Origin: Candidatus Aerophobota bacterium
GTDB taxonomy: Bacteria > Aerophobota > Aerophobia > Aerophobales > JAGGXI01
Length of the DNA: 64,000 bases
NCBI GenBank assembly: GCA_021163155.1
Contig: JAGGXI010000061.1
Span: forward strand, 18,768 to 82,767
Direction of reading: 5' to 3'
Shown here: piece after piece, positions 1-64,000 of the stretch
Layout of the letters: each line of letters starts with the position of its first letter
Position numbering within the stretch: the first letter of the stretch is position 1
Program-made: the position numbers and the translations under genes
The notes under the pieces: model-generated
What the model was told of the DNA's origin: nothing
The model's input: only the letters and a program-made list of their open reading frames with translations
Databases searched by the model: none

Positions 1-2
1 TG

Positions 3-218
3 ATTTGTGCCAATATTGATAAACCTGGAGCTGTGGGAAAAATAGCCACTGTATTGGGGAAACATCAGATTAATATAGGAGGACTGGGAATGAGCAGAAA
101 AGGTCCTGGAGGCAAGAATGTCTCTGTATATATTTTGGATACTCCTCCTCCTCCAGAGGCGTTGAGGGAACTTTCGAGAATAGAAGAAGTACTGGAAGTA
201 AAGTTAGTGAATCTTTAA
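3..218 (+). CDS. serA: D-3-phosphoglycerate dehydrogenase, C-terminal ACT domain (5'-truncated by the window edge)
   Basis: The frame is open from the window start. The translation ICANIDKPGAVGKIATVLGKHQINI...VSVYILDTPPPPEALRELSRIEEVLEVKLVNL matches the ACT-domain pattern of the SerA C-terminus. Confidence 0.6.
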   Translation: MCANIDKPGAVGKIATVLGKHQINIGGLGMSRKGPGGKNVSVYILDTPPPPEALRELSRIEEVLEVKLVNL

Positions 219-245
219 TCAATTGAGAGGAATAAAGAGTAATTA

Positions 246-2875
<2,630 letters not shown>

Positions 2876-2884
2876 AAGTTAAAG

Positions 2885-3178
2885 GAAAAGGGATACCGGT
2901 AGCCGCAGGCTTTAGCCTGCGTAAAAGCAGGATTAGAGGGAAAAATAGGATTAGAGGATTTAAGGATTAGAGGATTAAAGAGAAAGAGATACCGGTAGCC
3001 GCAGGCTTTAGCCTGCGTAAAAGTAGGAGCAAAAGGAAAAATAGGATTAGAGGATTAGAGGATTAGAGGGAAAACCAAGAAAAAACAGAAACAAAAAAAA
3101 TAGGATTAAAGGATTAGAGAGAAAGGGATACCGGTAGCCGCAGGCTTTAGCCTGCGTAAAAGCAGGATTAAAGGGGAC
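2885..3178 (+). repeat. composite array of three REP-like elements (GATACCGGTAGCCGCAGGCTTTAGCCTGCGTAAAAGCAGG) interleaved with 8-bp GGATTARA tandem arrays and an A-rich AAAACCAAGAAAAAACAGAAAC module
   Basis: Core copies lie at about 2891-2939, 2988-3030 and 3126-3178. The GCAGGC-TTTA-GCCTGC stem-loop is preceded by GGTAGCC, a GTAG head. Tandem GGATTAGAGGATTAAAGG units lie between the cores. Confidence 0.85.
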
Positions 3179-3298
3179 TGTGCGTTGAAGTAGGTTAAAA
3201 ATACAGGAGGAGAAGTTCTTAAATAACCTTATTTATAGCAAAACGCAGGCTCTGGTTCAAAAAAAACAAGGTATTTTTGAAAGTATTGTAAAAGAGAG

Positions 3299-5764
3299 GT
3301 GATTAAAATGTTTAATAGATTTACTGAGAGAGCAAGACGTGTAATCTTATTATCTCGGGAAGAAGCTAAAAGATTGGGTCATGATTATTTAGGTACTGAG
3401 CATATTTTATTAGGTTTAATTCGAGAGGGAGAAGGAGTAGGGGCGGTAGCTTTGCAGAATTTAGGAATAGATTTATCTCAGGTTCGCACAGAGGTAGAAA
3501 AGGCTGTAGGTAGGGGGGGAGGCATTCTATTTTTAGGGCAGATACCTTTTACACCTCGTGCAAAAAAAGTGTTAGAGCTGGCAGTAGCAGAGGCTAAAGA
3601 GATGGGGCATAATTATGTAGGTACTGAGCATATTTTATTAGGTTTAATTCGAGAGGGAGAAGGAGTAGCCGCTCAAATCCTTACTAATTTAGAAGCAGAT
3701 TTGCATAAAGTGAGGGAGGAAGTACATAATCTTTTGGATGAGAAGGTATCTCCTCAGAAAGTAGTGGAGCATACTAATACTCCTACTCTCGATAGATTTG
3801 GGCGTGATTTAACTCAATTGGCTAAAAATGGAGAATTAGACCCTGTAATAGATAGAGAAAAAGAGATAGAACGGGTAATTCAGATTCTCTCTCGGCGAAC
3901 CAAGAATAATCCTGTACTAATAGGAGAGGCAGGTGTAGGTAAGACAGCTATTGCCGAAGGGATAGCTCAAAAGATTGCTAAAGGATCTTTCCCTGAGCCT
4001 TTGCTAAATAAACGTCTGGTAACTGTTGAATTAGGAGGAATAGTAGCAGGAACTAAGTATAGAGGGGAATTTGAGAAAAGGATGGAGAAGATTTTAAATG
4101 AGATCAGAAAATCCAAAAATATAATCCTTTTTATAGATGAGGTGCATACTTTGGTAGGAGCAGGAGCAGCTGAGGGAGCTATAGATGCTTCCAGTATTCT
4201 TAAGCCGGCTTTAGCAAGAGGAGAACTACAATGTATCGGGGCAACTACTTTAAATGAGTATAGAAAATATATTGAGCGAGATGAAGCACTGGAAAGAAGA
4301 TTTCAACCTGTGATTATAAAGGAACCCACAGTTAATGAGACTATAGAAATTTTGAAGGGCTTAAGAGATAAATATGAGGCTTTTCATAGAGTCAAAATAA
4401 TTGATGAGGCTTTGATATCAGCGGTTAGGCTCTCTAATAGATATATTCAAGATAGATATCTTCCTGATAAAGCTATTGATGTAGTCGATGAGGCAGCAGC
4501 ACGGGTAAGATTACGAAGTAACACTCGTCCTCAGGGACTTAAGAAAATAGAGGCAGAGTTAGAACATTTAAGAAAAGAGAAAGAATCAGCGATTAAGATG
4601 CAAGAATTTGAAAAGGCTGCGGGATTAAGGGATAAGGAGAAGGGTTTAAAGCAGGCTTTAACTAAAGAGAAGAATGAATGGGAAACAAATAAGGGAAAAG
4701 GAAACATAAAAGAGGAGGTAACAGAAAAAGATATAGCTTATATTGTTTCTAGCTGGACTAATATTCCACTTCGTGACTTGACAGAAGAAGAGTCTAAGAA
4801 GTTGCTCCGAATGGAGGAGGTTTTACACCAGAGGATAGTAGGGCAGGAAGAATCTATAAAAGCAGTCTCTCAAGCTATTCGACGAGCTCGAGCTGGAGTA
4901 AAGAATATCAAAAGACCAATCGGAGCTTTTATCTTCCTTGGCCCTACAGGGGTAGGTAAGACAGAGCTAGCTAAAAGTTTAGCTGAATTTCTCTTCGGTG
5001 ACGAAGATGCTATGATTCGTCTGGATATGTCTGAATATATGGAAAAGTTTACTGTTTCCCGACTTACAGGTGCTCCTCCTGGTTATGTTGGGTATGAAGA
5101 AGGAGGAGAATTGACAGAAAAAGTGAGACGTCGTCCTTATTCAGTAATCCTTCTGGATGAGATAGAAAAAGCACACCCTGATGTTTTTAATATCCTTCTT
5201 CAAATTATGGAAAACGGAAGGTTATCTGACAATTTAGGACATACAGTAGATTTTAGGAATGCAGTCTTAATTATGACTTCTAATTTAGGTGCAGAACAGA
5301 TTATTAGCGGAGCTAATGTAGGATTTCAAACTGACAAAGAGAGAAGGTTATCCTATGAAGAGATGAAAAGTAGGGTCCTTTCGGAATTAAAGCGCCATTT
5401 TCGTCCAGAGTTTCTGAACCGTTTAGATGAAGTAATTGTCTTTCATGCTTTAACTAATGAAGAAATAAAAAAGATTGTTGATTTGATATTAAAGGAAGAA
5501 AAAAAGTTATTAGAAGAAAAGGAGATATTTTTAGAGGTTACTGATAAAGCAAAGGATTTAATTGCTAAAGAAGGATATGACCCAGATTTTGGAGCGCGTC
5601 CTCTTCGCAGAGCTATTCAAAGGCTAATCGAAGACCCTCTTTCAGAAGAAATTTTAAAAGGTAAATTTAAAGAAGGAGATAATATAATGGTAGACATAAA
5701 GGATGGAGATATTGTCTTTAGCAAGAAGAAAAAATTAGCGCAAAAAAGTGTTAATCGTAAGTAG
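3299..5764 (+). CDS. clpC: ATP-dependent Clp protease ATP-binding subunit ClpC (class III stress AAA+ chaperone)
   Basis: 821 aa. Duplicated Clp_N repeats ([15 protein letters not shown] twice), two AAA+ modules ([25 protein letters not shown]) and a UVR-like middle region. Confidence 0.9.
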
Positions 5765-5904
5765 TGTATAGTGAATAGGTATTAGACAAACTTTTTGATA
5801 CTATTTCTTGTAGTTCCTTCACCTATATTTGAAGGTATTGAGAGGAGTAGCTCTTCTCATTATTTTTATGCATTAGCATTTAACTCATATCCCATTTTGC
5901 TTAA

Positions 5905-5935
5905 TTCTTTAGAAAGAGACCTCTGAAAAATCTCC
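5905..5935 (+). terminator. putative stem-loop terminator downstream of clpC (AGAGACCTCTG-N9-CAGAGGTCTCT)
   Basis: Perfect 11-bp inverted repeat about 140 nt after the clpC stop. The downstream T-tract is weak and interrupted. It belongs to a small dispersed hairpin family. Confidence 0.35.
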
Positions 5936-6075
5936 AGAGGTCTCTGATTACACAGATTTTTAAAATGATTATACTGATTTAGTAAGAATAATTGTAACTA
6001 TTCAGCCTGTTCAATTATAGTAATACAAATAAACCTGGGGCTAATTGGCTGTTTAGTGTGTAGAAAGGTTGCTAA

Positions 6076-8046
6076 ATGATGATAAATAAGAGGATATTTC
6101 TCCTTTATAATTTTAAAGAGGGGCTTTTTATTAAGAAGATAATAGGATTGATTGCTTTCTCTGTTTTAATCTTTGCTTCTTTGAACTCGATAGCTCATGC
6201 TTCCTCTATTATCACAGATATTCAAATAAAGGGAAATCAACATATTAAAGATAGTAAGATTAAAAAGATTATTAAAAGTAAAGTAGGCAAGGGTTTTTCG
6301 GAAACAAAGATAAAGGAAGATATGCAAGCTATCTATGATATAGGTTGCTTTTCCACCATTAAAGTTCTGAGGGAGAATACAGAAGGAGGGATGATACTGA
6401 TATTTGAGGTTAAAGAAAATAAAGAGATTACTCAAATTGAGTTTAAAGGGGGAGAAGACAATATAAGCAAAGTAAAAAAACTAATCACTTTTAAAAAGGG
6501 ACAGTTATGGAACTTTAAAAAAGTAAAGAAAAGCAAAGAAAAGATTTTGAAATTTTATCAAGAGAAAGGATTTTTCGCTGTTTCAGTAGATATCTCTCAA
6601 AATGGCTTAGGAGAAAACAAGTGTAAAGCTATTATTAATATTAAGCCAGGCAGAAAGTTTTTTATTTCAGAAGTTAAAATAGAGGGGAATAAGATTTTAA
6701 ATAGACAAAGCATTATGGAAGAGCTACAAATAAAGAAAAATGGACTTTTTATTCCTGACCAGCTTAATAAGGGAATAAAGAGAGTGCGAAATATATACGG
6801 AGAAAAGGGATATATTTACGCTCGTATTAAACATGATTTAGAAGTTAACCGGGAGAAAAATAGGGTAAAAGTTATTATTAATATAGAGGAAAATATTTTA
6901 GTAAGAGTAGGAGAGATTAAATTAAAAAGAGATAATATATCTTCTAAAGAAAGGATATTAAAACACACTTTTTTATTGAAAAAAGGAGATATATTTAATA
7001 CAAAGAAAATCCAAGAAAGTTGGCGTAGACTTTATAATCTTGGCTTCTTTGAAAAAGTGGAAATTAAACCTGTCCCTACTTCTTCTCCGGCTATAATAGA
7101 TTTGGTGGTTGAAGTAAAAGAGATAGAGAGAAAAGGAGAGTTAATTTTAGGGGTAGGTTATAGTGCTAATTCTGGATGGGGTGGAAATATACAAATATCA
7201 AAAGATAATCTCTGGGGAGAGGGAAAAAAGATAGGGATTGACTGGAATTTTGGAGAAAAGAGAAGTAGTTATGATATGGATTATCTGGATAGATGGTGGC
7301 AAGATACTTCTAATAGCGTTCGCATTAACCTTTATAATAAACTGCACACCTATGAAGATTATGAGAAGGGAGAGATGGGAGGAAGGCTAATTTTGGGATT
7401 CCCAGCAGGAAAATATACTCAGTTTTTTTTAAATTTCAAAAATGATAATGTAAAGATTACAAAAACAGGAAACTCTTTACCAGAAGGACTTGAAGAGGGG
7501 GTAAAGCTTAGAAGAATTTTAGGTCTTATGTTGCAGAAAGATACGCGGGTAAGAGATGAGGTTTTTAATTCTTATAAAGGTTCTTATACCTCTTTTTCTT
7601 TAGAGAAAAGCGGGGACTTTTTAGGAGGAGATATTAAGTTTGTTAGTTATGGAGCTGAGTGGAGAGGATATTTTCGAAAAGGTAGCCTTTGGAAGTTCCC
7701 TATCTTAGCTTGCCGTTTACAGGGAAAATTAGGCGAGAACCTCCCGTATACAGAAAAATTCAGTATGGGTGGTCAGGAGAGTTTAAGGGGATATAAATAC
7801 GGTGAGTTTGAGGGAGATAAGTTACTTCTTGGAAATCTGGAGTTAAGGATTCCTGTAGGTAAAGATTTTACATTTTTGCTATTTGTCGATAGTGGAAGAA
7901 TGTGGGATAGAGATTTAAAATTTTTTAAAACAGGTTGGGGGCTTGGGCTGAAAGTTAAGAGTCCTTTGGGTCTTATCCGTATGGATTATGGAATAGGGGA
8001 AGATAATAGAGGAAGATTTTACTTTGGAATAGGGGAGGGATTTTAG
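6076..8046 (+). CDS. bamA: outer membrane protein assembly factor BamA / Omp85 family (POTRA repeats plus C-terminal beta-barrel)
   Basis: 656 aa. Signal/TM segment, POTRA-like repeats (IQIKGNQHIKDSKIKKII), C-terminal barrel ending ...RFYFGIGEGF with aromatic terminal residues. Confidence 0.8.
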   Translation: MMINKRIFLLYNFKEGLFIKKIIGLIAFSVLIFASLNSIAHASSIITDIQIKGNQHIKDSKIKKIIKSKVGKGFSETKIKEDMQAIYDIGCFSTIKVLRENTEGGMILIFEVKENKEITQIEFKGGEDNISKVKKLITFKKGQLWNFKKVKKSKEKILKFYQEKGFFAVSVDISQNGLGENKCKAIINIKPGRKFFISEVKIEGNKILNRQSIMEELQIKKNGLFIPDQLNKGIKRVRNIYGEKGYIYARIKHDLEVNREKNRVKVIINIEENILVRVGEIKLKRDNISSKERILKHTFLLKKGDIFNTKKIQESWRRLYNLGFFEKVEIKPVPTSSPAIIDLVVEVKEIERKGELILGVGYSANSGWGGNIQISKDNLWGEGKKIGIDWNFGEKRSSYDMDYLDRWWQDTSNSVRINLYNKLHTYEDYEKGEMGGRLILGFPAGKYTQFFLNFKNDNVKITKTGNSLPEGLEEGVKLRRILGLMLQKDTRVRDEVFNSYKGSYTSFSLEKSGDFLGGDIKFVSYGAEWRGYFRKGSLWKFPILACRLQGKLGENLPYTEKFSMGGQESLRGYKYGEFEGDKLLLGNLELRIPVGKDFTFLLFVDSGRMWDRDLKFFKTGWGLGLKVKSPLGLIRMDYGIGEDNRGRFYFGIGEGF

Positions 8047-8059
8047 TGGAAGGAGAGTA

Positions 8060-8602
8060 ATGAGAATTACAGGAGGGACAGCTAAAGGCAGACAGATAAA
8101 GTCTCCGAGAAGTAGTTGGGTACGGCCTCTTCTTTCTCGGATAAGAAAATCACTTTTTGATATTTTAGGAGAGAAAATTAAGGGAAGTAGATTTTTAGAC
8201 CTTTACGCAGGGTCGGGAGCAGTGGGTATTGAAGCACTGAGCAGAAGAGCAAAGGAGGTAGTTTTTGTGGAGAAGAGTGCTGCTTGTGTAAGAACAATAA
8301 AGGAGAATCTTTTTATTTGTGATTTTTATTCCTTCTCTACAATCTGGCAAAAGGATGTGCTCTCTTTCCTCCCTTTTCTTCTTGATGAAGAAAAATTTGA
8401 CTTTATTTTTATTGCTCCTCCTTATTATAAAAATTTACAAAATAGAACTTTAGATATATTGGAGGAGAAAGATTTAAATAAGACTGAAATTATAGTGCAG
8501 TATTCGTCTCGAGAAAAGCTTAACTTTATTCGAAAAAATATTAAAATAGAAAAAGAGAGAAAATACGGAGATACAATTTTAGCTTTTGGCCTCAGATCTT
8601 GA
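8060..8602 (+). CDS. rsmD: 16S rRNA (guanine966-N2)-methyltransferase RsmD
   Basis: 180 aa. N-terminal MRITGGTAKGRQIKSP, then FLDLYAGSGAVGIEALSRRA SAM-binding and FIAPPY motifs. Confidence 0.8.
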   Translation: MRITGGTAKGRQIKSPRSSWVRPLLSRIRKSLFDILGEKIKGSRFLDLYAGSGAVGIEALSRRAKEVVFVEKSAACVRTIKENLFICDFYSFSTIWQKDVLSFLPFLLDEEKFDFIFIAPPYYKNLQNRTLDILEEKDLNKTEIIVQYSSREKLNFIRKNIKIEKERKYGDTILAFGLRS

Positions 8603-8821
8603 TCATTATAGCTGGTAAAGAGCAAATGAACAAAATCAAGAGTAACTTAATACTCTTTTACTATACCAGATTGCGCAGGAGAGACGTAGTTTGAAGTTTG
8701 CAACTGCCGATATTAGAATAATAGAAATCTTTACCTATTTGCTATTGCGAGGATTGTCCTAATCACAAGCAAAGGAACTCAATGAAGCAGTCTTACGTCT
8801 GCTTTCATTAAGTTCGCAGTA

Positions 8822-10654
8822 ATGGAGAATAGGAAAGTATTGATGAAGTTAAACTATAACGGCGGTAATAATAAGCTAAGCTTGGAAGAAAAAATAAGGC
8901 AATTGCCGGATAAAGCAGGTGTATATATTTTAAAAAACGAAAGGAGGGATGTTCTTTATGTAGGTAAGGCGCTCTCTCTAAAAAAGAGGGTTTGTTCTTA
9001 TTTTCAAAAAGGAATTACCTCTCCTAGAATAAGTTCTCTTAGGTCACGTATTTCGGATTTTGAATGGCTAGTCACCGATTCCGAGGCAGAAGCTTTTTTA
9101 TTAGAGTCTAATCTAATAAAACATTATCATCCCCGTTATAATATTCGTCTTCGCGATGATAAATCTTATCCTTATATTAAGCTTACTACTTGTGAGCCTT
9201 TTCCTCGTCTTTTTTTGACTCGAAATCCTAAGGAAGATGGTTCCCGATATTTTGGCCCTTATACTGATGTGAAAGCAGCCAGGAAAATCATCTCTCTCCT
9301 TCACCGTTTTTTCCCTTTAAGAAGATGTAAAGGAAAATTTAAAGTTAGATCAAGGCCCTGTCTTAATTATTACATAAAGGAGTGTGGTGCTCCCTGTGTG
9401 GGAAAAATTAGCCAAGATGATTATTTGCTATTAGTAAAAGAGGTTTCCCTTTTTCTTCAAGGGCATTATAAGGTTTTGTTATCCAGACTAAAAAAAGAGA
9501 TGTTACAGGTTTCTCAAAAGGAAGAATTTGAAAAGGCAGCAAAGATAAGAGATTGCATCAGGGGAATTCAACGAATTAGCCAAACTCAAAAAGTGACCTC
9601 TTTCCCAGGAAAAGATAGGGATTTAATTACTTTTGCTTCAAAGGGAGAAAAGGTATGTATTTTAGTTTTTCTTATCCGCGAAGGGAAAATTATAGACAAG
9701 AAACATTTCTTTCTTACAAGAGGGGGAAAAGTTAAAGATGAGGAGATGTTATCTTTTTTTATCCGACATTATTATGCTAAAACTTCTTTTATCCCTCAGG
9801 ATATTCTTATACAAAGTGAGATAAAAGATTTTAGTAAAATAACTGAATGGTTTCTCCGGAAAAGAGGGAAAAAAGTTAAACTAACATTTCCCAAAAGAGG
9901 AGAGAAAGCAAGGTTAGTGGAATTAGCAAAGAAAAATGCTCTCTTTGTTTTAAAACAAGAAAGGGAAAAGAATAAAGAAAAAGCTTTGTCTGAACTTAAA
10001 CAATATTTAAATTTAAAAGAGAAACCTTTACGAATAGAAGGATTTGATATTTCCAATATTCAAGGCAGGATTGCCACAGGCTCAGCAGTAGTATTTAAGG
10101 AAGGTAAAGCTGAAAAAAGTGAGTATAGAAGGTTTAAGATTAAGAGTGTGAAAGGGGCGGATGATTTTGCCATGCTTTCTGAAGTAATTGGTCGTCGTTA
10201 TCGAAGATTGGCAAAGGAAGGACTTTCTCTTCCTCAATTGATTTTAGTAGATGGGGGAAAAGGGCAGGTATCTTCTTGCATAAAAGTGCTTAAGGAATTA
10301 AATTTGCAGCATATTCCCCTAATTGGTTTAGCAAAGGAGTTAGAAGAGATTTATCTTCCCTATCAATCTTTTCCTCTGAATATTCCCAGGGATTCGGCTG
10401 CTTTAAAACTATTACAAGAGATTAGAGATGAAGCTCATCGATTTGCTTGGTCTTATCATATAAAGAGACGGGGAAAAAAAATTAAAGGTTCTTCTCTTGA
10501 TGCTATTCCTGGAATTGGAGAGAAGACCAAGAAACTCCTTTTAGCTCATTTTAAATCTGTTAGTCAGATGAAAAATGTAGATGAACTTAAAATGATTCCT
10601 GGAATTGGAGAGAAGACTTCAAAGAAGATACTTGAATATTTAAATGAGGAATAG
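8822..10654 (+). CDS. uvrC: excinuclease ABC subunit C
   Basis: 610 aa. N-terminal GIY-YIG (GVYILKNERRDVLYVGKA), UvrBC-interaction region, C-terminal RNaseH-like and tandem HhH (IPGIGEKT twice). The exact start is uncertain. Confidence 0.9.
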   Translation: MENRKVLMKLNYNGGNNKLSLEEKIRQLPDKAGVYILKNERRDVLYVGKALSLKKRVCSYFQKGITSPRISSLRSRISDFEWLVTDSEAEAFLLESNLIKHYHPRYNIRLRDDKSYPYIKLTTCEPFPRLFLTRNPKEDGSRYFGPYTDVKAARKIISLLHRFFPLRRCKGKFKVRSRPCLNYYIKECGAPCVGKISQDDYLLLVKEVSLFLQGHYKVLLSRLKKEMLQVSQKEEFEKAAKIRDCIRGIQRISQTQKVTSFPGKDRDLITFASKGEKVCILVFLIREGKIIDKKHFFLTRGGKVKDEEMLSFFIRHYYAKTSFIPQDILIQSEIKDFSKITEWFLRKRGKKVKLTFPKRGEKARLVELAKKNALFVLKQEREKNKEKALSELKQYLNLKEKPLRIEGFDISNIQGRIATGSAVVFKEGKAEKSEYRRFKIKSVKGADDFAMLSEVIGRRYRRLAKEGLSLPQLILVDGGKGQVSSCIKVLKELNLQHIPLIGLAKELEEIYLPYQSFPLNIPRDSAALKLLQEIRDEAHRFAWSYHIKRRGKKIKGSSLDAIPGIGEKTKKLLLAHFKSVSQMKNVDELKMIPGIGEKTSKKILEYLNEE

Positions 10655-10799
10655 AATTCAGTATTCAGGAGTCAGAATCCAGAAGGAGGAATAGGAGTCA
10701 ATGGGATTTTCCCCATACAATTAAGTCTGCAAAAGATTTAGTCCGTGTTTTTCATTTTGAATTCTTAACTTAAACCCAGATTCGGCAAACTGTTAGAGT

Positions 10800-10888
10800 G
10801 CCTGGCCTGGGTAGGGGAGGCTTTAGCCTCCCAATAGCCTCTAACTCTTGTTTTGCAAAGGGCGACTGAACTCGCCCCTACCCAAAAA
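10800..10888. repeat. two small palindromic repeat-family members: GGGAGGC-TTTA-GCCTCCC and GGGCGA-CTGAAC-TCGCCC hairpins
   Basis: Near-identical copies at 43738-43765 and 53023-53060 (first family) and 34020-34050 (second family). An adjacent GGCAAACTGTTAGAGTGCCT motif recurs at 52828-52848. Confidence 0.6.
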
Positions 10889-11007
10889 AGAAAAAATATT
10901 TTTTGCTCCTAAAAAATTTAGTTTTCATGAAGATTAGACTCAGAACAATATTCCAGGAGAAACTTAATGGTCATTATTCAAATTGCCGAATCCGGGTTAA
11001 AATAAAA

Positions 11008-11496
11008 ATGTTTAGTCTTTTAGTGCTAAAATTAGATTCAATATGGATAGGGGCGATTTGTAATAAAGAGAAGTTGGTAAGAATTTCTCTCTCTTTTAAA
11101 AAAGAGAGTCTTTTTGCTGATTTAAGAATAAGTAAGGATAAAGAAAGATATTCTTCTTCTCTTTTGGAACGTTTAAGAGATGATTTAATTGATTATTGGC
11201 ATCTAAAAAAGATAAATTTTGATAACTACCCTTTAAAGTTAAGCGATTATTCATATTTTGCTAAAAGTGTTTGGAAGAATACTCAGAGAATACCTTATGG
11301 TGAAGTTCGTTCTTACAAATGGATAGCACATAAGGTTAATACCAGAGGATATCGAGCCGTAGGAAGAGTTTTGTCTCTTAATCCTTTCCCTATAATTATT
11401 CCTTGTCATAGAGTAATAAGAAATGATGGAGGATTGGGTGGTTTTTCAGCAGGAATAGAAATTAAAAAAAGACTTTTGAAAATAGAGAAGAACTAA
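11008..11496 (+). CDS. ogt: methylated-DNA-[protein]-cysteine S-methyltransferase
   Basis: C-terminal DNA-binding/active-site domain with the PCHRV motif (IIIPCHRVIRNDGGLGGFSAG). The N-terminal Ogt domain begins at the M of MFSLLVLKLDS. The track ORF (10903) probably overextends upstream. Confidence 0.75.
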   Translation: MFSLLVLKLDSIWIGAICNKEKLVRISLSFKKESLFADLRISKDKERYSSSLLERLRDDLIDYWHLKKINFDNYPLKLSDYSYFAKSVWKNTQRIPYGEVRSYKWIAHKVNTRGYRAVGRVLSLNPFPIIIPCHRVIRNDGGLGGFSAGIEIKKRLLKIEKN

Positions 11497-11499
11497 AAA

Positions 11500-11598
11500 A
11501 GCAAGATTAAAGGATTAAAGGGAAGGAGATACGGTAGCCGCAGGCTTTAGCCTGCGTAAAAGCAAGATTAAAGGATTAAAGGATTAGAGGATTAAAGA
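11500..11598 (+). repeat. REP-like element (TACGGTAGCCGCAGGCTTTAGCCTGCGTAAAAGC) flanked by GGATTAAA/GGATTAGA 8-bp arrays
   Basis: Same core as at 2891-3178. The GGA-rich strand is on plus, matching the flanking ogt and secA. Confidence 0.85.
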
Positions 11599-11622
11599 AA
11601 AAAAACGAGAAAGTTTCAGAAA

Positions 11623-11690
11623 ATACTACCGAATTCATTCGGTGGTAGCTTATGTCTACAGCGAAGCGATGGTGTTAACCACTGTAGAAC
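11623..11690 (+). repeat. third repeat family, about 52-nt unit, two hairpins (ACCACCGAATTCATTCGGTGGT...GCGAAGCGATGGTGTTAACCAC)
   Basis: Homologous copies at 23509-23570 (plus) and 35995-36060 (minus, circularly permuted, about 1.3 units). Confidence 0.7.
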
Positions 11691-11704
11691 TTAATAAATT
11701 TTCC

Positions 11705-11732
11705 TTGCATAATAGCATTATAATAGTATAAT
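11705..11732 (+). promoter_or_regulatory. sigma-70-like promoter for secA (TTGCAT-N16-TATAAT)
   Basis: TTGCAT at 11705-11710 and TATAAT at 11727-11732 with a 16-nt spacer, about 150 nt upstream of the secA ATG. Confidence 0.5.
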
Positions 11733-11880
11733 ATAGAGAATACCAATAGGTGAAATTCGAAATAGACGAATTATTTTGAAAAAAGAAGCAATTTTGAACA
11801 TTTATACCTAAGGTTTAAAATTTTAATAGTGTAGGAAAGTTTAGATTTTATTTAGACTATTACAAAAAAAAGGATTTTAA

Positions 11881-14457
11881 ATGGTTGGGAAAATTTTGGG
11901 TAAAATTTTTGGCACAGAGCAAGAGAGAAATATAAAGAGGCTTATGCCTCTAATTAATAGAATTAATAGTTGGGAGAAAAAAATTGTTTTGCTTTCGGAT
12001 AGAGCTTTGCGAGATAAAACAGATGAGTTTAGAGGAAGGTTAAATGGGGGTGAAAGTCTAGATGACATTCTTCCTGAGGCTTTTGCTGTTACTCGTGAAG
12101 CAGCAAAAAGAACTATAGGTCTTCGTCCTCATGATGTCCAGTTAATAGGAGGAATAGTTCTTCACCAGGGAAAGATAGCAGAAATGGCTAATGGAGAAGG
12201 TAAAACTCTTGTAGCTACTTTACCTGCTTACCTTAATGCATTAACTGGAAAAGGAGTGCATATAGTTACAATAAATGATTATTTAGCTCGAAGAGATAGG
12301 GATTGGATGGGTCCTGTTTATGAATTTTTGGGATTGTCGGTAGGGGTTATCCAGAATCGAATGGATAATGCAAAAAGACAGAAAGCTTACCAATGTGATA
12401 TTACTTACGGCACTAATAATGAATTTGGTTTTGATTATCTTCGGGATAATATGGCTTTTCGGGCAGAGGACCAGGTTCAAAGAATATTTACTTTTCTCTC
12501 AGAGGATAAAGAAAAACAGGAAAAATTTTTTAATTATGCTATAGTGGATGAGGTCGATAGTATTCTTATTGATGAAGCAAGAACACCTCTTATTATTTCC
12601 GGTCCTGCAGAAAAATCTACCGACCTTTATTATAAAATTGATAGAATAGTTCCTTTTTTAAGGAGAGGTGAGGAGAAAAAGGACGGGAAGGAAAAAGATT
12701 ATGATTACGAAATAGATAGAAAAAACCAAACGGTAGCCCTTACAGAAAAAGGAGTTACCAAGGTACAAAAGTTATTGAATGTGGATAATCTTTATCAAGA
12801 TAATGCAGATATGGCTACTCATATTCATCAGGCAATTCGTGCTCATGAACTCTTTGAAAGAGATAAAGATTATTTAGTTAAAGATGGAGAAGTTGTGATT
12901 ATAGATGAATTTACAGGGAGATTAATGCCAGGAAGACGCTGGAGTGATGGGTTACATCAAGCAATAGAAGCAAAAGAAAAAGTTCGCATAAGAAATGAGA
13001 ATCAAACTTTAGCTACTATTACTCTTCAAAATTATTTTAGGATGTATAATAAATTATCAGGGATGACGGGAACAGCAATTACGGAAGCCGCAGAATTAAA
13101 AGATATCTATAATTTAGATGTAGTAATAATTCCCACCAATAAACCTGTGAAGCGAAAGGACTTTTCTGATAAAATTTATCAGAAAGAAAAAGCAAAATTT
13201 GAGGCTGTTATTAAGAATGTAGAGGAACTTTACAAAAAAGGAAGACCTGTTTTGGTGGGGACAAGGTCAGTTGAAAAATCCGAGGCTTTAAGTAAAATGT
13301 TACGAGAAAAGGGGATTCCCCATACTGTACTCAATGCTAAGTATCATGAAAAGGAGGCTCAAATTGTAGCTGAAGCAGGGCAGAAACGGGCAGTCACCAT
13401 AGCTACTAATATGGCAGGGAGAGGAACGGATATTAAATTAGGAGAGGGCGTGGAGAAACTTGGTGGACTGTTTGTGATAGGAACGGAACGTCATGAATCG
13501 CGGAGAATTGATAATCAGCTTCGAGGAAGAGCGGGTCGGCAAGGAGCCCCTGGCGAAAGTCAATTCTATGTTTCCTTAGAAGATGAATTGATGAAATTGT
13601 TTGGTTCGGAGAGAATCGCTTCTATGATGAGTAGATTAAAAGTGCCTGATGACCAGCCTATTGAACATCCCTGGATAAACAAAGCTTTAGAGAGGGCCCA
13701 GGAAAAGGTTGAAAGAAGAAACTTTGATATAAGAAAACAACTATTGGAGTACGATGATGTAATGAATAAGCAAAGGGAGGTAATTTATAGAGAAAGAAGA
13801 AAAGTTCTTGAAGGAAAAAATTTAAAGAACGATATTATAGGGATGATAGAAAATACTGTGGATGCGTTAGTGAATTTATATACCGAAGAAAAAATTAGAC
13901 CCGAAGAATGGGATATTAAAGGTTTAATCAAAAGGGTAAATCAGCTTTTCTCTCTTTCCTTGCATTACTATTTTCTAAAAGAAGTTTATGATAAAGAAGA
14001 CATTAAAAAAAGAATAATGGATGAAGTAAGCAAATCTTATAATGAAAGAGAGGTAAAATTAGGTGAAGAGTTAATGCGAGGGTTGGAAAGAATGGTTCTC
14101 TTGCATATTATAGATTCTCAATGGAAGGACCATTTGTATAATATGGATAGTTTAAAAGAGGGAATCGGAATGCGAGGATATGGACAAAGAGACCCTCTTA
14201 TCGAATACAAAAGAGAAGCTTATGAAATGTTTGAGGATTTGATCCAACGCATTAAAGAGGAAGTAGCTGAATTTATATTCAAGGTAGAAGTTTTTAGAGA
14301 ACCTTCTTCAGAAAAAGTTTTAGTAGATAATTCACAACCAGTCTCAGTTAATGTTAGTCATAATAAAAGTGGAAAAAGAAAGATAAAAGTTGGGAGAAAT
14401 GACCTTTGTCCCTGTGGAAGTGGGAAAAAATACAAATACTGTTGTGGAAGAAAATAA
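11881..14457 (+). CDS. secA: preprotein translocase ATPase SecA
   Basis: 858 aa. DEAD motor motifs ([33 protein letters not shown]), C-terminal zinc finger [14 protein letters not shown]. Confidence 0.95.
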
Positions 14458-14473
14458 AAAGGAGGGGAGAAGA

Positions 14474-16150
14474 TTGGAGAGAAACGGCGGCCAAGTGATA
14501 GTGGAAGCTTTGCAGAAAGAAGGAGTTGAAGTTATATTTGGGTATCCGGGAGGAGCAGTTATTCCTCTTTATGATGTTCTTTATGATGCAAAAGAGATTA
14601 AACATATTTTAACTCGTCATGAACAAGCAGCTGCTCATGCGGCAGATGGATATGCCAGAGCTACGGGTAAGATTGGTGTATGTGTAGCTACTTCGGGGCC
14701 GGGAGCAACAAATCTTGTTACAGGAATTGCCACTGCCTATATGGATTCTATACCTATGGTTGCTTTTACAGGTCAAGTTCCTACTTCTATGATTGGAAAC
14801 GACGCTTTTCAGGAAGCTAATATAACAGGAATAACTTATTCTGTAACCAAGCATAATTATCTGGTAAAGAAGATAGATGAATTGCCCTATATTTTAAAAG
14901 AGGCCTTTTATATAGCAACTACAGGAAGAAAAGGTCCTGTTCTTATAGATCTTCCCAAAGATATATTGACCAGTAAAACTGATTTTTCTTATCCTGAGAA
15001 AGTAAAAATTAGGAGTTATAATCCTAATTATAAAGGCAATCTTAAACAGATTAAGAAGTCAGCGGAACTGATAGATATATCTGAGAAACCGGTTATTTAT
15101 GCTGGAGGGGGAGTGGTTAGTTCTAACGCTTCCAAAGAACTTATTCAATTTGCTCATCATACCAATATTCCTGTAACTACTACTCTTATGGGATTGGGAG
15201 TATTTCCCGAGGATGATTCTCTTTCTTTAAAGATGCTGGGAATGCATGGAACTAAATATGCTAATTATGCTATTAGTGAGTCAGACTTAATTATTGCTAT
15301 AGGTGCTAGATTTGATGACAGAATAACAGGTAATATTTCTGAATTTGCTCCTTATGCCAGGATAATTCATATAGATATTGACCCTACAGCTATAAGTAAG
15401 AACGTTAGAGTGGATATACCTATAGTGGGAGATGCTAAAGATGTTATTTCTCAGCTTATATCACTTACTCGCAAAGGAAAAGAAAGAAAAAACTGGCATA
15501 AAAGAATTAATGATTGGAAGAAGGATTATCCTTTAAAATATGAAAATAATGGAGAATTAAAACCGCAGTTTATAGTGGAGAAGATATATGAGTTAACTAA
15601 AGGAGAAGCTATTATTGCTACTGAAGTGGGACAGAATCAGATGTGGGCGGCTCAATTCTATAAGTATATCAAACCACGCACCTTTATATCATCAGGAGGT
15701 CTGGGAACAATGGGCTACGGATTTCCTGCTTCAATTGGAGCACAGATTGGCTGTCCTGAAAGAGTAGTTTTTGATATTGCCGGGGATGGGAGTTTTCAAA
15801 TGAATATTCAAGAATTAGCCACGGCAGTAAATTATAAGATTCCTGTTAAAATAGCTATTTTAAATAATGGGTATTTAGGAATGGTTCGACAATGGCAACA
15901 ACTATTTTATCATTCTCGCTATTCTCAAGTTAATTTAGGAAGCTGTCCTGATTTTGTAAAAATAGCGGAGGCTTACGGTGCTGTGGGAATAAGAATAGAT
16001 AAAACCGAGGAGGTTGAGCCATCTTTAAAAAAGGCTTTAGCTACTCAAGGTCCTGTAGTTATGGATTTTAGAATTCCTCCTGAGGAAAATGTTTATCCTA
16101 TGGTTCCTGCTGGTGCTGCTCTTACACAGATGATAGAAGGAATGGCTTAA
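14474..16150 (+). CDS. ilvB: acetolactate synthase large subunit (thiamine-diphosphate-dependent)
   Basis: ThDP-enzyme motifs ([28 protein letters not shown]). The track ORF overlaps secA by 68 nt. An in-frame TTG at 14474 preceded by AAGGAGGGGA is the more likely start. Confidence 0.85.
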
Positions 16151-16382
16151 GATCAGTGAATAGTGAATAGTAAGAAGAGGCTAAACCCAAGGTTTTTCTA
16201 TTCACCATTTACTATTCACTAAGAAACAGCCTCAATGCACAGGCTACCTGGTAGAGATAGCCGCAACCTTTAGGTTGCGAGGGTGTAGGGAAGGCCAATA
16301 AACCTTTTCCATTCTTCCCTTGAGGGGAGGGTGAAGGTAACTTAACCCCCAATATTATTGTTAAGAAATAGGGAGAGTAGGA

Positions 16383-17210
16383 ATGCCCGAATTACCCGAA
16401 GTAGAAACTATAAAAAAAGATTTAAAAGAAAAGGTTGAAGGTAAAAAAGTAGAGAAGGTAGTGATTGCAAATGATAAATGTATAAAGATGCCTACCCCCA
16501 GGGAATTTATGTTAGGAATAGAGGGAAGGTTTTTCCAGCAAATTAAACGAAGAGGTAAATATTTAATCTTTGAGTTAGATTCAGGTGATAATCTTGTTAT
16601 TCATTTGAAATTAACAGGAAGGTTAATTTATTCTTTAAAAGAAAAAAAATTAGATTATAGCAAAATAATCTTTATTTTCTGTGACTCTACTCAATTAACT
16701 TTTACTGATATACGGGGTTTCGGAAACGCTTGGTTACTTTATGATAAAGAGTTTCAAAAAATATCTTCTTTAAATAATTTAGGCCCTGAACCTTTAGAAG
16801 AGGAATTTACCGTCGATAAGTTTAAAGAGCTTCTTAAAGGAAAGAAAAGTGATATTAAAAGTCTTTTAATGAATCAGAAATTTATTGCGGGAATCGGCAA
16901 TGTTTATTCCCAAGAATCACTTTTCCTATCGGGAATTCATCCAAAGAGGAAAGCTTTAAGCTTGCGGGATGAAGAAGTGAGCAAGTTATACAATAATCTT
17001 AGGAGTATTCTTAGCGAAGCTATCTCTTATCGTGGTGCTTCAGTAGATACTTATGTAGACTTACAGGGAGAAAAAGGGAAGTATAAGCCTCATCTTAAAG
17101 TTTATGGAAGGGAAGGGAAAAATTGCCTTAAATGTGGAACAACTATTCAAAAAATAAATATTAAGGGAAGAGGAACATATTTTTGCCCTTATTGTCAAAG
17201 CAATGAGTGA
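16383..17210 (+). CDS. mutM: formamidopyrimidine-DNA glycosylase
   Basis: Starts MPELPEVET (catalytic Pro2, Glu3). C-terminal zinc finger CLKCGTTIQKINIKGRGTYFCPYCQ. Confidence 0.88.
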   Translation: MPELPEVETIKKDLKEKVEGKKVEKVVIANDKCIKMPTPREFMLGIEGRFFQQIKRRGKYLIFELDSGDNLVIHLKLTGRLIYSLKEKKLDYSKIIFIFCDSTQLTFTDIRGFGNAWLLYDKEFQKISSLNNLGPEPLEEEFTVDKFKELLKGKKSDIKSLLMNQKFIAGIGNVYSQESLFLSGIHPKRKALSLRDEEVSKLYNNLRSILSEAISYRGASVDTYVDLQGEKGKYKPHLKVYGREGKNCLKCGTTIQKINIKGRGTYFCPYCQSNE

Positions 17211-17391
17211 ATGGGTGAATGAGTGCTAATGCATAAAGATAATAAAAAAGACTGTTTTTCTCAGGACCCTCAAAGATAGATGAAGGAGCTGCAAGAAAAG
17301 TACCAAAGAGTTTTACCCGTCAACTCATCTACCCATTATCTCATTTACTTGTATTTTTTTACTTAATACTGTATAAAATAAGGAGGTTTTA

Positions 17392-18936
17392 ATGTTTAAA
17401 AATTTAAAAAAATTTAAATTTTTTATTGTTACGGGAATGGTTATTTTAGGATTGGGGGTAGTTAGTTTATTCTATTTTAATTATCCTTCTAAAGCATCCG
17501 ATGTTATGAAATTGAAGAGTCCTCTTTATCAAGAGAGCATAGAACCTCATCCCATTACTCCGGATAGCCTGGAAGGAAAAATTGTTGAAGTTGTCAAGAA
17601 AGTAAGTCCAGCAGTGGTAAGTATAAGCACGGAGAGGACAGTAACAACGGGAGGAGGTTTTTTACCTTATGGAGGAGAAGAACCTTTTGATGAATTTTTC
17701 AAGCGGTTTTTTGAGCAGTTTCCTCAGAGAAGTTTTAAGCAGAGAGGATTAGGCTCAGGGATGATTATCAGTAAAGATGGATATATCTTAACTAATGCCC
17801 ATGTTATTTATAAGGTTGATAGAGATAAGATTATGGTTACTCTTCCCGATGGTCGAAGTTTAAAGGCTAAAGTTGTAGGTACAAGCGAAGAGATGGATAT
17901 ATCTGTCCTTAAAATTAAAGGGGACGATCTTCCTGTGGTAACTCTGGGTAATTCCGATAATTTAAATATAGGAGAATGGGCTATCGCCATTGGTAATCCT
18001 TTTGGTTTTTCTTTGTCTCAATTGAATAAGAAGTATGAGCCGACAGTGACTTTAGGAATAATTAGTGCTACAGAGAGAGCTATTCAAGCAGGAGGAGTGG
18101 AAGGAGGAGAGACAAGAGTTTATACAGGTTTAATTCAAACCGATGCTGCTATAAATCCAGGCAATAGTGGGGGGCCTTTAATAAATATTTATGGTGAGGT
18201 TATTGGGATTAATACAGCAATTCTATCTCCCTCTCAGGGTTCTATTGGGATTGGTTTTGCCATTCCTATTAATAAAGCTAAGACGCTTTTACAGAGTCTG
18301 AAAAAATATGGAGAAATGAGACAAGCTTGGGTGGGCATATGGATGCAAGAGCTTACTCCTGAACTATCTCAAAAATTTGGGGTAGAAAAGGGGGTTTTAA
18401 TAAGTGGAATAGCAGAAGGAAGTCCTGCTGAAAAGGCAGGAATTCAGCCGGGGGATATTGTTCAGGAAATAAATGGTAAATTTGTTAATTCTCCTTTGGA
18501 GCTGAGGGAAGAGATAATAAAAAGAGAGGTTGGTGAGAAGATAAACATAACTCTTATTAGAAAGAAGAAAAAGATTGTTCTTTCTCTAACTATTGGTCAA
18601 AAACCTAAAAAGATTTCTGAAGTACAATTAATGGAGAATAAAGAAGAGAAACTTTTGGGAATAAAAGTTGCCTCCATCACTTCTCAATTAAGGGAAAAAT
18701 ATAATATAGGAGAGGATGAAGAAGGAGTGGTAATTACAGAGGTAAAAAGTGGAAGTCCAGCAAGGAATGCAGGACTTACATCAGGAGATGTAATAAGAGG
18801 AGTTAATAAGAAATTAGTTAAGAACTTAAATGACTTTAGGGACGCTATCCAGGATGTTAAATCTGGTGATATGGTCTCTCTGAAAGTAAAGCATGGAATA
18901 TGGAGTATGACTATTATTCTCCAGACTCAAGAATAA
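17392..18936 (+). CDS. htrA: periplasmic serine endoprotease DegP/HtrA with two PDZ domains
   Basis: 514 aa. TM/signal segment, trypsin-like core (TNAHVI, DISVLKI, GNSGGPLIN), two C-terminal PDZ domains. Confidence 0.88.
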   Translation: MFKNLKKFKFFIVTGMVILGLGVVSLFYFNYPSKASDVMKLKSPLYQESIEPHPITPDSLEGKIVEVVKKVSPAVVSISTERTVTTGGGFLPYGGEEPFDEFFKRFFEQFPQRSFKQRGLGSGMIISKDGYILTNAHVIYKVDRDKIMVTLPDGRSLKAKVVGTSEEMDISVLKIKGDDLPVVTLGNSDNLNIGEWAIAIGNPFGFSLSQLNKKYEPTVTLGIISATERAIQAGGVEGGETRVYTGLIQTDAAINPGNSGGPLINIYGEVIGINTAILSPSQGSIGIGFAIPINKAKTLLQSLKKYGEMRQAWVGIWMQELTPELSQKFGVEKGVLISGIAEGSPAEKAGIQPGDIVQEINGKFVNSPLELREEIIKREVGEKINITLIRKKKKIVLSLTIGQKPKKISEVQLMENKEEKLLGIKVASITSQLREKYNIGEDEEGVVITEVKSGSPARNAGLTSGDVIRGVNKKLVKNLNDFRDAIQDVKSGDMVSLKVKHGIWSMTIILQTQE

Positions 18937-18948
18937 GATTGGGAAGAG

Positions 18949-20625
18949 ATGGATAATTCTATAAAAAAGTTAATAAAAGATTCATTATGGAAAGGCTGCG
19001 AGAAACTTGAAAGAGTAGGAATTTCTCTATCATCTCTTCCCCCTATTTTTATTAGTCAGCCAAAAAGAAGAGAATGGGGGGATCTTTCTACAAATCTTCC
19101 CTTTTTATTACAGAAAAAAAGTGGGGAAGATATCTCTAAGATAGGGAATCTGTTAGTCTCCCAACTTGAAAGCGAGGGTTTTCTTTCTCGAGTGAAGTTT
19201 GTTTCTCCCGGTTTTATAAATTTTTTTATTGCTCCTTCTTACTTAAATCAAACTATTAAGAAGATAATTGTCCAAAAAGAAAAATTTACTCAGTTTTCTT
19301 TTGGAGACAAAAAAAGGGTGCAGGTGGAGTTTGTTTCGGCTAACCCTACAGGCCCTCTTCATGTTGGCCATGGGAGAGCGGCGGCTTTAGGAGATAGTTT
19401 AGCCAATATTCTCTCTAAAGTTGGTTATGAAGTAAAAAGGGAGTATTACATTAATGATGCGGGAGGTCAAATAAAAAGATTAGCACTCTCAGTCTGGGTC
19501 CGTCTGCAGGAAATAGAAGGGATTCATGTTCCTCTTCCTGATGATGGATATAAAGGACTTTACTTAATAGATATAGCTAAAGAAGCAAAGGATACTTTAG
19601 GAGAAAAGCTCAGGCAGGAAAAGAACGAGCAAAAATTAATTAATCTATTAGGTAAGTTTACTGTAGAATATATATTAAAGGAAATTAAAAGGGATTTAGA
19701 TGAATTTGGGGTTAGGTTTGATAGATGGTTTAGAGAATCGAGTTTATATAGGAATGATGAAATCCCCCAGGTTGTCTCCTTTATTAAAGATAAAGGTTAT
19801 ATATATGAGAAAGACGGTGCCCTATGGTTCAAAACCTCTTCATTTTTTAAAAATGAGGAAGATAGAGTTCTTAAACGTAAAAATGGAGAATATACTTATT
19901 TTGCCAGTGATGCTGCTTATCATCAAAACAAATTCTCTCGTGGACTTCATCAGGTTATCGATATTTGGGGTGCTGACCATATAGGATATGTTCCTCGTAT
20001 GAAGGCGGTAGTCCAGGCATTAGGTTATCCTAAAGACTCTTTACGCGTGATTATTTATCAATTTGTGAATTTAAAAAGAGGAGAAAAGAGTATCTCTGCT
20101 TCTACAAGGGAAGGAGAATTTATCTCCTTAAGAGATGTTATAAAAGAAGTAGGTAGTGATGTTGCTCGTTTCTTTTTTCTTTCCCGTACAGGAGATTCTC
20201 ATCTTGAATTTGATTTAGATTTAGCTAAGAAACAAAGCCCTGAAAATCCTGTATTTTATGTTCAGTATGCTTATGCGCGTATATGTAGTATTTTAAGAAA
20301 AGCAACGTTGGAAGGAATAATTGTAGATAATCTTGAGGAAGTAAAACTTGATTTATTGATAACTCCTGAAGAAAGAGAGCTTATGAAGGAATTGGCCCTT
20401 TTACCTGACCAGATAAAGGAGGCAGCACAGAGTCTTGAACCTCATCGTCTTACTGTCTGTCTACAAGAAATAGCCTCTTCATTTCATCAATTTTATACTC
20501 GTCATAGAGTTATAAGTGAAGATAAAGATTTAACTTTCGCTCGCCTCATTTTAATAAAAGCTGTCAAAATTGTTATTAAGGATACCCTTGGCTTGTTGGG
20601 TATCTCTGCCCCAGAAAGGATGTAA
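18949..20625 (+). CDS. argS: arginine--tRNA ligase
   Basis: 558 aa. HIGH-type motif (SANPTGPLHVGHGR), DALR anticodon-binding C-terminus. Confidence 0.92.
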   Translation: MDNSIKKLIKDSLWKGCEKLERVGISLSSLPPIFISQPKRREWGDLSTNLPFLLQKKSGEDISKIGNLLVSQLESEGFLSRVKFVSPGFINFFIAPSYLNQTIKKIIVQKEKFTQFSFGDKKRVQVEFVSANPTGPLHVGHGRAAALGDSLANILSKVGYEVKREYYINDAGGQIKRLALSVWVRLQEIEGIHVPLPDDGYKGLYLIDIAKEAKDTLGEKLRQEKNEQKLINLLGKFTVEYILKEIKRDLDEFGVRFDRWFRESSLYRNDEIPQVVSFIKDKGYIYEKDGALWFKTSSFFKNEEDRVLKRKNGEYTYFASDAAYHQNKFSRGLHQVIDIWGADHIGYVPRMKAVVQALGYPKDSLRVIIYQFVNLKRGEKSISASTREGEFISLRDVIKEVGSDVARFFFLSRTGDSHLEFDLDLAKKQSPENPVFYVQYAYARICSILRKATLEGIIVDNLEEVKLDLLITPEERELMKELALLPDQIKEAAQSLEPHRLTVCLQEIASSFHQFYTRHRVISEDKDLTFARLILIKAVKIVIKDTLGLLGISAPERM

Positions 20626-20640
20626 ATGACAGGTATCTCA

Positions 20641-20852
20641 TAGTTTAGTTCGGTAGCCGCAGGCTTTAGCCTGCGCTTTATCGCAACTTAAAAGTTGCGG
20701 CTACCATATCTATTTTCTTTAATCCTGTTTTTTGTTTTCGGTTTTCCCCTTTTTCTTTTCCCTCTAATCCTGTCTTTACGCAGGCTAAAGCCTGCGGCTA
20801 CCGGTATCTCTTTCCCTTTAATCCTCTAATCCTTTAATCCTCTAATCCTGCT
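20641..20852 (-). repeat. REPIN-like doublet (GGTAGCCGCAGGCTTTAGCCTGCG...GCAACTTAAAAGTTGCGGCTACC), then a minus-oriented REP core and CTAATCC arrays
   Basis: Inverted GGTAGCCGC/GCGGCTACC arms enclose two stem-loops (20648-20705). A minus-oriented core lies at 20775-20806 with arrays up to the mgtE stop. Confidence 0.85.
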
Positions 20853-20855
20853 TTT

Positions 20856-22223
20856 TTAGCTTCCCAAAAGATGAATGGCTATTTCAAAGTAAGCTATTAA
20901 AGAAATTATATCTACGATAGATGTAATTAAAGGACCGGAAATAAGAGCAGGGTCAACTCCTATACGTTTAAAGAAAAGGGGTAGAGTAGACCCCAAGCAG
21001 GTAGCGATAATTACTGTAATAATCATAGTTAAACTTACAGTAAGTGATACAAAGGGATTTCCCTGTAAAAGCACAGCTCTAAAGAGGGTTACTATACCTA
21101 AAGCTACGGCTACCATTATACCAACAATAAATTCTTTTCTAAGTACCTTCCATATATCTTTTAATTTAACTTCCCCTGTAGCCAGGCTTCTTACCATTAC
21201 TGTTGCTGCTTGAGTGCCTGCATTTCCTCCTGTATCCATAAGTAAGGGAATAAAGAAGGAAAGAGCAATCGCATTTCTTACAACGAAAGAATAATTTTTA
21301 AGGATAGTCCCTGAGAAAAAATCCATAATAACAAATATCAATAAATAAAGAACTCTATGTTTAGCGATAAAGGATGGCCTCATTGACATATAATTTTTTA
21401 TATGTTTTCCGGCTGCACTTACTTTGTACATATCTTCGGTATTCTCTTCCTTAATGACATCTATAATATCATCTACAGTAATAATTCCTTTCATTTCTCC
21501 ATTATCTACAACCGGCAAAGCTAATAAATCGTATCTAGCAATTTTCTTGGCTACCTGTTCCTGGTCCATATTTACCGGAATAGTGATAAATTTGGTGTGC
21601 ATAATTTCGTTTATTATTTTTTCAGGTTCTGCTAATACTAAATCCTTAAGAGATACTACTCCCACTAATTTATTGTTTTTGCTTAGTATATAAATGTAAT
21701 AAACCATCTCCAAATCTTTTGCTGTTTTTCGTAAATTATTTAATGCTTCTTTTGCAGTTATATTCTCTTTTACATAAGCAAAATCTGTAGTCATTCTCCC
21801 GCCAGCAGTATTTTTATCATACCTCATCAATTCTCTGGTCTCTCTGGCCTCCTCTTTTTTCATAACGTTGAGGAAGCGAGCTACCATTTCTTCGGGTAGC
21901 TCCTCAAAGAAGTCCACTCTTTCGTCAGGAGCAAGCTCGTCCAATATGTTTCTTTTCCGTGTTTCATCGATTGCTTCAATTAAAATGATTTGATCATCTT
22001 TGTCCATCTTTTCAAAGATATCGGCAGCAAGGTCTATATTACATAAAGAAAAAAGATAAACTTTCTCTTTTAAATCAAAGTTTTTCAGCATTTCTGCTAT
22101 TTCAATAGGTTCGTATTCTTGAAAAAGAGATTTTATCTCGTCTTTTTTATTTTCGGAAAGAAGCTTTTTTATCTCTGGTAATATTAAAGATATTCGGGAA
22201 AATTTATTTGCCATATTCTTCAC
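20856..22223 (-). CDS. mgtE: magnesium transporter MgtE (N-terminal MgtE_N, tandem CBS, C-terminal TM domain)
   Basis: 455 aa. Domain order and the conserved TM region (PLLMDTGGNAGTQAATVMVRSLATGE). Confidence 0.9.
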   Translation of the reverse strand: MKNMANKFSRISLILPEIKKLLSENKKDEIKSLFQEYEPIEIAEMLKNFDLKEKVYLFSLCNIDLAADIFEKMDKDDQIILIEAIDETRKRNILDELAPDERVDFFEELPEEMVARFLNVMKKEEARETRELMRYDKNTAGGRMTTDFAYVKENITAKEALNNLRKTAKDLEMVYYIYILSKNNKLVGVVSLKDLVLAEPEKIINEIMHTKFITIPVNMDQEQVAKKIARYDLLALPVVDNGEMKGIITVDDIIDVIKEENTEDMYKVSAAGKHIKNYMSMRPSFIAKHRVLYLLIFVIMDFFSGTILKNYSFVVRNAIALSFFIPLLMDTGGNAGTQAATVMVRSLATGEVKLKDIWKVLRKEFIVGIMVAVALGIVTLFRAVLLQGNPFVSLTVSLTMIITVIIATCLGSTLPLFFKRIGVDPALISGPLITSIVDIISLIAYFEIAIHLLGS

Positions 22224-22237
22224 CTCCCCTTTTATTT

Positions 22238-22275
22238 AAGCATTAATAAAAATGTGCCTTAACGGCACATTTTTT
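22238..22275 (-). promoter_or_regulatory. terminator-like stem-loop (ATGTGCC-TTAAC-GGCACAT) flanked by A- and T-runs in the mgtE leader; possible attenuator or riboswitch expression platform
   Basis: Perfect 7-bp stem about 35 nt upstream of the mgtE start codon, with a U-tract on the sense (minus) strand. A full M-box could not be recognised. Confidence 0.3.
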
Positions 22276-22402
22276 GGCTTAGCCAACTTAACAATAGCAA
22301 TTTAATTTTAACAAATTTTTATAAATAAAGCAAATTTTTGACTTATTTTTTGAATTTGATACGGTAAGAATAGAGATTTATAAAAAAAATGAGAAAAGAG
22401 GA

Positions 22403-22498
22403 AAAGCAGGATTAGAGGATTAAAGGATTAGAGGATTAGAGGGAAAGAGATACCGGTAGCCGCAGGCTTTAGCCTGCGTAAAAGCAAGATTAGAGGGA
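22403..22498 (+). repeat. REP-like core with GGATTAGA arrays in the suhB 5' leader, ending 8 nt before the ATG
   Basis: CAGGATTAGAGGATTAAAGGATTAGAGGATTAGAGGG-AAAGAGATACCGGTAGCCGCAGGCTTTAGCCTGCGTAAAAGCAAGATTAGAGGG. The terminal AGAGGGAAAAGAAAATG may act as the Shine-Dalgarno sequence. Confidence 0.85.
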
Positions 22499-22505
22499 AA
22501 AGAAA

Positions 22506-23288
22506 ATGATGGAAATAGCTGTAAAAGCCGCTAAAGAGGCGGGGAATGTATTATTAGATAACTTTGGAAAAGTTAAAGAAATAAAGACGAAGAGACAAAA
22601 TAATATTTTATCTCTTGTAAGTAATGTAGATATAGAGGCAGAGGAGAAGATATGCCATGTAATTAGGGAAATTTATCCTGAGCATAATATTCTTTCTGAA
22701 GAGGGAATGAATGTGAGTAAAAACTCTGATTATAAATGGATAATAGACCCTTTAGATGGTACTCATAATTATATTAGGAATATACCATTTTTTGGAATTT
22801 GTATAGCTCTTGCTTATCGGGGAGAGGTATTATTGGGAGTTATCTATTTGCCCTATTTTAGTGAGATGTTCACAGCCGAGAAAGGGAAGGGAGCTTATCT
22901 AAATGAGGGGAAAATTGAAGTATCCAAAAAAGGTCTAAAAGAAAGTATGCTAATTTATGATAGCGATCTTCACCTCGATAAAGCTATTATGTTTGGCTCT
23001 CTTAATAGGCTCGTGGGTAAAGTTTTTAATGTGAGGATGTTTGGCTCTTCTGCACAAAATCTCTCCTTTCTTGCCAGAGGTTATGTAGATTTAGTTATAG
23101 AATATCATGATAATCCTTGGGATTTTTCTGCAGGAGCTTTGCTGGTTGAGGAAGCAGGAGGAAAAGTAACAAATTTTGAGGGAAATAAATGGAGTCCAGA
23201 TGTGGGAAGATATGTTGCCTCTAATGGCAATGTGCATAACGAAGTTTTAAAAATATTAAAACGTGAGAGGCAAAAAAAGCAGGATTAG
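22506..23288 (+). CDS. suhB: inositol monophosphatase family protein (SuhB/IMPase-like)
   Basis: 260 aa. Motifs EEG (LSEEGMN), DPLDGT and the WDFSAG metal-binding segment. The stop codon TAG lies inside the first GGATTAG unit of the downstream repeat. Confidence 0.8.
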   Translation: MMEIAVKAAKEAGNVLLDNFGKVKEIKTKRQNNILSLVSNVDIEAEEKICHVIREIYPEHNILSEEGMNVSKNSDYKWIIDPLDGTHNYIRNIPFFGICIALAYRGEVLLGVIYLPYFSEMFTAEKGKGAYLNEGKIEVSKKGLKESMLIYDSDLHLDKAIMFGSLNRLVGKVFNVRMFGSSAQNLSFLARGYVDLVIEYHDNPWDFSAGALLVEEAGGKVTNFEGNKWSPDVGRYVASNGNVHNEVLKILKRERQKKQD

Positions 23289-23490
23289 AGAATTAGAGGA
23301 AAATAGATATGGTAGCCGCAACTTTTAAGTTGCGATAAAGCGCAGGCTTTACCCCGCTAAATAGTAGTAACATCTAATGGGGTTTAGCCTGCGTAAAGGC
23401 AGGATTAGAGGGAAAAGAAGGATTAGAGGATTAAAGGGAAAGAGATACCGGTAGCCGCAGGCTTTAGCCTGCGTAAAGGCAGGATTAAAG
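23283..23490 (+). repeat. composite REP array: REP variant (GGTAGCCGCAACTTTTAAGTTGCG), a REP core carrying a nested 33-bp ACCCC...GGGGT hairpin in its loop, GGATTAGA arrays, and a second intact REP core
   Basis: At 23341-23398 the sequence reads CGCAGGCTTT-[ACCCCGCTAAATAGTAGTAACATCTAATGGGGT]-TTAGCCTGCG. An intact copy follows at 23444-23478. Confidence 0.85.
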
Positions 23491-23508
23491 AAGAGTATGC
23501 TCTTAAGG

Positions 23509-23570
23509 AATACCACCGAATTTATTCAGTGGTAGCTTATGTCTACAGCGAAGCGGTGGTTTCAACCACC
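23509..23570 (+). repeat. third-family repeat copy; its second hairpin (GGTGGTTTCAACCACC) is followed by TTATTTT, which is terminator-like
   Basis: About 90% identical to 11623-11690. Confidence 0.7.
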
Positions 23571-23599
23571 TTATTTTATCTAAGGAAAGGAGATGTCCC

Positions 23600-24523
23600 T
23601 TGAGAAATTTAGAAGAATTAAAAAGAGAAGCTTTTCTTGCTGAAGATGAAGAATTATATGAATTAATTAAAGCAGTTAATAAAACTCTCCATAGGCAAAG
23701 AATTATTCAAAGAATAAACAATTTAAAGATTGAAGGGGGGTTAATTCATCTCCCGCCTGAAGGTATAGCTATTATAGTAGGGGATTTACATGGAGATTTG
23801 GAAAGCCTTGTCTCTATTTTAAAAGAGAGTAGATTTATAAAAAGAGTTAATAAGGAGAAAATATTTATAGTTTTTCTTGGAGACTACGGAGATAGAGGAG
23901 AAAACTCTATTGAAGTTTATTATATAATTTTAACCCTTAAAAGTGTATACCGAGAAAATGTTATTCTTTTAAGGGGTAATCATGAGGGGCCTAAAGACCT
24001 TGGGGTTAGTCCTCATGATTTACCATATTTTCTTAGGAAAAGATATGGAGAAAAATGGGAGAGGATTTATGTTAATTTAAGGGAACTATTTGATTTTTTA
24101 CCTTACAGTATTATTGTTAAAGATAAGTATTTAATGCTTCATGGAGGATTACCAGAAGATATTTCCTCAATTCACGATCTATCTTATGCTTATCAAAATC
24201 ATCCCGTTAAAAAGGATTTGGAAGAGATTCTATGGAATGACCCTGCGGAAATAGAGGGAAGCTATCCCTCGCCAAGAGGAGCAGGTAAAATATTCGGTAA
24301 AGATATTACTATGAAGATATTAAATAAATTAAACGTTAAAACTCTTATAAGAAGTCATCAGCCCTGTGATGGTATCCTCATAAATCATGAAGGAAAAGTG
24401 CTTACTCTGTTTTCTCGAAAAGGTCCTCCTTATTATAACTCTTGTGCAGCTTACTTAGAAATAGATTTATCTGAAGAGGCAAAAAGTGCTTACCAATTGG
24501 CAAAGAAGGCTTGTAAGTTTTAA
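23600..24523 (+). CDS. PPP-family serine/threonine protein phosphatase (calcineurin-like metallophosphoesterase)
   Basis: 307 aa. Signature GDLHGD, GDYGDRG and GNHE motifs. TTG start with an upstream AGGAAAGGAG. Confidence 0.75.
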   Translation: MRNLEELKREAFLAEDEELYELIKAVNKTLHRQRIIQRINNLKIEGGLIHLPPEGIAIIVGDLHGDLESLVSILKESRFIKRVNKEKIFIVFLGDYGDRGENSIEVYYIILTLKSVYRENVILLRGNHEGPKDLGVSPHDLPYFLRKRYGEKWERIYVNLRELFDFLPYSIIVKDKYLMLHGGLPEDISSIHDLSYAYQNHPVKKDLEEILWNDPAEIEGSYPSPRGAGKIFGKDITMKILNKLNVKTLIRSHQPCDGILINHEGKVLTLFSRKGPPYYNSCAAYLEIDLSEEAKSAYQLAKKACKF

Positions 24524-24535
24524 TTGAGTAATGTA

Positions 24536-24615
24536 CCGATTTTCGGTAGCCGCAACCTTCAGGTTGCGTATGAGCGCAAGCTCTGGGCCTCGTCGCTGGC
24601 AGCCGCGAGATAAAA
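24536..24615. repeat. degenerate, GC-rich REP variant (GGTAGCCGCAACCTTCAGGTTGCG...GCAAGCTCTGGGCCTCG...GCAGCCGCGAG)
   Basis: GTAG head and palindromes related to the CGCAGGCTCTGAGCCTCGCG subtype. Confidence 0.6.
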
Positions 24616-24637
24616 ATTAAATGTGGTATAAACTAAA

Positions 24638-25906
24638 ATGAATAAAGATTTGTTCTATTTTGATCAAGGAAAAAACGTGAAGAGGCAGGTTCCTTTAGCG
24701 GACCGTATACGTCCAAAAACACTGGATGAGTTTGTAGGACAAGAGGATATTGTAGGAGAGGGGAAGATTTTGCGGAAAATGATGGAGGAGGATAAATTAG
24801 CCTCTCTTCTCTTTTGGGGTCCTCCCGGTTCGGGAAAAACAACTTTAGCCTGTATTATTGCTCATCTTACTAAATCGCACTTTATCCATTTTTCTGCAGT
24901 CACCTCAGGTGTAGCTGAAGTTAGAAAAGTAGTGAAAGAAGCTCGGGCAAGATGGAAAATATATGGTCAAAGAACAATTCTTTTTGTTGATGAGATTCAT
25001 CGGCTTAATAAAGCCCAGCAAGATGCTTTTCTTCCTCATATTGAAGATGGAACCATTACTTTAATTGGTGCTACTACAGAGAATCCATCATTTGAGATTA
25101 TCGGACCACTTCTTTCCAGAACTAAAATTTTTACTTTAAAGAGATTAAGCTCGGAAGAAATTAAGAAGATATTAACTCGAGCTATGAAGAATAAGAAAAG
25201 AGGTTTGGGTGAATATAAGATAGAGATTAAACCTAAAATTTTAAACTTAATTGTTAATAACTCAAATGGGGATGCTCGTACAGCTTTAAATATATTAGAG
25301 ATAGCTGCTGATGTTACCAAACCAAATAGAGAGGGTATGCGTTTAATTAACTTAAAAACAGTGGAGGAAATTTTTCAGAATAAGACTCTATTATACGATA
25401 AAAAAGGTGAGGAGCATTATAATGTTATTTCTGCTTTCATTAAATCTATGCGAGGGTCAAATCCTGATGCTGCTCTTTACTGGCTGGCTCGGATGATTGA
25501 AACCGGGGAAGCTCCTCATTTTATTGCTCGCCGAATGGTTATTTTTGCTTCAGAGGATATAGGCAATGCTGACTCTCATGCTCTCTTAGTGGCTGTTGCA
25601 GCAGCTCAGGCAGTAGATTTTGTGGGTATGCCCGAAGCTCAAATCAATTTAGCCCAAGCGGCTACCTATTTAGCTTCCGCTCCTAAATCGAATGCTTCCT
25701 ATAAAGGTCTTTTAGCAGCAAAGGAAGATGTGAAGAAAAATCTAAATTTACCTGTGCCTTTACATCTACGTAATGCTCCTACTCCTTTAATGAAAAAGTT
25801 GGGTTATGGTAAAGATTATAAATACCCCCCTAATTTTCCCCAGGGCAAAGTAAAACAAGAATATCTACCAAAAGAACTTGAAAAGAAAAGATACTATAAA
25901 ATATAA
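24638..25906 (+). CDS. rarA: replication-associated recombination protein A (AAA+ ATPase RarA/MgsA)
   Basis: 422 aa. Walker A GPPGSGKTTLA, Walker B LFVDEIHRLNK, MgsA C-terminal helical domain. Confidence 0.9.
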   Translation: MNKDLFYFDQGKNVKRQVPLADRIRPKTLDEFVGQEDIVGEGKILRKMMEEDKLASLLFWGPPGSGKTTLACIIAHLTKSHFIHFSAVTSGVAEVRKVVKEARARWKIYGQRTILFVDEIHRLNKAQQDAFLPHIEDGTITLIGATTENPSFEIIGPLLSRTKIFTLKRLSSEEIKKILTRAMKNKKRGLGEYKIEIKPKILNLIVNNSNGDARTALNILEIAADVTKPNREGMRLINLKTVEEIFQNKTLLYDKKGEEHYNVISAFIKSMRGSNPDAALYWLARMIETGEAPHFIARRMVIFASEDIGNADSHALLVAVAAAQAVDFVGMPEAQINLAQAATYLASAPKSNASYKGLLAAKEDVKKNLNLPVPLHLRNAPTPLMKKLGYGKDYKYPPNFPQGKVKQEYLPKELEKKRYYKI

Positions 25907-25913
25907 GAAGAGT

Positions 25914-27812
25914 TTAGAAGGGTTCTTTCTCTAACCTTTCAAGAGTGTTTTGAAAATCTTTACTTAGTTGTCTGCTTGCCTTTTTAAATCCATCATAAAA
26001 TATTTCTGCCTTTTTTATTTGATTTAAAAATATTTTTTTAGTCTTATCTGATTTTAAATTCTCTTTTCTTTTTATTAAATAAAGATAAGGATACATATTT
26101 TCTTCGAGAAGTTTACGCAGGTAAGAGTCGCTGCCCATAATTTTATCTTTCAAATGGTTAGATTCTCTCATTAATCTATCTCTTTCTTGAAGATGTGGTT
26201 GCTTTTTTTTAATCTCTCTGAGAAGTTTTGCAATCACCTCTTTTCCTTGCTTTGCCCAAAAATTTATTTCATTTAACTTTATAATATTTTCTTTAAAAGA
26301 TTTTTTTAATTCCTTCAATTTTATTTCTTCTCGTTCGTTTGCTGCTTCATTCATAATTTTTCTTATTTCAATATCCTTACGGCAATACTTATCCATCGCC
26401 TCCTGAAGCTTCATTATTTTAGTTCCCCTTATTTTTGCTCCTCCTTCAGTAGCATCAATGCATTCAATATTAGCTTTTTCAATCATTCCTTCAAGAAATC
26501 TCAAATAGGAGTACATAGCCTCGTCTGTAGGAACCTTATTCCCGTAAACATCTTCAACCATTATTAAATTTTTAGCTATCCATTTTTTTTTACCTTTTAT
26601 AAGCAGATACTCTTTACCTGTTTTTTTATCTTTGCCAATTACCATTTTTTTGCGATAAGTAGCTCCTTTTCCATGGCTGAATCCTCCTGGATAGGAAAGG
26701 TCCTGTCCTATTAATATAATGGGGTTTCCTCCCACTGCTTTGGCTAAAGAAAAAGCTGTATGGGCTACAGAGGCTCCCTTTTGCAAGAAGCCTTTATCTT
26801 CTATAAATGAGTTTAACCAGAGAGTAAGAGGTTTATTTATATTGATAGCAAATTTTTTTCCTTTAAAATCGGATATTATTTCTGGATACACTTCGGGGTC
26901 AGTTGCAAGAAAAAGGTCTTCTGTCTTTTCCATTATTCCATTGAAGAGATTGCGTGTCCCTCCTCCAAAATCAATACTTATTACTATATCTGGTCTTATC
27001 TTATGTTGAAGCATAATTCTTAAGGCGGCATCTACGCAGATAATAAAAGCTTTATTTTTAGCCTGTTTTAAAAGATGGACATTTTTATCCAGGGAAGGAC
27101 CCGCAGCTACACAGATAACAGGTTTATTCTTAAACTTTCCAAAGATATTTTTTATCCCCGGGTTTTTAATCATTTGAGGAAGATTAGTTAAGATATTTTT
27201 TTGAAAGGTTACCCCTTTAGCTACATTAGTAGTTAAATTTGCTTTAGACCAGAGAATACTATCTTTAACAGCTTTTTTAATCTCTTTAAATTTATCTGGT
27301 AAAAGATGAAAAGAGGAAGGATGAGAGATAAGAGAACTTTTTCCAATTAAAAAAGTGGTTCCTGAGTCGCGTATCCTTCTTTCTATTTCTAAAGAGTTAT
27401 CTTCTGCAATCAATTTTATTTTTGGAGAAAGAAAAATATCGGATAAATCTATTAAAGATAAAATTTTTTTAAAAAGAGCGATATTTGGTTCTATTATTAG
27501 TATTAATTTAATTTTAGAATAGCTCTTTAATACTTCTCTTATATGGTAACCCATACCAAATCCAAGCACTATTAAAAAACGTGTCTTTTTTAGATTGTAG
27601 GCAGAGAGAAGATTGCGTGCTTCCTTAAAAGGGTCATAGGCGCTATGAAGAAGAATTCCTTCATTACCATTTCTTCTTACTTTAAGGGTAGGTAAGCCAA
27701 TTTTTGTCTGGATTATCTCTACAGAAGAGAGAGGTTTTATCTCCTTTATTTTCTCGGCTAAGTAAGGGTCTTTTTGTTTTAGTATAGCTATATTTTTAGT
27801 GTAGAAGTTCAT
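25914..27812 (-). CDS. maf: motility accessory factor (Maf; flagellin-glycosylation-associated, DUF115/MptE-like)
   Basis: About 630 aa, terminal in the flagellar late operon. The central region has the Maf/DUF115 glycosyltransferase-like pattern. The track start (27848) lies inside a REP element without an RBS. The M at 27812 is preceded by AAGGATAAGGA. An A10 tract lies at 26582-26591. Confidence 0.65.
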   Translation of the reverse strand: MNFYTKNIAILKQKDPYLAEKIKEIKPLSSVEIIQTKIGLPTLKVRRNGNEGILLHSAYDPFKEARNLLSAYNLKKTRFLIVLGFGMGYHIREVLKSYSKIKLILIIEPNIALFKKILSLIDLSDIFLSPKIKLIAEDNSLEIERRIRDSGTTFLIGKSSLISHPSSFHLLPDKFKEIKKAVKDSILWSKANLTTNVAKGVTFQKNILTNLPQMIKNPGIKNIFGKFKNKPVICVAAGPSLDKNVHLLKQAKNKAFIICVDAALRIMLQHKIRPDIVISIDFGGGTRNLFNGIMEKTEDLFLATDPEVYPEIISDFKGKKFAININKPLTLWLNSFIEDKGFLQKGASVAHTAFSLAKAVGGNPIILIGQDLSYPGGFSHGKGATYRKKMVIGKDKKTGKEYLLIKGKKKWIAKNLIMVEDVYGNKVPTDEAMYSYLRFLEGMIEKANIECIDATEGGAKIRGTKIMKLQEAMDKYCRKDIEIRKIMNEAANEREEIKLKELKKSFKENIIKLNEINFWAKQGKEVIAKLLREIKKKQPHLQERDRLMRESNHLKDKIMGSDSYLRKLLEENMYPYLYLIKRKENLKSDKTKKIFLNQIKKAEIFYDGFKKASRQLSKDFQNTLERLEKEPF

Positions 27813-27840
27813 TTCCTTATCCTTATCCTTATAAATATTG

Positions 27841-27897
27841 GCAGCCACAACTTTTAAGTTGCGTATATATTCGCAGGCTCTGAGCCTTGCGGCTACC
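27841..27897. repeat. REPIN-like doublet (GCAGCCACAACTTTTAAGTTGCG...CGCAGGCTCTGAGCCTTGCGGCTACC)
   Basis: Two REP subtypes in inverted orientation between the hypothetical gene and maf. Confidence 0.75.
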
Positions 27898-27952
27898 AGC
27901 TCAGGCTATGAGCTATTTTGAATTTTGTTTTGAATTTGCTATGAGCCATCAG

Positions 27953-28576
27953 CTAATTTAGGTGTTGATAAGCTGCAGCAGCTATCTTTTTTACTATTTC
28001 TGTCTCTTCTTTTATTTGGGGAACAAATTCGTATTCTAATATGTCAGCTAAAGTTAATAAATCATTATTTTTAATGGCTTTATTTGCTTCTTCAAGAAGG
28101 CGAATAAATTTTTCTATCTTTTCTTTCAATCTTTCTCCTTTGATAAAAATCTGATTATAATCCAGAGCAAGTATCTTTTCTATTTTCTTAAAAGCATTAT
28201 TAATTCCATCCCAGACATCTATGCAGTTGGTTAATAAGGAGAACGCTCTTCCGTATTCTGCTTCCTGGATAAGAGAAGACACTCTTTCCAGGCTTTCTGC
28301 CAATCGGGGCAGATGATACTCTATCTCTTCTAAGGCATTAATAGCCAACTGCCAGGGAGAAGAAGTAAATAACTCCAAAGTTTTAAATTCTTTAACTTTT
28401 CTTTCTCTTATCGCTTCCCTTTTCTCTTCTTGCAGGGGCTTGCCTTCTAATAAAATCTTAGTAATCACCCTTTTGTTTTCTGTCACCCATTTTTTAATTC
28501 CTTCAAGCACATTTTCTAAAGTCTCATTACCTTCAACAATAACGAGTTCTCTGTATCCGTCAATAATTATCTCCAA
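27953..28576 (-). CDS. hypothetical alpha-helical protein in the fliD-fliS operon (positionally equivalent to FliT)
   Basis: 207 aa. No motif recognised. It sits 11 nt downstream of fliS, where fliT lies in other flagellar loci. Confidence 0.4.
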   Translation of the reverse strand: MEIIIDGYRELVIVEGNETLENVLEGIKKWVTENKRVITKILLEGKPLQEEKREAIRERKVKEFKTLELFTSSPWQLAINALEEIEYHLPRLAESLERVSSLIQEAEYGRAFSLLTNCIDVWDGINNAFKKIEKILALDYNQIFIKGERLKEKIEKFIRLLEEANKAIKNNDLLTLADILEYEFVPQIKEETEIVKKIAAAAYQHLN

Positions 28577-28587
28577 TTTTAACCTCC

Positions 28588-28980
28588 TTAATTTTTTTCT
28601 TTGTGGGTTGGGTTTAGTCCAATAATTTGTGCCCAGCTATCTCTCAAGGGGGTAAGTAAACTTATCGCCTCATCAACTGCTTCTACATTTTTTTCCAGAT
28701 TAGCCTCTATCAATTTTCCATAAATGTAACCGTAAAGATTATACCAATGGGCAACAAATTTCCCTCTTTTTAAATCTAAAGAAAACATTAGTTCCCTTAC
28801 TATTTTTTCTGCTTTTAAAAGCAGACGGGAACTCTCTTCAATATTTTCTTCCCTCATCTTTGTTTTAGCCTGATTTAGGAATTTAATTGCTCCATTATAA
28901 AGAATAAGAATTAATTTTTCTGGAGAGCTGGTTTGAATCTCCATCTCCTTGTATTTTTTCAGTAAGCTCGTAGGATTCAT
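28588..28980 (-). CDS. fliS: flagellar export chaperone FliS
   Basis: 130 aa. FliS-like pattern (NPTSLLKKYKEMEIQTSSPEKLILILYNGAIKFL...) immediately downstream of fliD. Confidence 0.8.
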   Translation of the reverse strand: MNPTSLLKKYKEMEIQTSSPEKLILILYNGAIKFLNQAKTKMREENIEESSRLLLKAEKIVRELMFSLDLKRGKFVAHWYNLYGYIYGKLIEANLEKNVEAVDEAISLLTPLRDSWAQIIGLNPTHKEKN

Positions 28981-29004
28981 TTTTTATTTACCTTTCCTTT
29001 GTTT

Positions 29005-32000
29005 TTATTCACCCCATGTCCAGTTAGCATTTAATTGAGCTATCTGTTGGGTTAACCATTGACTTTGAGTTGCTATTTGAGATAAATATATTTCCATCCG
29101 GATAAATTCTCTTCTTAAACTTTCCTCCTTTATTTCCAGAAGTTTTTCCTGAGAATCAATCCGGTCCTGATAATCTTCAATCTGGGAGTTAAGGCTATCT
29201 TCTATATAGGCAATCATCCCTTCATCAGCGTCAGTGAGAGAAGTTAAGTATGTATTTACTTTCCCGGCTATTCCTGTATCCTCATAAGCTTCAAATTCAA
29301 TCACACGAGAATAATCATTGCTTCCATTGCTCCCATTAATCTTAAGGCGAATACCTTCGGTAGGAATATGACCAAGGTAGTGACTCCTCATTCCTTCACT
29401 ATTATCAGTAATAGTAGTATAAGTTTTCCAGTCACTGTCAGTCCCAGGGTTTCCTCCCAATTTTAAATATTGAAGTTCATAATTTTTAATTCCATAAGTG
29501 GAAGCGGGATAAGTAGCCGAATCTAAAGTATAGATTTTTGCCCGCGTCAAAGTCCTTACCTTATTAAAGGTTACCCAGAGATAATCGGGAAAATCATCTA
29601 CGGTCCCATCTTCCCATCCTCCTCCCGGGCTTCCCCAACTATCCGATGAAGTATCCCCATTATTTACACTTCCCACATTATAATTACTGCTGTATTCTGA
29701 AGAGGCATAAGCTGTTCCTCCAAGAGATGTCAAAGCTATGTTGGTTGAAGCACAAAATAATTCTTTTACCCCTTCCAGATCGTTATTTAAAACATTGGTT
29801 AATTTTGATTCATCAACAGTTAATTTACCGGTAAGGCCGTCAGAGTTAATTCCTAAATCAAAAATAGATGTGAGTGAGCCTGATGTCTCTACAGAGTCGG
29901 TGATGATATTCCTCAGGTCATTTCGAATACTCATCAGGCTCATATTGCCAAATAAAACTCCTCCTTTTTCTTGTGTATCTGCATCATAACTTTGCTGAGT
30001 ATTAATGTAATCTATTATCTCATTATAAGCATCAATAAAACTAATAATATCCTGTTTTATTCCTTCTATATCCTCTTCCACTTTTACCTGGACAGTCTTT
30101 GAAGGGTCAGCCTCTAATAAGTTTAAGGTAAGACCAGGGATAACCTTATCCATACTGTTTGAATTATCGGTAGTTAGAATAGAATTTTCTTCTCCTAAGG
30201 ATACTGCAGCATCTTTTGGCTGAGTAGTAGTGGTAAAGGTTGCTGTTTCTCCTCCAGAGAGATTAGAATCAATAATCATTCTCCCTACAAGGCCGCTGCG
30301 GTTGCTGGTAATAAGCAAGTGGTAAGGATTAATCTCAGAGCCATCATTGATGATGACCGCCTGAACTCCTGCTTCTGCATTATTTATAGCATTTCTTAAG
30401 CCTTCAAGGGTATTATTTTCCGTGGTAATATCTACAGTGGTCTCAAAACTTCCGTCAATAGTATTGGCGGCAACATTATCCTTAATGTTAAGGTCCTGGG
30501 CAGTTGTTCCTCCACTTACTTCCTCTATCTTTAAGTTATTTACCGTCTCTCCTGTGTTATCAGTAATAAGGATACCATTTCCTTTAGAATTAATAGCAGC
30601 GGTAACATCAATTCCTGAGGCAGAGTTTATGGCATCCAGAACATCTCCTACGGTTTCTGTACCTGATAAATCTACCTCTTCGTAACTTCCAGAGCGGTCG
30701 GTTATCTTGATTTTCCCTGCATCTACTCCCTCTTTTCCATTAAGAGCCTCTAATTTTGTGCAGCGGGCAATATACTGGGGATTTAAATCTCCTCCCTCAA
30801 GAGTATCTTCAGAGACAGTCTGCTCAATTCCTAAATCAGAGGCAGCAGTGCTTGAGTTTAAGGAAGTTACCTTTAAATCACCTGTTCCGCCTGAAGAATC
30901 GGTTAAAAGTATGCCGTTACCTTTCTCATTATAAGAAGCTGTTATATTAGTATTTCCTGCAGCATTATTTATAAAGTTAATTACATCTTGAAGAGTCTCT
31001 GCTCCACTTATATCCACATTAAAAGTAGTGCTGTCTCTTTGCTGTATCTGAAAATCGTCTCCGGAGACAGAACCTATACCACTTCCACCATTGAGAGTTT
31101 TAAGAAGAACTGTATTAAAACCGGGAATAATTCTATCTCCCACTCTATCTCCAGCTATTCCTGTAGTATAGATTCCTAAATCATAAGCAGTTGTTCCTCC
31201 GCTGACTTCCTCAATAATTAAGTCTTGAGTAGGGGAACCATTTTCGTCATGGATAGTAATCCCATTGGTATCAGAATTAATCTCTACGGTTACATTGGTA
31301 TTTGCTCCTGCTTCAATTAAATCCTTTACATCCTGTAAGGTGGTAGCAGTAGATAAATCAATTGTATCTACATTCCCCACTCTATCAGTAATTTTAATGG
31401 AGCCTTTGTCCACTCCCGTTTTATCATTAAGTAAATCGAGAGATGTTGTCCAACCGATATCATTTATATCCTCTCCATCAATTACATTAGCAGCTACATC
31501 AGCTAATATTCCCAAATCAGTGGCAGTGGTTCCATTATCTACTTCTTCTACAATAAAATTACTTGCTCCTCCTGATGTATCAGTGAGTTTTATAGCATCG
31601 CCAGCATTATTATCATAGTCAATGCTGGCAGTAACAGAAATGCTTGTATTCTCGTTTATGGCATCTATCACATCTTGAATGGTAAGAGCTCCTGTTAAAT
31701 CAATTGTGGCTGAGACCCCACTTCTATCGGTTATCTTTATAGATCCCCTTGAAATGCCAGTTTGTCCATTTAACCATTCTAAGGGTGTCTTTTTATCTAC
31801 AAAGCCATCTCCTGTCTCAATACTAAAGGTTCCTGTTCCTACCCTGATAGTGTCTGTATCGTTATATCCTCCGGAGATGATTTGATGAGTTTGAGCGAGC
31901 TGATGAATTTTAAGGAAGTAGGTTCCTGCTTGAGGACTTCCCGTAGGAGTAACTGTAAGTATATTCTCATTGTTTGAAGTAGCAGTGGTATCTTGAAAAG

Positions 32001-39057: not shown

Positions 39058-40185
39058 CTACATTATTATTAACTCTGCTTGAAGGGCTCCTGCTTCCTTT
39101 AGTGCTTGAAAGATAGCAATTATATCCCGAGGAGTTACTTGAAGAGCATTAAGGCTTTTAACTAATTCTTCTACCGTAGCTCCTTTTAATAGAGTTACCC
39201 TTGACTTTTCTTCCTCTACTTGAATTTCTTTTTTTTCTGTGGTGACTGTCTCTCCTCCCTGAGAAAGAGGAGAAGGTTGAGAGATAATAGGTGTGCTTTT
39301 AATAGTAACAAATAGATTTCCCTGGGCTACAGCCACCGGAGAAATGGTTACATTTTCACCTATGACCACAGTTCCTGTTCTTTCATTGATAACAACTTTT
39401 GCTATTGTCACTGGATTTATAGAAAGATTTTCTATCTGAGAGATAAAATTTATTATTGAATTCTCTTTTTGATATTTTTGAGGGGTATTTATTTTAACAG
39501 TTCCTGCATCGAGAGCATAAGCGATGTTATTTTGAAAGTCATTATTTATTGCTTCTGCTATCCTGGTAGCTGTGGTAAAGTCAGGATTTGATAAAATTAA
39601 GGATAGCTCTTTTAAAGGGATATGCAAAAGGGGTGCTTTTATTACTTTTCCTCCCCCCGGAATTCTGCCTACAGTAGGATGGTTTTTTTGTGTTGATGTC
39701 CCTCCTGTTTTTACATTAAATCCACCTATGGATATAGGTCCTTGTGCTGAAACATAGGTTATTCCATTTATTCCCTGGAGAGAAGTTAAAAGAAGTGTTC
39801 CCCCTTGTAAATTTGTAGCATCACCTATTGAAGAGATGGTTACATCTATACAACTTCCCACTTTAGCAAAAGGGGGAAGAGTAGCTGTGACTATTACTGC
39901 GGCAACATTTTTTAAACGAAGGTCTTCAGGATTTACAGTAATTCCCATATTTTGGAGCATATTGCTTACCGACTGCACAGTAAAAGTGACTCCTCTTTTA
40001 TCTCCTGTTCCATCCAAGCCTACTATAAGTCCATAGCCAAATAGTTGGATCTCTTCCAATTTTTCTATTTTTACAATCTCTTTTATTCTCACTTTTGATT
40101 CCGCTATTCCCCAACTAAAGTGGGAAGAGATGATGACTAAAAAGAGAATGAGAAGAAAAATTTTCTTCATAAAAGTATCCTCCAA
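39058..40185 (-). CDS. flgI: flagellar P-ring protein FlgI
   Basis: 375 aa. Signal peptide, then VRIKEIVKIE...LFGYGLIVGLDGTGD, the canonical FlgI N-terminus. Confidence 0.92.
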   Translation of the reverse strand: MEDTFMKKIFLLILFLVIISSHFSWGIAESKVRIKEIVKIEKLEEIQLFGYGLIVGLDGTGDKRGVTFTVQSVSNMLQNMGITVNPEDLRLKNVAAVIVTATLPPFAKVGSCIDVTISSIGDATNLQGGTLLLTSLQGINGITYVSAQGPISIGGFNVKTGGTSTQKNHPTVGRIPGGGKVIKAPLLHIPLKELSLILSNPDFTTATRIAEAINNDFQNNIAYALDAGTVKINTPQKYQKENSIINFISQIENLSINPVTIAKVVINERTGTVVIGENVTISPVAVAQGNLFVTIKSTPIISQPSPLSQGGETVTTEKKEIQVEEEKSRVTLLKGATVEELVKSLNALQVTPRDIIAIFQALKEAGALQAELIIM

Positions 40186-40191
40186 AATAGA

Positions 40192-40806
40192 TTATATTAT
40201 TCCCAACCAGGCAGCTAAACCCAACATTATTAGCCAATTAAATGCTTGAGGAATAAAACCCGCATGCTGGCTCTTTTTAATTGGCCCTTCGCCTTCATAC
40301 TTTATATTTGCTTTGGCAATATAGGTAGAGCGAATAGTATTATTTTCCTGGATATCTTCTGGACGAATGATGCCCTCTAAATAGATAATCTGTTTCTCAT
40401 CATTGATTTTAACTGTTCTTTCCCCTTTAATACGCAGGTTCCCATTAGGAAGGACTTCTATTACTTCAGCTGTAATTTCAGCAATAAGGCTGCCCCTACG
40501 TTGAGTAGAGCCTGAGCCTCCATAGCTATTATTACTACCCCATCCTGAGGAAACAGAGCCTGTTTTATTTTTTTGGAAAAAGGGAGTTATTTTTCCTGCA
40601 GCTTGTGTCTCTTGATTTGTCTGAGTCTTAGCGCTTTGAGAGGCAAGGGAAGATTCGTAAATAATGACGGTGACTATATCCCCTACTTTGTTAGCTTGAT
40701 GAGTAGTAAATAAAGAGGAGACATCATTTGCTAATGAAAAATTAATTTCTAAAAATAGTAATTCTACCATCGTTAAAATAAATACTTTGTATATAGGAAA
40801 TCTCAT
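40192..40806 (-). CDS. flgH: flagellar L-ring protein FlgH
   Basis: 204 aa. Signal peptide, conserved SLF...ANKVGDIVTVII and GNLRIKGERTVKINDEKQIIYLEGIIRPEDI. Confidence 0.85.
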   Translation of the reverse strand: MRFPIYKVFILTMVELLFLEINFSLANDVSSLFTTHQANKVGDIVTVIIYESSLASQSAKTQTNQETQAAGKITPFFQKNKTGSVSSGWGSNNSYGGSGSTQRRGSLIAEITAEVIEVLPNGNLRIKGERTVKINDEKQIIYLEGIIRPEDIQENNTIRSTYIAKANIKYEGEGPIKKSQHAGFIPQAFNWLIMLGLAAWLGII

Positions 40807-40823
40807 TTTATTCCTCCGTAAGA

Positions 40824-41702
40824 TTATCTTAAACTTATTTTCACTGTTTTATTGTCTATAATCTCTCCCTCAATTTTTTTCAGAGAGTCTACATTAAGAA
40901 CTTTGATTTTCTCTCCCTTTTTGCCGGATTCAAGAGCTTTTCCCCTGGTTATCACTCTTATATTTTCTCCTTCTGCTAAGAGGGTAATTATATCTCCCCT
41001 GTTTACAATAAAGGGTAAATTGGCTAAAGATTGAAAAGTAGAGATATTACTTTTAACTTTCTTTGATTCTCCTCTTTCGCTTAAAATTCTTGCAGGAAAA
41101 TGTATAGTTTGATAAATTTTGCTATCAACTACTATCTTTATGGAAATTATTAAATATCCTTGAGAGTCAGGAGAAGATTCAATGTTTGGTATTAAACTCA
41201 CTTTGTTTGGAGGAACTATTACTGAAGAAGGGATTCTCTTTTCGTCTATCTTTAACTCTTTTCCCTGGTAAAGGGGGAGGACAAGCTCTTTTGCTAATTT
41301 TATAATCTCCTCTTTTTTAATTATCCTGGAAGAAGAACTTACACAAATCTGATGAGCCCCTTTCAGCAAAATCTCTTCTGAATTAACTCTATTTTGATAT
41401 AGACGAACAAGGATATAATCTCTATTTAAATTCCGAGATTTTCCCGGTAAAGGAGAAGAACCTATTCTTATTTCTTTAAGTTTTTTAAAAAATTCTTTAT
41501 TTTCTGTCTGAATTTCAGCTATTTCTCCAAGTAAAATAAAAGACCCTTTTGTTATGGCAAAATCTTTAAGGTAGATTATTGCTTTTTCTTTTCCTTGAAC
41601 CTGGGCAGTTATCAAGAAGACTAAAATTAAATCTACCACTAAAATCATTATTCTTTTCTGAAAGTTTCTTCTCTCATTTTTCATAGTTTTCTTTACCATA
41701 TA
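40824..41702 (-). CDS. flgA: flagellar basal-body P-ring formation chaperone FlgA (SAF domain)
   Basis: FlgA/SAF C-terminal pattern (GDIITLLAEGENIRVITRGKALESGKKGEKIKVLNVDSLKKIEGEII). The track start (41783) overlaps flgG. The start at MVKK (41702) removes the overlap. Confidence 0.75.
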   Translation of the reverse strand, partial: YMVKKTMKNERRNFQKRIMILVVDLILVFLITAQVQGKEKAIIYLKDFAITKGSFILLGEIAEIQTENKEFFKKLKEIRIGSSPLPGKSRNLNRDYILVRLYQNRVNSEEILLKGAHQICVSSSSRIIKKEEIIKLAKELVLPLYQGKELKIDEKRIPSSVIVPPNKVSLIPNIESSPDSQGYLIISIKIVVDSKIYQTIHFPARILSERGESKKVKSNISTFQSLANLPFIVNRGDIITLLAEGENIRVITRGKALESGKKGEKIKVLNVDSLKKIEGEIIDNKTVKISLR

Positions 41703-41712
41703 ACCCTTATTT

Positions 41713-42501
41713 TTATCTTCGCAGATTATTAGCGATACGCAGCATCTCATCGGTAGTTTGAATAGATTTGGCATTAATTTCATAAGCTCTTTGAGCGATA
41801 ATCATATTTGCCATCTCTTCCACTACCTGGACATTGGACATCTCTAAAAATCCCTGGGAGATAGCTCCAAATCCTTCCAATCCCGGTGCTCCTGTAATAG
41901 ATTCTCCTGAAGCATCAGTGGTTTCATATAAGTTATATCCTATACTTTTAAGCCCACCAGGGTTAATGAATTTAGCCAGGGCTATGCTTCCTACCTGTTG
42001 AGGGGTAGTGCTACCCGGAATTAAGACAGAAACGGTTCCATCATGAGAGATGGAAATATTTGTAGCCTCCGAAGGAATGACTATCTCTGGTTCTAAGGGA
42101 AGGCCGTTGGCAGTAACCATTCTTCCGTCCTTGTCTAATTTAAACGACCCATCTCGAGTATAGGCTACACTTCCGTCTGGTTGGAGTACCTGGAAAAATC
42201 CATTTCCTTCAATTACTATATCTAAGGGGTTTTTTGTCTCTGTAATGTCTCCCTGTGTAAATAGTTTCTCAATAGCTACCGGCTGAACTCCATGACCAAC
42301 CTCAATTCCTACAGGGAGTTGTCCTCCTCCCGGAGCTTTTGTTCCTGCCATAGTTATAATTTGATAAAGTAAATCTTGAAAATTAACTCGACTCTTCTTA
42401 AATCCAGAAGTATTCACATTAGCTAGGTTATTGGCTATAGTGTCTATAAATAGTTGTTGGGCTTTCATCCCTGCCGCTGCAGTCCATATTGCTCTTAACA
42501 T
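41713..42501 (-). CDS. flgG: flagellar basal-body distal rod protein FlgG
   Basis: 262 aa. MLRAIWTAAAGMKAQQLFIDTIANNLANVNTSGFKK and a C-terminal EMANMIIAQRAYEINAKSIQTTDEM. Confidence 0.9.
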   Translation of the reverse strand: MLRAIWTAAAGMKAQQLFIDTIANNLANVNTSGFKKSRVNFQDLLYQIITMAGTKAPGGGQLPVGIEVGHGVQPVAIEKLFTQGDITETKNPLDIVIEGNGFFQVLQPDGSVAYTRDGSFKLDKDGRMVTANGLPLEPEIVIPSEATNISISHDGTVSVLIPGSTTPQQVGSIALAKFINPGGLKSIGYNLYETTDASGESITGAPGLEGFGAISQGFLEMSNVQVVEEMANMIIAQRAYEINAKSIQTTDEMLRIANNLRR

Positions 42502-42520
42502 AAGATTACCTCCTTTATTT

Positions 42521-43249
42521 TTATTTTGTTATTGAGCCTATTTCATTACATATTTTGTTTAAAGTGTTATCCTCAGATTGGATTACTTTTTGATTTGCTT
42601 CATACAGGCGAAAATTTTCTATTAAATTAACCATCTCTTCAATTATGTTTACATTAGATGCTTCAAGATACCCTTCTTTAATAAATGTTTCTTTTGTTTT
42701 CTTTATTTTAGTTGAATTATAAGCTTTAAATAGATTATTTCCTTGTTTAGAGAAAAGAGAAGGGTTATCTATTCTTATTTGGTTAATCACTTTTCCATTT
42801 ACTATCATTTCACCCTTCTTATTAAATTTTAAGTCGTTTACAATCCCATCACTGGTGAGGGATATAGGCCCTTTTTCTCCTAATAGATAGAAACCATCAG
42901 CATTTACTAATTTTCCCTTATTGTCTAAGGAAAAATTACCATCCCGAGTATAAGCTACTCCTTGAGGAGTAAGTAAAGCGAAAAATCCTTCTCCCTCAAG
43001 GGCAAAGTTGAGGTTGTTTTCTGTGGAAATAAGTTGTCCTTGAGTTAAGTCAACAAAAGTAGCTTCCATTTTAGTTTGTCTTGTATCTTGATTCATCTCT
43101 CTTTCAAGGAGAGTAGAGAAAGATTTATAAATGGGAATATCTTTTTTAAACCCTATTGTCTCAGAATTAGCTAAATTATTGGTTATTACCTCTTGAGTAT
43201 TTATAGCAGATAACATTCCGGAAGCAGCACTATATAATCCTCTAAGCAT
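42521..43249 (-). CDS. flgF: flagellar basal-body rod protein FlgF (FlgG paralogue)
   Basis: Rod-protein N-terminus (MLRGLYSAASGM...NNLANSETIGFKK) and C-terminus. The start is taken at the internal M. Confidence 0.8.
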   Translation of the reverse strand: MLRGLYSAASGMLSAINTQEVITNNLANSETIGFKKDIPIYKSFSTLLEREMNQDTRQTKMEATFVDLTQGQLISTENNLNFALEGEGFFALLTPQGVAYTRDGNFSLDNKGKLVNADGFYLLGEKGPISLTSDGIVNDLKFNKKGEMIVNGKVINQIRIDNPSLFSKQGNNLFKAYNSTKIKKTKETFIKEGYLEASNVNIIEEMVNLIENFRLYEANQKVIQSEDNTLNKICNEIGSITK

Positions 43250-43431
43250 AAATTTCTCCTTAAATTTAAATCTCAATACTAATAAGAGCAAAATTTATGC
43301 CAAGTTTTGTCTATTCCATTTTGTTAAAAAAGACGGCTTTGCAAAGTCATCCTATAATAATAAGTGGAATTTCACCGAAATTGAATAGGAAGAATTTTCC
43401 TTTTAAGGTAGGAACAAATGAAGTAATTTTT

Positions 43432-43710
43432 TTAAAGAATGTTTTGGGTTAGTTTTTTAATAGTCTCCTCAATAATTTTCTCAGATTTATATTCTCCTCT
43501 TACTATTTTTTCCTTTATCTCTTTTATCTTTTCTTCCCTTACTTCTGGCATATCTTTTATTATCTTTACATATTTTGATATTCTTTTAGCCTCTGGAGAG
43601 ATATCTATCCTATCCTTTTTTTCTTTACGGTGTAATTTACGAGTTTGATTTTTTGCTTCCTCAATTTGATGATGAGGACGAGGAATTCCCTTTATTTCAT
43701 TTATATCCAT
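43432..43710 (-). CDS. flgM: anti-sigma-28 factor FlgM
   Basis: 92 aa. The C-terminal half (KIKEIKEKIVRGEYKSEKIIEETIKKL) matches the FlgM sigma-28-binding helices. Position is upstream of the flg genes. Confidence 0.7.
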   Translation of the reverse strand: MDINEIKGIPRPHHQIEEAKNQTRKLHRKEKKDRIDISPEAKRISKYVKIIKDMPEVREEKIKEIKEKIVRGEYKSEKIIEETIKKLTQNIL

Positions 43711-43883
43711 TTCTTTCTCCTTACCTTTTATTTGCCATCGGGTAGGGGAGGCTTTAGCCTCCCATTGTTTTAAAAATTATTCACCTGAACTCTCTGATTA
43801 CACCGATTTAGCGAGGATAATCTAATTTGTGTAATCTCGATTTTTATCTGTGAAATCAGAGATTTCTGAATTTTTCAGAAACC

Positions 43884-44258
43884 TCATTCGTTTAATAGTT
43901 GATTAATTTTTGTTTTTAAGTCTTCCTTAGAGAAAGGTTTTGTAATATAACTGCTTGCACCTGCTTTAAGTGCTGCCATTACTTCATCCTGGGTATTTAC
44001 TGTGGTTACCATAACAATAGGAATATTTTGGTAATTATCGATAGCTCTTACAGTATGAAGAAACTGTAATCCATTCATTTCAGGCATATTCCAATCACAA
44101 ATTATAAGGTTAATCTCCTCTTCCTCCAATTTTTTCAGTCCTTCTGCTCCATTAGGAGCTTCTTTTATGTTAGAATAACCTATTTGAGTTAAGTGATGCT
44201 TTAATATCTTCCGCATAGTTATCGAATCATCAACAATTAAGATGGTCTTTTCTGCCAT
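43884..44258 (-). CDS. cheY: chemotaxis response regulator CheY (single receiver domain)
   Basis: 124 aa. DD pair (LIVDDS), phospho-acceptor Asp in LIICDWNMPEMNG, T and K residues (TTV...ITKPF). Confidence 0.85.
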   Translation of the reverse strand: MAEKTILIVDDSITMRKILKHHLTQIGYSNIKEAPNGAEGLKKLEEEEINLIICDWNMPEMNGLQFLHTVRAIDNYQNIPIVMVTTVNTQDEVMAALKAGASSYITKPFSKEDLKTKINQLLNE

Positions 44259-44317
44259 TTTTTACCTATTCACTCTATTATAGAGGAGTTTCTCTACTTA
44301 ACAGGATTTATCTTTTT

Positions 44318-45085
44318 CTAAAATTTGTTCAATACTTTTTTTAGTTCTTCTAAACGAAACGGCTTGGCAATATATTTATATACCCCAATCTTATCTACTT
44401 CTTCCCTGGTTTTTTTATCTATAGTACTGGTAACTACTATTACTGGAATATCTTTTTTTGATTCTTTTAAGGCTTGAAGAAACTCCAATCCACTCATCTC
44501 GGGTAGATTTAACTCTATTATAATTAAGTCAGGATTTTTAAATTCTACCGCCTCTAAAGCTTCTAACCCGTTGGAAACACAAGTTACATTATACTTCTCT
44601 GTCTCCAAAACTCCCTCGTAAAATTTCTGCACTCTTGGTTCACTATCTACGCATAGTATAAGTTTTCTTTTTAAGTATTGCTCCTTTTGGCTCTGGAGAG
44701 TCTCTTTAACTATTCTTTTTATCTCTTTCTTTTCAATAGGTTTAGGCAGAAAATTGACCACTCCTAATCTCTTCGCTTCAATTTCTGCCTCTTTTTGGGG
44801 GTAAGCAGTTACCATTATTACAGGTAGATTATCTAATTGAACTACACTTTGCATATCATAAGTGATTTGCCTAATCCTTCTTAAAACTTCCACTCCATTT
44901 ATATCAGGTAATTCTAAATCAAGAATAAGGAGGTCCACATTTTTTCTCATTACTGTATCTAAAGCCTCTTTTCCCGTTCGAACGAATAATAACTCATAAT
45001 CATCATCTGTCAAGCTTTGTTTGAGAAATATTTGGAATAGTTTTACATCATCAGCGATAAGTATAATTTTAGTCTTCTCGTTCAT
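44318..45085 (-). CDS. response regulator with two receiver domains and no output domain
   Basis: 255 aa. REC1 (ILIADD...LLILDLELPDING...VTAYP...LPKP) and REC2 (ILCVDSEP...LIIIELNLPEMSG...VTSTID...IAKPF). Confidence 0.8.
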   Translation of the reverse strand: MNEKTKIILIADDVKLFQIFLKQSLTDDDYELLFVRTGKEALDTVMRKNVDLLILDLELPDINGVEVLRRIRQITYDMQSVVQLDNLPVIMVTAYPQKEAEIEAKRLGVVNFLPKPIEKKEIKRIVKETLQSQKEQYLKRKLILCVDSEPRVQKFYEGVLETEKYNVTCVSNGLEALEAVEFKNPDLIIIELNLPEMSGLEFLQALKESKKDIPVIVVTSTIDKKTREEVDKIGVYKYIAKPFRLEELKKVLNKF

Positions 45086-45130
45086 TGGTAAAAGTTTCTC
45101 TTTTCTTTGTATGAATTGTCTATATCTATT

Positions 45131-45157
45131 ATCGGCAAAGTTTATTTAAACTTTAAT
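45131..45157 (-). promoter_or_regulatory. sigma-28 (FliA) promoter upstream of the 2xREC-cheY-flgM genes: TAAAGTTT-N11-GCCGATAA
   Basis: Minus-strand TAAAGTTT (plus 45150-45157), 11-nt spacer, GCCGATAA (plus 45131-45138), about 45 nt upstream of the ORF start at 45085. Confidence 0.75.
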
Positions 45158-45382
45158 AAAGCGTTCTGCACTAACTAGTTTTTATACAGGGGAATCGGTG
45201 CGAGGATATAGACCTCATTTCCTCTTTTATTATGCACAGGAAGCTTATCTAAACCAAAGCCAAGCTTTTGCTCTTTGATCCTATTCTCTACCGTGGCTCG
45301 GTTATTGTAAAACCTATAGCAGGACAGTTTATCAAGCTCTTACGCAACCTGAAGGTTGCGGCTACCAATATTTTGCCTCCTT

Positions 45383-45907
45383 CTATAATCCTTTGTTTTG
45401 TTTTTCTTTCCTCTCTAATCCTGCTTTTCCTTCTTCCCCTCGGCCCTTTAAAATATCAATAGCATGGGGTAGGGTGGGAAGAATTAACTCAAGGCATTCT
45501 TTAACTCCTTTTGGGCTGCCGGGTAAATTAATGATGAGACTCTCTTTTCGTGTTCCCGCTGTAGCACGAGAGAGAATAGCATTAGGAGTAATTTTAAAGC
45601 TCTCTCCCCGCATCACTTCTCCAAATCCGAAAGCCTCTTTTTCTATTACATCTCTTGTAGCTTCTGGAGTATTATCGCGAGAGGAAAGCCCTGTTCCCCC
45701 TGTAGTTAAAACTAAATCTATTTTTAAACAATCAACCATCTCTTTAATGGTTTTTGAAATCAACCTTTTTTCATCAGGAACTATTTTATATTTAACTATT
45801 TTTCCTAAATTTTTTACTACTGCTTTAATAACAGGCCCGCTTTCATCTTTTTTTTCTCCTCGGCTGCATCTATCGCTAACAGTGATTATCCCAATACTAA
45901 TCTTCAT
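45383..45907 (-). CDS. mogA: molybdopterin adenylyltransferase MogA/MoaB family
   Basis: 174 aa. TTGGTG motif (LVLTTGGTGLSSRD) and GSP motif. The last about 12 residues (GLERKEKQNKGL) are encoded by a GGATTAGAG repeat element. Confidence 0.85.
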   Translation of the reverse strand: MKISIGIITVSDRCSRGEKKDESGPVIKAVVKNLGKIVKYKIVPDEKRLISKTIKEMVDCLKIDLVLTTGGTGLSSRDNTPEATRDVIEKEAFGFGEVMRGESFKITPNAILSRATAGTRKESLIINLPGSPKGVKECLELILPTLPHAIDILKGRGEEGKAGLERKEKQNKGL

Positions 45908-45935
45908 TTTTCACCTCAATTACATCTCCAACTTT

Positions 45936-46130
45936 TTCCCTCTAATCCTCTAATCCTCTAATCCTTCTTTTTCCCTCTAATCCTGCCTTTACGCAGGCTC
46001 TGAGCCTCGCGGCTACCGGTATCTCTTTTTCTTTAATCCTGCCTTTTTGTTTCTGTTTTTTCCTGCTTTTCCCTCTAATCCTCTAATCCTCTAATCCTCT
46101 AATCCTGTTTTTTTTGTTTCTGCTTTTTTA
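45936..46130 (-). repeat. REP core (CGCAGGCTCTGAGCCTCGCGGCTACC subtype), CTAATCC arrays and an A-rich module between mogA and moaC
   Basis: CCCTCTAATCCTCTAATCCTCTAATCC...CCTTTACGCAGGCTCTGAGCCTCGCGGCTACCGGTATC...CTAATCCTCTAATCCTCTAATCCTCTAATCCTG. It overlaps the moaC 3' end. Confidence 0.85.
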
Positions 46131-46566
46131 TAAAATGTCCGCTTTTCCCTCCCTTTTTTTCTACAAGTTCAATATTAGATATGGATATTTCCCTATCCAC
46201 TCCTTTACACATATCATAAATAGTTAAAGCAGCTAAGGCTACAGCTGTTAAAGCCTCCATCTCTACACCTGTTCTATCTATAGCAGATACTTTTGAGTTT
46301 ATAATGATGGTATCTTCTTTAAGTTCAAAATCGATCTTAACATTGGTAATCCTTAAAGGATGACACATTGGAATAAGAGAGGATGTTTTCTTAGCAGCAA
46401 GGATTCCTGCTACATTAGCTACACTTAAAACATCTCCTTTAGGCATTTTTCCTTCTTTAATCGCTTTAACAGTCTCCTTTTTTAAAGAGAGATATCCTCT
46501 GGCTATAGCTTCTCTTTTTGTAATCTTTTTATCTCCCACGTCTACCATTTTAATCTTTTCTATCAT
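46099..46566 (-). CDS. moaC: cyclic pyranopterin monophosphate synthase MoaC
   Basis: 155 aa. Conserved [29 protein letters not shown]. The C-terminal KKQKQKKQD plus the TAG stop derive from the repeat element. Confidence 0.9.
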
Positions 46567-46572
46567 ATATTT

Positions 46573-47544
46573 TTATCCTCCTATCTGAAACATTGGCCTT
46601 TTCTGGTAAGCTAAATGAGGAGAGTTTCGTAAATTCACCTTTTTAAGTAAAGCTAAATCAAAAAGATGTTTAACTTCTCCCTCTCCTCCCCCTCCACGAA
46701 GAACTTTCTTTACATTCTCAAAAGAATTGGAAAGAAGACAGGGGTATAGTTTCCCATCGGCTGTGAGCCGTAGACGATTACAATCTTTGCAAAAGGGATA
46801 GCTAATTGGACTGATGAATCCTACTATAGCCTTACTTTCTCCAACTTTATAGTATTTAGCAGGCTCACCTTTATAACTAAAATTAAGGGGAAGAAGAACA
46901 CCAAAATCTTTTTCTATAATCCTTTTTACAGTAATATTGGAAAAATAAAGATTCTTTTTATTTTGTTTTCCAATGGGCATATATTCAATAAAACGAACCG
47001 CCACAGAATTCTCCATACTAAATTTAATAAAATCAGGAATTTCTACATCATTTATACCCTTCAATACTACTGTATTAATTTTTACTGGATTTAAACCTAC
47101 TTTTTGAGCAGTCTTTATTCCTTCAAGCACTTCATAGAGTTTATCATCTCCTGTAATTTTTAAAAAATTTTTTCTATTTAAGCTATCCAAACTTACATTA
47201 ACTCGCTTAAGACCTGCCTGCTTTAATTCCAAAGCAAATTGGCGGAGCTTTGTTCCATTTGTGGTCATTGTTATTTCATCTATTCCGGGGATTTTTTGAA
47301 TCATATTTACCAGTGTAGCGATACTCTTCTTTAACAATGGTTCGCCCCCTGTAATTCTCACTTTTTTTATTCCCCACTTTGCCATCCAATGGATAACAAG
47401 TTCCATTTCCTCAAAACTTAGCAGCTCAGAATGAGCTAAATGAACATTACGACTAAATGATGAGCGGCAATAGATGCAGTGAAGGTTACAAAAATCAGTA
47501 ATGGAAAGTCTTAGATAATTAACTTTCATTCTATCCCTCGCCAA
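46573..47544 (-). CDS. moaA: GTP 3',8-cyclase MoaA (radical SAM)
   Basis: 323 aa. CNLHCIYC radical-SAM cluster motif, a second cluster Cys triad (CKDCNRLRLTADGKLYPC), C-terminal GG. Confidence 0.92.
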   Translation of the reverse strand: MARDRMKVNYLRLSITDFCNLHCIYCRSSFSRNVHLAHSELLSFEEMELVIHWMAKWGIKKVRITGGEPLLKKSIATLVNMIQKIPGIDEITMTTNGTKLRQFALELKQAGLKRVNVSLDSLNRKNFLKITGDDKLYEVLEGIKTAQKVGLNPVKINTVVLKGINDVEIPDFIKFSMENSVAVRFIEYMPIGKQNKKNLYFSNITVKRIIEKDFGVLLPLNFSYKGEPAKYYKVGESKAIVGFISPISYPFCKDCNRLRLTADGKLYPCLLSNSFENVKKVLRGGGGEGEVKHLFDLALLKKVNLRNSPHLAYQKRPMFQIGG

Positions 47545-48791
47545 TTCAAAATTTCAACTTCTACCTTTTCTCCTGCTTTCACTCTTTCTACCTCTCTGGG
47601 CACTATTATTAGCCCATTAGCCTGGACTAAAGATTTAAGCACACCCGACTTTTGGGAGAGGATAGGAGTTGCCCACCACTCACCTCTTTCTTGTATCATC
47701 TTTACCCGAATGAAATTTTCTCTTTTACTCTTATTTTTAATATCTTTTTTAAGATACGCTTTTAAAGTTAATCTATTCCAATCTTTTCTTCCCAACATAG
47801 AGAATATTGCTGGTTTAACTAAGTTTTCAAAATTTAGTATTGAAGAGACAGGAAAGCCGGGGAGACCAAAAACCAATGTCTCCATCTTAACTCCAAAAAA
47901 GGTGGGTTTTCCTGGTTTTACAGCTACTCTCCAAAATTTTTTTTTTACACCAGCATCTTTTAAAGTATTCTTTACTAAATCATATTTCCCTACAGAAACA
48001 CCTCCGGATAAGATTAAAATATTGCTTTTAAGACCCTCTTTAACTTTAGATAAAATTTTTTCTTTATTGTCTCCAGCAATACCCAGGTTTTTGGGAAGAG
48101 TTCCACAAGATAATGCTTGGCAGAAGAGTGCATAACCATTGCTATTATAAATTTTACCTATTGGTAATTCCTTACCTGGCTCTCTTATCTCTTCGCCAGT
48201 AACTATTATGGAGATCTCTGGTCTTTTACGGACCAAAACTTCCTTTCTACCCAGTGAAGCTAACATCCCTACCTCTACCGCTCCAATGAATCTTCCTTTA
48301 GGGAGGATAAGTTCACCTTTTTTCACATCTTCTCCTTTAAGGCTAACATTTTCCCCTGGAGATACTTCCTTAAATATTTCTACCTCTTTATTGCTTAGCA
48401 TCCGAGTATCCTCTACCATTACTACAGCATCTCCTTTTAAAGGCATAGGGGCACCTGTCATAATTTTGATAGCTTTTCCTTTGGACAGAGTAAAATTAGT
48501 CCCACTTCCTGCAGGTAACTCAGCTGTCACTTCTAAAACAATTGGATTCTCAGAAGATGCTTTGAGAGTATCCTTAGAGATAACTGCGTATCCATCCATT
48601 GCAGCGCGTTTAAAAGGGGGGACATCAAAATCTGCATAAACATTTTCAGCCAATACTCTGCTGTATGAAGAAAGTAGGCTAACTTTCTTTATTGATAAAG
48701 GTTCGAGTTTATCAACCTCATTTAAAACAATCTCCTGGGCTTTCTTTAAACTAATCATCTTCTCTCCTCCATTATATGAATGTAATGTCAA
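47526..48791 (-). CDS. moeA: molybdopterin molybdenumtransferase MoeA
   Basis: 421 aa. MoeA N/linker, MoCF_biosynth core (ILSGGVSVGKYD) and the MoeA C-terminal domain. Confidence 0.88.
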   Translation of the reverse strand: MTLHSYNGGEKMISLKKAQEIVLNEVDKLEPLSIKKVSLLSSYSRVLAENVYADFDVPPFKRAAMDGYAVISKDTLKASSENPIVLEVTAELPAGSGTNFTLSKGKAIKIMTGAPMPLKGDAVVMVEDTRMLSNKEVEIFKEVSPGENVSLKGEDVKKGELILPKGRFIGAVEVGMLASLGRKEVLVRKRPEISIIVTGEEIREPGKELPIGKIYNSNGYALFCQALSCGTLPKNLGIAGDNKEKILSKVKEGLKSNILILSGGVSVGKYDLVKNTLKDAGVKKKFWRVAVKPGKPTFFGVKMETLVFGLPGFPVSSILNFENLVKPAIFSMLGRKDWNRLTLKAYLKKDIKNKSKRENFIRVKMIQERGEWWATPILSQKSGVLKSLVQANGLIIVPREVERVKAGEKVEVEILNWRGIE

Positions 48792-48803
48792 AAATAATCT
48801 ATT

Positions 48804-48853
48804 TTCTGGAATTGGTAGCCGCGAGGCTCAGAGCCTGCGTAACCCGAAGGTTG
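48804..48853. repeat. REPIN-like doublet GGTAGCCGCGAGGCTCAGAGCCTGCG-TAACCCGAA-GGTTGCGGCTACC
   Basis: GTAG/CTAC arms enclose two palindromes. It lies in the moeA upstream region. Confidence 0.75.
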
Positions 48854-48880
48854 CGGCTACCGGTTTTTAACATTACTATA

Positions 48881-48918
48881 AAAAAAGGCCAACTCCTTTT
48901 GGAAAAAGGTATTGGCCT
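48881..48918 (-). terminator. putative bidirectional stem-loop (GGCCAA...TTGGCC) with a T7 run on the minus sense; candidate terminator of the pgsA-pgpA operon
   Basis: Minus-sense hairpin followed by TTTTTTT. It lies about 170 nt downstream of the pgpA stop. Confidence 0.4.
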
Positions 48919-49087
48919 TTATAAAAAGTTCCCCTTTCCAAGAATGGGAGGCATAGTCATTTCTAACTATACCCTATCGGCCATCTACCATAAACTCTCT
49001 TTTAGGTAAGATAGCTCGGAGAATTTAAAAACGTAAATATAATAAAAAGAGCTGACTTAATTTAATAAATTTTCAGTGAGTTGTCAA

Positions 49088-49543
49088 TTACCATCCTACC
49101 ATACTCTTAATGATATGAAGCATTATATTGGCTAAGATACCTGCTGCTATGTCGTCTCCCACTATTCCCCAACCTGAAGGAAGTTTTTGAATTTTTTCTA
49201 TATTGAAAGGTTTGGTAATATCAAAAACTCTAAATAAAATAAATCCTAACAAAATAAAGCGAAAAGAGAAGGGAAGAGCAAACATAGTGATTAAGAATCC
49301 TCCTATCTCATCAATAACAATAAGAGGAGTGTCTTTTTTTTTAAAGTAATTCTCACACTTACCCGAAATCCATACTCCCACTCCGTTAAAAGCTATCAAA
49401 AATAAAATATAACTTAAAGGGTGAGGAAATATTTTTCTAAAAATTAAATAAAGAAGTATCCCCTCCACTGTTCCTATAGTGCCAGGAGCTAATGGAGCAT
49501 ATCCTACTCCTAATCCTGTACCCAATAAAACAAAAAGATTCAT
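49088..49543 (-). CDS. pgpA: phosphatidylglycerophosphatase A
   Basis: 151 aa. PgpA family pattern (GTIGTV.G...DDIAAGILANIMLHI), polytopic. Confidence 0.8.
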   Translation of the reverse strand: MNLFVLLGTGLGVGYAPLAPGTIGTVEGILLYLIFRKIFPHPLSYILFLIAFNGVGVWISGKCENYFKKKDTPLIVIDEIGGFLITMFALPFSFRFILLGFILFRVFDITKPFNIEKIQKLPSGWGIVGDDIAAGILANIMLHIIKSMVGW

Positions 49544-50088
49544 AAAATATACTCCTTGCTCTTAATACAGTATTGAATGCCAGAGATAATAGCTAATAAA
49601 GTAGTAATAAGCATTAAAATATAGATTGTCAACTCAGCAGATTTAATTTTCACTCCTAAATCATTGCAGATTAAATTTAAAAATACAAATATAATTACTA
49701 CATATTGAGCAAAAGTCTTAATTTTTGCTGATTTGATAGAAGAGGATACCACTCCCCTCTCAGCTAATTTAACTCTTAAACCCATCACTAAAAAGTCTCT
49801 TCCTAAAATTATGATTACCATCCAAAAAGGAATAAGATGAAACTGAATAAAACAGATAAATATAGCGTAAACAAGTATTTTATCAGCCAAAGGATCTATG
49901 ATTTTACCTGTAGAGGAAACCTCATTCTTTTTTCGGGCAATATATCCATCTAAAAAATCGGAAAAAGAAGCAAAAATAAAAATCAAAAAAGCAATAGATT
50001 TTCCTCCTTCTTTAAACAAAAAAAATATAAGAAAGGGAATGCATACTATACGAATTATACTTATTTTATTAGCTAAACCAATCTTCAT
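49540..50088 (-). CDS. pgsA: CDP-alcohol phosphatidyltransferase (likely phosphatidylglycerophosphate synthase PgsA)
   Basis: 182 aa. Membrane protein with the CDP-OH transferase motif D(G)YIAR...G...DPLADK. A 4-nt overlap with pgpA suggests an operon. Confidence 0.7.
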   Translation of the reverse strand: MKIGLANKISIIRIVCIPFLIFFLFKEGGKSIAFLIFIFASFSDFLDGYIARKKNEVSSTGKIIDPLADKILVYAIFICFIQFHLIPFWMVIIILGRDFLVMGLRVKLAERGVVSSSIKSAKIKTFAQYVVIIFVFLNLICNDLGVKIKSAELTIYILMLITTLLAIISGIQYCIKSKEYIL

Positions 50089-52082
50089 TCTTTTCCCAGC
50101 AAAACATCCCGCGCTTTACTTCCTTTTTGGGGGCCAACTATTCCGTCTTTTTCTAGCTCTTCCATAATTCGCGCTGCTCGATTATATCCTATAGATAATC
50201 TTCTCTGAAGAAAAGAGGTAGATGCCTTTCCTCTTCTGATTACTAAGTTCTTGGCTTCTGAATAGAGCTCATCGCGGTGTTCTTCTTTTTTTTTCTCCTC
50301 TTTTTTCTCCTCTACTTCTTTAATTATTTCCTTGTAAATAGGTTTTTGTTGATTTCTGATAAAACTTACTACCCTTTTAATCTCTTGGGGAGAGACAAAA
50401 CTTCCTTGCACTCTAATAGGCCTAGAAGCTTGGACAGGAGAATACAGCATATCTCCATTTCCTATTAATTTTTCTGCTCCTACTGCATCCAGAATGGTTC
50501 GTGAATCTACCTGAGAGGCTACAGCAAAAGAGATGCGGGAGGGAAAATTGGCTTTAATTAAACCAGTAATCACATCTACTGATGGCCGTTGGGTAGCTAC
50601 AATTAAATGAATACCTGTAGCTCTTCCCAACTGAGCGATTCTACAGAGAGTCTTCTCCAATCTTGCTCCCGCTAACATTATTAAATCAGCCAGTTCATCT
50701 ATTATCACCACTAAATAGGGAATCTTCTGCTCTTTTCTTATAGCCGCCTCCCGGTTATATCCTGTAATATTACGTTCTCCCATTGCATTAAATCTTTCGT
50801 ATCTTCTTTTCATTTCCTCAACTACCCATTCCAGCGCAGAATTTGCTTCTTTTACCTCTTTTATAGGAGGGAATAAAAGATGAGGAATATCTATATAATC
50901 AGCCAATTCCACTGTTTTGGGGTCTATTAATAAGAATTTGACTTTTTCGGGAAAAGATTTATACAAAATACTTATAATAAGAGAATTTATACATGCGCTT
51001 TTTCCTGAACCTGTAGAACCTCCTATAAGAAGATGGGGTAAAGATTCCAAATTAATCCAAACCGGCTCACCAGCAATATTCTTGCCTAGAGGAAGAAGAA
51101 GTTTAGCTTTTGATTCTCTAAATTTTTTTTCTTCTAAAAGCTCTTTTAAATAAACAAAGTTTACCTTTTTCTTGGGGACTTCAATTCCTATAAGAGATTT
51201 TCCTGATACAGGAACCTCAATGCGGATATTAGAAACAGCTAAAGAGAGGGCTAAATCATCAGAAAGCCTCATTACTTTATTTACTTTTATCCCGGGAGCT
51301 AACTTTATTTCAAACCGTGTGATTGCTGGACCTTCTTTAATTTCAGCAATATCTACTTCTACTCCAAAATCTTTCAGAGTCTGTTTCAATTTTCCTCCTG
51401 CTATTTTTACCTCATCATTTGCTTTTTCCTGTTTAGGGATCTTATTTAATAAATGGAGAGGAGGAAGGGCGAAAGAAGAATCTTCTTTTCCATCTCTATC
51501 TTTTATCATCTTGTCTTTTTCTATTTTCTCAATAGGGAAAGCTCTTTTTTTAAGAGGAAGACTCTTTCTTATTTTTCTTTTAGCCATAAGTGGGGAGAGG
51601 TCAATACTCAATAAGATTGAAAGAAGGAATATCCCGATAAGGATAACAGGAGTCCCTACTGTACCAAAGAGAGGAAGAAAAACCTTTTTTAAGAAGAAAA
51701 ATCCTAAAATTCCTCCTCCATAAAAATAAAATTTTATATCTAACCCCATTAAATAAAGGGATGAGCAAAAAGCGATAAAAAAGAGGAGTACTCCTATGCC
51801 TTTACGTGAGAAAATCTCTATTTTTCCTCGTTTAAATTTAACTATGCTCATCTTGAGCATAACGAGAGGAAGAAGGAAAGCCCCTATTCCTAAAGCAAGA
51901 TAAAGATATGCAGCTATGAAAATCCCTAAACGACCAATATAATTAGATGAAGAAATTTGAGGATGAGAGGTAAAAATAGAGGATTTAGAAGGAGTATAAA
52001 AAAGAAGACTAATTAAAATAAAAATACCTATTATAATAAAAACACTTGCCCAAACTCCATTTTTTTGTTTTTCTTTAAACAA
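50085..52082 (-). CDS. ftsK: DNA translocase FtsK (N-terminal TM segments, motor domain, C-terminal gamma/KOPS-reading domain)
   Basis: 665 aa. Walker A GSTGSGKSACINSLI, Walker B VVIIDELADL, C-terminal winged helix (ELYSEAKNLVIRRGKASTSFLQRRLSIGYNRAARIMEELE). Confidence 0.88.
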   Translation of the reverse strand: MFKEKQKNGVWASVFIIIGIFILISLLFYTPSKSSIFTSHPQISSSNYIGRLGIFIAAYLYLALGIGAFLLPLVMLKMSIVKFKRGKIEIFSRKGIGVLLFFIAFCSSLYLMGLDIKFYFYGGGILGFFFLKKVFLPLFGTVGTPVILIGIFLLSILLSIDLSPLMAKRKIRKSLPLKKRAFPIEKIEKDKMIKDRDGKEDSSFALPPLHLLNKIPKQEKANDEVKIAGGKLKQTLKDFGVEVDIAEIKEGPAITRFEIKLAPGIKVNKVMRLSDDLALSLAVSNIRIEVPVSGKSLIGIEVPKKKVNFVYLKELLEEKKFRESKAKLLLPLGKNIAGEPVWINLESLPHLLIGGSTGSGKSACINSLIISILYKSFPEKVKFLLIDPKTVELADYIDIPHLLFPPIKEVKEANSALEWVVEEMKRRYERFNAMGERNITGYNREAAIRKEQKIPYLVVIIDELADLIMLAGARLEKTLCRIAQLGRATGIHLIVATQRPSVDVITGLIKANFPSRISFAVASQVDSRTILDAVGAEKLIGNGDMLYSPVQASRPIRVQGSFVSPQEIKRVVSFIRNQQKPIYKEIIKEVEEKKEEKKKEEHRDELYSEAKNLVIRRGKASTSFLQRRLSIGYNRAARIMEELEKDGIVGPQKGSKARDVLLGKE

Positions 52083-52225
52083 AAATTTTATCCCTTTTTT
52101 TGAAGTAATTCAAACTATATTCTAACAGATATAGCAAGAAAAAGCAAGAAATAGGGGGTCAAGTCTCAACATTTGACATTTCGTGCAGATGAGAATATCA
52201 TAAAAGATGATATCAGGAGGTTGGT

Positions 52226-52753
52226 ATGCTAAATGAGAAATTAATAAGGTTATTGTCGGTTTTATTCGTTTTATTAATTCAGTATATTGTATTTCCAAAT
52301 GTTCTTTTGGCTGGAAATGTAGTGATAAATGAATTTGACCTCAATCCTGCAGGAAGAGATGCCGGTAATGAGTGGGTTGTGCTCTACAACCCAAATGAGA
52401 TTAGCGTAGATGTAAGCAGATGGACTTTGGAAGCTACACATGGAAAAGCAGTAACTATTAAGATACCTCAAGGCACTACAATATCTTCAAGAGGTTACTG
52501 GACTTATGTTCATTCAAGTCAATGGTTGGATAACCAGAATGAGTTGATTATACTAAGAGATGTAAAAGGCGTAGAGGTAGATAGAACTCTGGTGGCAAGC
52601 GATAGAGATAATGATAATCGCTACTGGGCAAGGTGTCCAGATGGCTTAGATACAGATTCAGATTCGGATTGGCGGTTTAAGGGGCGTGCATTATCAAAAG
52701 GGATAGTCGTAAGGGGAACGGTTGCGACCGTTCCCTACGCAAGGGACGATTAG
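52226..52753 (+). CDS. secreted lamin-tail-domain (LTD) protein
   Basis: 175 aa. Signal peptide, then the LTD pattern VVINEFDLNPAGRDAGNEWVVLYNPNEISVDVSRWTL. The last about 15 codons and the TAG stop overlap a GC-rich hairpin (GGAACGGTTGCGACCGTTCC) and a REP fragment. Confidence 0.6.
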   Translation: MLNEKLIRLLSVLFVLLIQYIVFPNVLLAGNVVINEFDLNPAGRDAGNEWVVLYNPNEISVDVSRWTLEATHGKAVTIKIPQGTTISSRGYWTYVHSSQWLDNQNELIILRDVKGVEVDRTLVASDRDNDNRYWARCPDGLDTDSDSDWRFKGRALSKGIVVRGTVATVPYARDD

Positions 52754-52788
52754 CCTCGCGGCTACCATTTTTTTCGTGCAAAAGTTGG

Positions 52789-52817
52789 TTGACAAAAGGG
52801 GTTTTTTTATGTATTAT
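52789..52817 (+). promoter_or_regulatory. sigma-70 consensus promoter TTGACA-N17-TATTAT, about 340 nt upstream of porG
   Basis: TTGACA at 52789-52794, a 17-nt spacer and TATTAT at 52812-52817. The downstream leader contains a (GAATA)n microsatellite and REP-family fragments. Confidence 0.45.
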
Positions 52818-53158
52818 TTATCCTGAATTTGGTAAACTATTAGAGTGTCTTCTGCGTAGAGTTCAGCAGTCAGAAGCCAGAATTTAGAATAGAATAGAAT
52901 AGAAATAGGGGATAGAATACAAAGTGCGGCTACCAATTTTACCCTTTATTTCCCCTCTGTGGAGGAGAAATATTACCTTTGGGACGTAGTTCACTGAATA
53001 TTTATGTAAAGCAAGAGTTAGAGGTAATTGGGAGGCTAAAGCCTCCCCTCCCCTGTAGAGAGCTTTAATAGGTTGTCGAATTATGGGCTAAAGTTAGTAC
53101 AGGGTGCCTAAATAGTTACATATTTAAATTAAATTTTAAAAAGGAGAAAGGAGATCTA

Positions 53159-53731
53159 ATGAAAAAAATTACCGAGATTCGATGGCATGGAAGGGGAGGG
53201 CAGGGAGCGAAAACATCTGCTTTAACTTTAGCTTCTTCTGCCTTAGATGAGGGGAAATATATTCAGGGGTTTCCTGAATATGGTCCAGAGCGGATGGGGG
53301 CACCTATACAATCTTTTACAAGAATAAGTGATAACCCGATAACTGTTCATGCTCATGTAGTTAATCCTGATGCAGTGGTAGTCCTTGACTATACTTTATT
53401 GGATATTATGGATGTCGCTGCAGGTTTAACAGAAGAAGGTGTGATTCTTGTAAATACTTCCAAATCCCCTAAAGAAATCAGAGAAAAATTGAATTTGAAT
53501 AAAAGAAAAGTTTTTACTGTGGATGCTACTTCCATATCTCTGGACATCTTAGGAAGAAACTTACCTAATACCCCAATGTTGGGAGCTTTAATTAAGGCAA
53601 CCAGTATCTTAAATCTGGAGACGGTTATAGCTAATGTGAAGAAAAAATTTGAAAAGAAATTTAGCTCTAAGATAGTAGATGGTAATATTCAGGCAGTTAA
53701 GAAAGCTTATGAGGAGGTACAATCGGAATGA
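53159..53731 (+). CDS. porG: pyruvate/2-oxoacid:ferredoxin oxidoreductase gamma subunit
   Basis: 190 aa. [22 protein letters not shown], the typical PorG N-terminus. Confidence 0.88.
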
Positions 53732-54030
53732 AAGAAAAAGGATGGAAAGAAATTCCCATAGGGGGACTTATTTTAAAAGCGGGAAATGCAGAGGAGTATA
53801 AAACAGGGGATTGGAGAACATTTAGACCAGTAAGAGATGAGGAAAAGTGTACCAATTGTCTTATCTGTTGGATTTATTGTCCGGATTCCTCTATTATAGT
53901 GGAAGATGGGAAAGTCAAGGGTATTAGATACGATTATTGTAAGGGATGCGGAATTTGCGCCACAGAATGTCCAGTAGAGGCTATAAAGATGGTAGAAGAG
54001 AGCGAATTTCGTAAGAAGGGAGGAGAGTAA
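53728..54030 (+). CDS. porD: pyruvate:ferredoxin oxidoreductase delta subunit (2x[4Fe-4S] ferredoxin)
   Basis: 100 aa. Two CxxCxxCxxxCP motifs ([24 protein letters not shown]). Confidence 0.88.
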
Positions 54031-54031
54031 A

Positions 54032-55213
54032 ATGGGAAGAATAGTTGGTTTGACTGGCGATGAGACAGCAGCTGAGGTTATGCGGCAGATAAACCCGGAT
54101 GTTTTAGCTGCTTATCCTATTACTCCGCAGACAGAAACAGTGCAAAGATTTTCTGAATTTGTTGCCGATGGTAAAGTCTCTACAGAAATGGTGAGAGTAG
54201 AAAGTGAGCAATCAGCGATGAGTGCCTGTATTGGGGCGGCGGCGGCGGGAGCAAGAGCAATGACAGCTACCTCAGCTAATGGTTTGGCTTTAATGTGGGA
54301 GATTGTTTATATTGCTGCTTCCTGTAGACTGCCTATTGCAATGGTTGTAGTAAATAGAGCATTAAGTGGTCCTATTAATATTCACTGTGACCATTCTGAT
54401 TCTATGGGAGCACGAGATTCTGGATGGATTCAGATTTATAGTGAGAATTGTCAAGAAATTTATGATAATCTTATTCAAGCTGTGCGTATTGGAGAAAACA
54501 GAGAGGTTCTTCTCCCTGTAATGGTTACCTTTGATGGATTTATTATCTCCCATTGTACTGAACGGCTGGAACTTTTGGAAGATAAAAAAGTGAGAGATTT
54601 TGTAGGGGAATACAAAAATAGTTATCCCCTTCTTAATGTAGATAATCCGATAACTTATGGTCCTCTTGACTTATTCGATTACTATTTTGAGCATAAGAGA
54701 CAGCAGATAGAAGCTATGGAGAAAGTGCCACAGGTTATTCAAAGAGTAGGCGAAGAGTTTGAAAAATTAAGTGGGCGCACTTATAGTTTAATGGAGGAGT
54801 ACAAAACTGAGGATGCAGATTTCATTTTAGTGGCTGCTGGCTCTACCGCAGGAACAGTAAAGACGGCCATAGAAGAGTTAAGAGAGGAAGGTATTAAGGC
54901 AGGGCTTTTAAAGATAAGGGTTTTTCGTCCATTTCCAGTGGCAAAGATTTGTCAGGTTTTAAAGAAAGCTAAAGCAGTAGCTGTTCTGGATAGATCTGCT
55001 TCTTTTGGTGCTCAAGGAGGACCTATATTTTTAGAAGTGAGGTCGGCTCTTTTTGGAGAAGAGAGAAAATTACCTGTAATAAATTACATCTATGGATTAG
55101 GAGGAAGGGACATCAGTATAGAACAGATTAAAGGAGTCTATAGAAATCTTCAAAAAATTGCTGATACAGGAAAAGTAAAAAAATTGGTAGATTGTATTGG
55201 ATTGAGAGAATAA
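54032..55213 (+). CDS. porA: pyruvate:ferredoxin oxidoreductase alpha subunit
   Basis: 393 aa. PorA pattern (LTGDETAAEVMRQINPDVLAAYPITPQTE...). Start overlaps or abuts porD. Confidence 0.9.
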   Translation: MGRIVGLTGDETAAEVMRQINPDVLAAYPITPQTETVQRFSEFVADGKVSTEMVRVESEQSAMSACIGAAAAGARAMTATSANGLALMWEIVYIAASCRLPIAMVVVNRALSGPINIHCDHSDSMGARDSGWIQIYSENCQEIYDNLIQAVRIGENREVLLPVMVTFDGFIISHCTERLELLEDKKVRDFVGEYKNSYPLLNVDNPITYGPLDLFDYYFEHKRQQIEAMEKVPQVIQRVGEEFEKLSGRTYSLMEEYKTEDADFILVAAGSTAGTVKTAIEELREEGIKAGLLKIRVFRPFPVAKICQVLKKAKAVAVLDRSASFGAQGGPIFLEVRSALFGEERKLPVINYIYGLGGRDISIEQIKGVYRNLQKIADTGKVKKLVDCIGLRE

Positions 55214-55228
55214 ATATGGAGGATAAAT

Positions 55229-56164
55229 ATGCCATCTCTTAAAGTTTTATCTAAAAAGGAAGATTTATTGAGTAGTGGTCACAGGCTTTGTCCTGGTTGC
55301 GGTGCTTCTATTATAGTAAGACAGGCGCTCTTAGCTTCAGAAAAACCAGTAGTGGTAGCTTGTGCTACAGGATGTTTAGAGGTTGCTACTACCATTTATC
55401 CCTTCACTGCATGGAAAACTCCTTTTATCCATAATGCTTTTGAGAATGCAGCTTCTACCTTATCAGGTGTGGAGGCAGCTTATTGTTCGTTAAAAAAACA
55501 GGGCAAGATAGATAAAGAGATTAATTTTATTGCTTTTGGGGGTGATGGGGGAACCTATGATATAGGAATTCAGGCTTTATCTGGAGCCATGGAAAGAGGA
55601 CATAACTTTCTTTATATCTGTTACGATAATGAAGCTTATATGAATACAGGAATTCAACGTTCCAGTGCCAGTCCTCGAGGTGCGGCAACTACTACCTCAC
55701 CCGTAGGTAAAGCTGCTCCTGAAGGAAAACAGGAGTATAGAAAGGATTTAACTCAGATTATGGTTGCCCATAATTCTCCTTACGTAGCTCAGGCAAGTCC
55801 CGGTTATTATAATGATTTAATGAAAAAGGTTGAAAAGGCTTTATCTATAGAAGGACCCACTTTTATTGATGTTCTTTCTCCTTGCCCAAGAGGATGGAGG
55901 TATGATGCCTCTCGAACTATAGAGATTGCAAAACTGGCTGTACTTACAGGATTTTGGCCTTTGTATGAGGTAGAAAATGGTAAATACAGAATTACCTATA
56001 AACCTAAAAAGAAGAGAAAGCCTTTTAAGGAGTGGTTAAAATCTCAGGGTAGATTTAAACATCTATTAAAAGAAGAGAATAAAGAAATAGTGGAACAACT
56101 GGAAAAAAGAACTATGGAGAAAGAAAAGGCTTTATACGCTTTAGCAGGAGAAGAGTTCTTATAA
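55229..56164 (+). CDS. porB: pyruvate:ferredoxin oxidoreductase beta subunit (TPP-binding)
   Basis: 311 aa. CPGCG near the N-terminus, TPP-binding GGDGGTYDIG...N motif. Confidence 0.9.
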   Translation: MPSLKVLSKKEDLLSSGHRLCPGCGASIIVRQALLASEKPVVVACATGCLEVATTIYPFTAWKTPFIHNAFENAASTLSGVEAAYCSLKKQGKIDKEINFIAFGGDGGTYDIGIQALSGAMERGHNFLYICYDNEAYMNTGIQRSSASPRGAATTTSPVGKAAPEGKQEYRKDLTQIMVAHNSPYVAQASPGYYNDLMKKVEKALSIEGPTFIDVLSPCPRGWRYDASRTIEIAKLAVLTGFWPLYEVENGKYRITYKPKKKRKPFKEWLKSQGRFKHLLKEENKEIVEQLEKRTMEKEKALYALAGEEFL

Positions 56165-56971
56165 TTTTTTTCTTGCTTCTTCAAAGAAAGGTTGGGCGAA
56201 AGAGGTTGTCCATGTTCTTTCCTTGAAGGTTCTCTTTCTTAAAGTATCTAAAAATCCCTTAAATTGTTGATAGTAAGAGCCATAAATATGATAGCTATCA
56301 GCAATGTGAATATATTTACCTACGGTAATGGTGGTTTTCATCTTTTTACTAATTTTATCAGCTACCATTTTTTGAAGTTCTGTAAAGGCAAACATGTTCA
56401 TAAAGGCTGCCTTAAAGGCATCGTTGCTTCTGAGGTGAACATTTAGTTGAAGTTTTTTACCAAAAATTCTAAACCAACAACGTTGCAGACAGGGAGGGTC
56501 GTTAGATTTAGGGTCAAGCCAACATTTCCAGGTTGTTGCTTGTGCCCTTCGAGAGTGAGGGACCTTAGATAATTTGTCCACAATGAAATCTATCTGATTG
56601 ATGGATTGAGAAAATGAAGGAGGAAGGTAATTAAATAAGCGTTCATGATAGGTGTATTCCCACTTACCTTCCTCCGGTTTAATCCAGCTGTCGTGAATCC
56701 CAAAGATAACTTCTTGACGGTAAACCTCTAAATCATTCAATCCCGCAGGAAAAGCTCGATGTAGCCGTGGTTCTTTAAAAGGATAGGACACTTCTATAAT
56801 TATGGTGCAGTCTTTACCTGGAGGGTCTTCTGGTCTATCGTATTCTGTTTTAATTTCTATTCCTTTGTTCCAGCACTCTACCACAGATTTTTCCCAGGCT
56901 GCAGGTAAAGTCTCTTCCCGCACTATAATTACAGGAGAACCACTAATTTCGTTATTTATTTTCTTACTCAT
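56159..56971 (-). CDS. thyA: thymidylate synthase family protein, divergent archaeal-type ThyA (PCL instead of PCH)
   Basis: 270 aa. The segment RRAQATTWKCWLDP...PPCLQRCWFRI...LQLNVHLRSNDAFKAAFMNMFAFTELQKMVA...GKYIHIADSYHIY parallels ThyA PPCH..FQFYV...[24 protein letters not shown]...GEFIHTLGDAHIY. Confidence 0.6.
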   Translation of the reverse strand: MSKKINNEISGSPVIIVREETLPAAWEKSVVECWNKGIEIKTEYDRPEDPPGKDCTIIIEVSYPFKEPRLHRAFPAGLNDLEVYRQEVIFGIHDSWIKPEEGKWEYTYHERLFNYLPPSFSQSINQIDFIVDKLSKVPHSRRAQATTWKCWLDPKSNDPPCLQRCWFRIFGKKLQLNVHLRSNDAFKAAFMNMFAFTELQKMVADKISKKMKTTITVGKYIHIADSYHIYGSYYQQFKGFLDTLRKRTFKERTWTTSFAQPFFEEARKKL

Positions 56972-57027
56972 AAGATTATCCTTTTATTGTAGTAGGTAAT
57001 ATCAAAAATAATCTTTTTTGGAATTGG

Positions 57028-57378
57028 TAGCCGCGAGACTCAGAGCCTGCGAGGATAGATATATACGCAACTTAAAAGTTGCGGCTACCACTTTTCATTT
57101 AGGATAATTTCCTCTCCCTATATAATTCTTTTTTCTTTTTTAGTTTTTCTTTCTCTCTTTTTCTTTCTCTCTTTTTCTCTAATCCTTCTTTTTTGCCCTT
57201 CACGTCTCACTTTTTACGTCTTACGTCTCACTGTTTTGCCTAATCCTTTAATCCTGCTTTTACGCAGGCTAAAGCCTGCGGCTACCGTATCTCCTTCCCT
57301 CTAATCCTGCTTTTTTGTTTCTGTTTTTTCTTGGTTTTCCCTTTAATCCTCTAATCCTTTAATCCTTTAATCCTGCTT
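57028..57378 (-). repeat. about 350-bp composite: REPIN doublet (57028-57095), T-rich microsatellites, a REP core (57255-57290) and CTAATCC arrays abutting the gatA stop
   Basis: GGTAGCCGCGAGACTCAGAGCCTGCG...CGCAACTTAAAAGTTGCGGCTACC, then ...CTTTTACGCAGGCTAAAGCCTGCGGCTACCG...CTTTAATCCTCTAATCCTTTAATCCTTTAATCCTGC. Confidence 0.85.
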
Positions 57379-58896
57379 TTAGAGGTTAGGTATTTTTTTA
57401 TGCCATTCAGTGTTCTGTTCATATGCATAAGCGACTCTCAATATCATTTCTTCCTCGAGAGGTTTTCCTAAAATTTGGAGTCCAATAGGTAAATTATCCT
57501 TACCAAACCCACAGGGAATAGATATTCCCGGTATTCCTGCAAGATTGGCTGGGGTATTGAATATATCTGAAAGGTACATTTTAAGGGGGTCATCTGTTTT
57601 TTCTCCTACCTTAAAAGCTACTGTAGGAGAAGTAGGAGTAATTATAACATCGAAATTCTGGAATGCTTTATCAAAATCTTCTTTAATAAGAGTGCGCACC
57701 CTTTGTGCTTTCCCATAATAGTCTTCATAGTAACCCTTACTTAAAACATAAGTTCCCAGCATTATTCTTCTTTTTACTTCATCTCCAAATCCTTCCTGGC
57801 GAGTCTTCTTATACATTTCTATAAGGTTGGTTTTTTCTTTGGTACGATGTCCATATTCTACACCGTCATATCGAGATAGGTTAGAACTTGCCTCAGCAGT
57901 AGCAATGAGATAATAGGTAGCTATAGCGTAGTCTGTATGCGGAAGAGATATTTCTTCAGTTTTAGCCCCTAAGTCAGTGAGTACGTTAATTGCTGCAGAG
58001 AAGCTTTTTTTAACTTCTTTCTCCATTCCGGGAATAAGATACTCTTTGGGAAGACCTATCTTTATTCCTTTAATATCGGGAATGAGAGATTGTAAGTAAT
58101 CGGGAACAGGATGATTTAAGGATGTAGAATCAAATTCATCTTTTCCGCTAATTATTTTTAGAAGTTGTGCACAGTCCGTAACATCTCTAGTAATTGGTCC
58201 AATCTGGTCTAATGAGGAAGCAAAGGCAATTAATCCATAACGGGAGACCCTTCCATAGGTTGGTTTTAGACCGACTACTCCACAAAGAGAGGCTGGTTGA
58301 CGAATAGATCCTCCTGTGTCTGAACCCAAAGCAAGAGGAGCCTCTCCGCTGGCTACAGCAGCTGTCGATCCTCCGCTGGAACCTCCCGGAATAGTATTTA
58401 TGTTCCATGGATTACGGGTTATTTGGAAGGCAGAGTTTTCAGTAGAGGACCCCATAGCAAATTCATCCAGGTTTGTCTTTCCTATAAAGATAACTCCTGC
58501 TTCCTTTAATTTTTTTATTACTGTGGCAGAATAAGGAGGATGAAAACCTTTAAGGATACGGGAAGCACAGGTAGTCTCGTTTTTATGTATGCAGATAATA
58601 TCTTTGATAGCGATAGGGATGCCTGTTAAAGGCTTTATCTCTTCTCCCTGTGATATCATCTTATCCCATTTCTTAGCTTCTTTTAAAGATTCATCTTTAT
58701 TAATAAAGAGAAAAGCTTTTATCTTATCTTCTACCATTTCTATGTGTTTAAGAAAAGAAGTAGCCACTTCTTCTACAGAAACCTTTTTATCTTTGATTAA
58801 TTGGTGGAGATTATGAGCAGGAAGCTTATAAAGTTCCAATTTTTTCTCCTTTTTTAGATTTGGTTTATATCCTATTATTTTTCTCTGTTCTGTCAA
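57379..58896 (-). CDS. gatA: Asp-tRNA(Asn)/Glu-tRNA(Gln) amidotransferase subunit A
   Basis: 505 aa. Amidase signature [33 protein letters not shown] with a Ser-cisSer-Lys triad. Confidence 0.9.
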
Positions 58897-59078
58897 CTTG
58901 ATGAGATTTCTGAAAAAGTCAGAAATCTCTAAAAATCAGTGTAATCATTTTTGAAAATCTGTGTTTACCCCATGAAATAGAGTATTTCACGGGGTGAATC
59001 AGGGGCCTCTCGATAGGGTTTTGACTTTTGGGGTGATTTTATTAAACTAAAACTATCTTATGCGATTGGAGCAGAAAG

Positions 59079-60434
59079 ATGAATTCTTTAATGATTAGTG
59101 TTTCTGGAGTAAGGGGAATAGTAGGAGAAACTCTTATGCCGGAAATAGTGGTAAAATTTGGAGTTGCCTTTGGTAAGTTTGTGCGAGAGAAGAGGGTAGT
59201 AATAGGTTCTGATACACGGACTTCAAATCAAATGTTCAGATACGCTCTCTTCAGCGGTCTACTTTCCGTTGGATGTAAAGTTATAGATGTAGGTATTTGT
59301 CCTACTCCATCTATCCAGTTAATGGTGGAAAAATTGAAGGCAGGAGGAGGAATTATAATTACAGGAAGCCATAATCCTGTAGAATGGAATGCTTTAAAGT
59401 TTGTTCGTCATGATGGTATTTTTCTTTATCCTGAAGAAGGAGAAAGGCTATTAACAATTTACAAAGAAAAAAGAATAAAAAGAGCAGCCTGGAACGAGAT
59501 AAAAAGTGTTTATTATGATACATCAGCAATAGAAAATCACTTAGAAAAGCTCTTGGAGATTGTAGATAAAGATAACATAAGAAGAAAAAAATTTAAGGTT
59601 GTTCTTGATGCCTGTAATGGAGCAGCCTCAAAGATTAGTCCACTGCTTCTTCGTCGGTTAGGATGTAAAGTAACAGAGATTAATTGTAAGCCTGATGGCG
59701 TTTTCCCTCATTCTCCAGAGCCTATCCCTTCCAACTTAAGAGAGCTTTCCTTAAAAGTCAAAACTGAAAAGGCTGATATCGGTTTTGCTCATGATGCAGA
59801 TGCAGATAGGATTGCCATAGCAACTGAAGAGGGTAATGTTTTGCCTGAGGATTATCCTCTTCTTTTGGCTACAAAATTTGTTCTTGGGGGGAAAAGAGGA
59901 TTAGTAGTGACAAATCTTTCTACGACAAGTGCCTTAGATGATATAGCAAGAGAGTTTAAATGCAAGGTTATGCGTACAAGAATTGGCGATGTCAATGTTT
60001 CTAAATGTATGAAGGAACATAATGCAGTGATAGGAGGAGAAGGAAATGGAGGGGTAATTATCCCTCAGGTGCACTATGCCCGCGATGGAATGGCTGCTAT
60101 TGCTTTAATATTGGAGTATATAACAAAGTCTAATAAAACAGTATCAGCTTTAGCTAATGAGCTTCCTAAATATTATACAATTAAAGGGAAGCTTGAATTT
60201 CCCAGGGAAAAATTTGTTCTTCTTGAATCTATCCTTAAGGAAGAATTCAAGAATTATGAGTTAAATTTTCTTGATGGAGTAAAGGTTATTTTAAAAGAGG
60301 GTTGGATACATATAAGGCTTTCAGGAACTGAGCCTATTATCCGTATATTTGCGGAGGCTAAGAATAAAGAAAAAGCGGAGGAACTTTTTAAAACGGGTAT
60401 TAGGGAAGTAGAGAAAGTTTTAGTAGCGAGGTAG
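59079..60434 (+). CDS. glmM: phosphoglucosamine mutase / phosphohexomutase
   Basis: 451 aa. Active-site serine loop ITGSHNP, metal loop FAHDADADR, sugar-binding GGEGNGG. Confidence 0.85.
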   Translation: MNSLMISVSGVRGIVGETLMPEIVVKFGVAFGKFVREKRVVIGSDTRTSNQMFRYALFSGLLSVGCKVIDVGICPTPSIQLMVEKLKAGGGIIITGSHNPVEWNALKFVRHDGIFLYPEEGERLLTIYKEKRIKRAAWNEIKSVYYDTSAIENHLEKLLEIVDKDNIRRKKFKVVLDACNGAASKISPLLLRRLGCKVTEINCKPDGVFPHSPEPIPSNLRELSLKVKTEKADIGFAHDADADRIAIATEEGNVLPEDYPLLLATKFVLGGKRGLVVTNLSTTSALDDIAREFKCKVMRTRIGDVNVSKCMKEHNAVIGGEGNGGVIIPQVHYARDGMAAIALILEYITKSNKTVSALANELPKYYTIKGKLEFPREKFVLLESILKEEFKNYELNFLDGVKVILKEGWIHIRLSGTEPIIRIFAEAKNKEKAEELFKTGIREVEKVLVAR

Positions 60435-60436
60435 AA

Positions 60437-61675
60437 ATGAACCGTATTTTGTGCATATTTGAAGATAAAAAAGCAGAGAATTTTTACCCTTTTACTTTAA
60501 CCAGACCTATTTACATGCTTCGGTGTGGAATTACCACTTTAGAGGAGAAGATATCCAGTATATCATTAGAGGGAGAGATATGTCTTTTTTGCCGTAAATA
60601 TTTATTTGGTGTCACTTCTCAAAAAATAGAGAAAGTTAAAGTGAACCCATTAAAAGATTTAAAGGAGAAGAATCTGCTTTTTGTTAACGGAAGATTACTT
60701 TTTTTAGAAAAGAGAATAAATTTAGAAGGGAAAGAGGAGATAGGAGTTAAGAAGGGGGAGATAGTATATGCTCGCCTCAATAAGAAAACTTTAAATAAAC
60801 TCTCTTTTAATGACCCGGATAAGATAGAGAATGTTTTATATCAGGCTAAACAGATAGTAAAGGTAAAAGAGATTGAAGCTAATCTACTGGAATATCCCTC
60901 GGATATCATTAAATGGAATAGTTATGCCTTAATAAAAGACTTTGGGAGAAAAAAGGAGAGGGGTGTAAAAGGTAAAATAGCTAAAGGTGCTTGCTTAATT
61001 AATCCAGAAAAGATTTATATAGGTAAAAACTCAACAATAGAGCCGGGAGTGATATTAAATGCTAAAGAAGGACCTATTTATATTGATGAAGAAGTAAAGG
61101 TAAATCCTCCCACTGTTATTAATGGGCCTTGTTATGTAGGAAGAGGGACCATTATAGATGGAGCTAAAATTCGTCAGGGATGCAGCATTGGCCCTGTATG
61201 CCGTATATCCGGAGAAATTGAAGAATCTGTATTCCAGGGTTATGTTAATAAACACCATGATGGTTTTATAGGACATTCCTATATAGGAGAATGGGTAAAT
61301 TTTGGTGCTTTAACTACTACAAGCGATCTTAAAAATACTTACGGTAGTGTAAAGGTATTTATTAAAGGCAAGGAAGTAGATACAAAACAGATAAAAATAG
61401 GTTCTTTTATTGGGGATTATACCAAAACAGGCATAGGAACTTTAATAGATACAGGAAGTGTAATTGGTGTAGCCAGTAATATTTTTGGCGGAGGAATTAC
61501 TCCTAAGTTTATCCCTTCTTTTAGTTGGGGAGGGGAGGATGGATTTGTAGAGAATAGATTGGATAAAGCAATTGAAGTAGCAAGGATAGTTATGGAGCGG
61601 CGAGGTGTAAAGCAGACGGAGGAAGATAGAGACTTACTAAAAAAAGTATATCAGTTAACTAAAAAAGAGAGATGA
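60437..61675 (+). CDS. putative sugar-phosphate nucleotidyltransferase/acetyltransferase with a left-handed beta-helix (alternative GlmU-like)
   Basis: 412 aa. N-terminal nucleotidyltransferase-like region and C-terminal hexapeptide repeats. The start lies 3 nt after the glmM stop. Confidence 0.55.
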   Translation: MNRILCIFEDKKAENFYPFTLTRPIYMLRCGITTLEEKISSISLEGEICLFCRKYLFGVTSQKIEKVKVNPLKDLKEKNLLFVNGRLLFLEKRINLEGKEEIGVKKGEIVYARLNKKTLNKLSFNDPDKIENVLYQAKQIVKVKEIEANLLEYPSDIIKWNSYALIKDFGRKKERGVKGKIAKGACLINPEKIYIGKNSTIEPGVILNAKEGPIYIDEEVKVNPPTVINGPCYVGRGTIIDGAKIRQGCSIGPVCRISGEIEESVFQGYVNKHHDGFIGHSYIGEWVNFGALTTTSDLKNTYGSVKVFIKGKEVDTKQIKIGSFIGDYTKTGIGTLIDTGSVIGVASNIFGGGITPKFIPSFSWGGEDGFVENRLDKAIEVARIVMERRGVKQTEEDRDLLKKVYQLTKKER

Positions 61676-61735
61676 TAGTTTATTTTATAAACAAGTCAGG
61701 CGAAATCGGTTATTGAAAGTATAAAGAGGGTAAGT

Positions 61736-61927
61736 ATGGGAAAATTTCGAGAGCATTATATTGTAGACGAAAAGGGGCGAACGACAGCAGCAATTCTTCC
61801 AGTTACGGAATGTGAAGAACTTTTAGAGGATCTCCATGATCTCGCAATCATCGCAGAACGTCGGGATGAGCCTACAGTAGCTTTTGAAGAACTCAATGAA
61901 CAGTTGGAAGAAAGTGGATTCTTATAA
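61736..61927 (+). CDS. small acidic type II antitoxin-like protein (Phd/YefM-RelB-like pattern)
   Basis: 63 aa. The core ILPVTECEELLEDLHDLAIIAERRDEPTVAFEEL resembles antitoxin DNA-binding and neutralisation regions. No intact toxin follows. Confidence 0.4.
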   Translation: MGKFREHYIVDEKGRTTAAILPVTECEELLEDLHDLAIIAERRDEPTVAFEELNEQLEESGFL

Positions 61928-61933
61928 GATTCA

Positions 61934-62175
61934 ATGGAAGAGATCAGCAGAACGAGACTTACGGAATATTGATTTACAGCAAATTCCTCGAATTATCAAG
62001 ACTGTCGAATCCCTAATGAATAATCCATAGAAAGAGTTCATGTGGATAGAGTTGCATATCCTTGGCTTATCAAAAGATTCATTGACTCTGATGCTGAGTT
62101 CATTTTTGTTCCCAGAGATACAGACCCTTCAATCATAAAGGATGGAATTCCCTTTGATATGAAAAGAGATTCCTA
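61934..62175 (+). pseudogene. decayed gene remnants: a frameshifted, truncated RelE/ParE-like toxin N-terminus, then a chromate-resistance (ChrB C-terminal)-like fragment
   Basis: Frame 1 gives MEEISRTRLTEY*. The +1 frame gives IDLQQIPRIIKTVESLMNNP* (toxin N-terminal helix pattern). From 62030 the translation SIERVHVDRVAYPWLIKRFIDSDAEFIFVPRDTDPSIIKDGIPFDMKRDS* matches the conserved WLIKRFIDP motif in only about 50 aa. Confidence 0.4.
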
Positions 62176-62295
62176 ATCCTGAGAGGATCTGGCAGCCTAT
62201 AGGGCAGGCGAGAATTCCCAAAAAGGAGTGGTTTGGGATATAATAGCGTTTGAAGTGAATAAACAAATGATTGTATGGAAACAGAGGATGAAATT

Positions 62296-64000
62296 TTATT
62301 CCCTCATTTCGCCCCAACTTTTTCCTACTTTAGTGTTTACAATAAGGGGGATAGATAAGTTCATTGCCTTCTCCATCTCTTTTTTTATTATTTTCCGCGT
62401 TTTTTTTATCTCCTCTTTAGCTACCTCAAAGAGAAGCTCATCGTGTATTTGAAGAATAAGGTAAGCGTTTATATTTTCTTCTTTGAATCTTGCATCTAAA
62501 TTAATCATAGCTAATTTGATAAGGTCGGCTGCCCCTCCCTGAATAGGGGCGTTAATGGCTATTCGTTCGGCAAATTCTCTCTCTCTTTTCTTTGAGGAGA
62601 CAATTTCCGGGATATATCTTCTTCTCCCCAAAAGAGTGGTTACATACCTCTTTTCTCGAGCTTTCTTTAATATTTTATCTATATACTCTTTGACCTTCGG
62701 ATAACGTTTAAAATACTCCTCAATATAATCCTCCGCCTTTTTTTGAGATATTCCCAGTTCTCGAGATAATCCATAAGGGCTTATTCCATAAATAATCCCA
62801 AAATTTACTACTTTTGCCTGTCTTCTCATTTGGGGGGTAACTTGCAGAGGCAGAAGATTGAATATTTCGGCTGCTGTTTGACAATGAATATCTTCATTTT
62901 TAGCAAAAGAAGACCTTAGATTAGCATCCTTTGATAAATGGGCTAAGATTCTCAATTCTATCTGTGAGTAGTCGGCAGAGAGAAAAAGATATCCTTCATC
63001 AGCGATAAAAGACAAGCGAAGCTCTTCGCTTATTTTGTTTTTAATGGGAATATTCTGAAGATTGGGCTGGGATGAAGATAGTCTTCCGGTAGATGTTACT
63101 GTTTGATTAAAAGAAGTATGAATCCTTCCTGTTTTAGGGTTAATTAACTCAGGAAGAGGTTTTATATAGGTAGATTCTAATTTAAAGAGCTGGCGATATT
63201 TTAATATTTTTTTAACAGAGGGATGTAAAATAGAGAGGGTTTCCAGGACTTCCTCATCGGTAGAATAGCCTGTTTTAATTTTTTTAAGAGGTGGCAGATG
63301 TAGTTTACCAAAAAGGATATCTCCTAATTGTTTTGAGGAGTTAAGATTAAATTTTTCTCCCACTTCTTTGTAAATTTCTTCTTCTATCGCCTTTCTTTTT
63401 TTCTCTATCTTTTTTAAAAATTTTTTTAAAGCACTCTTATCTATTTTAATTCCCCTTTTTTGCATTTTAGCAAGAATATGTACTAATGGCATCTCCACTT
63501 TTAAAAAGAGGTTCCAGAGATTTTCCTTTTTTAGTTTTCTCTCTAATATAGGGTAAAGCTTTTCGATAGTCCAGGCTCTTTTTACAGGCGAGAATTTCTC
63601 GTTTATATTTAATCCCAAATATTCAAGAGAGAGATTTTTAAGGGAATAATTAGCTGCCGAGGGTTTTAAAAGATAGGCAGCGATTTGCACATCAAAATTT
63701 TCTCCTCTTAAATTTATTTCCCACTCTTTAAGGTCAAGGATTGCCTGTTTTAAATTATTTCCTATTTTCTTAATTTGAGGATCTTCCAGGAGAAGAATAA
63801 GCTTGTCCAGCAGAGGATCTTTATCTACTTTTTTCAAGGAAAACCGATAAACTTTTTCCTCTTTCAGCGAAAGGACTATCTCCTTTTCTTCTTTATCTAC
63901 TATCAGGACAAGAGGAGTTTTTTTAAAAAGAGAAGAGATTTTCTTTAAATCTTCAGGCGATTTAATTTCTTGAACCTCTACCTTTTGAGAAATGGAAGGA
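62296..64000 (-). CDS. polA: DNA polymerase I (3'-5' exo-like and polymerase domains; N-terminus beyond the window edge)
   Basis: Polymerase motifs A (LLSADYSQIELRILAHLS), B (RRQAKVVNFGIIYGIS) and C (LILQIHDELLFEV). The reading frame is open past 63837 to position 64000. Confidence 0.9.
   Translation of the reverse strand, partial: PSISQKVEVQEIKSPEDLKKISSLFKKTPLVLIVDKEEKEIVLSLKEEKVYRFSLKKVDKDPLLDKLILLLEDPQIKKIGNNLKQAILDLKEWEINLRGENFDVQIAAYLLKPSAANYSLKNLSLEYLGLNINEKFSPVKRAWTIEKLYPILERKLKKENLWNLFLKVEMPLVHILAKMQKRGIKIDKSALKKFLKKIEKKRKAIEEEIYKEVGEKFNLNSSKQLGDILFGKLHLPPLKKIKTGYSTDEEVLETLSILHPSVKKILKYRQLFKLESTYIKPLPELINPKTGRIHTSFNQTVTSTGRLSSSQPNLQNIPIKNKISEELRLSFIADEGYLFLSADYSQIELRILAHLSKDANLRSSFAKNEDIHCQTAAEIFNLLPLQVTPQMRRQAKVVNFGIIYGISPYGLSRELGISQKKAEDYIEEYFKRYPKVKEYIDKILKKAREKRYVTTLLGRRRYIPEIVSSKKREREFAERIAINAPIQGGAADLIKLAMINLDARFKEENINAYLILQIHDELLFEVAKEEIKKTRKIIKKEMEKAMNLSIPLIVNTKVGKSWGEMRE

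Follow-up and report, generated by a model that had tools for sequence, protein, structure and literature searches.

The spacer between purA and clpC in the 64-kb stretch of Aerophobetes DNA analysed here (the window) contains three copies of a GC-rich palindrome with a GTAG head, and the same element recurs in many other spacers. This raises the question what these repeats are and how they were spread. An earlier reading of the letters without database searches (the sequence-only reading) had taken them for a REP/REPIN-like family. To our knowledge, REP/RAYT systems have been studied almost solely in cultured Proteobacteria and cyanobacteria. According to our analysis the elements are very probably REPs and paired REPINs, i.e. 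short non-coding hairpins which a HUH/Y1 transposase (RAYT) recognises as single-stranded DNA. The gene for this RAYT would be present once, at another place in the same Aerophobetes genome.

The repeat family in the window

The 9-mer GGTAGCCGC, the head of the repeat, was found 25 times on both strands of the window, compared with 0.03 occurrences expected from 100 dinucleotide-preserving shuffles. Twenty-four heads are intergenic and fall into 15 of the 28 intergenic spacers of at least 60 nt, spread across 55 kb; the intergenic share of the window is 7.6 kb (12%). The proposed occurrence of the family at 15 or more loci was thereby corroborated. GTAG is invariant in all 24 intergenic copies. 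The sole head inside an open reading frame (25658, minus strand) lacks the hairpin and probably matches by chance. The REP core has a G+C content of 67% versus about 35% for the window, in agreement with the earlier remark that the family is richer in GC than its host.

The 24-mer GGTAGCCGCAGGCTTTAGCCTGCG occurs 12 times exactly, starting at 2898, 2994, 3133, 11533, 20652, 22455 and 23450 on the plus strand and at 20779, 34948, 36136, 37952 and 57263 on the minus strand. Permitting up to three mismatches gave no further copies. The 12 core loci listed previously are all real, with coordinates 2-8 nt off. The core had been written as GGTAGCCGC followed by the GCAGGC palindrome, by which GC was counted twice; the true unit is GGTAGC-CGCAGGC-TTTA-GCCTGCG. 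In generalised form it consists of (G)GTAG, one C and a 7-bp stem (CGC-A-NNN / NNN-T-GCG) with the loop TTTA or TTCA, and is 24-26 nt long. When all 25 copies are read in one orientation, four palindrome subtypes follow the common head: GCAGGC-TTTA-GCCTGC (type 1, 12 copies), GCAACT-TTTA-AGTTGC, GCAACC-TTCA-GGTTGC and the bulged GCGAGGC-TCAG-AGCCTGC (GCGAGGCTCAGAGCCTGC). The last three are the palindrome variants already described by the sequence-only reading. Two heads (52758, 52926) are decayed. The elements are as follows.

2898-2921, plus: type-1 REP singlet GGTAGCCGCAGGCTTTAGCCTGCG, the first of three copies arranged head to tail between purA and clpC (exact 24-mer)
2994-3017, plus: type-1 REP singlet, second copy, within a 96-nt tandem unit (exact 24-mer; TRF period 96, 2879-3069)
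3133-3156, plus: type-1 REP singlet, third copy (exact 24-mer)
11533-11556, plus: type-1 REP singlet with octamers on its flanks (exact 24-mer, alignment)
20652-20705, no strand: REPIN doublet, GCAGGC and GCAACT hairpins within a GGTAGCCGC/GCGGCTACC outer stem (-18.7 kcal/mol, z -5.8)
20779-20802, minus: type-1 REP singlet, 3' of the minus-strand gene 20856-22223 (exact 24-mer)
22455-22478, plus: type-1 REP singlet, 28 nt 5' of the start codon at 22506 (exact 24-mer)
23311-23334, plus: GCAACT-type REP, then a GCAGGC hairpin with a 33-nt loop insertion (subtype reading)
23450-23473, plus: type-1 REP singlet (exact 24-mer)
24545-24568, plus: GCAACC-TTCA-type REP singlet (subtype reading, folding)
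27841-27897, no strand: degenerate REPIN doublet, one foot mutated to GTGGCTGCC (-12.8 kcal/mol, z -3.0)
34948-34971, minus: type-1 REP singlet (exact 24-mer)
36136-36159, minus: type-1 REP singlet (exact 24-mer)
37952-37975, minus: type-1 REP singlet in the largest octamer-rich spacer, 37801-38122 (exact 24-mer, TRF)
45343-45366, minus: GCAACC-TTCA-type REP singlet (subtype reading)
45992-46017, minus: bulged-stem REP singlet GCGAGGCTCAGAGCCTGC, octamer flanks like type 1 (subtype reading, alignment)
48814-48861, no strand: REPIN doublet between the Moco riboswitch aptamer and the start codon at 48791 (-16.6 kcal/mol, z -4.6)
52758-52766, minus: REP head with decayed or partial palindrome, remnant (subtype reading)
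52926-52934, minus: bare REP head adjoining a TAGAA repeat, remnant (subtype reading, TRF)
57026-57089, no strand: REPIN doublet, bulged-stem and GCAACT hairpins (-14.6 kcal/mol, z -4.2)
57263-57286, minus: type-1 REP singlet (exact 24-mer)
2929-3069, plus: octamer arrays AGGATTAG/AGGATTAA between REP copies (TRF, alignment of 12 composites)
11566-11597, 20815-20849, 22408-22442, 34895-34940, 36080-36106, 37904-38123, 45939-45965, 46072-46106 and 57340-57374: equivalent octamer arrays (TRF, alignment)

The window repeats show the features by which REPs are defined, i.e. a palindrome of 20-40 nt, a GT[AG]G foot and a high extragenic copy number. The window REPs and REPINs are confirmed as a genuine GTAG-headed repeat family.

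The regular spacing of the three copies at 2898-3156 (96 and 139 nt) would also suit a pattern restricted to this region, be it a tandem or assembly artefact of local extent or an array of the CRISPR type. The sequence-only reading had held that a restriction of the copies to this region, together with the lack of a RAYT-like gene anywhere in the genome, would argue for a local tandem artefact, but other contigs of the population carry the family as well. The dispersal over 15 spacers also speaks against it, and the 'spacers' between the three tandem copies are repeats themselves. Furthermore, the purA-clpC region with its three REP copies was reproduced by independent assemblies from four ENA samples (SPET22-1, SAMN18353072-75) and by one Logan run. 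The artefact explanation is refuted by the spread, the independent assemblies and the other contigs, and we assign it practically no probability.

Predicted folding of singlets and doublets

As single-stranded DNA, the type-1 singlet is predicted to form a 7-bp stem (CGCAGGC/GCCTGCG) with a 4-nt TTTA loop (-8.4 kcal/mol, z -3.3), at the foot of which GGTAGC stays unpaired. The window contains four inverted doublets, at 20652-20705, 48814-48861 and 57026-57089 and, in degenerate form, at 27841-27897. For these a three-way structure is predicted, in which an outer GGTAGCCGC/GCGGCTACC stem bears the inner hairpins (-12.8 to -18.7 kcal/mol, z -3.0 to -5.8). Doublets folding into multi-way hairpins had been postulated before, and the structures calculated here agree with this. 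As far as the folding model goes, two close inverted REPs would form one larger hairpin in each case, which is what characterises a REPIN. The combination of GTAG head, GC-rich palindrome and doublets, named in the sequence-only reading as the hallmark of REPs and REPINs, was tested and is present.

In all fetched sequences, a perfect hairpin with 6 bp and a 4-nt loop follows 328 of 484 GTAGCCGC heads. These 328 hairpins comprise 20 different complementary stems, with the loop constantly being TTTA or TTCA. To judge from the sequences, this stem diversity represents compensatory variation under structural constraint. The stem frequencies are skewed to GCAGGC because this stem served as search key.

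GC-rich stems in an AT-rich genome, many of them closely 3' of stop codons, also call Rho-independent terminators to mind, which would be repetitive through reuse of one terminator sequence. However, on the sense strand the stem is followed by the A-rich flank TAAAAGCAGG and not by a run of T. A terminator scan of positions 20000-39000 flagged none of the seven REP hairpins located there. Some of the copies (22455, 48814) are placed 5' of a start codon, behind an aptamer or promoter region, and RAYT genes of many phyla have this very sequence on their flanks. With the T-tract lacking and no hairpin called in the scanned part, the intrinsic terminator was rejected; we consider it very improbable.

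A RAYT gene in the same population

In a six-frame hmmsearch of the window with a RAYT profile, no RAYT was detected (best E 0.75). A RAYT gene flanked by REPs, which the sequence-only reading had proposed to look for, was found outside the window. The encoded protein P0244 (161 aa) is present on the contigs L210 and L212 (ERZ23499514, ERZ23499350; SPET22-1) and in a JGI metagenome. By cluster look-up it is NCBI MCD6472509.1, 'transposase [Candidatus Aerophobetes bacterium]'. With the NCBIfam equivalog model NF047646 ('REP-associated tyrosine transposase', cut-off 80) it scores 90.2 bits. Its motifs DHLH and YLLNNP are invariant or nearly so across 30 homologues. Having the HuH motif and the tyrosine in Y-x3-NP, P0244 is, by its motifs, a putative RAYT of the Y1 HUH type.

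The gene is located between fliP and fliQ with REPIN doublets on either side, and it is bracketed by GGTAGCCGC doublets in each of the contigs L209, L210, L211 and L212. The GCAGGC/GCAACT heterodimer known from 20652-20705 also flanks it in L210. The G+C content of the RAYT contigs is 34-35%, their three REP subtypes are those of the window, and 'GGTAGCCGCAGGCTTTAGCCTGCGTAAAA' singlets with AGGATTAG octamers occur in both. The contigs with P0244 come from ENA samples shared with the window contigs. The window PurA is 100% identical to an NCBI adenylosuccinate synthase labelled Candidatus Aerophobetes bacterium. From the common samples, the G+C content, the repeat families with their octamers and the NCBI taxon labels we infer that the RAYT contigs and the window belong to one genome. 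The bracketing of the RAYT gene by inverted cognate REPs is the classic layout of a REPtron, which, given this assignment, would be that of the window's own genome.

By analogy with E. coli TnpA(REP), IS200/IS605 and IS608, the RAYT would bind the folded REP hairpin on single-stranded DNA and read GTAG at its foot. It would then cut nearby via the catalytic tyrosine, with a 5'-phosphotyrosine intermediate, and rejoin the strands. This model of cleavage and rejoining follows the TnpA(REP)/IS608 paradigm (PMC6006769, and established knowledge). As a result, doublets and, less efficiently, singlets would be copied or moved during replication. In the Aerophobetes lineage, the dominant singlet is fused to purine-rich AGGATTAG/AGGATTAA arrays, and the composite is amplified in tandem and at many spacers. 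The majority of the window copies are singlets, not doublets. According to the REPIN model, singlets serve poorly as substrates; recombination or slippage may thus have contributed more than the RAYT to the way in which they spread along with the octamer arrays.

The repeat and its transposase in other phyla

Two samples were used to follow the family beyond Aerophobetes. The first was seeded with the exact 24-mer, with one genome per species, and gave at least 116 loci. The matches listed come from at least 75 assemblies whose labels name about 20 phyla; their G+C content ranges from 33 to 70%, and the sequences flanking the 24-mer are unrelated. In a blastn comparison of the window with all fetched loci the REPs alone matched, and no orthologous regions were found. 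All-against-all clustering of the open reading frames from the at least 116 listed REP loci yielded no gene family regularly accompanying the repeat; a motif filter followed by an HMM identified three RAYTs at these loci. One of the matches listed, the Clostridia MAG L096, contains a Y1 transposase gene bracketed by two inverted REP copies. Homologues of this RAYT are numerous (45-85% identity), with labels including Syntrophomonadaceae, Elusimicrobia, Pseudomonadota, Firestonebacteria, Planctomycetota and WOR-3. They have the motifs DH[LV]H, WQKDFYDH and YIL(D/N)NP in common. The best PDB match of the RAYT is 4ER8, the E. coli TnpA(REP) (E 5e-10).

The second sample was seeded with the RAYT, independently of the repeat, and comprised 80 JGI metagenome loci (38-74% identity, 32-68% G+C). 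A GTAG[CT]CGC head was present anywhere in 73 of the 80 loci. Facing in, it was found within 130 nt upstream of the RAYT at 49 of 78 loci, and GCG[AG]CTAC downstream at 52 of 78. Both flanking heads were detected at 37 of 76 loci, against a background of 0.2 heads per kb. The exact 23-mer GTAGCCGCAGGCTT[TC]AGCCTGCG occurs in 39 of the 80 loci. Thus, at the level of sequence, co-distribution of the RAYT clade and a nearly invariant REP in many phyla could be shown. Some RAYT genes were called with the N-terminal extensions 'GSRRLQPA' or 'VAAGFSLR', which are the translated upstream REP; for annotation this means that gene callers mistranslate REPs as spurious extensions of proteins. In the homologue P0035, a REP is inserted in frame within the gene; such an insertion was described for subclass 2.4 by Quentin et al. 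(PMC6006769).

Among 2.9 million viral contigs, 7 exact matches were found. A close RAYT homologue was detected neither on the plasmids of PLSDB (best 35% identity over half of the protein) nor in GenBank phages.

Several observations concern activity. L209 and L210 have a 72-nt REPIN unit beside the Aerophobetes RAYT which is missing from L211 and L212; this polymorphism could be a tandem-repeat collapse in short-read assembly. After purA, the assembly of SAMN18353072 (L004) has an extra octamer block and is without the block between REP 2 and REP 3. At a distance of about 4 kb from the intact gene, L096 has a second REP-dRAYT-REP copy with an internal deletion, made up of a REP, about 27 nt of the RAYT coding start, the last 47 nt or so, and a REP of a different stem subtype, with 86-94% identity to the intact copy. 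Therefore, the whole REP-RAYT-REP unit must have been copied at least once, an IS-like behaviour.

A more far-reaching view can be formulated on this basis, but it is speculative and we rate it as rather doubtful. The REP/RAYT pair would be a horizontally mobile, IS-like REPtron with the hairpin GTAGCCGCAGGCTT[TC]AGCCTGCG frozen across some twenty phyla of 33-70% G+C, and not a vertically inherited, 'domesticated' system. Its Aerophobetes singlets would by now be part of strand-specific, transcribed octamer-REP composites in the service of the host mRNAs.

Comparison with known systems

In the literature searched, including the supplements of Di Nocera et al. 2013, the hairpin sequence was found in neither orientation, and a search for Aerophobetes and repeats gave nothing relevant. 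The sequence-only reading had not recognised the family either. By architecture it was compared with the GTAG-1/GTAG-2 REPs of Di Nocera et al. 2013 (e.g. of Pseudomonas) and the REPINs of Bertels and Rainey 2011. In REPs of the GTAG-1/2 type, GTAG is separated by 1-2 unpaired nucleotides from a short GC-rich stem (6-7 bp), which closes a small loop and is followed by a conserved trinucleotide (PMC3733652). The window family is built in the same way, with a short unpaired spacer between GTAG and the likewise short stem, a small loop and the trinucleotide. Several stem subtypes per genome, a mostly intergenic location, inverted dimers with the GTAG ends outermost and tandem clusters taking in flanking DNA are further common features (PMC3733652). 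In contrast to the REPs of Di Nocera et al., the sequence is absent from that paper and its supplements (PMC3733652), and the host belongs to a candidate phylum instead of the Proteobacteria. The 24-mer is, among the matches listed, common to about 20 phyla and not specific for a species or genus. Moreover, octamer-fused singlets outnumber doublets here and are strictly co-oriented with genes.

The transposase resembles class 2 RAYTs such as TnpA(REP) (4ER8) in its size of about 160 aa, the HuH motif DH[LV]H, the WQ motif and the tyrosine motif YIL(D/N)NP, as well as in the REPtron layout, i.e. inverted REPs on both sides of the gene. Among the subclasses of Quentin et al. 2018 (PMC6006769), 2.5 and 2.7 appear to come nearest to it in their motifs. 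Subclass 2.5 is mostly limited to xanthomonads and pseudomonads and subclass 2.7 to cyanobacteria (PMC6006769), whereas the clade described here occurs in Aerophobetes, Clostridia, Elusimicrobia, Planctomycetota, WOR-3, Firestonebacteria and others. Unlike class 2 RAYTs, one genome (L096) has the internally deleted, IS-like second copy. With IS200/IS605 and their MITE derivatives the system would share, by analogy, a Y1 HUH transposase acting on sub-terminal single-stranded DNA hairpins, and it shares the presence of the REP-RAYT-REP unit and its deletion derivative at two places of one contig. It differs in the score with the NCBIfam IS200 model (17-22 bits, cut-off 55), in the tyrosine motif (Y-x3-NP, not Y-x3-Q) and in the missing tnpB gene. 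The dispersed hairpins also far outnumber the gene copies. In general, the window family has the known REP/RAYT architecture and differs in the sequence, the host phylum, the near-invariance across phyla and the sense-oriented composites.

According to Bertels and Rainey, the REP sequence reportedly tends to be a species' or genus' own, and such systems are said to be generally viewed as vertically inherited. Here, one recognition sequence is kept nearly letter for letter in uncultured lineages of many phyla, whatever the base composition of the host. With this family, nature has provided a clean test of how strictly the substrate of a Y1 transposase is constrained by the enzyme, and the family also bears on whether REPtrons move between phyla. 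In practice, the 24-nt repeat offers a simple metagenome marker for such REPtrons. The Aerophobetes composites lend themselves to the question of whether selfish hairpins were co-opted into mRNA. For specialists, two points are of interest: the REP hardly varies between phyla or with base composition, and the octamer composites are strictly sense-oriented.

Octamer-REP composites and gene orientation

When 12 singlet loci (11 of type 1, plus the one with a bulged stem at 46009) were aligned, a conserved composite longer than the hairpin emerged: (AGGATTAR)n-AGGGAAAGAGATACC-REP-TAAARGC-AGGATTAGAGGGAAAA-(AGGATTAR)n. All AGGATTAG/AGGATTAA arrays found by TRF in the window sit in REP-containing spacers, and frequently the array starts immediately 3' of the upstream stop codon. 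The composite itself is repeated three times head to tail at 2879-3156.

In all 12 composites of the window, the purine-rich strand and the GTAG-first orientation correspond to the sense strand of the flanking genes. The same was observed for four of four further composites on the sister contig L209. In the window, the direction of genes cannot be told apart from GC skew and possibly from the direction of replication, except at one copy; this copy, at 20779-20802 on the minus strand, sits beside a minus-strand gene in a plus-strand region and follows the gene. For singlets of the same REP in other phyla no bias was found (22 in the same versus 16 in the opposite orientation). Therefore, the co-orientation is specific to the Aerophobetes composite. 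A plain selfish-element model does not foresee it, which counts against the explanation preferred here. Since the copies lie on the mRNA sense strand of genes, the composites are almost certainly transcribed, in 3' UTRs and intercistronic spacers, as far as their position tells. Whether they additionally act as mRNA hairpins, as stabiliser or processing site, is a conjecture, though a plausible one.

This leads to another explanation, by which the composites function first of all in mRNA, e.g. as intercistronic or 3'-UTR stabilisers, as processing sites or as leaders modulating translation, and are kept by selection, their likeness to mobile REPs being historical. It can draw on the consistent co-orientation of the type-1 singlets (12/12 and 4/4), on the copy at 20779-20802 going with its gene and not with the regional plus trend, and on octamer arrays that begin directly behind stop codons. 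In addition, the 3' flank AGAGGGAAAAG of the copy at 22455 lies where a ribosome-binding site is expected and provides GAGGG about 9 nt before the start codon. REPs of E. coli stabilise upstream mRNA, which likewise fits. For many GTAG REPs Di Nocera et al. 2013 argued in favour of a function as RNA (PMC3733652). However, the hairpin is nearly palindromic and could form as RNA in either orientation; therefore, the orientation bias tracks the purine-rich flanks, and the sense strands of this genome are strongly purine-loaded anyway. The lack of bias in other phyla is a further objection. Rfam did not match the elements, neither in the whole window at gathering thresholds, where the Moco riboswitch was the sole match, nor at positions 2860-3300 at E<=1. 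Moreover, an mRNA role is compatible with a REP/RAYT origin and is not an alternative to it. As the primary explanation, it is possible but appears unlikely to us. Because singlets in other phyla are unbiased and the hairpin itself is symmetric, we favour two processes that shaped the composites of the REP/RAYT family, i.e. slippage or recombination in the arrays, and selection or a transcription-linked bias for a purine-rich sense strand.

The octamer arrays resemble the heptamer arrays (STRRs) which Mazel et al. reportedly described for cyanobacteria in 1990. In both cases, tandem arrays of 7-8 nt with a lineage-specific unit are exclusively intergenic and occur beside other small dispersed repeats. 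Unlike in the cyanobacterial STRRs, the unit here is an octamer physically fused to a REP. We know of no previous description of a link between STRR arrays and REP/RAYT systems. As a weaker corollary of the horizontally mobile REPtron considered above, the STRR-like heptamer and octamer arrays that accompany REP heads in many of these genomes might arise, or be seeded, on that side of the hairpin where the RAYT cleaves. Short tandem repeats were found beside REPs of other phyla in 17 cases versus 4.8 at random positions, an enrichment which is confounded because both features are intergenic. Their bias towards the head side (13 versus 1-2) is real, but concerns about 3% of the copies. By eye, units containing GT[AG]G were recognised in about 3 of 11 real arrays.

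REPtrons and REP derivatives

In a Clostridia MAG (L096, 2331-2500 and 6145-6670) an intact REP-RAYT-REP unit and an internally deleted miniature were found about 4 kb apart. The miniature is a MITE-like derivative of the REPtron, the RAYT gene bracketed by inverted REPs. A larger MITE-like derivative is the conserved element ATACCGAGTTGCAATCAAAAAGTAATTATT-REP-CCTGCACAGGCTGGAAAGCCTGTGCTACCAATTGACTGCGAAGTGGTAT, which has inverted ends and carries the REP at its centre. It was detected in loci L026, L038, L049, L053, L083, L106, L108, L119 and others, the hosts being Desulfobaccales and Syntrophobacterales MAGs and one MAG labelled Anaerolineae. For the Caldimicrobium MAG CALLJI01 (L018, L035, L037, L070) a second GTAG-headed REP family, GTAGGGGCACAGCATGCTGTGCCC, was identified; its copies alternate with the REP GGTAGCCGC in dense BIME-like clusters.

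REPs were also found in translated form. The N-terminal extensions GSRRLQPA and VAAGFSLR of database RAYT proteins are translated REP hairpins, and in P0035 the REP-derived peptide forms an insertion in the stretch from the HuH motif to the Tyr motif. Such peptides recur either through gene-calling artefacts or through REPs inserted in frame.

RAYT proteins with REP-derived peptides:
P0005
P0008
P0010
P0017
P0020
P0027
P0035

Tandem repeats were counted in 116 loci (L006-L121, 785 kb, about 20 phyla), all of them REP-bearing among the matches listed. Of the short tandem repeats, heptamer arrays were the most frequent, with 102 arrays of period 7; period 6 gave 37, period 8 gave 26 and period 9 gave 33. 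They resemble the cyanobacterial STRR. Where such arrays adjoin a REP in the 116 listed loci, the GTAG-head side is favoured (13 versus 1-2).

Insertion sites and neighbours of REPs in Aerophobetes

On contigs L209 and L210 the Aerophobetes RAYT gene is located as follows:
L209, 10001-10486, RAYT
L210, 4054-4539, RAYT

On both, RAYT and REPINs are inserted in the same orientation between fliP and fliQ of the flagellar export operon. About 30 octamers accompany four REP singlets in the 1-kb flgE-flbD spacer (L209, 3166-4191).

In the window, a riboswitch precedes the minus-strand gene at 47526-48791:
48915-49033, minus strand, Moco/tungsten riboswitch aptamer (Rfam RF01055, 79.5 bits)

The REPIN doublet at 48814-48861 separates this aptamer from the start codon and is about 23 nt away from the codon. 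Therefore, it may be part of the expression platform of the riboswitch or may disturb it.

At 23340-23400 the TTTA loop of a GCAGGC REP hairpin is interrupted by the 33-nt insertion ACCCCGCTAAATAGTAGTAACATCTAATGGGGT, a hairpin in its own right. The 36-nt tandem repeat at 34337-34413, built of ACCCC...GGGGT units, is related to this insertion.

A second family of repeats, about 60-75 nt long, was located downstream of REP composites, in sense orientation:
about 11627-11700, plus strand, second repeat family
23507-23580, plus strand, second repeat family
35975-36060, minus strand, second repeat family

Its consensus, ATACCACCGAATTyATTCrGTGGTAGCTTATGTCTACAGCGAAGCGrTGGTkTyAACCAC, comprises an 11-bp hairpin and then a second hairpin, GGTGGTTTCAACCACC, with a T-run after it; at 23555 this second hairpin was terminator-like in the terminator scan. 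The Rfam search at gathering thresholds gave no match for the family.

Throughout the window the sense strands are very strongly purine-loaded: the GC skew reaches +0.39, and the AT skew has the same sign. At about 24-26 kb there is a point of convergence both for gene orientation and for the cumulative GC skew, with the switch near 25 kb. This convergence could mark a replication terminus or be a mere consequence of gene direction.

What the first reader, a model, noticed from the sequence alone, without database searches (positions are those of the whole stretch)
22403..22498. 8-bp GGATTARA tandem arrays fused to the REPs always lie on the sense strand of flanking transcripts, giving GGA-rich RNA in an organism with CsrA-FliW
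Eleven array-bearing loci are present: 2885-3178, 11500-11598, 20707-20852, 22403-22498, 23283-23490, 34893-35006, 36077-36185, 37806-38122, 45400-45425, 45936-46130 and 57096-57378. In every one the AGGATTAGAGGATTAAAGG strand matches the coding strand of both neighbouring genes. The chance of this is about 0.001 if orientation were random. Transcripts reading through these junctions would carry arrays of GGA / AGGA motifs spaced 8 nt apart, next to GC hairpins. That resembles the repeated GGA motifs of CsrB/RsmZ-type decoy RNAs, and a canonical CsrA is encoded here at 34093-34326. The arrays also look like iterated Shine-Dalgarno sequences, and at 22490-22505 the repeat apparently serves as the suhB RBS. 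My hypothesis is that these are cis-embedded CsrA- or ribosome-binding modules, or REP-type mRNA stabilisers. The alternative explanation is replication-strand compositional bias, because gene orientation and the repeat G-rich strand may both follow the leading strand.
Basis: partly seen in the sequence, partly recalled or inferred. Interest (0 to 1): 0.75.

Follow-up and report, generated by a model that had tools for sequence, protein, structure and literature searches.

The report
Sense-strand purine repeat spacers beside REPs
In this uncultured Aerophobetes bacterium, short cytosine-free GGATTARA repeat arrays, usually joined to a mobile REP hairpin, have been inserted between genes and always point the same way as transcription; they look like tolerated (possibly mRNA-protecting) spacer elements, not a dedicated CsrA decoy.

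Summary
The arrays are real and far above chance: 57 exact GGATTARAGG against 0.7 expected. They flank a GTAG-tagged REP hairpin. At every locus the G-rich strand is the sense strand of the gene the array abuts. The claim that both neighbours share that strand fails at two loci, one convergent and one divergent.

Silent-site GC skew shows one replication strand across the whole window. Seven of the eleven loci lie on lagging-strand genes, so orientation follows transcription, not replication.

FlgK places the organism in Candidatus Aerophobetes. Four relatives have compact flagellar junctions (3-130 nt) with no such arrays, where the window has 173-322 nt. A fifth relative has a different, GGA-less purine 7-mer array at the same junctions. 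Nearly every intergenic microsatellite in the window's lineage and the Aerophobetes MAGs examined is purine-rich on the sense strand.

The rule is therefore compositional, not GGA-specific. My best reading is a BIME-like mosaic of REPs and purine microsatellites inserted into operon junctions. Only the C-poor orientation, which is neither rut-like nor anti-SD-like, would be tolerated in mRNA. CsrA or ribosome binding is untested and not needed. It is a new variant of a known kind, of moderate interest.

The parts
2885..3178 (+). purA-clpB spacer: three head-to-tail REPs (2898-2921, 2994-3017, 3133-3156) interleaved with GGATTARA arrays; contains a 96-nt module duplication
11500..11598 (+). Spacer between the methyltransferase-domain gene (ogt-like) and secA: array, REP (11533-11556), array
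20707..20852 (-). 3' of mgtE in a convergent spacer with argS: array begins 8 nt after the mgtE stop; REP at 20779-20802; a REPIN doublet lies at 20652-20705
22403..22498 (+). The target locus, 5' of suhB in a divergent spacer: AAAGCA, four units (22409-22440), GGGAAAGAGATACC, REP (22455-22478), TAAAAGCA, degenerate unit with GAGGG that probably serves as the suhB RBS (ATG at 22506)
   Evidence: another sample carries an extra 154-nt module here
23283..23490 (+). 3' of suhB: the first unit supplies the suhB stop codon (TAG, 23286-23288); includes a REPIN whose second REP loop carries a nested hairpin insertion (23342-23392), then array, REP (23450-23473) and a further unit
34893..35006 (-). 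flgL-fliW intercistronic spacer: array, REP (34948-34971), arrays
36077..36185 (-). flgK-flgL intercistronic spacer: unit, REP (36136-36159), array
37806..38122 (-). flgN-flgK intercistronic spacer: six arrays of 2-4 units (14 exact units in all) joined by AAAGCA / GGGAAAAC linkers, plus one REP (37952-37975)
45400..45425 (-). A single GGATTAGA unit with an AAAGCA linker inside the 3' tail of the mog ORF (beyond its Pfam domain); a REP variant lies at 45343-45366
45936..46130 (-). moaC-mog intercistronic spacer: a four-unit array overlaps the moaC stop codon; REP variant at 45992-46017; a three-unit array follows
57096..57378 (-). Spacer between the amidase gene and the thymidylate-synthase-like gene: array starts at the stop codon; REP at 57263-57286; further purine repeats (GTGAGACGTAA, GAGAGAAAGAAAAA); REPIN at 57026-57089
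34093..34835 (-). fliW (34410-34835) and csrA (34093-34326): context genes, not part of the repeat element

Best explanation
The loci are BIME-like mosaic spacers made of two parts.
- One part is a GTAG-tagged REP hairpin. This is the kind mobilised by a RAYT, an IS200-like Y1 transposase.
- The other part is a set of short, cytosine-free, purine-rich microsatellite modules of the form AAAGCA-(GGATTARA)2-4-GGGAAA.

Shown:
- In this Aerophobetes lineage the modules have been inserted into formerly compact junctions between a stop codon and the next ribosome-binding site. They also occur in some 5' and 3' untranslated regions.
- They grow and shrink there by slippage and by recombination between head-to-tail copies.
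- They lie within operons and are strictly co-oriented with transcription, independent of the replication strand.

Inferred:
- The orientation is maintained at the RNA level. Only the G/A-rich, C-poor strand is tolerated in an untranslated stretch of mRNA.
- The reverse orientation would put C-rich, G-free, unstructured CCUCUAAUCC runs into the transcript. Such runs would be good Rho-loading (rut-like) sites and would cause polarity. They are also anti-Shine-Dalgarno mimics that pair with ribosome-binding sites, and they are perfectly complementary to the many sense copies elsewhere.
- The REP hairpin probably acts as a 3'-5' exonuclease barrier, as REPs do in E. coli.
- Each octamer reads T-TAR-AGGA, a stop codon followed by a weak SD core. 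In the sense orientation an array therefore stops stray translation in all three frames within three units and does not block re-initiation at the next gene.
For: Composite anatomy and excess over chance.

Orientation:
- 11 of 11 loci in the window are sense, and no intergenic unit is antisense.
- One further locus just outside the window is sense.
- 11 of 11 clusters in Aerophobetes MAG210 and Ae_b3b are sense.

Independence from replication: four-fold-site GC skew splits by gene strand in all eight interleaved blocks. Ribosomal-protein, dnaB, secA and thrS-infC-rplT genes are all on the plus strand.

Location inside operons.

Lineage-specific insertion: the orthologous junctions in four relatives are 3-130 nt with no such arrays, against 173-322 nt here.

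The rule is compositional:
- L233 has (GRGTRAA)16-17 at the same two junctions.
- Nearly every intergenic microsatellite in the window lineage and the Aerophobetes MAGs, whatever its unit, is 0.71-1.0 purine on the sense strand; the GCTATGA 7-mers are neutral and relative L230 has exceptions.
- Array-free spacers are purine-neutral, 0.47-0.61 on the sense strand.

Turnover: near-identical strains differ by a 154-nt module, and the purA-clpB spacer holds a 96-nt module duplication.

Cost of the reverse orientation:
- Antisense RNA of the spacers is 27-36% C and 8-14% G. It pairs with real RBSs at -7 to -10 kcal/mol and with sense arrays at -43 kcal/mol.
- A Rho gene (57% identical to my recalled E. 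coli Rho sequence) is present in array-bearing MAG210, with an array directly after it.

RNA folding: the REP and its immediate flank give the main predicted hairpin, and array units form only weak predicted pairs.

REP class: the same 28-nt REP flanks Y1_Tnp genes in inverted orientation in five metagenome contigs. GTAG REPs are described in PMC3733652.
Against: - There is no expression, 3'-end or Rho data. Transcription through the spacers is inferred from operon context only, and the consensus promoter/terminator scan was uninformative.
- The selective agent (rut avoidance, anti-SD avoidance or antisense pairing) is not discriminated.
- The exact octamer and its AAAGCA / GGGAAAAC linkers are shared with MAG210. 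Passive tolerance does not explain this unless the module is one dispersed or mobile family. A sequence-specific binding factor remains possible.
- An orientation-specific insertion mechanism could produce the same pattern without selection.
- Two bare REPs at 52738-52766 and about 52930 lie antisense to the flanking plus genes, so the rule is strict for the purine modules, not for REPs.
- Only about 80 kb of this genome was available.
- Calling the plus strand 'leading' relies on the usual G>C rule.
Confidence: 0.55

Rival explanations
1. The arrays are cis-embedded CsrA-binding modules or a distributed CsrA sponge. Repeated single-stranded ARAGGAU motifs in many mRNAs would bind CsrA dimers (sites 16 nt apart), either regulating the flanking cistrons or buffering free CsrA alongside FliW.
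For: CsrA and FliW are encoded in the window, and three array loci lie in their own operon. The unit RAGGAU resembles the CsrA core A(N)GGA; this comparison is from my own knowledge of the SELEX consensus. The arrays are largely unstructured.
Against: - There is no CsrB/Rsm-like Rfam match.
- Relatives with fliW-csrA lack the arrays at the same junctions.
- A sister lineage has GGA-free GRGTRAA arrays at those junctions, and other GGA-free purine repeats obey the same orientation rule.
- The loci are spread over purA, secA, mgtE, suhB, moa and amidase genes, not a motility regulon.
- The GGA motifs are not presented in hairpin loops.
- About 60 units per 64 kb would amount to thousands of sites per genome, far above any known sponge.
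- The flagellin leader has its own conventional candidate sites.
Confidence: 0.1
2. The arrays are ribosome-binding modules. Iterated weak Shine-Dalgarno mimics would hold 30S or 70S particles after termination, aiding re-initiation across long spacers, or would protect downstream RNA from 5'-3' decay in the manner of STAB-SD.
For: Each unit pairs with a CCUCCUUUCU-type anti-SD at about -5.5 kcal/mol. The unit reads as stop codon plus AGGA. The last degenerate unit plausibly is the suhB RBS. The arrays sit exactly between a stop codon and the next start.
Against: - The pairing is much weaker than real RBSs here, which are -9 to -16 kcal/mol.
- Most downstream genes keep their own separate RBS after the element.
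- GRGTRAA, CAGAAAAAC and TTAAGAA-type repeats with little SD character behave the same way.
- Relatives manage with 3-25 nt junctions.
- The 16S 3' end of this organism was not available.
Confidence: 0.15
3. The orientation bias is produced by the insertion or birth mechanism, not by selection. The module might integrate strand-specifically into single-stranded non-template DNA, or at a sense-strand target such as a stop-SD junction. Alternatively the arrays might arise in place by slippage of the TAA-AGGA junction.
For: RAYT/IS200-type enzymes act on single-stranded DNA in a strand-specific way (PMC6006769 abstract). In 9 of 10 gene-downstream loci the module begins within about 6 nt of, or overlaps, the stop codon. 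The unit resembles a stop-SD junction. Module copy number changes by recombination or duplication in place.
Against: - MAG210 arrays mostly lack REPs yet are equally oriented.
- Many unrelated purine repeats share the rule, which points to a compositional filter.
- ssDNA transposition is known to follow the replication strand, which is excluded here.
- Abutting the stop codon is expected anyway if the ancestral junctions were 3-25 nt.
Confidence: 0.15
4. Replication-strand compositional bias: both gene direction and the G-rich repeat strand simply follow the leading strand.
For: The large gene blocks are co-oriented with their arrays, and bulk GC skew tracks both.
Against: Silent-site skew shows the plus strand is G-enriched under both plus and minus genes along the whole window, with no switch at 25.9 kb. 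Seven array loci therefore have their G-rich strand on the C-enriched replication strand. Orientation flips three times within 20.6-22.5 kb, following single genes.
Confidence: 0.02

Closest known systems
GTAG-tagged REPs, BIMEs and REPINs mobilised by RAYTs (Di Nocera et al. 2013, PMC3733652; Nunvar 2010; Bertels & Rainey 2011)
   Same: A GTAG tetranucleotide lies 5' of a 7-bp GC-rich stem with a 4-nt loop. Copy number is high and the copies are intergenic, mostly after stop codons between co-directional or convergent genes. Copies cluster with linker segments into mosaics, and REPIN doublets are present. The same REP flanks Y1 transposase genes in inverted orientation elsewhere.
   Different: Most copies here are single or head-to-tail, and are co-oriented with transcription instead of alternating. 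The linkers are cytosine-free octamer microsatellites with strict strand polarity. No RAYT lies in the window. The arrays also occur without REPs in a related MAG.
CsrB/RsmZ-type decoy sRNAs
   Same: Both carry many closely spaced GGA motifs in an RNA, in an organism that has CsrA.
   Different: Those are dedicated sRNA genes with GGA in hairpin loops. Here the motifs lie in unstructured parts of mRNAs, give no covariance-model match, are absent from relatives with CsrA, and are replaced by GGA-less repeats in one relative.
STAB-SD 5' mRNA stabiliser (B. thuringiensis cryIIIA) and internal SD-like motifs
   Same: Both are SD-like sequences in untranslated mRNA that are not used for initiation.
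   Different: STAB-SD is a single strong GAAAGGAGG. Here there are 2-4 weak units per array, on both sides of a hairpin, with no evidence of ribosome binding.
Cyanobacterial STRR heptamer repeats and other intergenic microsatellites
   Same: Both are short tandem arrays with 7-8 nt periods in intergenic DNA, in several unit types per genome. GGATTARA-type arrays also occur in cyanobacterial, acidobacterial, Desulfacinum and Bacteroidota loci.
   Different: In those other phyla the orientation is only moderately biased. After gene ends it is 40 sense against 13 antisense, and in co-directional pairs 32 against 22 (crude gene calls). Some of those arrays form inverted pairs. The strict lock is seen in the Aerophobetes data.
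Purine loading of transcripts (Szybalski's rule) and Rho rut-site composition (C>G)
   Same: The sense strand is purine-rich and C-poor in coding regions (G 0.21, C 0.14) and more so in the spacers (G 0.27, C 0.12).
   Different: Those are general compositional rules. Here the rule is applied to discrete repeated modules, while array-free spacers are nearly purine-neutral.
Strand-polar octamers that follow replication (KOPS GGGNAGGG, Chi)
   Same: They are G-rich 8-mers with strong strand polarity.
   Different: Those follow the replication strand. These flip with individual genes and sit on lagging-strand genes.

Membership tests
GTAG-REP / REPIN-RAYT system | Unpaired GTAG tag at the 5' end of a short GC-rich palindrome | tested here: met
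   GGTAG-CCGCAGGC-TTTA-GCCTGCG is present in 12 exact copies, plus variants with compensatory stem changes.
GTAG-REP / REPIN-RAYT system | High copy number, extragenic, mainly downstream of ORFs | tested here: met
   At least 26 copies lie in 64 kb. All are intergenic or at gene ends, and none is in a divergent spacer except the suhB 5' copy.
GTAG-REP / REPIN-RAYT system | Inverted doublets (REPINs) | tested here: met
   Doublets lie at 20652-20705, 23311-23392, 48814-48870 and 57026-57089. Most array-linked copies are single or head-to-tail.
GTAG-REP / REPIN-RAYT system | A cognate RAYT (Y1_Tnp) gene flanked by inverted REPs | tested here: inconclusive
   No Y1_Tnp was found among the 37 window proteins I scanned, and the contig annotations cover the rest. 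The identical 28-nt REP does flank Y1_Tnp genes (PF01797, E=2.4e-6; 42-56% identical to one another) in inverted orientation in five metagenome contigs. The rest of this genome was not available.
CsrB/RsmZ-type CsrA-sequestering RNA | Match to a curated covariance model, or a stand-alone sRNA gene | tested here: not met
   There are no Rfam hits at gathering score in the window, and none at E<=1 in 20.5-23.7 kb or 33.7-38.7 kb apart from two chance-level matches. The arrays lie within operon spacers.
CsrB/RsmZ-type CsrA-sequestering RNA | GGA motifs displayed in hairpin loops | tested here: not met
   The REP and its immediate flank form the main predicted hairpin. Array units have a mean unpaired probability of 0.57-0.71, with only weak G-U/A-U pairing.
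CsrB/RsmZ-type CsrA-sequestering RNA | CsrA binding with a regulatory effect | not testable with these tools
   This needs a gel shift or CLIP. The comparative evidence argues against it.
Intrinsic (Rho-independent) terminator | GC-rich hairpin followed by a U tract | tested here: not met
   The REP is followed by TAAAAGCAGGATTA, not a T run. The scan did not flag the array-linked REPs on their sense strand.
Replication-oriented polar octamers (KOPS/Chi-like) | Polarity follows the replication strand irrespective of gene direction | tested here: not met
   Seven loci lie on genes of the strand that is C-enriched at silent sites.
SD-like mRNA stabiliser (STAB-SD) | Strong anti-SD complementarity and 30S binding in a UTR | tested here: inconclusive
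   Pairing is about -5.5 kcal/mol per unit against an assumed anti-SD, compared with -9 to -16 for real RBSs. The 16S 3' end and ribosome binding could not be examined.

The most novel reading that the evidence does not exclude
The purine, C-free modules are functional directional elements of operon architecture in Aerophobetes. In the sense direction they would give a Rho-proof, stop-rich, SD-studded spacer, possibly also occupied by CsrA or ribosomes. Any antisense or read-through transcript crossing them would acquire a C-rich, G-free rut site and be terminated by Rho. This would be a mobile, orientation-locked 'one-way insulator' that spreads with, or without, REPs.
Probability: 0.15. Interest if true: 0.75.

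Novelty: new variant of a known kind. Interest (0 to 1): 0.45.

Why it matters
REPs and BIMEs are usually treated as orientation-indifferent genomic clutter. Here a mosaic family in a poorly known candidate phylum shows an absolute, replication-independent lock to the direction of transcription, and sister lineages fill the same junctions with different purine repeats. That gives a clean natural experiment on what an untranslated stretch inside a bacterial operon is allowed to look like: C-poor, purine-rich, stop-rich, and not anti-SD-like. It also yields testable predictions about Rho polarity, antisense suppression and mRNA stability. On the practical side, these repeats break metagenome assemblies of this lineage at nearly every occurrence.

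Tried and rejected
- Replication-strand bias is rejected by four-fold-site skew.
- Generic purine loading of all intergenic DNA is rejected, because array-free spacers are purine-neutral.
- No known RNA family matches.
- The arrays are not intrinsic terminators, and the promoter/terminator consensus scan showed no enrichment over shuffles.
- tRNA or tmRNA linkage is excluded, as none is present.
- A coding repeat is excluded, because stop codons appear in all three frames within three units on both strands (sequence inspection).
- A strict 16-nt G/A alternation that would suit CsrA dimer spacing is not significant.
- A two-tier G-quadruplex (G2N6)4 is possible only for the few four-unit arrays, and I did not pursue it.
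About 70 are expected by chance (my own estimate for 596 Gb searched on both strands), so it gave no genome-wide census of the source organism.
- The metagenome scan with the REP did not contain the source organism.
- Literature searches for the sequences, and for oriented octamer or purine repeats, found nothing relevant.
- MAG210 loci share no genes with the window, so its distance from the source organism could not be measured.
- The contigs carrying window proteins are essentially the same strain (99.7-99.98% identical where compared), so they carry little polymorphism signal beyond one module indel.
Full report
**1. What is in the sequence**

The target (22403-22498) reads:
- AAAGCA;
- four GGATTARA units (22409-22440);
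- GGGAAAGAGATACC;
- GGTAG-CCGCAGGC-TTTA-GCCTGCG (22455-22478);
- TAAAAGCA;
- a degenerate unit, AGATTAGAGGG;
- AAAAGAAA and the ATG of an inositol-monophosphatase (suhB-like) gene at 22506.

- A 16-mer of two units with up to 2 mismatches occurs 40 times, against 0.83 expected.
- Exact GGATTARAGG occurs 57 times, against 0.72 expected.
- The 20-nt hairpin core occurs 12 times, against 0 expected.
- Arrays are short, 2-4 units. They are chained by AAAGCA and GGGAAA(A/C) linkers, sometimes with other purine repeats such as GTGAGACGTAA and GAGAGAAAGAAAAA.
- The hairpin carries the GTAG tag that defines the largest REP superfamily (PMC3733652).
- At least 26 copies of several stem variants, with compensatory stem changes, and several inverted REPIN doublets are present.
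- 45400-45425 holds only one unit.

**2. Orientation**

I built the gene map from ORFs, Pfam and contig annotations.

At every locus the G-rich strand is the sense strand of the gene the element abuts. No unit lies antisense in any intergenic region.

- 20707-20852 lies between convergent argS(+) and mgtE(-). It starts 8 nt after the mgtE stop.
- 22403-22498 lies between divergent mgtE(-) and suhB(+). It ends 8 nt before the suhB ATG.

Three loci are intercistronic in flgN-flgK-flgL-fliW-csrA. One lies in the Moco-riboswitch-controlled moeA-moaA-moaC-mog operon. Transcription through them is therefore very likely, though I have not shown it directly.

In 9 of 10 gene-downstream loci the module begins within about 6 nt of the stop codon. 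For suhB and moaC it supplies the stop codon itself.

**3. Transcription or replication?**

Bulk GC skew only mirrors gene strand, so I used four-fold degenerate sites:

| Measure | Plus genes | Minus genes |
|---|---|---|
| Sense-strand GC skew | +0.06 (G 418, C 369) | -0.30 (G 345, C 634) |
| Genes with sense G<C | 7 of 22 | 25 of 30 |

- The difference appears in all eight interleaved blocks: plus blocks are -0.01 to +0.10, minus blocks -0.28 to -0.44.
- It is highly significant (chi2=56, p=7e-14; Mann-Whitney p=1e-6).
- The plus strand is therefore G-enriched at silent sites along the entire window, with no switch at the 25.9-kb convergence point.
- By the usual rule the plus strand is the leading strand. 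This fits dnaB, secA, argS, thrS-infC-rpmI-rplT and rpmA all lying on the plus strand.
- Seven of the eleven loci thus sit on lagging-strand genes, with their G-rich strand on the C-enriched replication strand.

Orientation follows transcription.

**4. Whose genome, and is the feature conserved?**

The exact proteins occur only on metagenome contigs that are essentially the same strain (99.7-99.98% identical where compared) and that break at the repeats. FlgK's closest named relatives are Candidatus Aerophobetes, at 65-69% identity.

Junction lengths in four relatives (L229-L232), compared with the window:

| Junction | Relatives | Window |
|---|---|---|
| flgN-flgK | 14-130 nt | 322 nt |
| flgK-flgL | 3-23 nt | 278 nt |
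| flgL-fliW | 4 nt | 173 nt |
| fliW-csrA | 10 nt | 83 nt |

- None of those four relatives has GGATTARA arrays at these junctions.
- A fifth relative (L233, GC 47%) has, at the flgN-flgK junction and directly after flgK, a different C-free purine 7-mer array, (GRGTRAA)16-17, on the sense strand. It contains no GGA.
- Aerophobetes MAG210 and Ae_b3b, found through the array pattern, carry the same AAAGCA-(GGATTARA)n-GGGAAAAC modules. These are mostly without REPs, and 11 of 11 clusters are sense.
- A TRF survey of all the Aerophobetes loci I had shows that nearly every intergenic microsatellite in the window lineage and the MAGs is 0.71-1.0 purine on the sense strand, whatever its unit: CAGAAAAAC, GAAACCAGA, TTAAGAA, ATTGAGA, AGACGTA and others.
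- The exceptions are the purine-neutral GCTATGA 7-mers and several repeats in relative L230, including an inverted pair.
- Array-free spacers in the window are purine-neutral, 0.47-0.61 on the sense strand.
- Outside Aerophobetes the same octamer arrays occur in many phyla but are only moderately biased. After gene ends the count is 40 sense against 13 antisense, and in co-directional pairs 32 against 22. These counts rest on crude gene calls.

**5. The REP**

- The 28-nt REP is identical in 109 metagenome contigs with GC from 22% to 59%. It mostly forms a REPIN with a compensatory-variant partner.
- In five of those contigs it flanks, in inverted orientation, Y1_Tnp (RAYT-like) genes that are only 42-56% identical to each other.
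- None of those contigs shows the array flanks, so the arrays are a lineage-specific addition to a widespread REP.
- Near-identical strains differ by a 154-nt module at the target locus.
- The purA-clpB spacer contains a 96-nt module duplication.

Both observations indicate turnover by recombination and slippage.

**6. RNA properties**

- The REP and its immediate flank give the main predicted hairpin, and the arrays form only weak predicted pairs. In RNA, an alternative pairing of the REP 3' half with the following GCAGGAUUAGAG is predicted.
- The SD consensus here is AAGGAGG. One unit pairs with an assumed anti-SD at about -5.5 kcal/mol, against -9 to -16 for real RBSs. The suhB site scores -7.5.
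- Sense spacer RNA is 8-14% C and 24-36% G. The antisense RNA is the mirror image.
- That antisense RNA would pair with RBSs at -7 to -10 kcal/mol and with sense arrays at -43 kcal/mol.
- MAG210 encodes Rho, 57% identical to the E. coli Rho sequence I supplied from memory, with an array directly after the gene.
- No Rfam family matches.

**7. Interpretation**

Shown:
- The elements are REP-plus-purine-microsatellite mosaics.
- They are lineage-specific insertions into compact junctions.
- They turn over between strains.
- They are locked to the direction of transcription, independently of replication.
- The lock is compositional, not specific to GGA.

Inferred:
- The lock reflects what is tolerated in an untranslated part of an mRNA.
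- The flipped orientation would create C-rich, G-free, unstructured RNA. Such RNA would be rut-like, anti-SD-like and complementary to the many sense copies.
- The sense orientation is inert or mildly useful. It gives stop codons in all frames and weak SD mimics, and the hairpin may act as a 3' exonuclease block.

On the other readings:
- The CsrA-decoy reading is not excluded biochemically. It is unnecessary, however, and fits the comparative data poorly.
- Ribosome tethering is possible but weakly supported.
- A strand-specific insertion mechanism is a live alternative to selection.

**8. Verdict**

- The replication alternative is refuted.
- The CsrA interpretation is not supported as the general explanation.
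- The element is a new variant of the REP/BIME kind, with an unusual strict transcriptional polarity.
- Interest is moderate. It would be higher if the modules prove to be directional Rho insulators or true CsrA or ribosome platforms.

Noticed in passing
L112-L220 (metagenome contigs); window REPs such as 22455-22478: The 28-nt REP GGTAGCCGCAGGCTTTAGCCTGCGTAAA is identical in 109 contigs from dozens of metagenomes with GC from 22% to 59%. It usually forms a REPIN with the partner CGCAACCTAAAGGTTGCGGCTACC. It is sometimes embedded in larger MITE-like units, for example one with TAGTAGAGCGATTCC...GGAATCGCTTTACTA ends. In five contigs it flanks RAYT-like Y1_Tnp genes that are only 42-56% identical to each other. 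Such cross-lineage identity is unusual for REPs.
   Followed up: partly
L233:3069-3182 and L233:4825-4945: An Aerophobetes relative (69% FlgK identity) carries (GRGTRAA)16-17, a C-free purine 7-mer array without GGA. It sits at the flgN-flgK junction and directly after flgK (the contig ends there), the positions where the window has GGATTARA/REP modules.
   Followed up: yes
window 23342-23392; also 34337-34413 and about 33880-33925: A 33-nt hairpin element (CCCCGCTAAATAG...ATCTAATGGGG) is inserted into the loop of a REP, with a TTTA duplication on both sides. Copies of the same hairpin family fill the fliW-csrA spacer (two tandem copies, TRF period 36) and occur in the flagellin leader.
   Followed up: no
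window 11641-11700, 23510-23570, 35990-36040: Another recurrent element, ..GGTGGTAGCTTATGTCTACAGCGAAGCGGTGGTTTCAACCACC.., follows the array modules at three loci, always on the sense strand. At 23555-23570 the GGTGGTTTCAACCACC hairpin is followed by a T-rich run and looks like a terminator.
   Followed up: no
window 52738-52830: A REP in antisense orientation overlaps the end of the LTD-domain gene. It is followed by CGTGCAAAAGTTGG-TTGACA-17 nt-TATTAT, a perfect -35 hexamer with a near-consensus -10 and 17-nt spacing. The same CCAACTTTTGCACGAAAAAAT box adjoins the REP in many metagenome contigs, for example L117, L131, L149 and L206. It may be a REP-linked outward promoter.
   Followed up: no
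window 33811-33860 (minus strand): The flagellin 5' leader has a hairpin with an AGGGAA loop (CCGCC-AGGGAA-GGCGG) followed by AUCAAGGAGGAU at the SD. This resembles the two-site CsrA operator of B. subtilis hag and is the more likely real CsrA target here.
   Followed up: no
window 48915-49033 (minus strand): A Moco/tungsten riboswitch (RF01055, 79.5 bits) lies upstream of moeA-moaA-moaC-mog. The operon it controls contains one of the array/REP spacers.
   Followed up: partly
window 1-64000: Silent-site skew indicates a single replichore with the plus strand leading. The whole 26-kb flagellar/moa block (25.9-52 kb), together with polA, ftsK, mgtE and the amidase gene, is on the lagging strand.
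   Followed up: yes
window 61676-62295: This 620-nt 'intergenic' stretch between the sugar nucleotidyltransferase gene and polA contains small unlisted ORFs. One has an antitoxin-like sequence (..EELLEDLHDLAIIAERRDEP..). A ChrB_C-domain fragment is annotated on sister contigs.
   Followed up: no
L006:1825-1900, L017:3737-3900 (Desulfacinum, 63% GC); L110, L028, L052 (Acidobacteriota): GGATTARA arrays also occur in very GC-rich genomes right after gene ends, next to (GGGGTARG)n or (CACCCAT)n repeats. They are conserved at the same coordinates in equally windowed contigs of two Desulfacinum genomes (L017 and L063). In Acidobacteriota they form long inverted pairs. L006 and L054 both have an array close to a rho gene.
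   Followed up: partly
L002:1700-1860 versus window 22479-22487; L223 versus window about 3140-3250: Module-level polymorphism exists between otherwise near-identical (about 99.97%) strains: an extra 154-nt array/GTAAGACG/REP module in L002 and a 105-nt deletion between REP-like GCAGGCT repeats in L223. Either could partly be an assembly artefact.
   Followed up: partly

What the first reader, a model, noticed from the sequence alone, without database searches (positions are those of the whole stretch)
23341..23398. Nested insertion: an ACCCC...GGGGT hairpin element sits inside the loop of a REP stem-loop
The sequence CGCAGGCTTT-[ACCCCGCTAAATAGTAGTAACATCTAATGGGGT]-TTAGCCTGCG is a canonical REP (CGCAGGCTTTAGCCTGCG) split by a 33-bp member of the second hairpin family. 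Other second-family copies lie at 33978-34012 and in tandem at 34333-34403. An unmodified REP copy sits 50 bp downstream at 23444-23478. One small element landing in another is direct evidence of recent mobility, and it hints at a target preference for the REP loop or for T-rich single-stranded loops.
Basis: seen in the sequence. Interest (0 to 1): 0.5.

Follow-up and report, generated by a model that had tools for sequence, protein, structure and literature searches.

The report
Nuclease-gene hairpin relic inside a REP
A 33-base hairpin repeat really does sit inside the loop of another small repeat (a REP) in this Aerophobetes genome, and the inserted hairpin belongs to a family found in many bacterial phyla whose two arms are the ends of a tiny nuclease (GIY-YIG) gene, which points to a mobile element that I could not find described.

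Summary
Window 23341-23393 is the REP core CGCAGGCTTTAGCCTGCG (12 intact copies in the window) split in its TTTA loop by 35 bp. Those 35 bp hold ACCCC...GGGGT (23351-23383), and TTTA lies on both sides. A nested insertion is the best reading, but it is not recent. A 99%-identical strain carries the same composite, and this copy is the most decayed of five in the window.

Family 1 is a GTAG-tagged REP. Family 2 is not genome-specific. A scan of species-representative genomes found more than 117 loci in about nine phyla, plus two viral contigs. These copies show stem covariation, no bias in orientation relative to genes, and an excess of direct TNNA repeats in their flanks.

The main new result concerns small Slx1-like GIY-YIG nuclease genes. 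In 5 of 5 such genes sampled without regard to hairpins, ACCCCGTTAGAT lies just upstream of the ATG. In those same genes ATCTAACGGGGT lies at or just after the stop, and in two it encodes the C-terminus (..YLTG*). The solo hairpins are therefore miniature derivatives of a GIY-YIG gene cassette bounded by inverted repeats.

Which enzyme moves them is inferred, not shown. The source genome could not be censused.

The parts
23341..23393 (+). Composite: REP core split in its loop by the hairpin element
   Evidence: The arms CGCAGGC and GCCTGCG are separated by 39 nt here, against 4 nt (TTTA or TAAA) in all 12 other copies. As single-stranded DNA it folds as nested stems, -13.2 kcal/mol, z -5.4.
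23341..23350 (+). Left REP arm plus loop bases (CGCAGGC-TTT)
23351..23383 (.). Family-2 hairpin, solo copy, decayed (ACCCCGCTAAAT / ATCTAATGGGGT). Read on the minus strand it ends GGGGTAAA, like the 3' end of the GIY-YIG gene.
   Evidence: It has two stem mismatches against the consensus ACCCCGTTAGAT. Fold is -2.6 kcal/mol, z -0.55. Its closest relative in the window is the copy at 33989.
23384..23393 (+). Second TT plus right REP arm (TT-AGCCTGCG). With the last T of the hairpin and the following A this makes the second TTTA.
23311..23340 (+). GTAG-tagged REP variant GGTAGC-CGCAACTTTTAAGTTGCG-ATAAAG, directly upstream. It takes the place of the usual GGTAGC tag of the split REP.
   Evidence: The same two-REP arrangement is present in reverse at 20653-20710.
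23450..23477 (+). Intact REP (GGTAGC-CGCAGGCTTTAGCCTGCG-TAAA) downstream. It is absent from the 99% strain L140 as part of an 80-bp REP-to-REP indel.
33989..34021 (.). Family-2 hairpin between csrA and the flagellin gene, well formed
   Evidence: Fold -8.6 kcal/mol, z -5.8. Conserved in strains L145 and L146 and absent from the 62-63% relatives L147 and L149.
34340..34373 (.). Family-2 hairpin, first of the pair between fliW and csrA
   Evidence: The window has two copies and strain L145 has three.
34376..34409 (.). Family-2 hairpin, second of the pair. Its G.T asymmetry is on the opposite strand.
58967..58995 (.). Family-2 hairpin, short variant (ACCCCGTGAAATA-CTC-TATTTCATGGGGT on the minus strand)
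   Evidence: Fold -10.1 kcal/mol, z -5.7.
2904..2921 (+). Intact REP core
3000..3017 (+). Intact REP core
3139..3156 (+). Intact REP core
11539..11556 (+). Intact REP core
20658..20675 (+). Intact REP core, part of an inverted doublet with the CGCAACTT variant
20779..20796 (-). Intact REP core
22461..22478 (+). Intact REP core
34948..34965 (-). Intact REP core
36136..36153 (-). Intact REP core
37952..37969 (-). Intact REP core
57263..57280 (-). Intact REP core

Best explanation
A solo copy of a widespread hairpin element was inserted into the TTTA tetraloop of a GTAG-tagged REP in an Aerophobetes genome. This produced a hairpin inside a hairpin. The insertion came after this lineage gained its REPs and before two present-day strains that are 99% identical diverged. 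The nested copy has since decayed.

The hairpin family is the pair of 12-bp terminal inverted repeats of a very small gene cassette that encodes a standalone Slx1-like GIY-YIG nuclease. The solo hairpins are its miniature, gene-less derivatives, comparable to MITEs.

What is shown:
- the anatomy of the composite;
- its uniqueness within the sequence available;
- that strains share it;
- the spread of the family across phyla, and its stem covariation;
- the excess of direct TNNA repeats in the flanks;
- that the arms are the ends of the GIY-YIG gene.

What is inferred: solo hairpins are moved in trans by the GIY-YIG nuclease. By analogy with Slx1, that nuclease may cut hairpin or cruciform loops. 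By analogy with other GIY-YIG enzymes, it may leave a 2-nt stagger, which would give the 2-bp duplication that reads as TNNA.
For: The composite:
- It is the REP consensus plus 35 bp placed exactly in the loop, with TTTA on both sides.
- It is 1 of 13 REP-A cores in the window.
- The junction is absent from every other locus fetched.

Lineage timing:
- The same composite is present in the 99% strain L140.
- The 80-84% relatives have neither the REPs nor the hairpin at the syntenic site.
- The window carries 2 copies of the fliW-csrA hairpins and strain L145 carries 3. They are absent from the 62-63% relatives.

The family:
- More than 117 loci in about nine phyla and two viral contigs.
- Position 8 pairs as G:C in 61 copies and T:A in 46, and fails to pair in 6 of 115, although the search pattern left that position free.
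- 116 of 124 copies are intergenic, with no bias in orientation relative to neighbouring genes.
- Direct 2-bp flank repeats occur in 39 of 121 copies, against 9.3 +/- 2.7 in shuffles. Their sequence varies within subfamilies whose inner sequence is nearly identical.
- One copy is an in-frame 39-bp insertion, with TACA on both sides, inside a gene whose homologues lack it (L086).

Link to the gene:
- All 5 GIY-YIG proteins chosen without regard to hairpins have both arms. Five more such genes lie in the loci that were found through their hairpins.
- In L177 and L179 the 3' arm encodes the C-terminus NYLTG*.
- About 70 of 120 homologues end in xYL[T/M]G.
- The protein has a PF01541 domain only and is related to PDB entries 1zg2 and 1ywl.
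Against: - No empty site for this insertion was found, so insertion is inferred from the consensus and not seen as a polymorphism.
- TTTA on the right side can equally be the element's own vestigial stop codon (GGGG-TAA-A on the minus strand), not a duplication of the target.
- Many solo copies have flanks that are not direct repeats (TTTA...TGAA, 21 copies).
- The three gene-bearing elements whose flanks I compared by eye, from the sequences (L150, L157; L071), match at 3 of 4 TNNA positions and are not exact repeats.
- No GIY-YIG gene lies in the window, and the rest of the source genome could not be searched.
- No GIY-YIG protein is known to act as a transposase (my knowledge).
- The metagenome scan for other split REPs did not recover the control locus, so it says nothing about this genome.
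Confidence: 0.7

Rival explanations
1. The 53-bp composite is a compound repeat in its own right that spreads as one unit. It is not a one-off nested insertion.
For: The source genome could not be censused. REP families with long, self-complementary loops are known (PMC3733652). REPs with other nested hairpins in the loop recur in unrelated metagenome contigs.
Against: It is one of 13 REP-A cores in 64 kb. The junction occurs only at this locus in all contigs fetched, which add up to about 1 Mb. Among 146 family-2 copies only one other has an outer stem of 8 bp or more, and that stem has a different sequence.
Confidence: 0.07
2. The hairpin was there first, and the REP arms came to flank it through recombination or template switching between neighbouring REPs. 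The REP loop was never a target.
For: This intergenic region is recombinationally active. There is an 80-bp REP-to-REP indel and a 66-bp repeat indel between 99% strains. The split REP lacks its own GGTAGC tag and is fused to a REP doublet. A Logan contig joins this locus to the 20.6-kb REP.
Against: It needs two precisely placed half-REPs in the correct register, with exactly the loop bases retained. A single insertion needs one event. Relatives that lack the REPs also lack the hairpin at this site.
Confidence: 0.08
3. The solo hairpins are not derivatives. They are primary sites (landing pads) that the GIY-YIG gene invades by homing into the loop, and the hairpins themselves spread by some other means.
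For: The gene sits exactly in the hairpin loop. Related GIY-YIG genes also sit inside tRNA genes, which suggests a taste for structured DNA. GIY-YIG homing endonucleases are well known (my knowledge).
Against: In L177 and L179 the 3' arm is coding sequence of the nuclease (..NYLTG*), so arm and gene are one unit. 90 of 124 solo copies keep a stop codon directly after GGGG on at least one strand. 12-bp arms are too short for ordinary homing by homologous repair at non-allelic sites (my knowledge).
Confidence: 0.12
4. The nested structure is a functional RNA or a terminator for the upstream inositol-monophosphatase gene.
For: The composite folds well (z -5.4). Di Nocera et al. suggest that many GTAG REPs are transcribed and act as RNA elements (PMC3733652).
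Against: No Rfam match. The composite is not called as terminator-like; the only terminator-like site in the region is at 23555-23570. Orientation of the family relative to genes is random. The structure is absent from 80-84% relatives. The inner hairpin is decayed.
Confidence: 0.03

Closest known systems
GTAG-tagged REPs, thought to be mobilised by RAYT tyrosine transposases (Di Nocera, De Gregorio and Rocco 2013, PMC3733652; REPINs of Bertels and Rainey, from my knowledge)
   Same: Family 1 has an unpaired GTAG(C) tag, an 8-bp GC-rich stem and a TT loop (their common 'TY' type). It has subfamilies with compensatory stem changes, inverted doublets, clusters and high intergenic copy number. 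The paper also reports REPs inserted within other palindromes and REPs with long self-complementary loops, so nesting of palindromes has precedent.
   Different: Here the REP is the host and not the guest. No RAYT could be looked for outside the window. The same REP core occurs in unrelated metagenome contigs with 26-58% GC.
Bacterial MITEs (for example Correia elements, RUP, Rickettsia palindromic elements; my knowledge)
   Same: Family 2 consists of terminal inverted repeats with no coding capacity. It is dispersed in intergenic DNA, is occasionally in frame inside genes, shows signs of target duplication, and shares its ends with a gene-bearing element.
   Different: It is much smaller (29-45 bp against roughly 100-400 bp). 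It is conserved in sequence across phyla. The gene-bearing partner encodes only an 84-94-residue GIY-YIG nuclease and no known transposase.
Insertion sequences that target REPs (IS1397/ISKpn1, IS110-family elements such as IS621; my knowledge)
   Same: The REP, and in particular the centre of the palindrome, is used as an insertion site.
   Different: Those are full IS elements with DDE or DEDD transposases. Here the insert is a 35-bp hairpin.
Free-standing GIY-YIG homing endonuclease genes (I-TevI, Seg proteins; my knowledge) and Slx1 structure-specific nuclease (PMC1564403)
   Same: The GIY-YIG catalytic domain is present. The distribution looks selfish: the genes sit inside restriction-modification and defence operons, tRNA genes and a phage contig. 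The Slx1 lineage cuts branched DNA.
   Different: There is no DNA-binding domain. The gene is bounded by its own 12-bp inverted repeats. Gene-less hairpin derivatives outnumber the genes. The 2006 survey treated standalone Slx1-like proteins as vertically inherited repair enzymes.

Membership tests
GTAG-tagged REP (family 1, the host element) | Short palindromic unit with a stem of 6-13 bp and a very short loop | tested here: met
   CGCAGGCT-TT-AGCCTGCG: 8-bp stem and a TT loop, or a 7-bp stem and a TTTA loop. Definition taken from PMC3733652.
GTAG-tagged REP (family 1, the host element) | Unpaired GTAG motif at one end | tested here: met
   GGTAGC precedes all 12 intact cores and the 5 CGCAAC-stem variants. 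The 4 CGCGAGGCTC-type variants also carry GGTAGC. The split copy itself has ATAAAG instead, because it is fused to a neighbouring REP.
GTAG-tagged REP (family 1, the host element) | High copy number, intergenic, with subfamilies that differ by compensatory stem changes | tested here: met
   The window has 12 intact cores, 1 split core and 9 variant hairpins in 64 kb, against 0.01 expected. The variant stems are CGCAACTT, CGCAACCT and CGCGAGGCTC. CGCAAGCT and CGCAAACT occur in other contigs.
GTAG-tagged REP (family 1, the host element) | A RAYT (REP-associated tyrosine transposase) gene flanked by the REPs | not testable with these tools
   The window has none. Pfam on 10 small ORFs, and phmmer with RAYT and IS200 sequences recalled from memory against all loci, found nothing. 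The rest of the genome is not available.
MITE (family 2, the inserted element) | Terminal inverted repeats and no coding capacity | tested here: met
   12-bp arms ACCCCGTKAGAT / ATCTMAYGGGGT with loops of 5-20 nt.
MITE (family 2, the inserted element) | Target-site duplication | tested here: inconclusive
   The flanks here are TTTA and TTTA, but these can also be read as the element's own ends. Across the family there are 39 direct repeats in 121 copies against 9.3 expected, and their sequence varies within subfamilies. About a third of copies have TTYA...TRAA instead.
MITE (family 2, the inserted element) | Ends shared with an autonomous element that encodes the mobilising enzyme | tested here: inconclusive
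   The ends are shared with GIY-YIG gene cassettes in 5 of 5 unbiased cases. That the nuclease mobilises anything is untested, and no such gene was seen in this organism.
MITE (family 2, the inserted element) | Filled and empty sites among close relatives | tested here: inconclusive
   For this copy the exact empty-site search found nothing and the 99% strain is also filled. For the family in this lineage, the window has 2 tandem copies and a strain has 3, and diverged relatives have none.
GIY-YIG homing endonuclease locus | A nuclease ORF inside the element at the site in question | tested here: not met
   An HMM built from the associated GIY-YIG proteins finds no ORF in the window.
Described RNA families (Rfam 15) | A match at or near the gathering score | tested here: not met
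   Only a Moco riboswitch elsewhere in the window reaches threshold. Nothing meaningful appears at E up to 10 on the family-2 copies at 33940-34440 or on nested REPs from other contigs.
Intrinsic terminator | GC-rich stem followed by a run of T | tested here: not met
   The composite is not called. The only site called in 23200-23700 is at 23555-23570.
Integron attC site | R''(RYYYAAC)...R'(GTTRRRY) order, 57-141 bp, arrays next to an integrase | tested here: not met
   By inspection the flanks run GTT...AAC, which is the opposite order. The units are 29-45 bp. No integrase recurs among the neighbours. The attC definition is from my own knowledge.

The most novel reading that the evidence does not exclude
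The ACCCC...GGGGT hairpins are the miniature form of a mobile element that has not been described: a cassette of about 285-400 bp consisting of nothing but a standalone Slx1-like GIY-YIG nuclease gene. The leader and the 3' coding end of that gene form 12-bp terminal inverted repeats. The nuclease would move both the gene cassette and the far more numerous gene-less hairpins. It would insert them into TNNA sites, which are often the loops of other hairpins (a REP here, its own relatives, tRNA genes), with a 2-bp stagger. The element has spread horizontally through at least nine bacterial phyla and into phages, and it often lands inside restriction-modification and defence operons.
Probability: 0.4. 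Interest if true: 0.85.

Novelty: new variant of a known kind. Interest (0 to 1): 0.62.

Why it matters
Taken alone, one small repeat sitting inside another is a minor curiosity. It dates the activity of the inner element relative to the outer one and shows that the REP loop can take an insertion.

The wider result matters more. A 12-bp-armed hairpin is conserved from Planctomycetota to Patescibacteria and turns out to be the two ends of a minimal GIY-YIG nuclease gene.

If the nuclease drives mobility, this would be a transposon or homing element built on a nuclease fold not known to serve as a transposase. It would also be among the smallest autonomous elements. It would give a function to the large orphan family of standalone Slx1-like/UPF0213 proteins, which have been presumed to be repair enzymes.

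This would also explain a class of intergenic hairpins in uncultivated bacteria that could be mistaken for terminators or regulatory RNAs. The idea can be tested directly with a purified 84-residue protein and hairpin oligonucleotides.

Tried and rejected
- Rfam at gathering and at permissive thresholds, on the window and on nested REPs from other contigs, gave nothing relevant.
- A literature search for the arm sequences returned only unrelated primer matches.
- Searches for GIY-YIG combined with REP, terminal inverted repeats, MITE, YhbQ/UPF0213 or Patescibacteria found no description of this element.
- BLAST of a consensus hairpin against GenBank phages and PLSDB plasmids gave only chance-level partial hits.
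- All-against-all clustering of the genes next to the hairpins showed no dominant partner. The small GIY-YIG cluster was the lead I then followed.
- No RAYT or IS200-like ORF was found in the window or in any locus. The query sequences were recalled from memory, so this is weak evidence.
- The exact empty-site search in JGI metagenomes gave zero hits.
- The scan for other split REPs did not recover the known locus, so that collection lacks this population. It returned REPs from other organisms instead.
- I considered attC sites, hammerhead-like cores, parS or CIRCE-type operators, sequencing-adapter artefacts and intrinsic terminators, and rejected each on anatomy.
- The idea that solo loops keep ATG...AATT from the gene held for only 5 of 105 loops.

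Full report
**Observation.** The stretch reads CGCAGGCTTT (23341-23350), ACCCCGCTAAATAGTAGTAACATCTAATGGGGT (23351-23383), TTAGCCTGCG (23384-23393). The uninterrupted 18-mer CGCAGGCTTTAGCCTGCG occurs 12 times in the window, seven on the plus strand and five on the minus strand, against 0.01 expected from shuffles. I paired every CGCAGGC arm with the next GCCTGCG arm. The spacing is 4 nt (TTTA or TAAA) in all 12 intact copies and 39 nt only here. The extra DNA is 35 bp, and TTTA lies on both sides of CCCC...GGGG.

The second family has five copies in the window, not four: 23351-23383, 33989-34021, 34340-34373, 34376-34409 and a shorter one at 58967-58995.

**The host repeat.** Each core is preceded by GGTAGC and followed by TAAA(A/G)GCAGG. 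It lies among arrays of the 8-mer AGGATTAG/AGGATTAA. Further hairpins carry the same GTAGC tag but compensatory stems: CGCAACTT/AAGTTGCG, CGCAACCT/AGGTTGCG and CGCGAGGCTC-type. That makes about 22 units in 64 kb.

These features match the GTAG-tagged REP superfamily of Di Nocera et al. (PMC3733652): an unpaired GTAG tag, a 6-13-bp stem, a 'TY' loop, compensatory subfamilies, inverted doublets and clusters. That paper also records REPs lying inside other palindromes and REPs with long self-complementary loops. Nested palindromes therefore have precedent. The defining partner, a RAYT transposase, is not in the window and could not be sought elsewhere.

**Organism and relatives.** The neighbouring inositol monophosphatase has its closest named relatives in Candidatus Aerophobetes MAGs. 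Five metagenome contigs carry the identical protein. Four of them are identical to the window across this intergenic region. The fifth is a Logan contig that jumps through the shared REP to the 20.6-kb locus.

A strain with a 99% identical protein (L140) has the same composite, base for base. It lacks the downstream intact REP through an 80-bp REP-to-REP indel, and it has 66 bp more of the 8-mer array upstream. Relatives at 80-84% identity keep the gene order but have short spacers with no REP and no hairpin. The REPs therefore arrived in this lineage after that split. The hairpin entered one of them later, before the two strains separated.

An exact search of JGI metagenomes for the empty site found nothing. 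The nested copy is also the worst-preserved of the five. It has two changes that break stem pairs, and it folds at -2.6 kcal/mol (z -0.55). The copies at 33989 and 58967 fold at -8.6 and -10.1 kcal/mol. 'Recent' is not supported.

**Is the composite a unit of its own?** Within reach, no.
- It is 1 of 13 cores in the window.
- The junction GCAGGCTTTACCCC occurs only at this locus in about 1 Mb of fetched contigs.
- A metagenome scan for CGCAGGCTTT-N(6-36)-AGCCTGCGTAAA did not return the known locus, so that collection does not hold this population. The scan cannot settle the question.

The scan did show something else. The same REP, tag included, occurs in contigs of 26-58% GC, some with two other small hairpins in the loop (for example CCGCCAAAGGCGG and CTGCCTTAGGCAG). 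The REP family is not confined to this organism, and its loop repeatedly holds extra stems.

**The inserted family is widespread.** I scanned one genome per GTDB species with ACCCCGYNARRT-N(5-20)-AYYTNATGGGGT. From the record titles they come from:
- Pirellulales and other Planctomycetota;
- many Patescibacteria lineages;
- Omnitrophota, Aerophobetes, Cloacimonadota and Elusimicrobiota;
- Bacteroidota, including Ignavibacteriales;
- Dehalococcoidia and several proteobacterial classes.

Two viral contigs also carry the hairpin, one of them four times. The consensus is ACCCCGTKAGAT-loop-ATCTMATGGGGT. Position 8 and its partner were left free in the pattern. They pair as G:C in 61 copies and T:A in 46, and fail to pair in 6 of 115.

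Of 124 copies, 116 are intergenic. Orientation relative to the flanking genes is even (27/21/18/18 for the four arrangements). That fits a DNA-level element better than a cis-acting RNA. The motif is absent from GenBank phages and PLSDB plasmids apart from chance partial hits, and it matches no Rfam family.

**Signs of insertion.**
- Position -3 is T in 84% of copies and +3 is A in 83%.
- The two bases on either side of ACCCC...GGGGT are identical in 39 of 121 copies, against 9.3 +/- 2.7 when the flanks are shuffled among copies. Written around CCCC...GGGG these are 4-bp TNNA repeats: TATA, TAAA, TCAA, TGTA, TTTA, TTGA, TACA, TTCA.
- Within subfamilies whose inner sequence is almost identical, the repeat differs from copy to copy. 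One CPR subfamily has TATA, TACA and TGTA. Another has TATA, TCAA and TTCA. This is what target duplication predicts and what inherited flanks do not.
- In L086 a copy lies in frame inside a gene. Removing 39 bp restores the ..FYTGS.. sequence that homologues have, and TACA is duplicated.
- About a third of copies instead have TTYA...TRAA, which extends the inverted repeat.
- The window's composite has TTTA on both sides.
- Only one other copy among 146 has an outer stem of 8 bp or more (L052). A preference for hairpin loops is therefore suggested but not established.

**What the hairpin comes from.** Clustering the neighbouring ORFs gave no dominant partner, but a small GIY-YIG protein recurred next to hairpins. 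I then took five homologues from a protein search, choosing them only for contig number or contig length. All five have both arms.

In L177 and L179 the element is minimal: ACCCCGTTAGAT, 0-3 nt, ATG, an 84-codon ORF, and ...AAT TAT CTA ACG GGG TAA. The 3' arm therefore encodes the C-terminal NYLTG and runs into the stop codon. In L150 and L071 the arms stand 6-50 nt outside the ORF. In L157, L167, L106, L023, L037 and L086 there are extra solo hairpins beside or within the cassette.

About 70 of 120 homologues end in xYL[T/M]G. Longer tails read FTPLD, which is the translation of a following TTTACCCCGTTAGAT. In solo copies a stop codon follows GGGG on at least one strand in 90 of 124.

The protein has only the PF01541 domain and no NCBIfam model. 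Its solved relatives are the UPF0213 proteins 1zg2 and 1ywl. Dunin-Horkawicz et al. class those as standalone prokaryotic Slx1-like nucleases, presumed to be repair enzymes and mostly inherited vertically (PMC1564403). The homologues are 70-85% identical across phyla. The genes sit in the following contexts:
- between hsdS, hsdM and hsdR of type I restriction-modification operons;
- between a Fic gene and a methyltransferase gene;
- between AlbA_2 and HATPase_c_4 ORFs;
- inside tRNA genes.

That is the pattern of a selfish gene.

**Mechanism.** Shown: the solo hairpins are the paired ends of this gene cassette without the gene. They occur at new sites with varying short direct repeats, and one of them lies in the loop of a REP. 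Inferred: the nuclease supplies mobility in trans.

Two pieces of background make this plausible, and both are my own knowledge. Slx1 cuts branched and stem-loop DNA, and GIY-YIG enzymes such as I-TevI leave 2-nt 3' overhangs. Such overhangs would give a 2-bp duplication after repair, read here as T-NN-A.

Against it, no GIY-YIG transposase is known. The three gene-bearing copies whose flanks I compared by eye match at 3 of 4 positions and are not exact repeats (sequences). No such gene is in the window.

The main alternative is homing of the gene into hairpins that were already there. It fits the position of the gene in the loop. It fits poorly with the arm being part of the coding sequence.

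**Dynamics in this lineage.** Between fliW and csrA the window has two adjacent copies separated by TT. Strain L145 has three, the first of them a recombinant. Strain L146 has a 29-nt duplication that starts at the CCCC. Relatives at 62-63% identity have no hairpin there. The family has therefore been changing at strain level through recombination, even though the nested copy is fixed and decaying.

**Verdict.** The finding is real and the nested-insertion reading is the best one. It is an old, decayed insertion and not evidence of current activity. Its main value is that it led to a family of hairpins, spread across phyla, that derive from a GIY-YIG gene bounded by inverted repeats. I found no description of that element in six literature searches. 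Absence from the searchable library does not prove novelty.

Noticed in passing
window 2929-3069, 11566-11597, 20815-20849, 22408-22442, 36080-36106, 37989-38123, 45939-45965, 46072-46106, 57340-57374: Arrays of the 8-mer AGGATTAG/AGGATTAA flank almost every REP, in the same orientation as the REP. The 80% relative L141, which has no REPs, carries the same 8-mer array after its stop codon; the 84% relative L142 carries a different purine-rich array (GTGAGAAGTAAGAA). The repeated A-GGA motif resembles CsrA binding sites, and the genome encodes CsrA and FliW. This is untested.
   Followed up: partly
L123, L127, L128, L130-L134, L137 (e.g. L123:2581-2640): The same GGTAGC-CGCAGGCT...AGCCTGCG-TAAA REP occurs in unrelated metagenome contigs (26-58% GC) with two further small hairpins in its loop. 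This forms a three-way junction whose inner stems covary between contigs (CCGCC/GGCGG; CTGCC/GGCAG against TCGC/GCGA). No Rfam match.
   Followed up: partly
L052:1982-2321, L081:5006-5425, L033:3890-4262: Homologous small GIY-YIG genes overlap the 5' end of tRNA-Ala or tRNA-Leu genes, and about 20-26 nt of the tRNA 5' part is repeated upstream of the ORF. It looks as if the cassette had inserted into the D-arm region.
   Followed up: partly
L157-L166 (e.g. L157:672-2501): A GIY-YIG cassette with hairpin arms lies between an AlbA_2 (Schlafen-like) ORF and an HATPase_c_4 ORF. As far as I recall these two domains usually belong to one protein, so the cassette may have split a gene. Other cassettes sit between hsdS/hsdM/hsdR genes and between Fic and methyltransferase genes.
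   Followed up: no
L144:2209-3253 and 6395-6434 (IMG/VR contig): A 13-kb viral contig carries four family-2 hairpins. Three are in the same orientation about 500 bp apart, each between small ORFs on the opposite strand, next to an HNH-AP2 homing-endonuclease-like ORF. HNH-AP2 ORFs also recur near hairpins in L020, L073 and L118.
   Followed up: no
window 48915-49033 (minus strand): A Moco/tungsten-cofactor riboswitch (RF01055, 79.5 bits) lies upstream of the molybdenum-cofactor biosynthesis genes.
   Followed up: no
L149:3424-3649: In a 62% relative the fliW-csrA spacer holds a different element of about 200 bp with long inverted repeats (CATTGCGAG...CTCGCAATG). The same spacer has therefore been invaded independently by another repeat.
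   Followed up: no
L005 (Logan SRR14000037 contig): This contig joins the 23.3-kb locus to the reverse complement of the 20.6-kb REP doublet, through the shared 38-bp GGTAGCCGCAACTTTTAAGTTGCGATAAAGCGCAGGCT. It is either an assembly path through the repeat or a real inversion between REPs.
   Followed up: no
L146:2203-2317: A strain variant has a 29-nt duplication of the fliW 3' end that starts at the CCCC of the first hairpin. The boundary has microhomology (CCCC).
   Followed up: no
family-2 copies in general (window 23351, 33989, 34340, 34376, 58967): Position 6 of the stem is usually a G.T (or A.C) mismatch in solo hairpins. Gene-bearing elements have a perfect G:C there. Among copies not selected by my pattern the count is about 12 G.T, 6 G:C and 1 A:T. 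It may be selection against perfect palindromes, but I have no test.
   Followed up: partly
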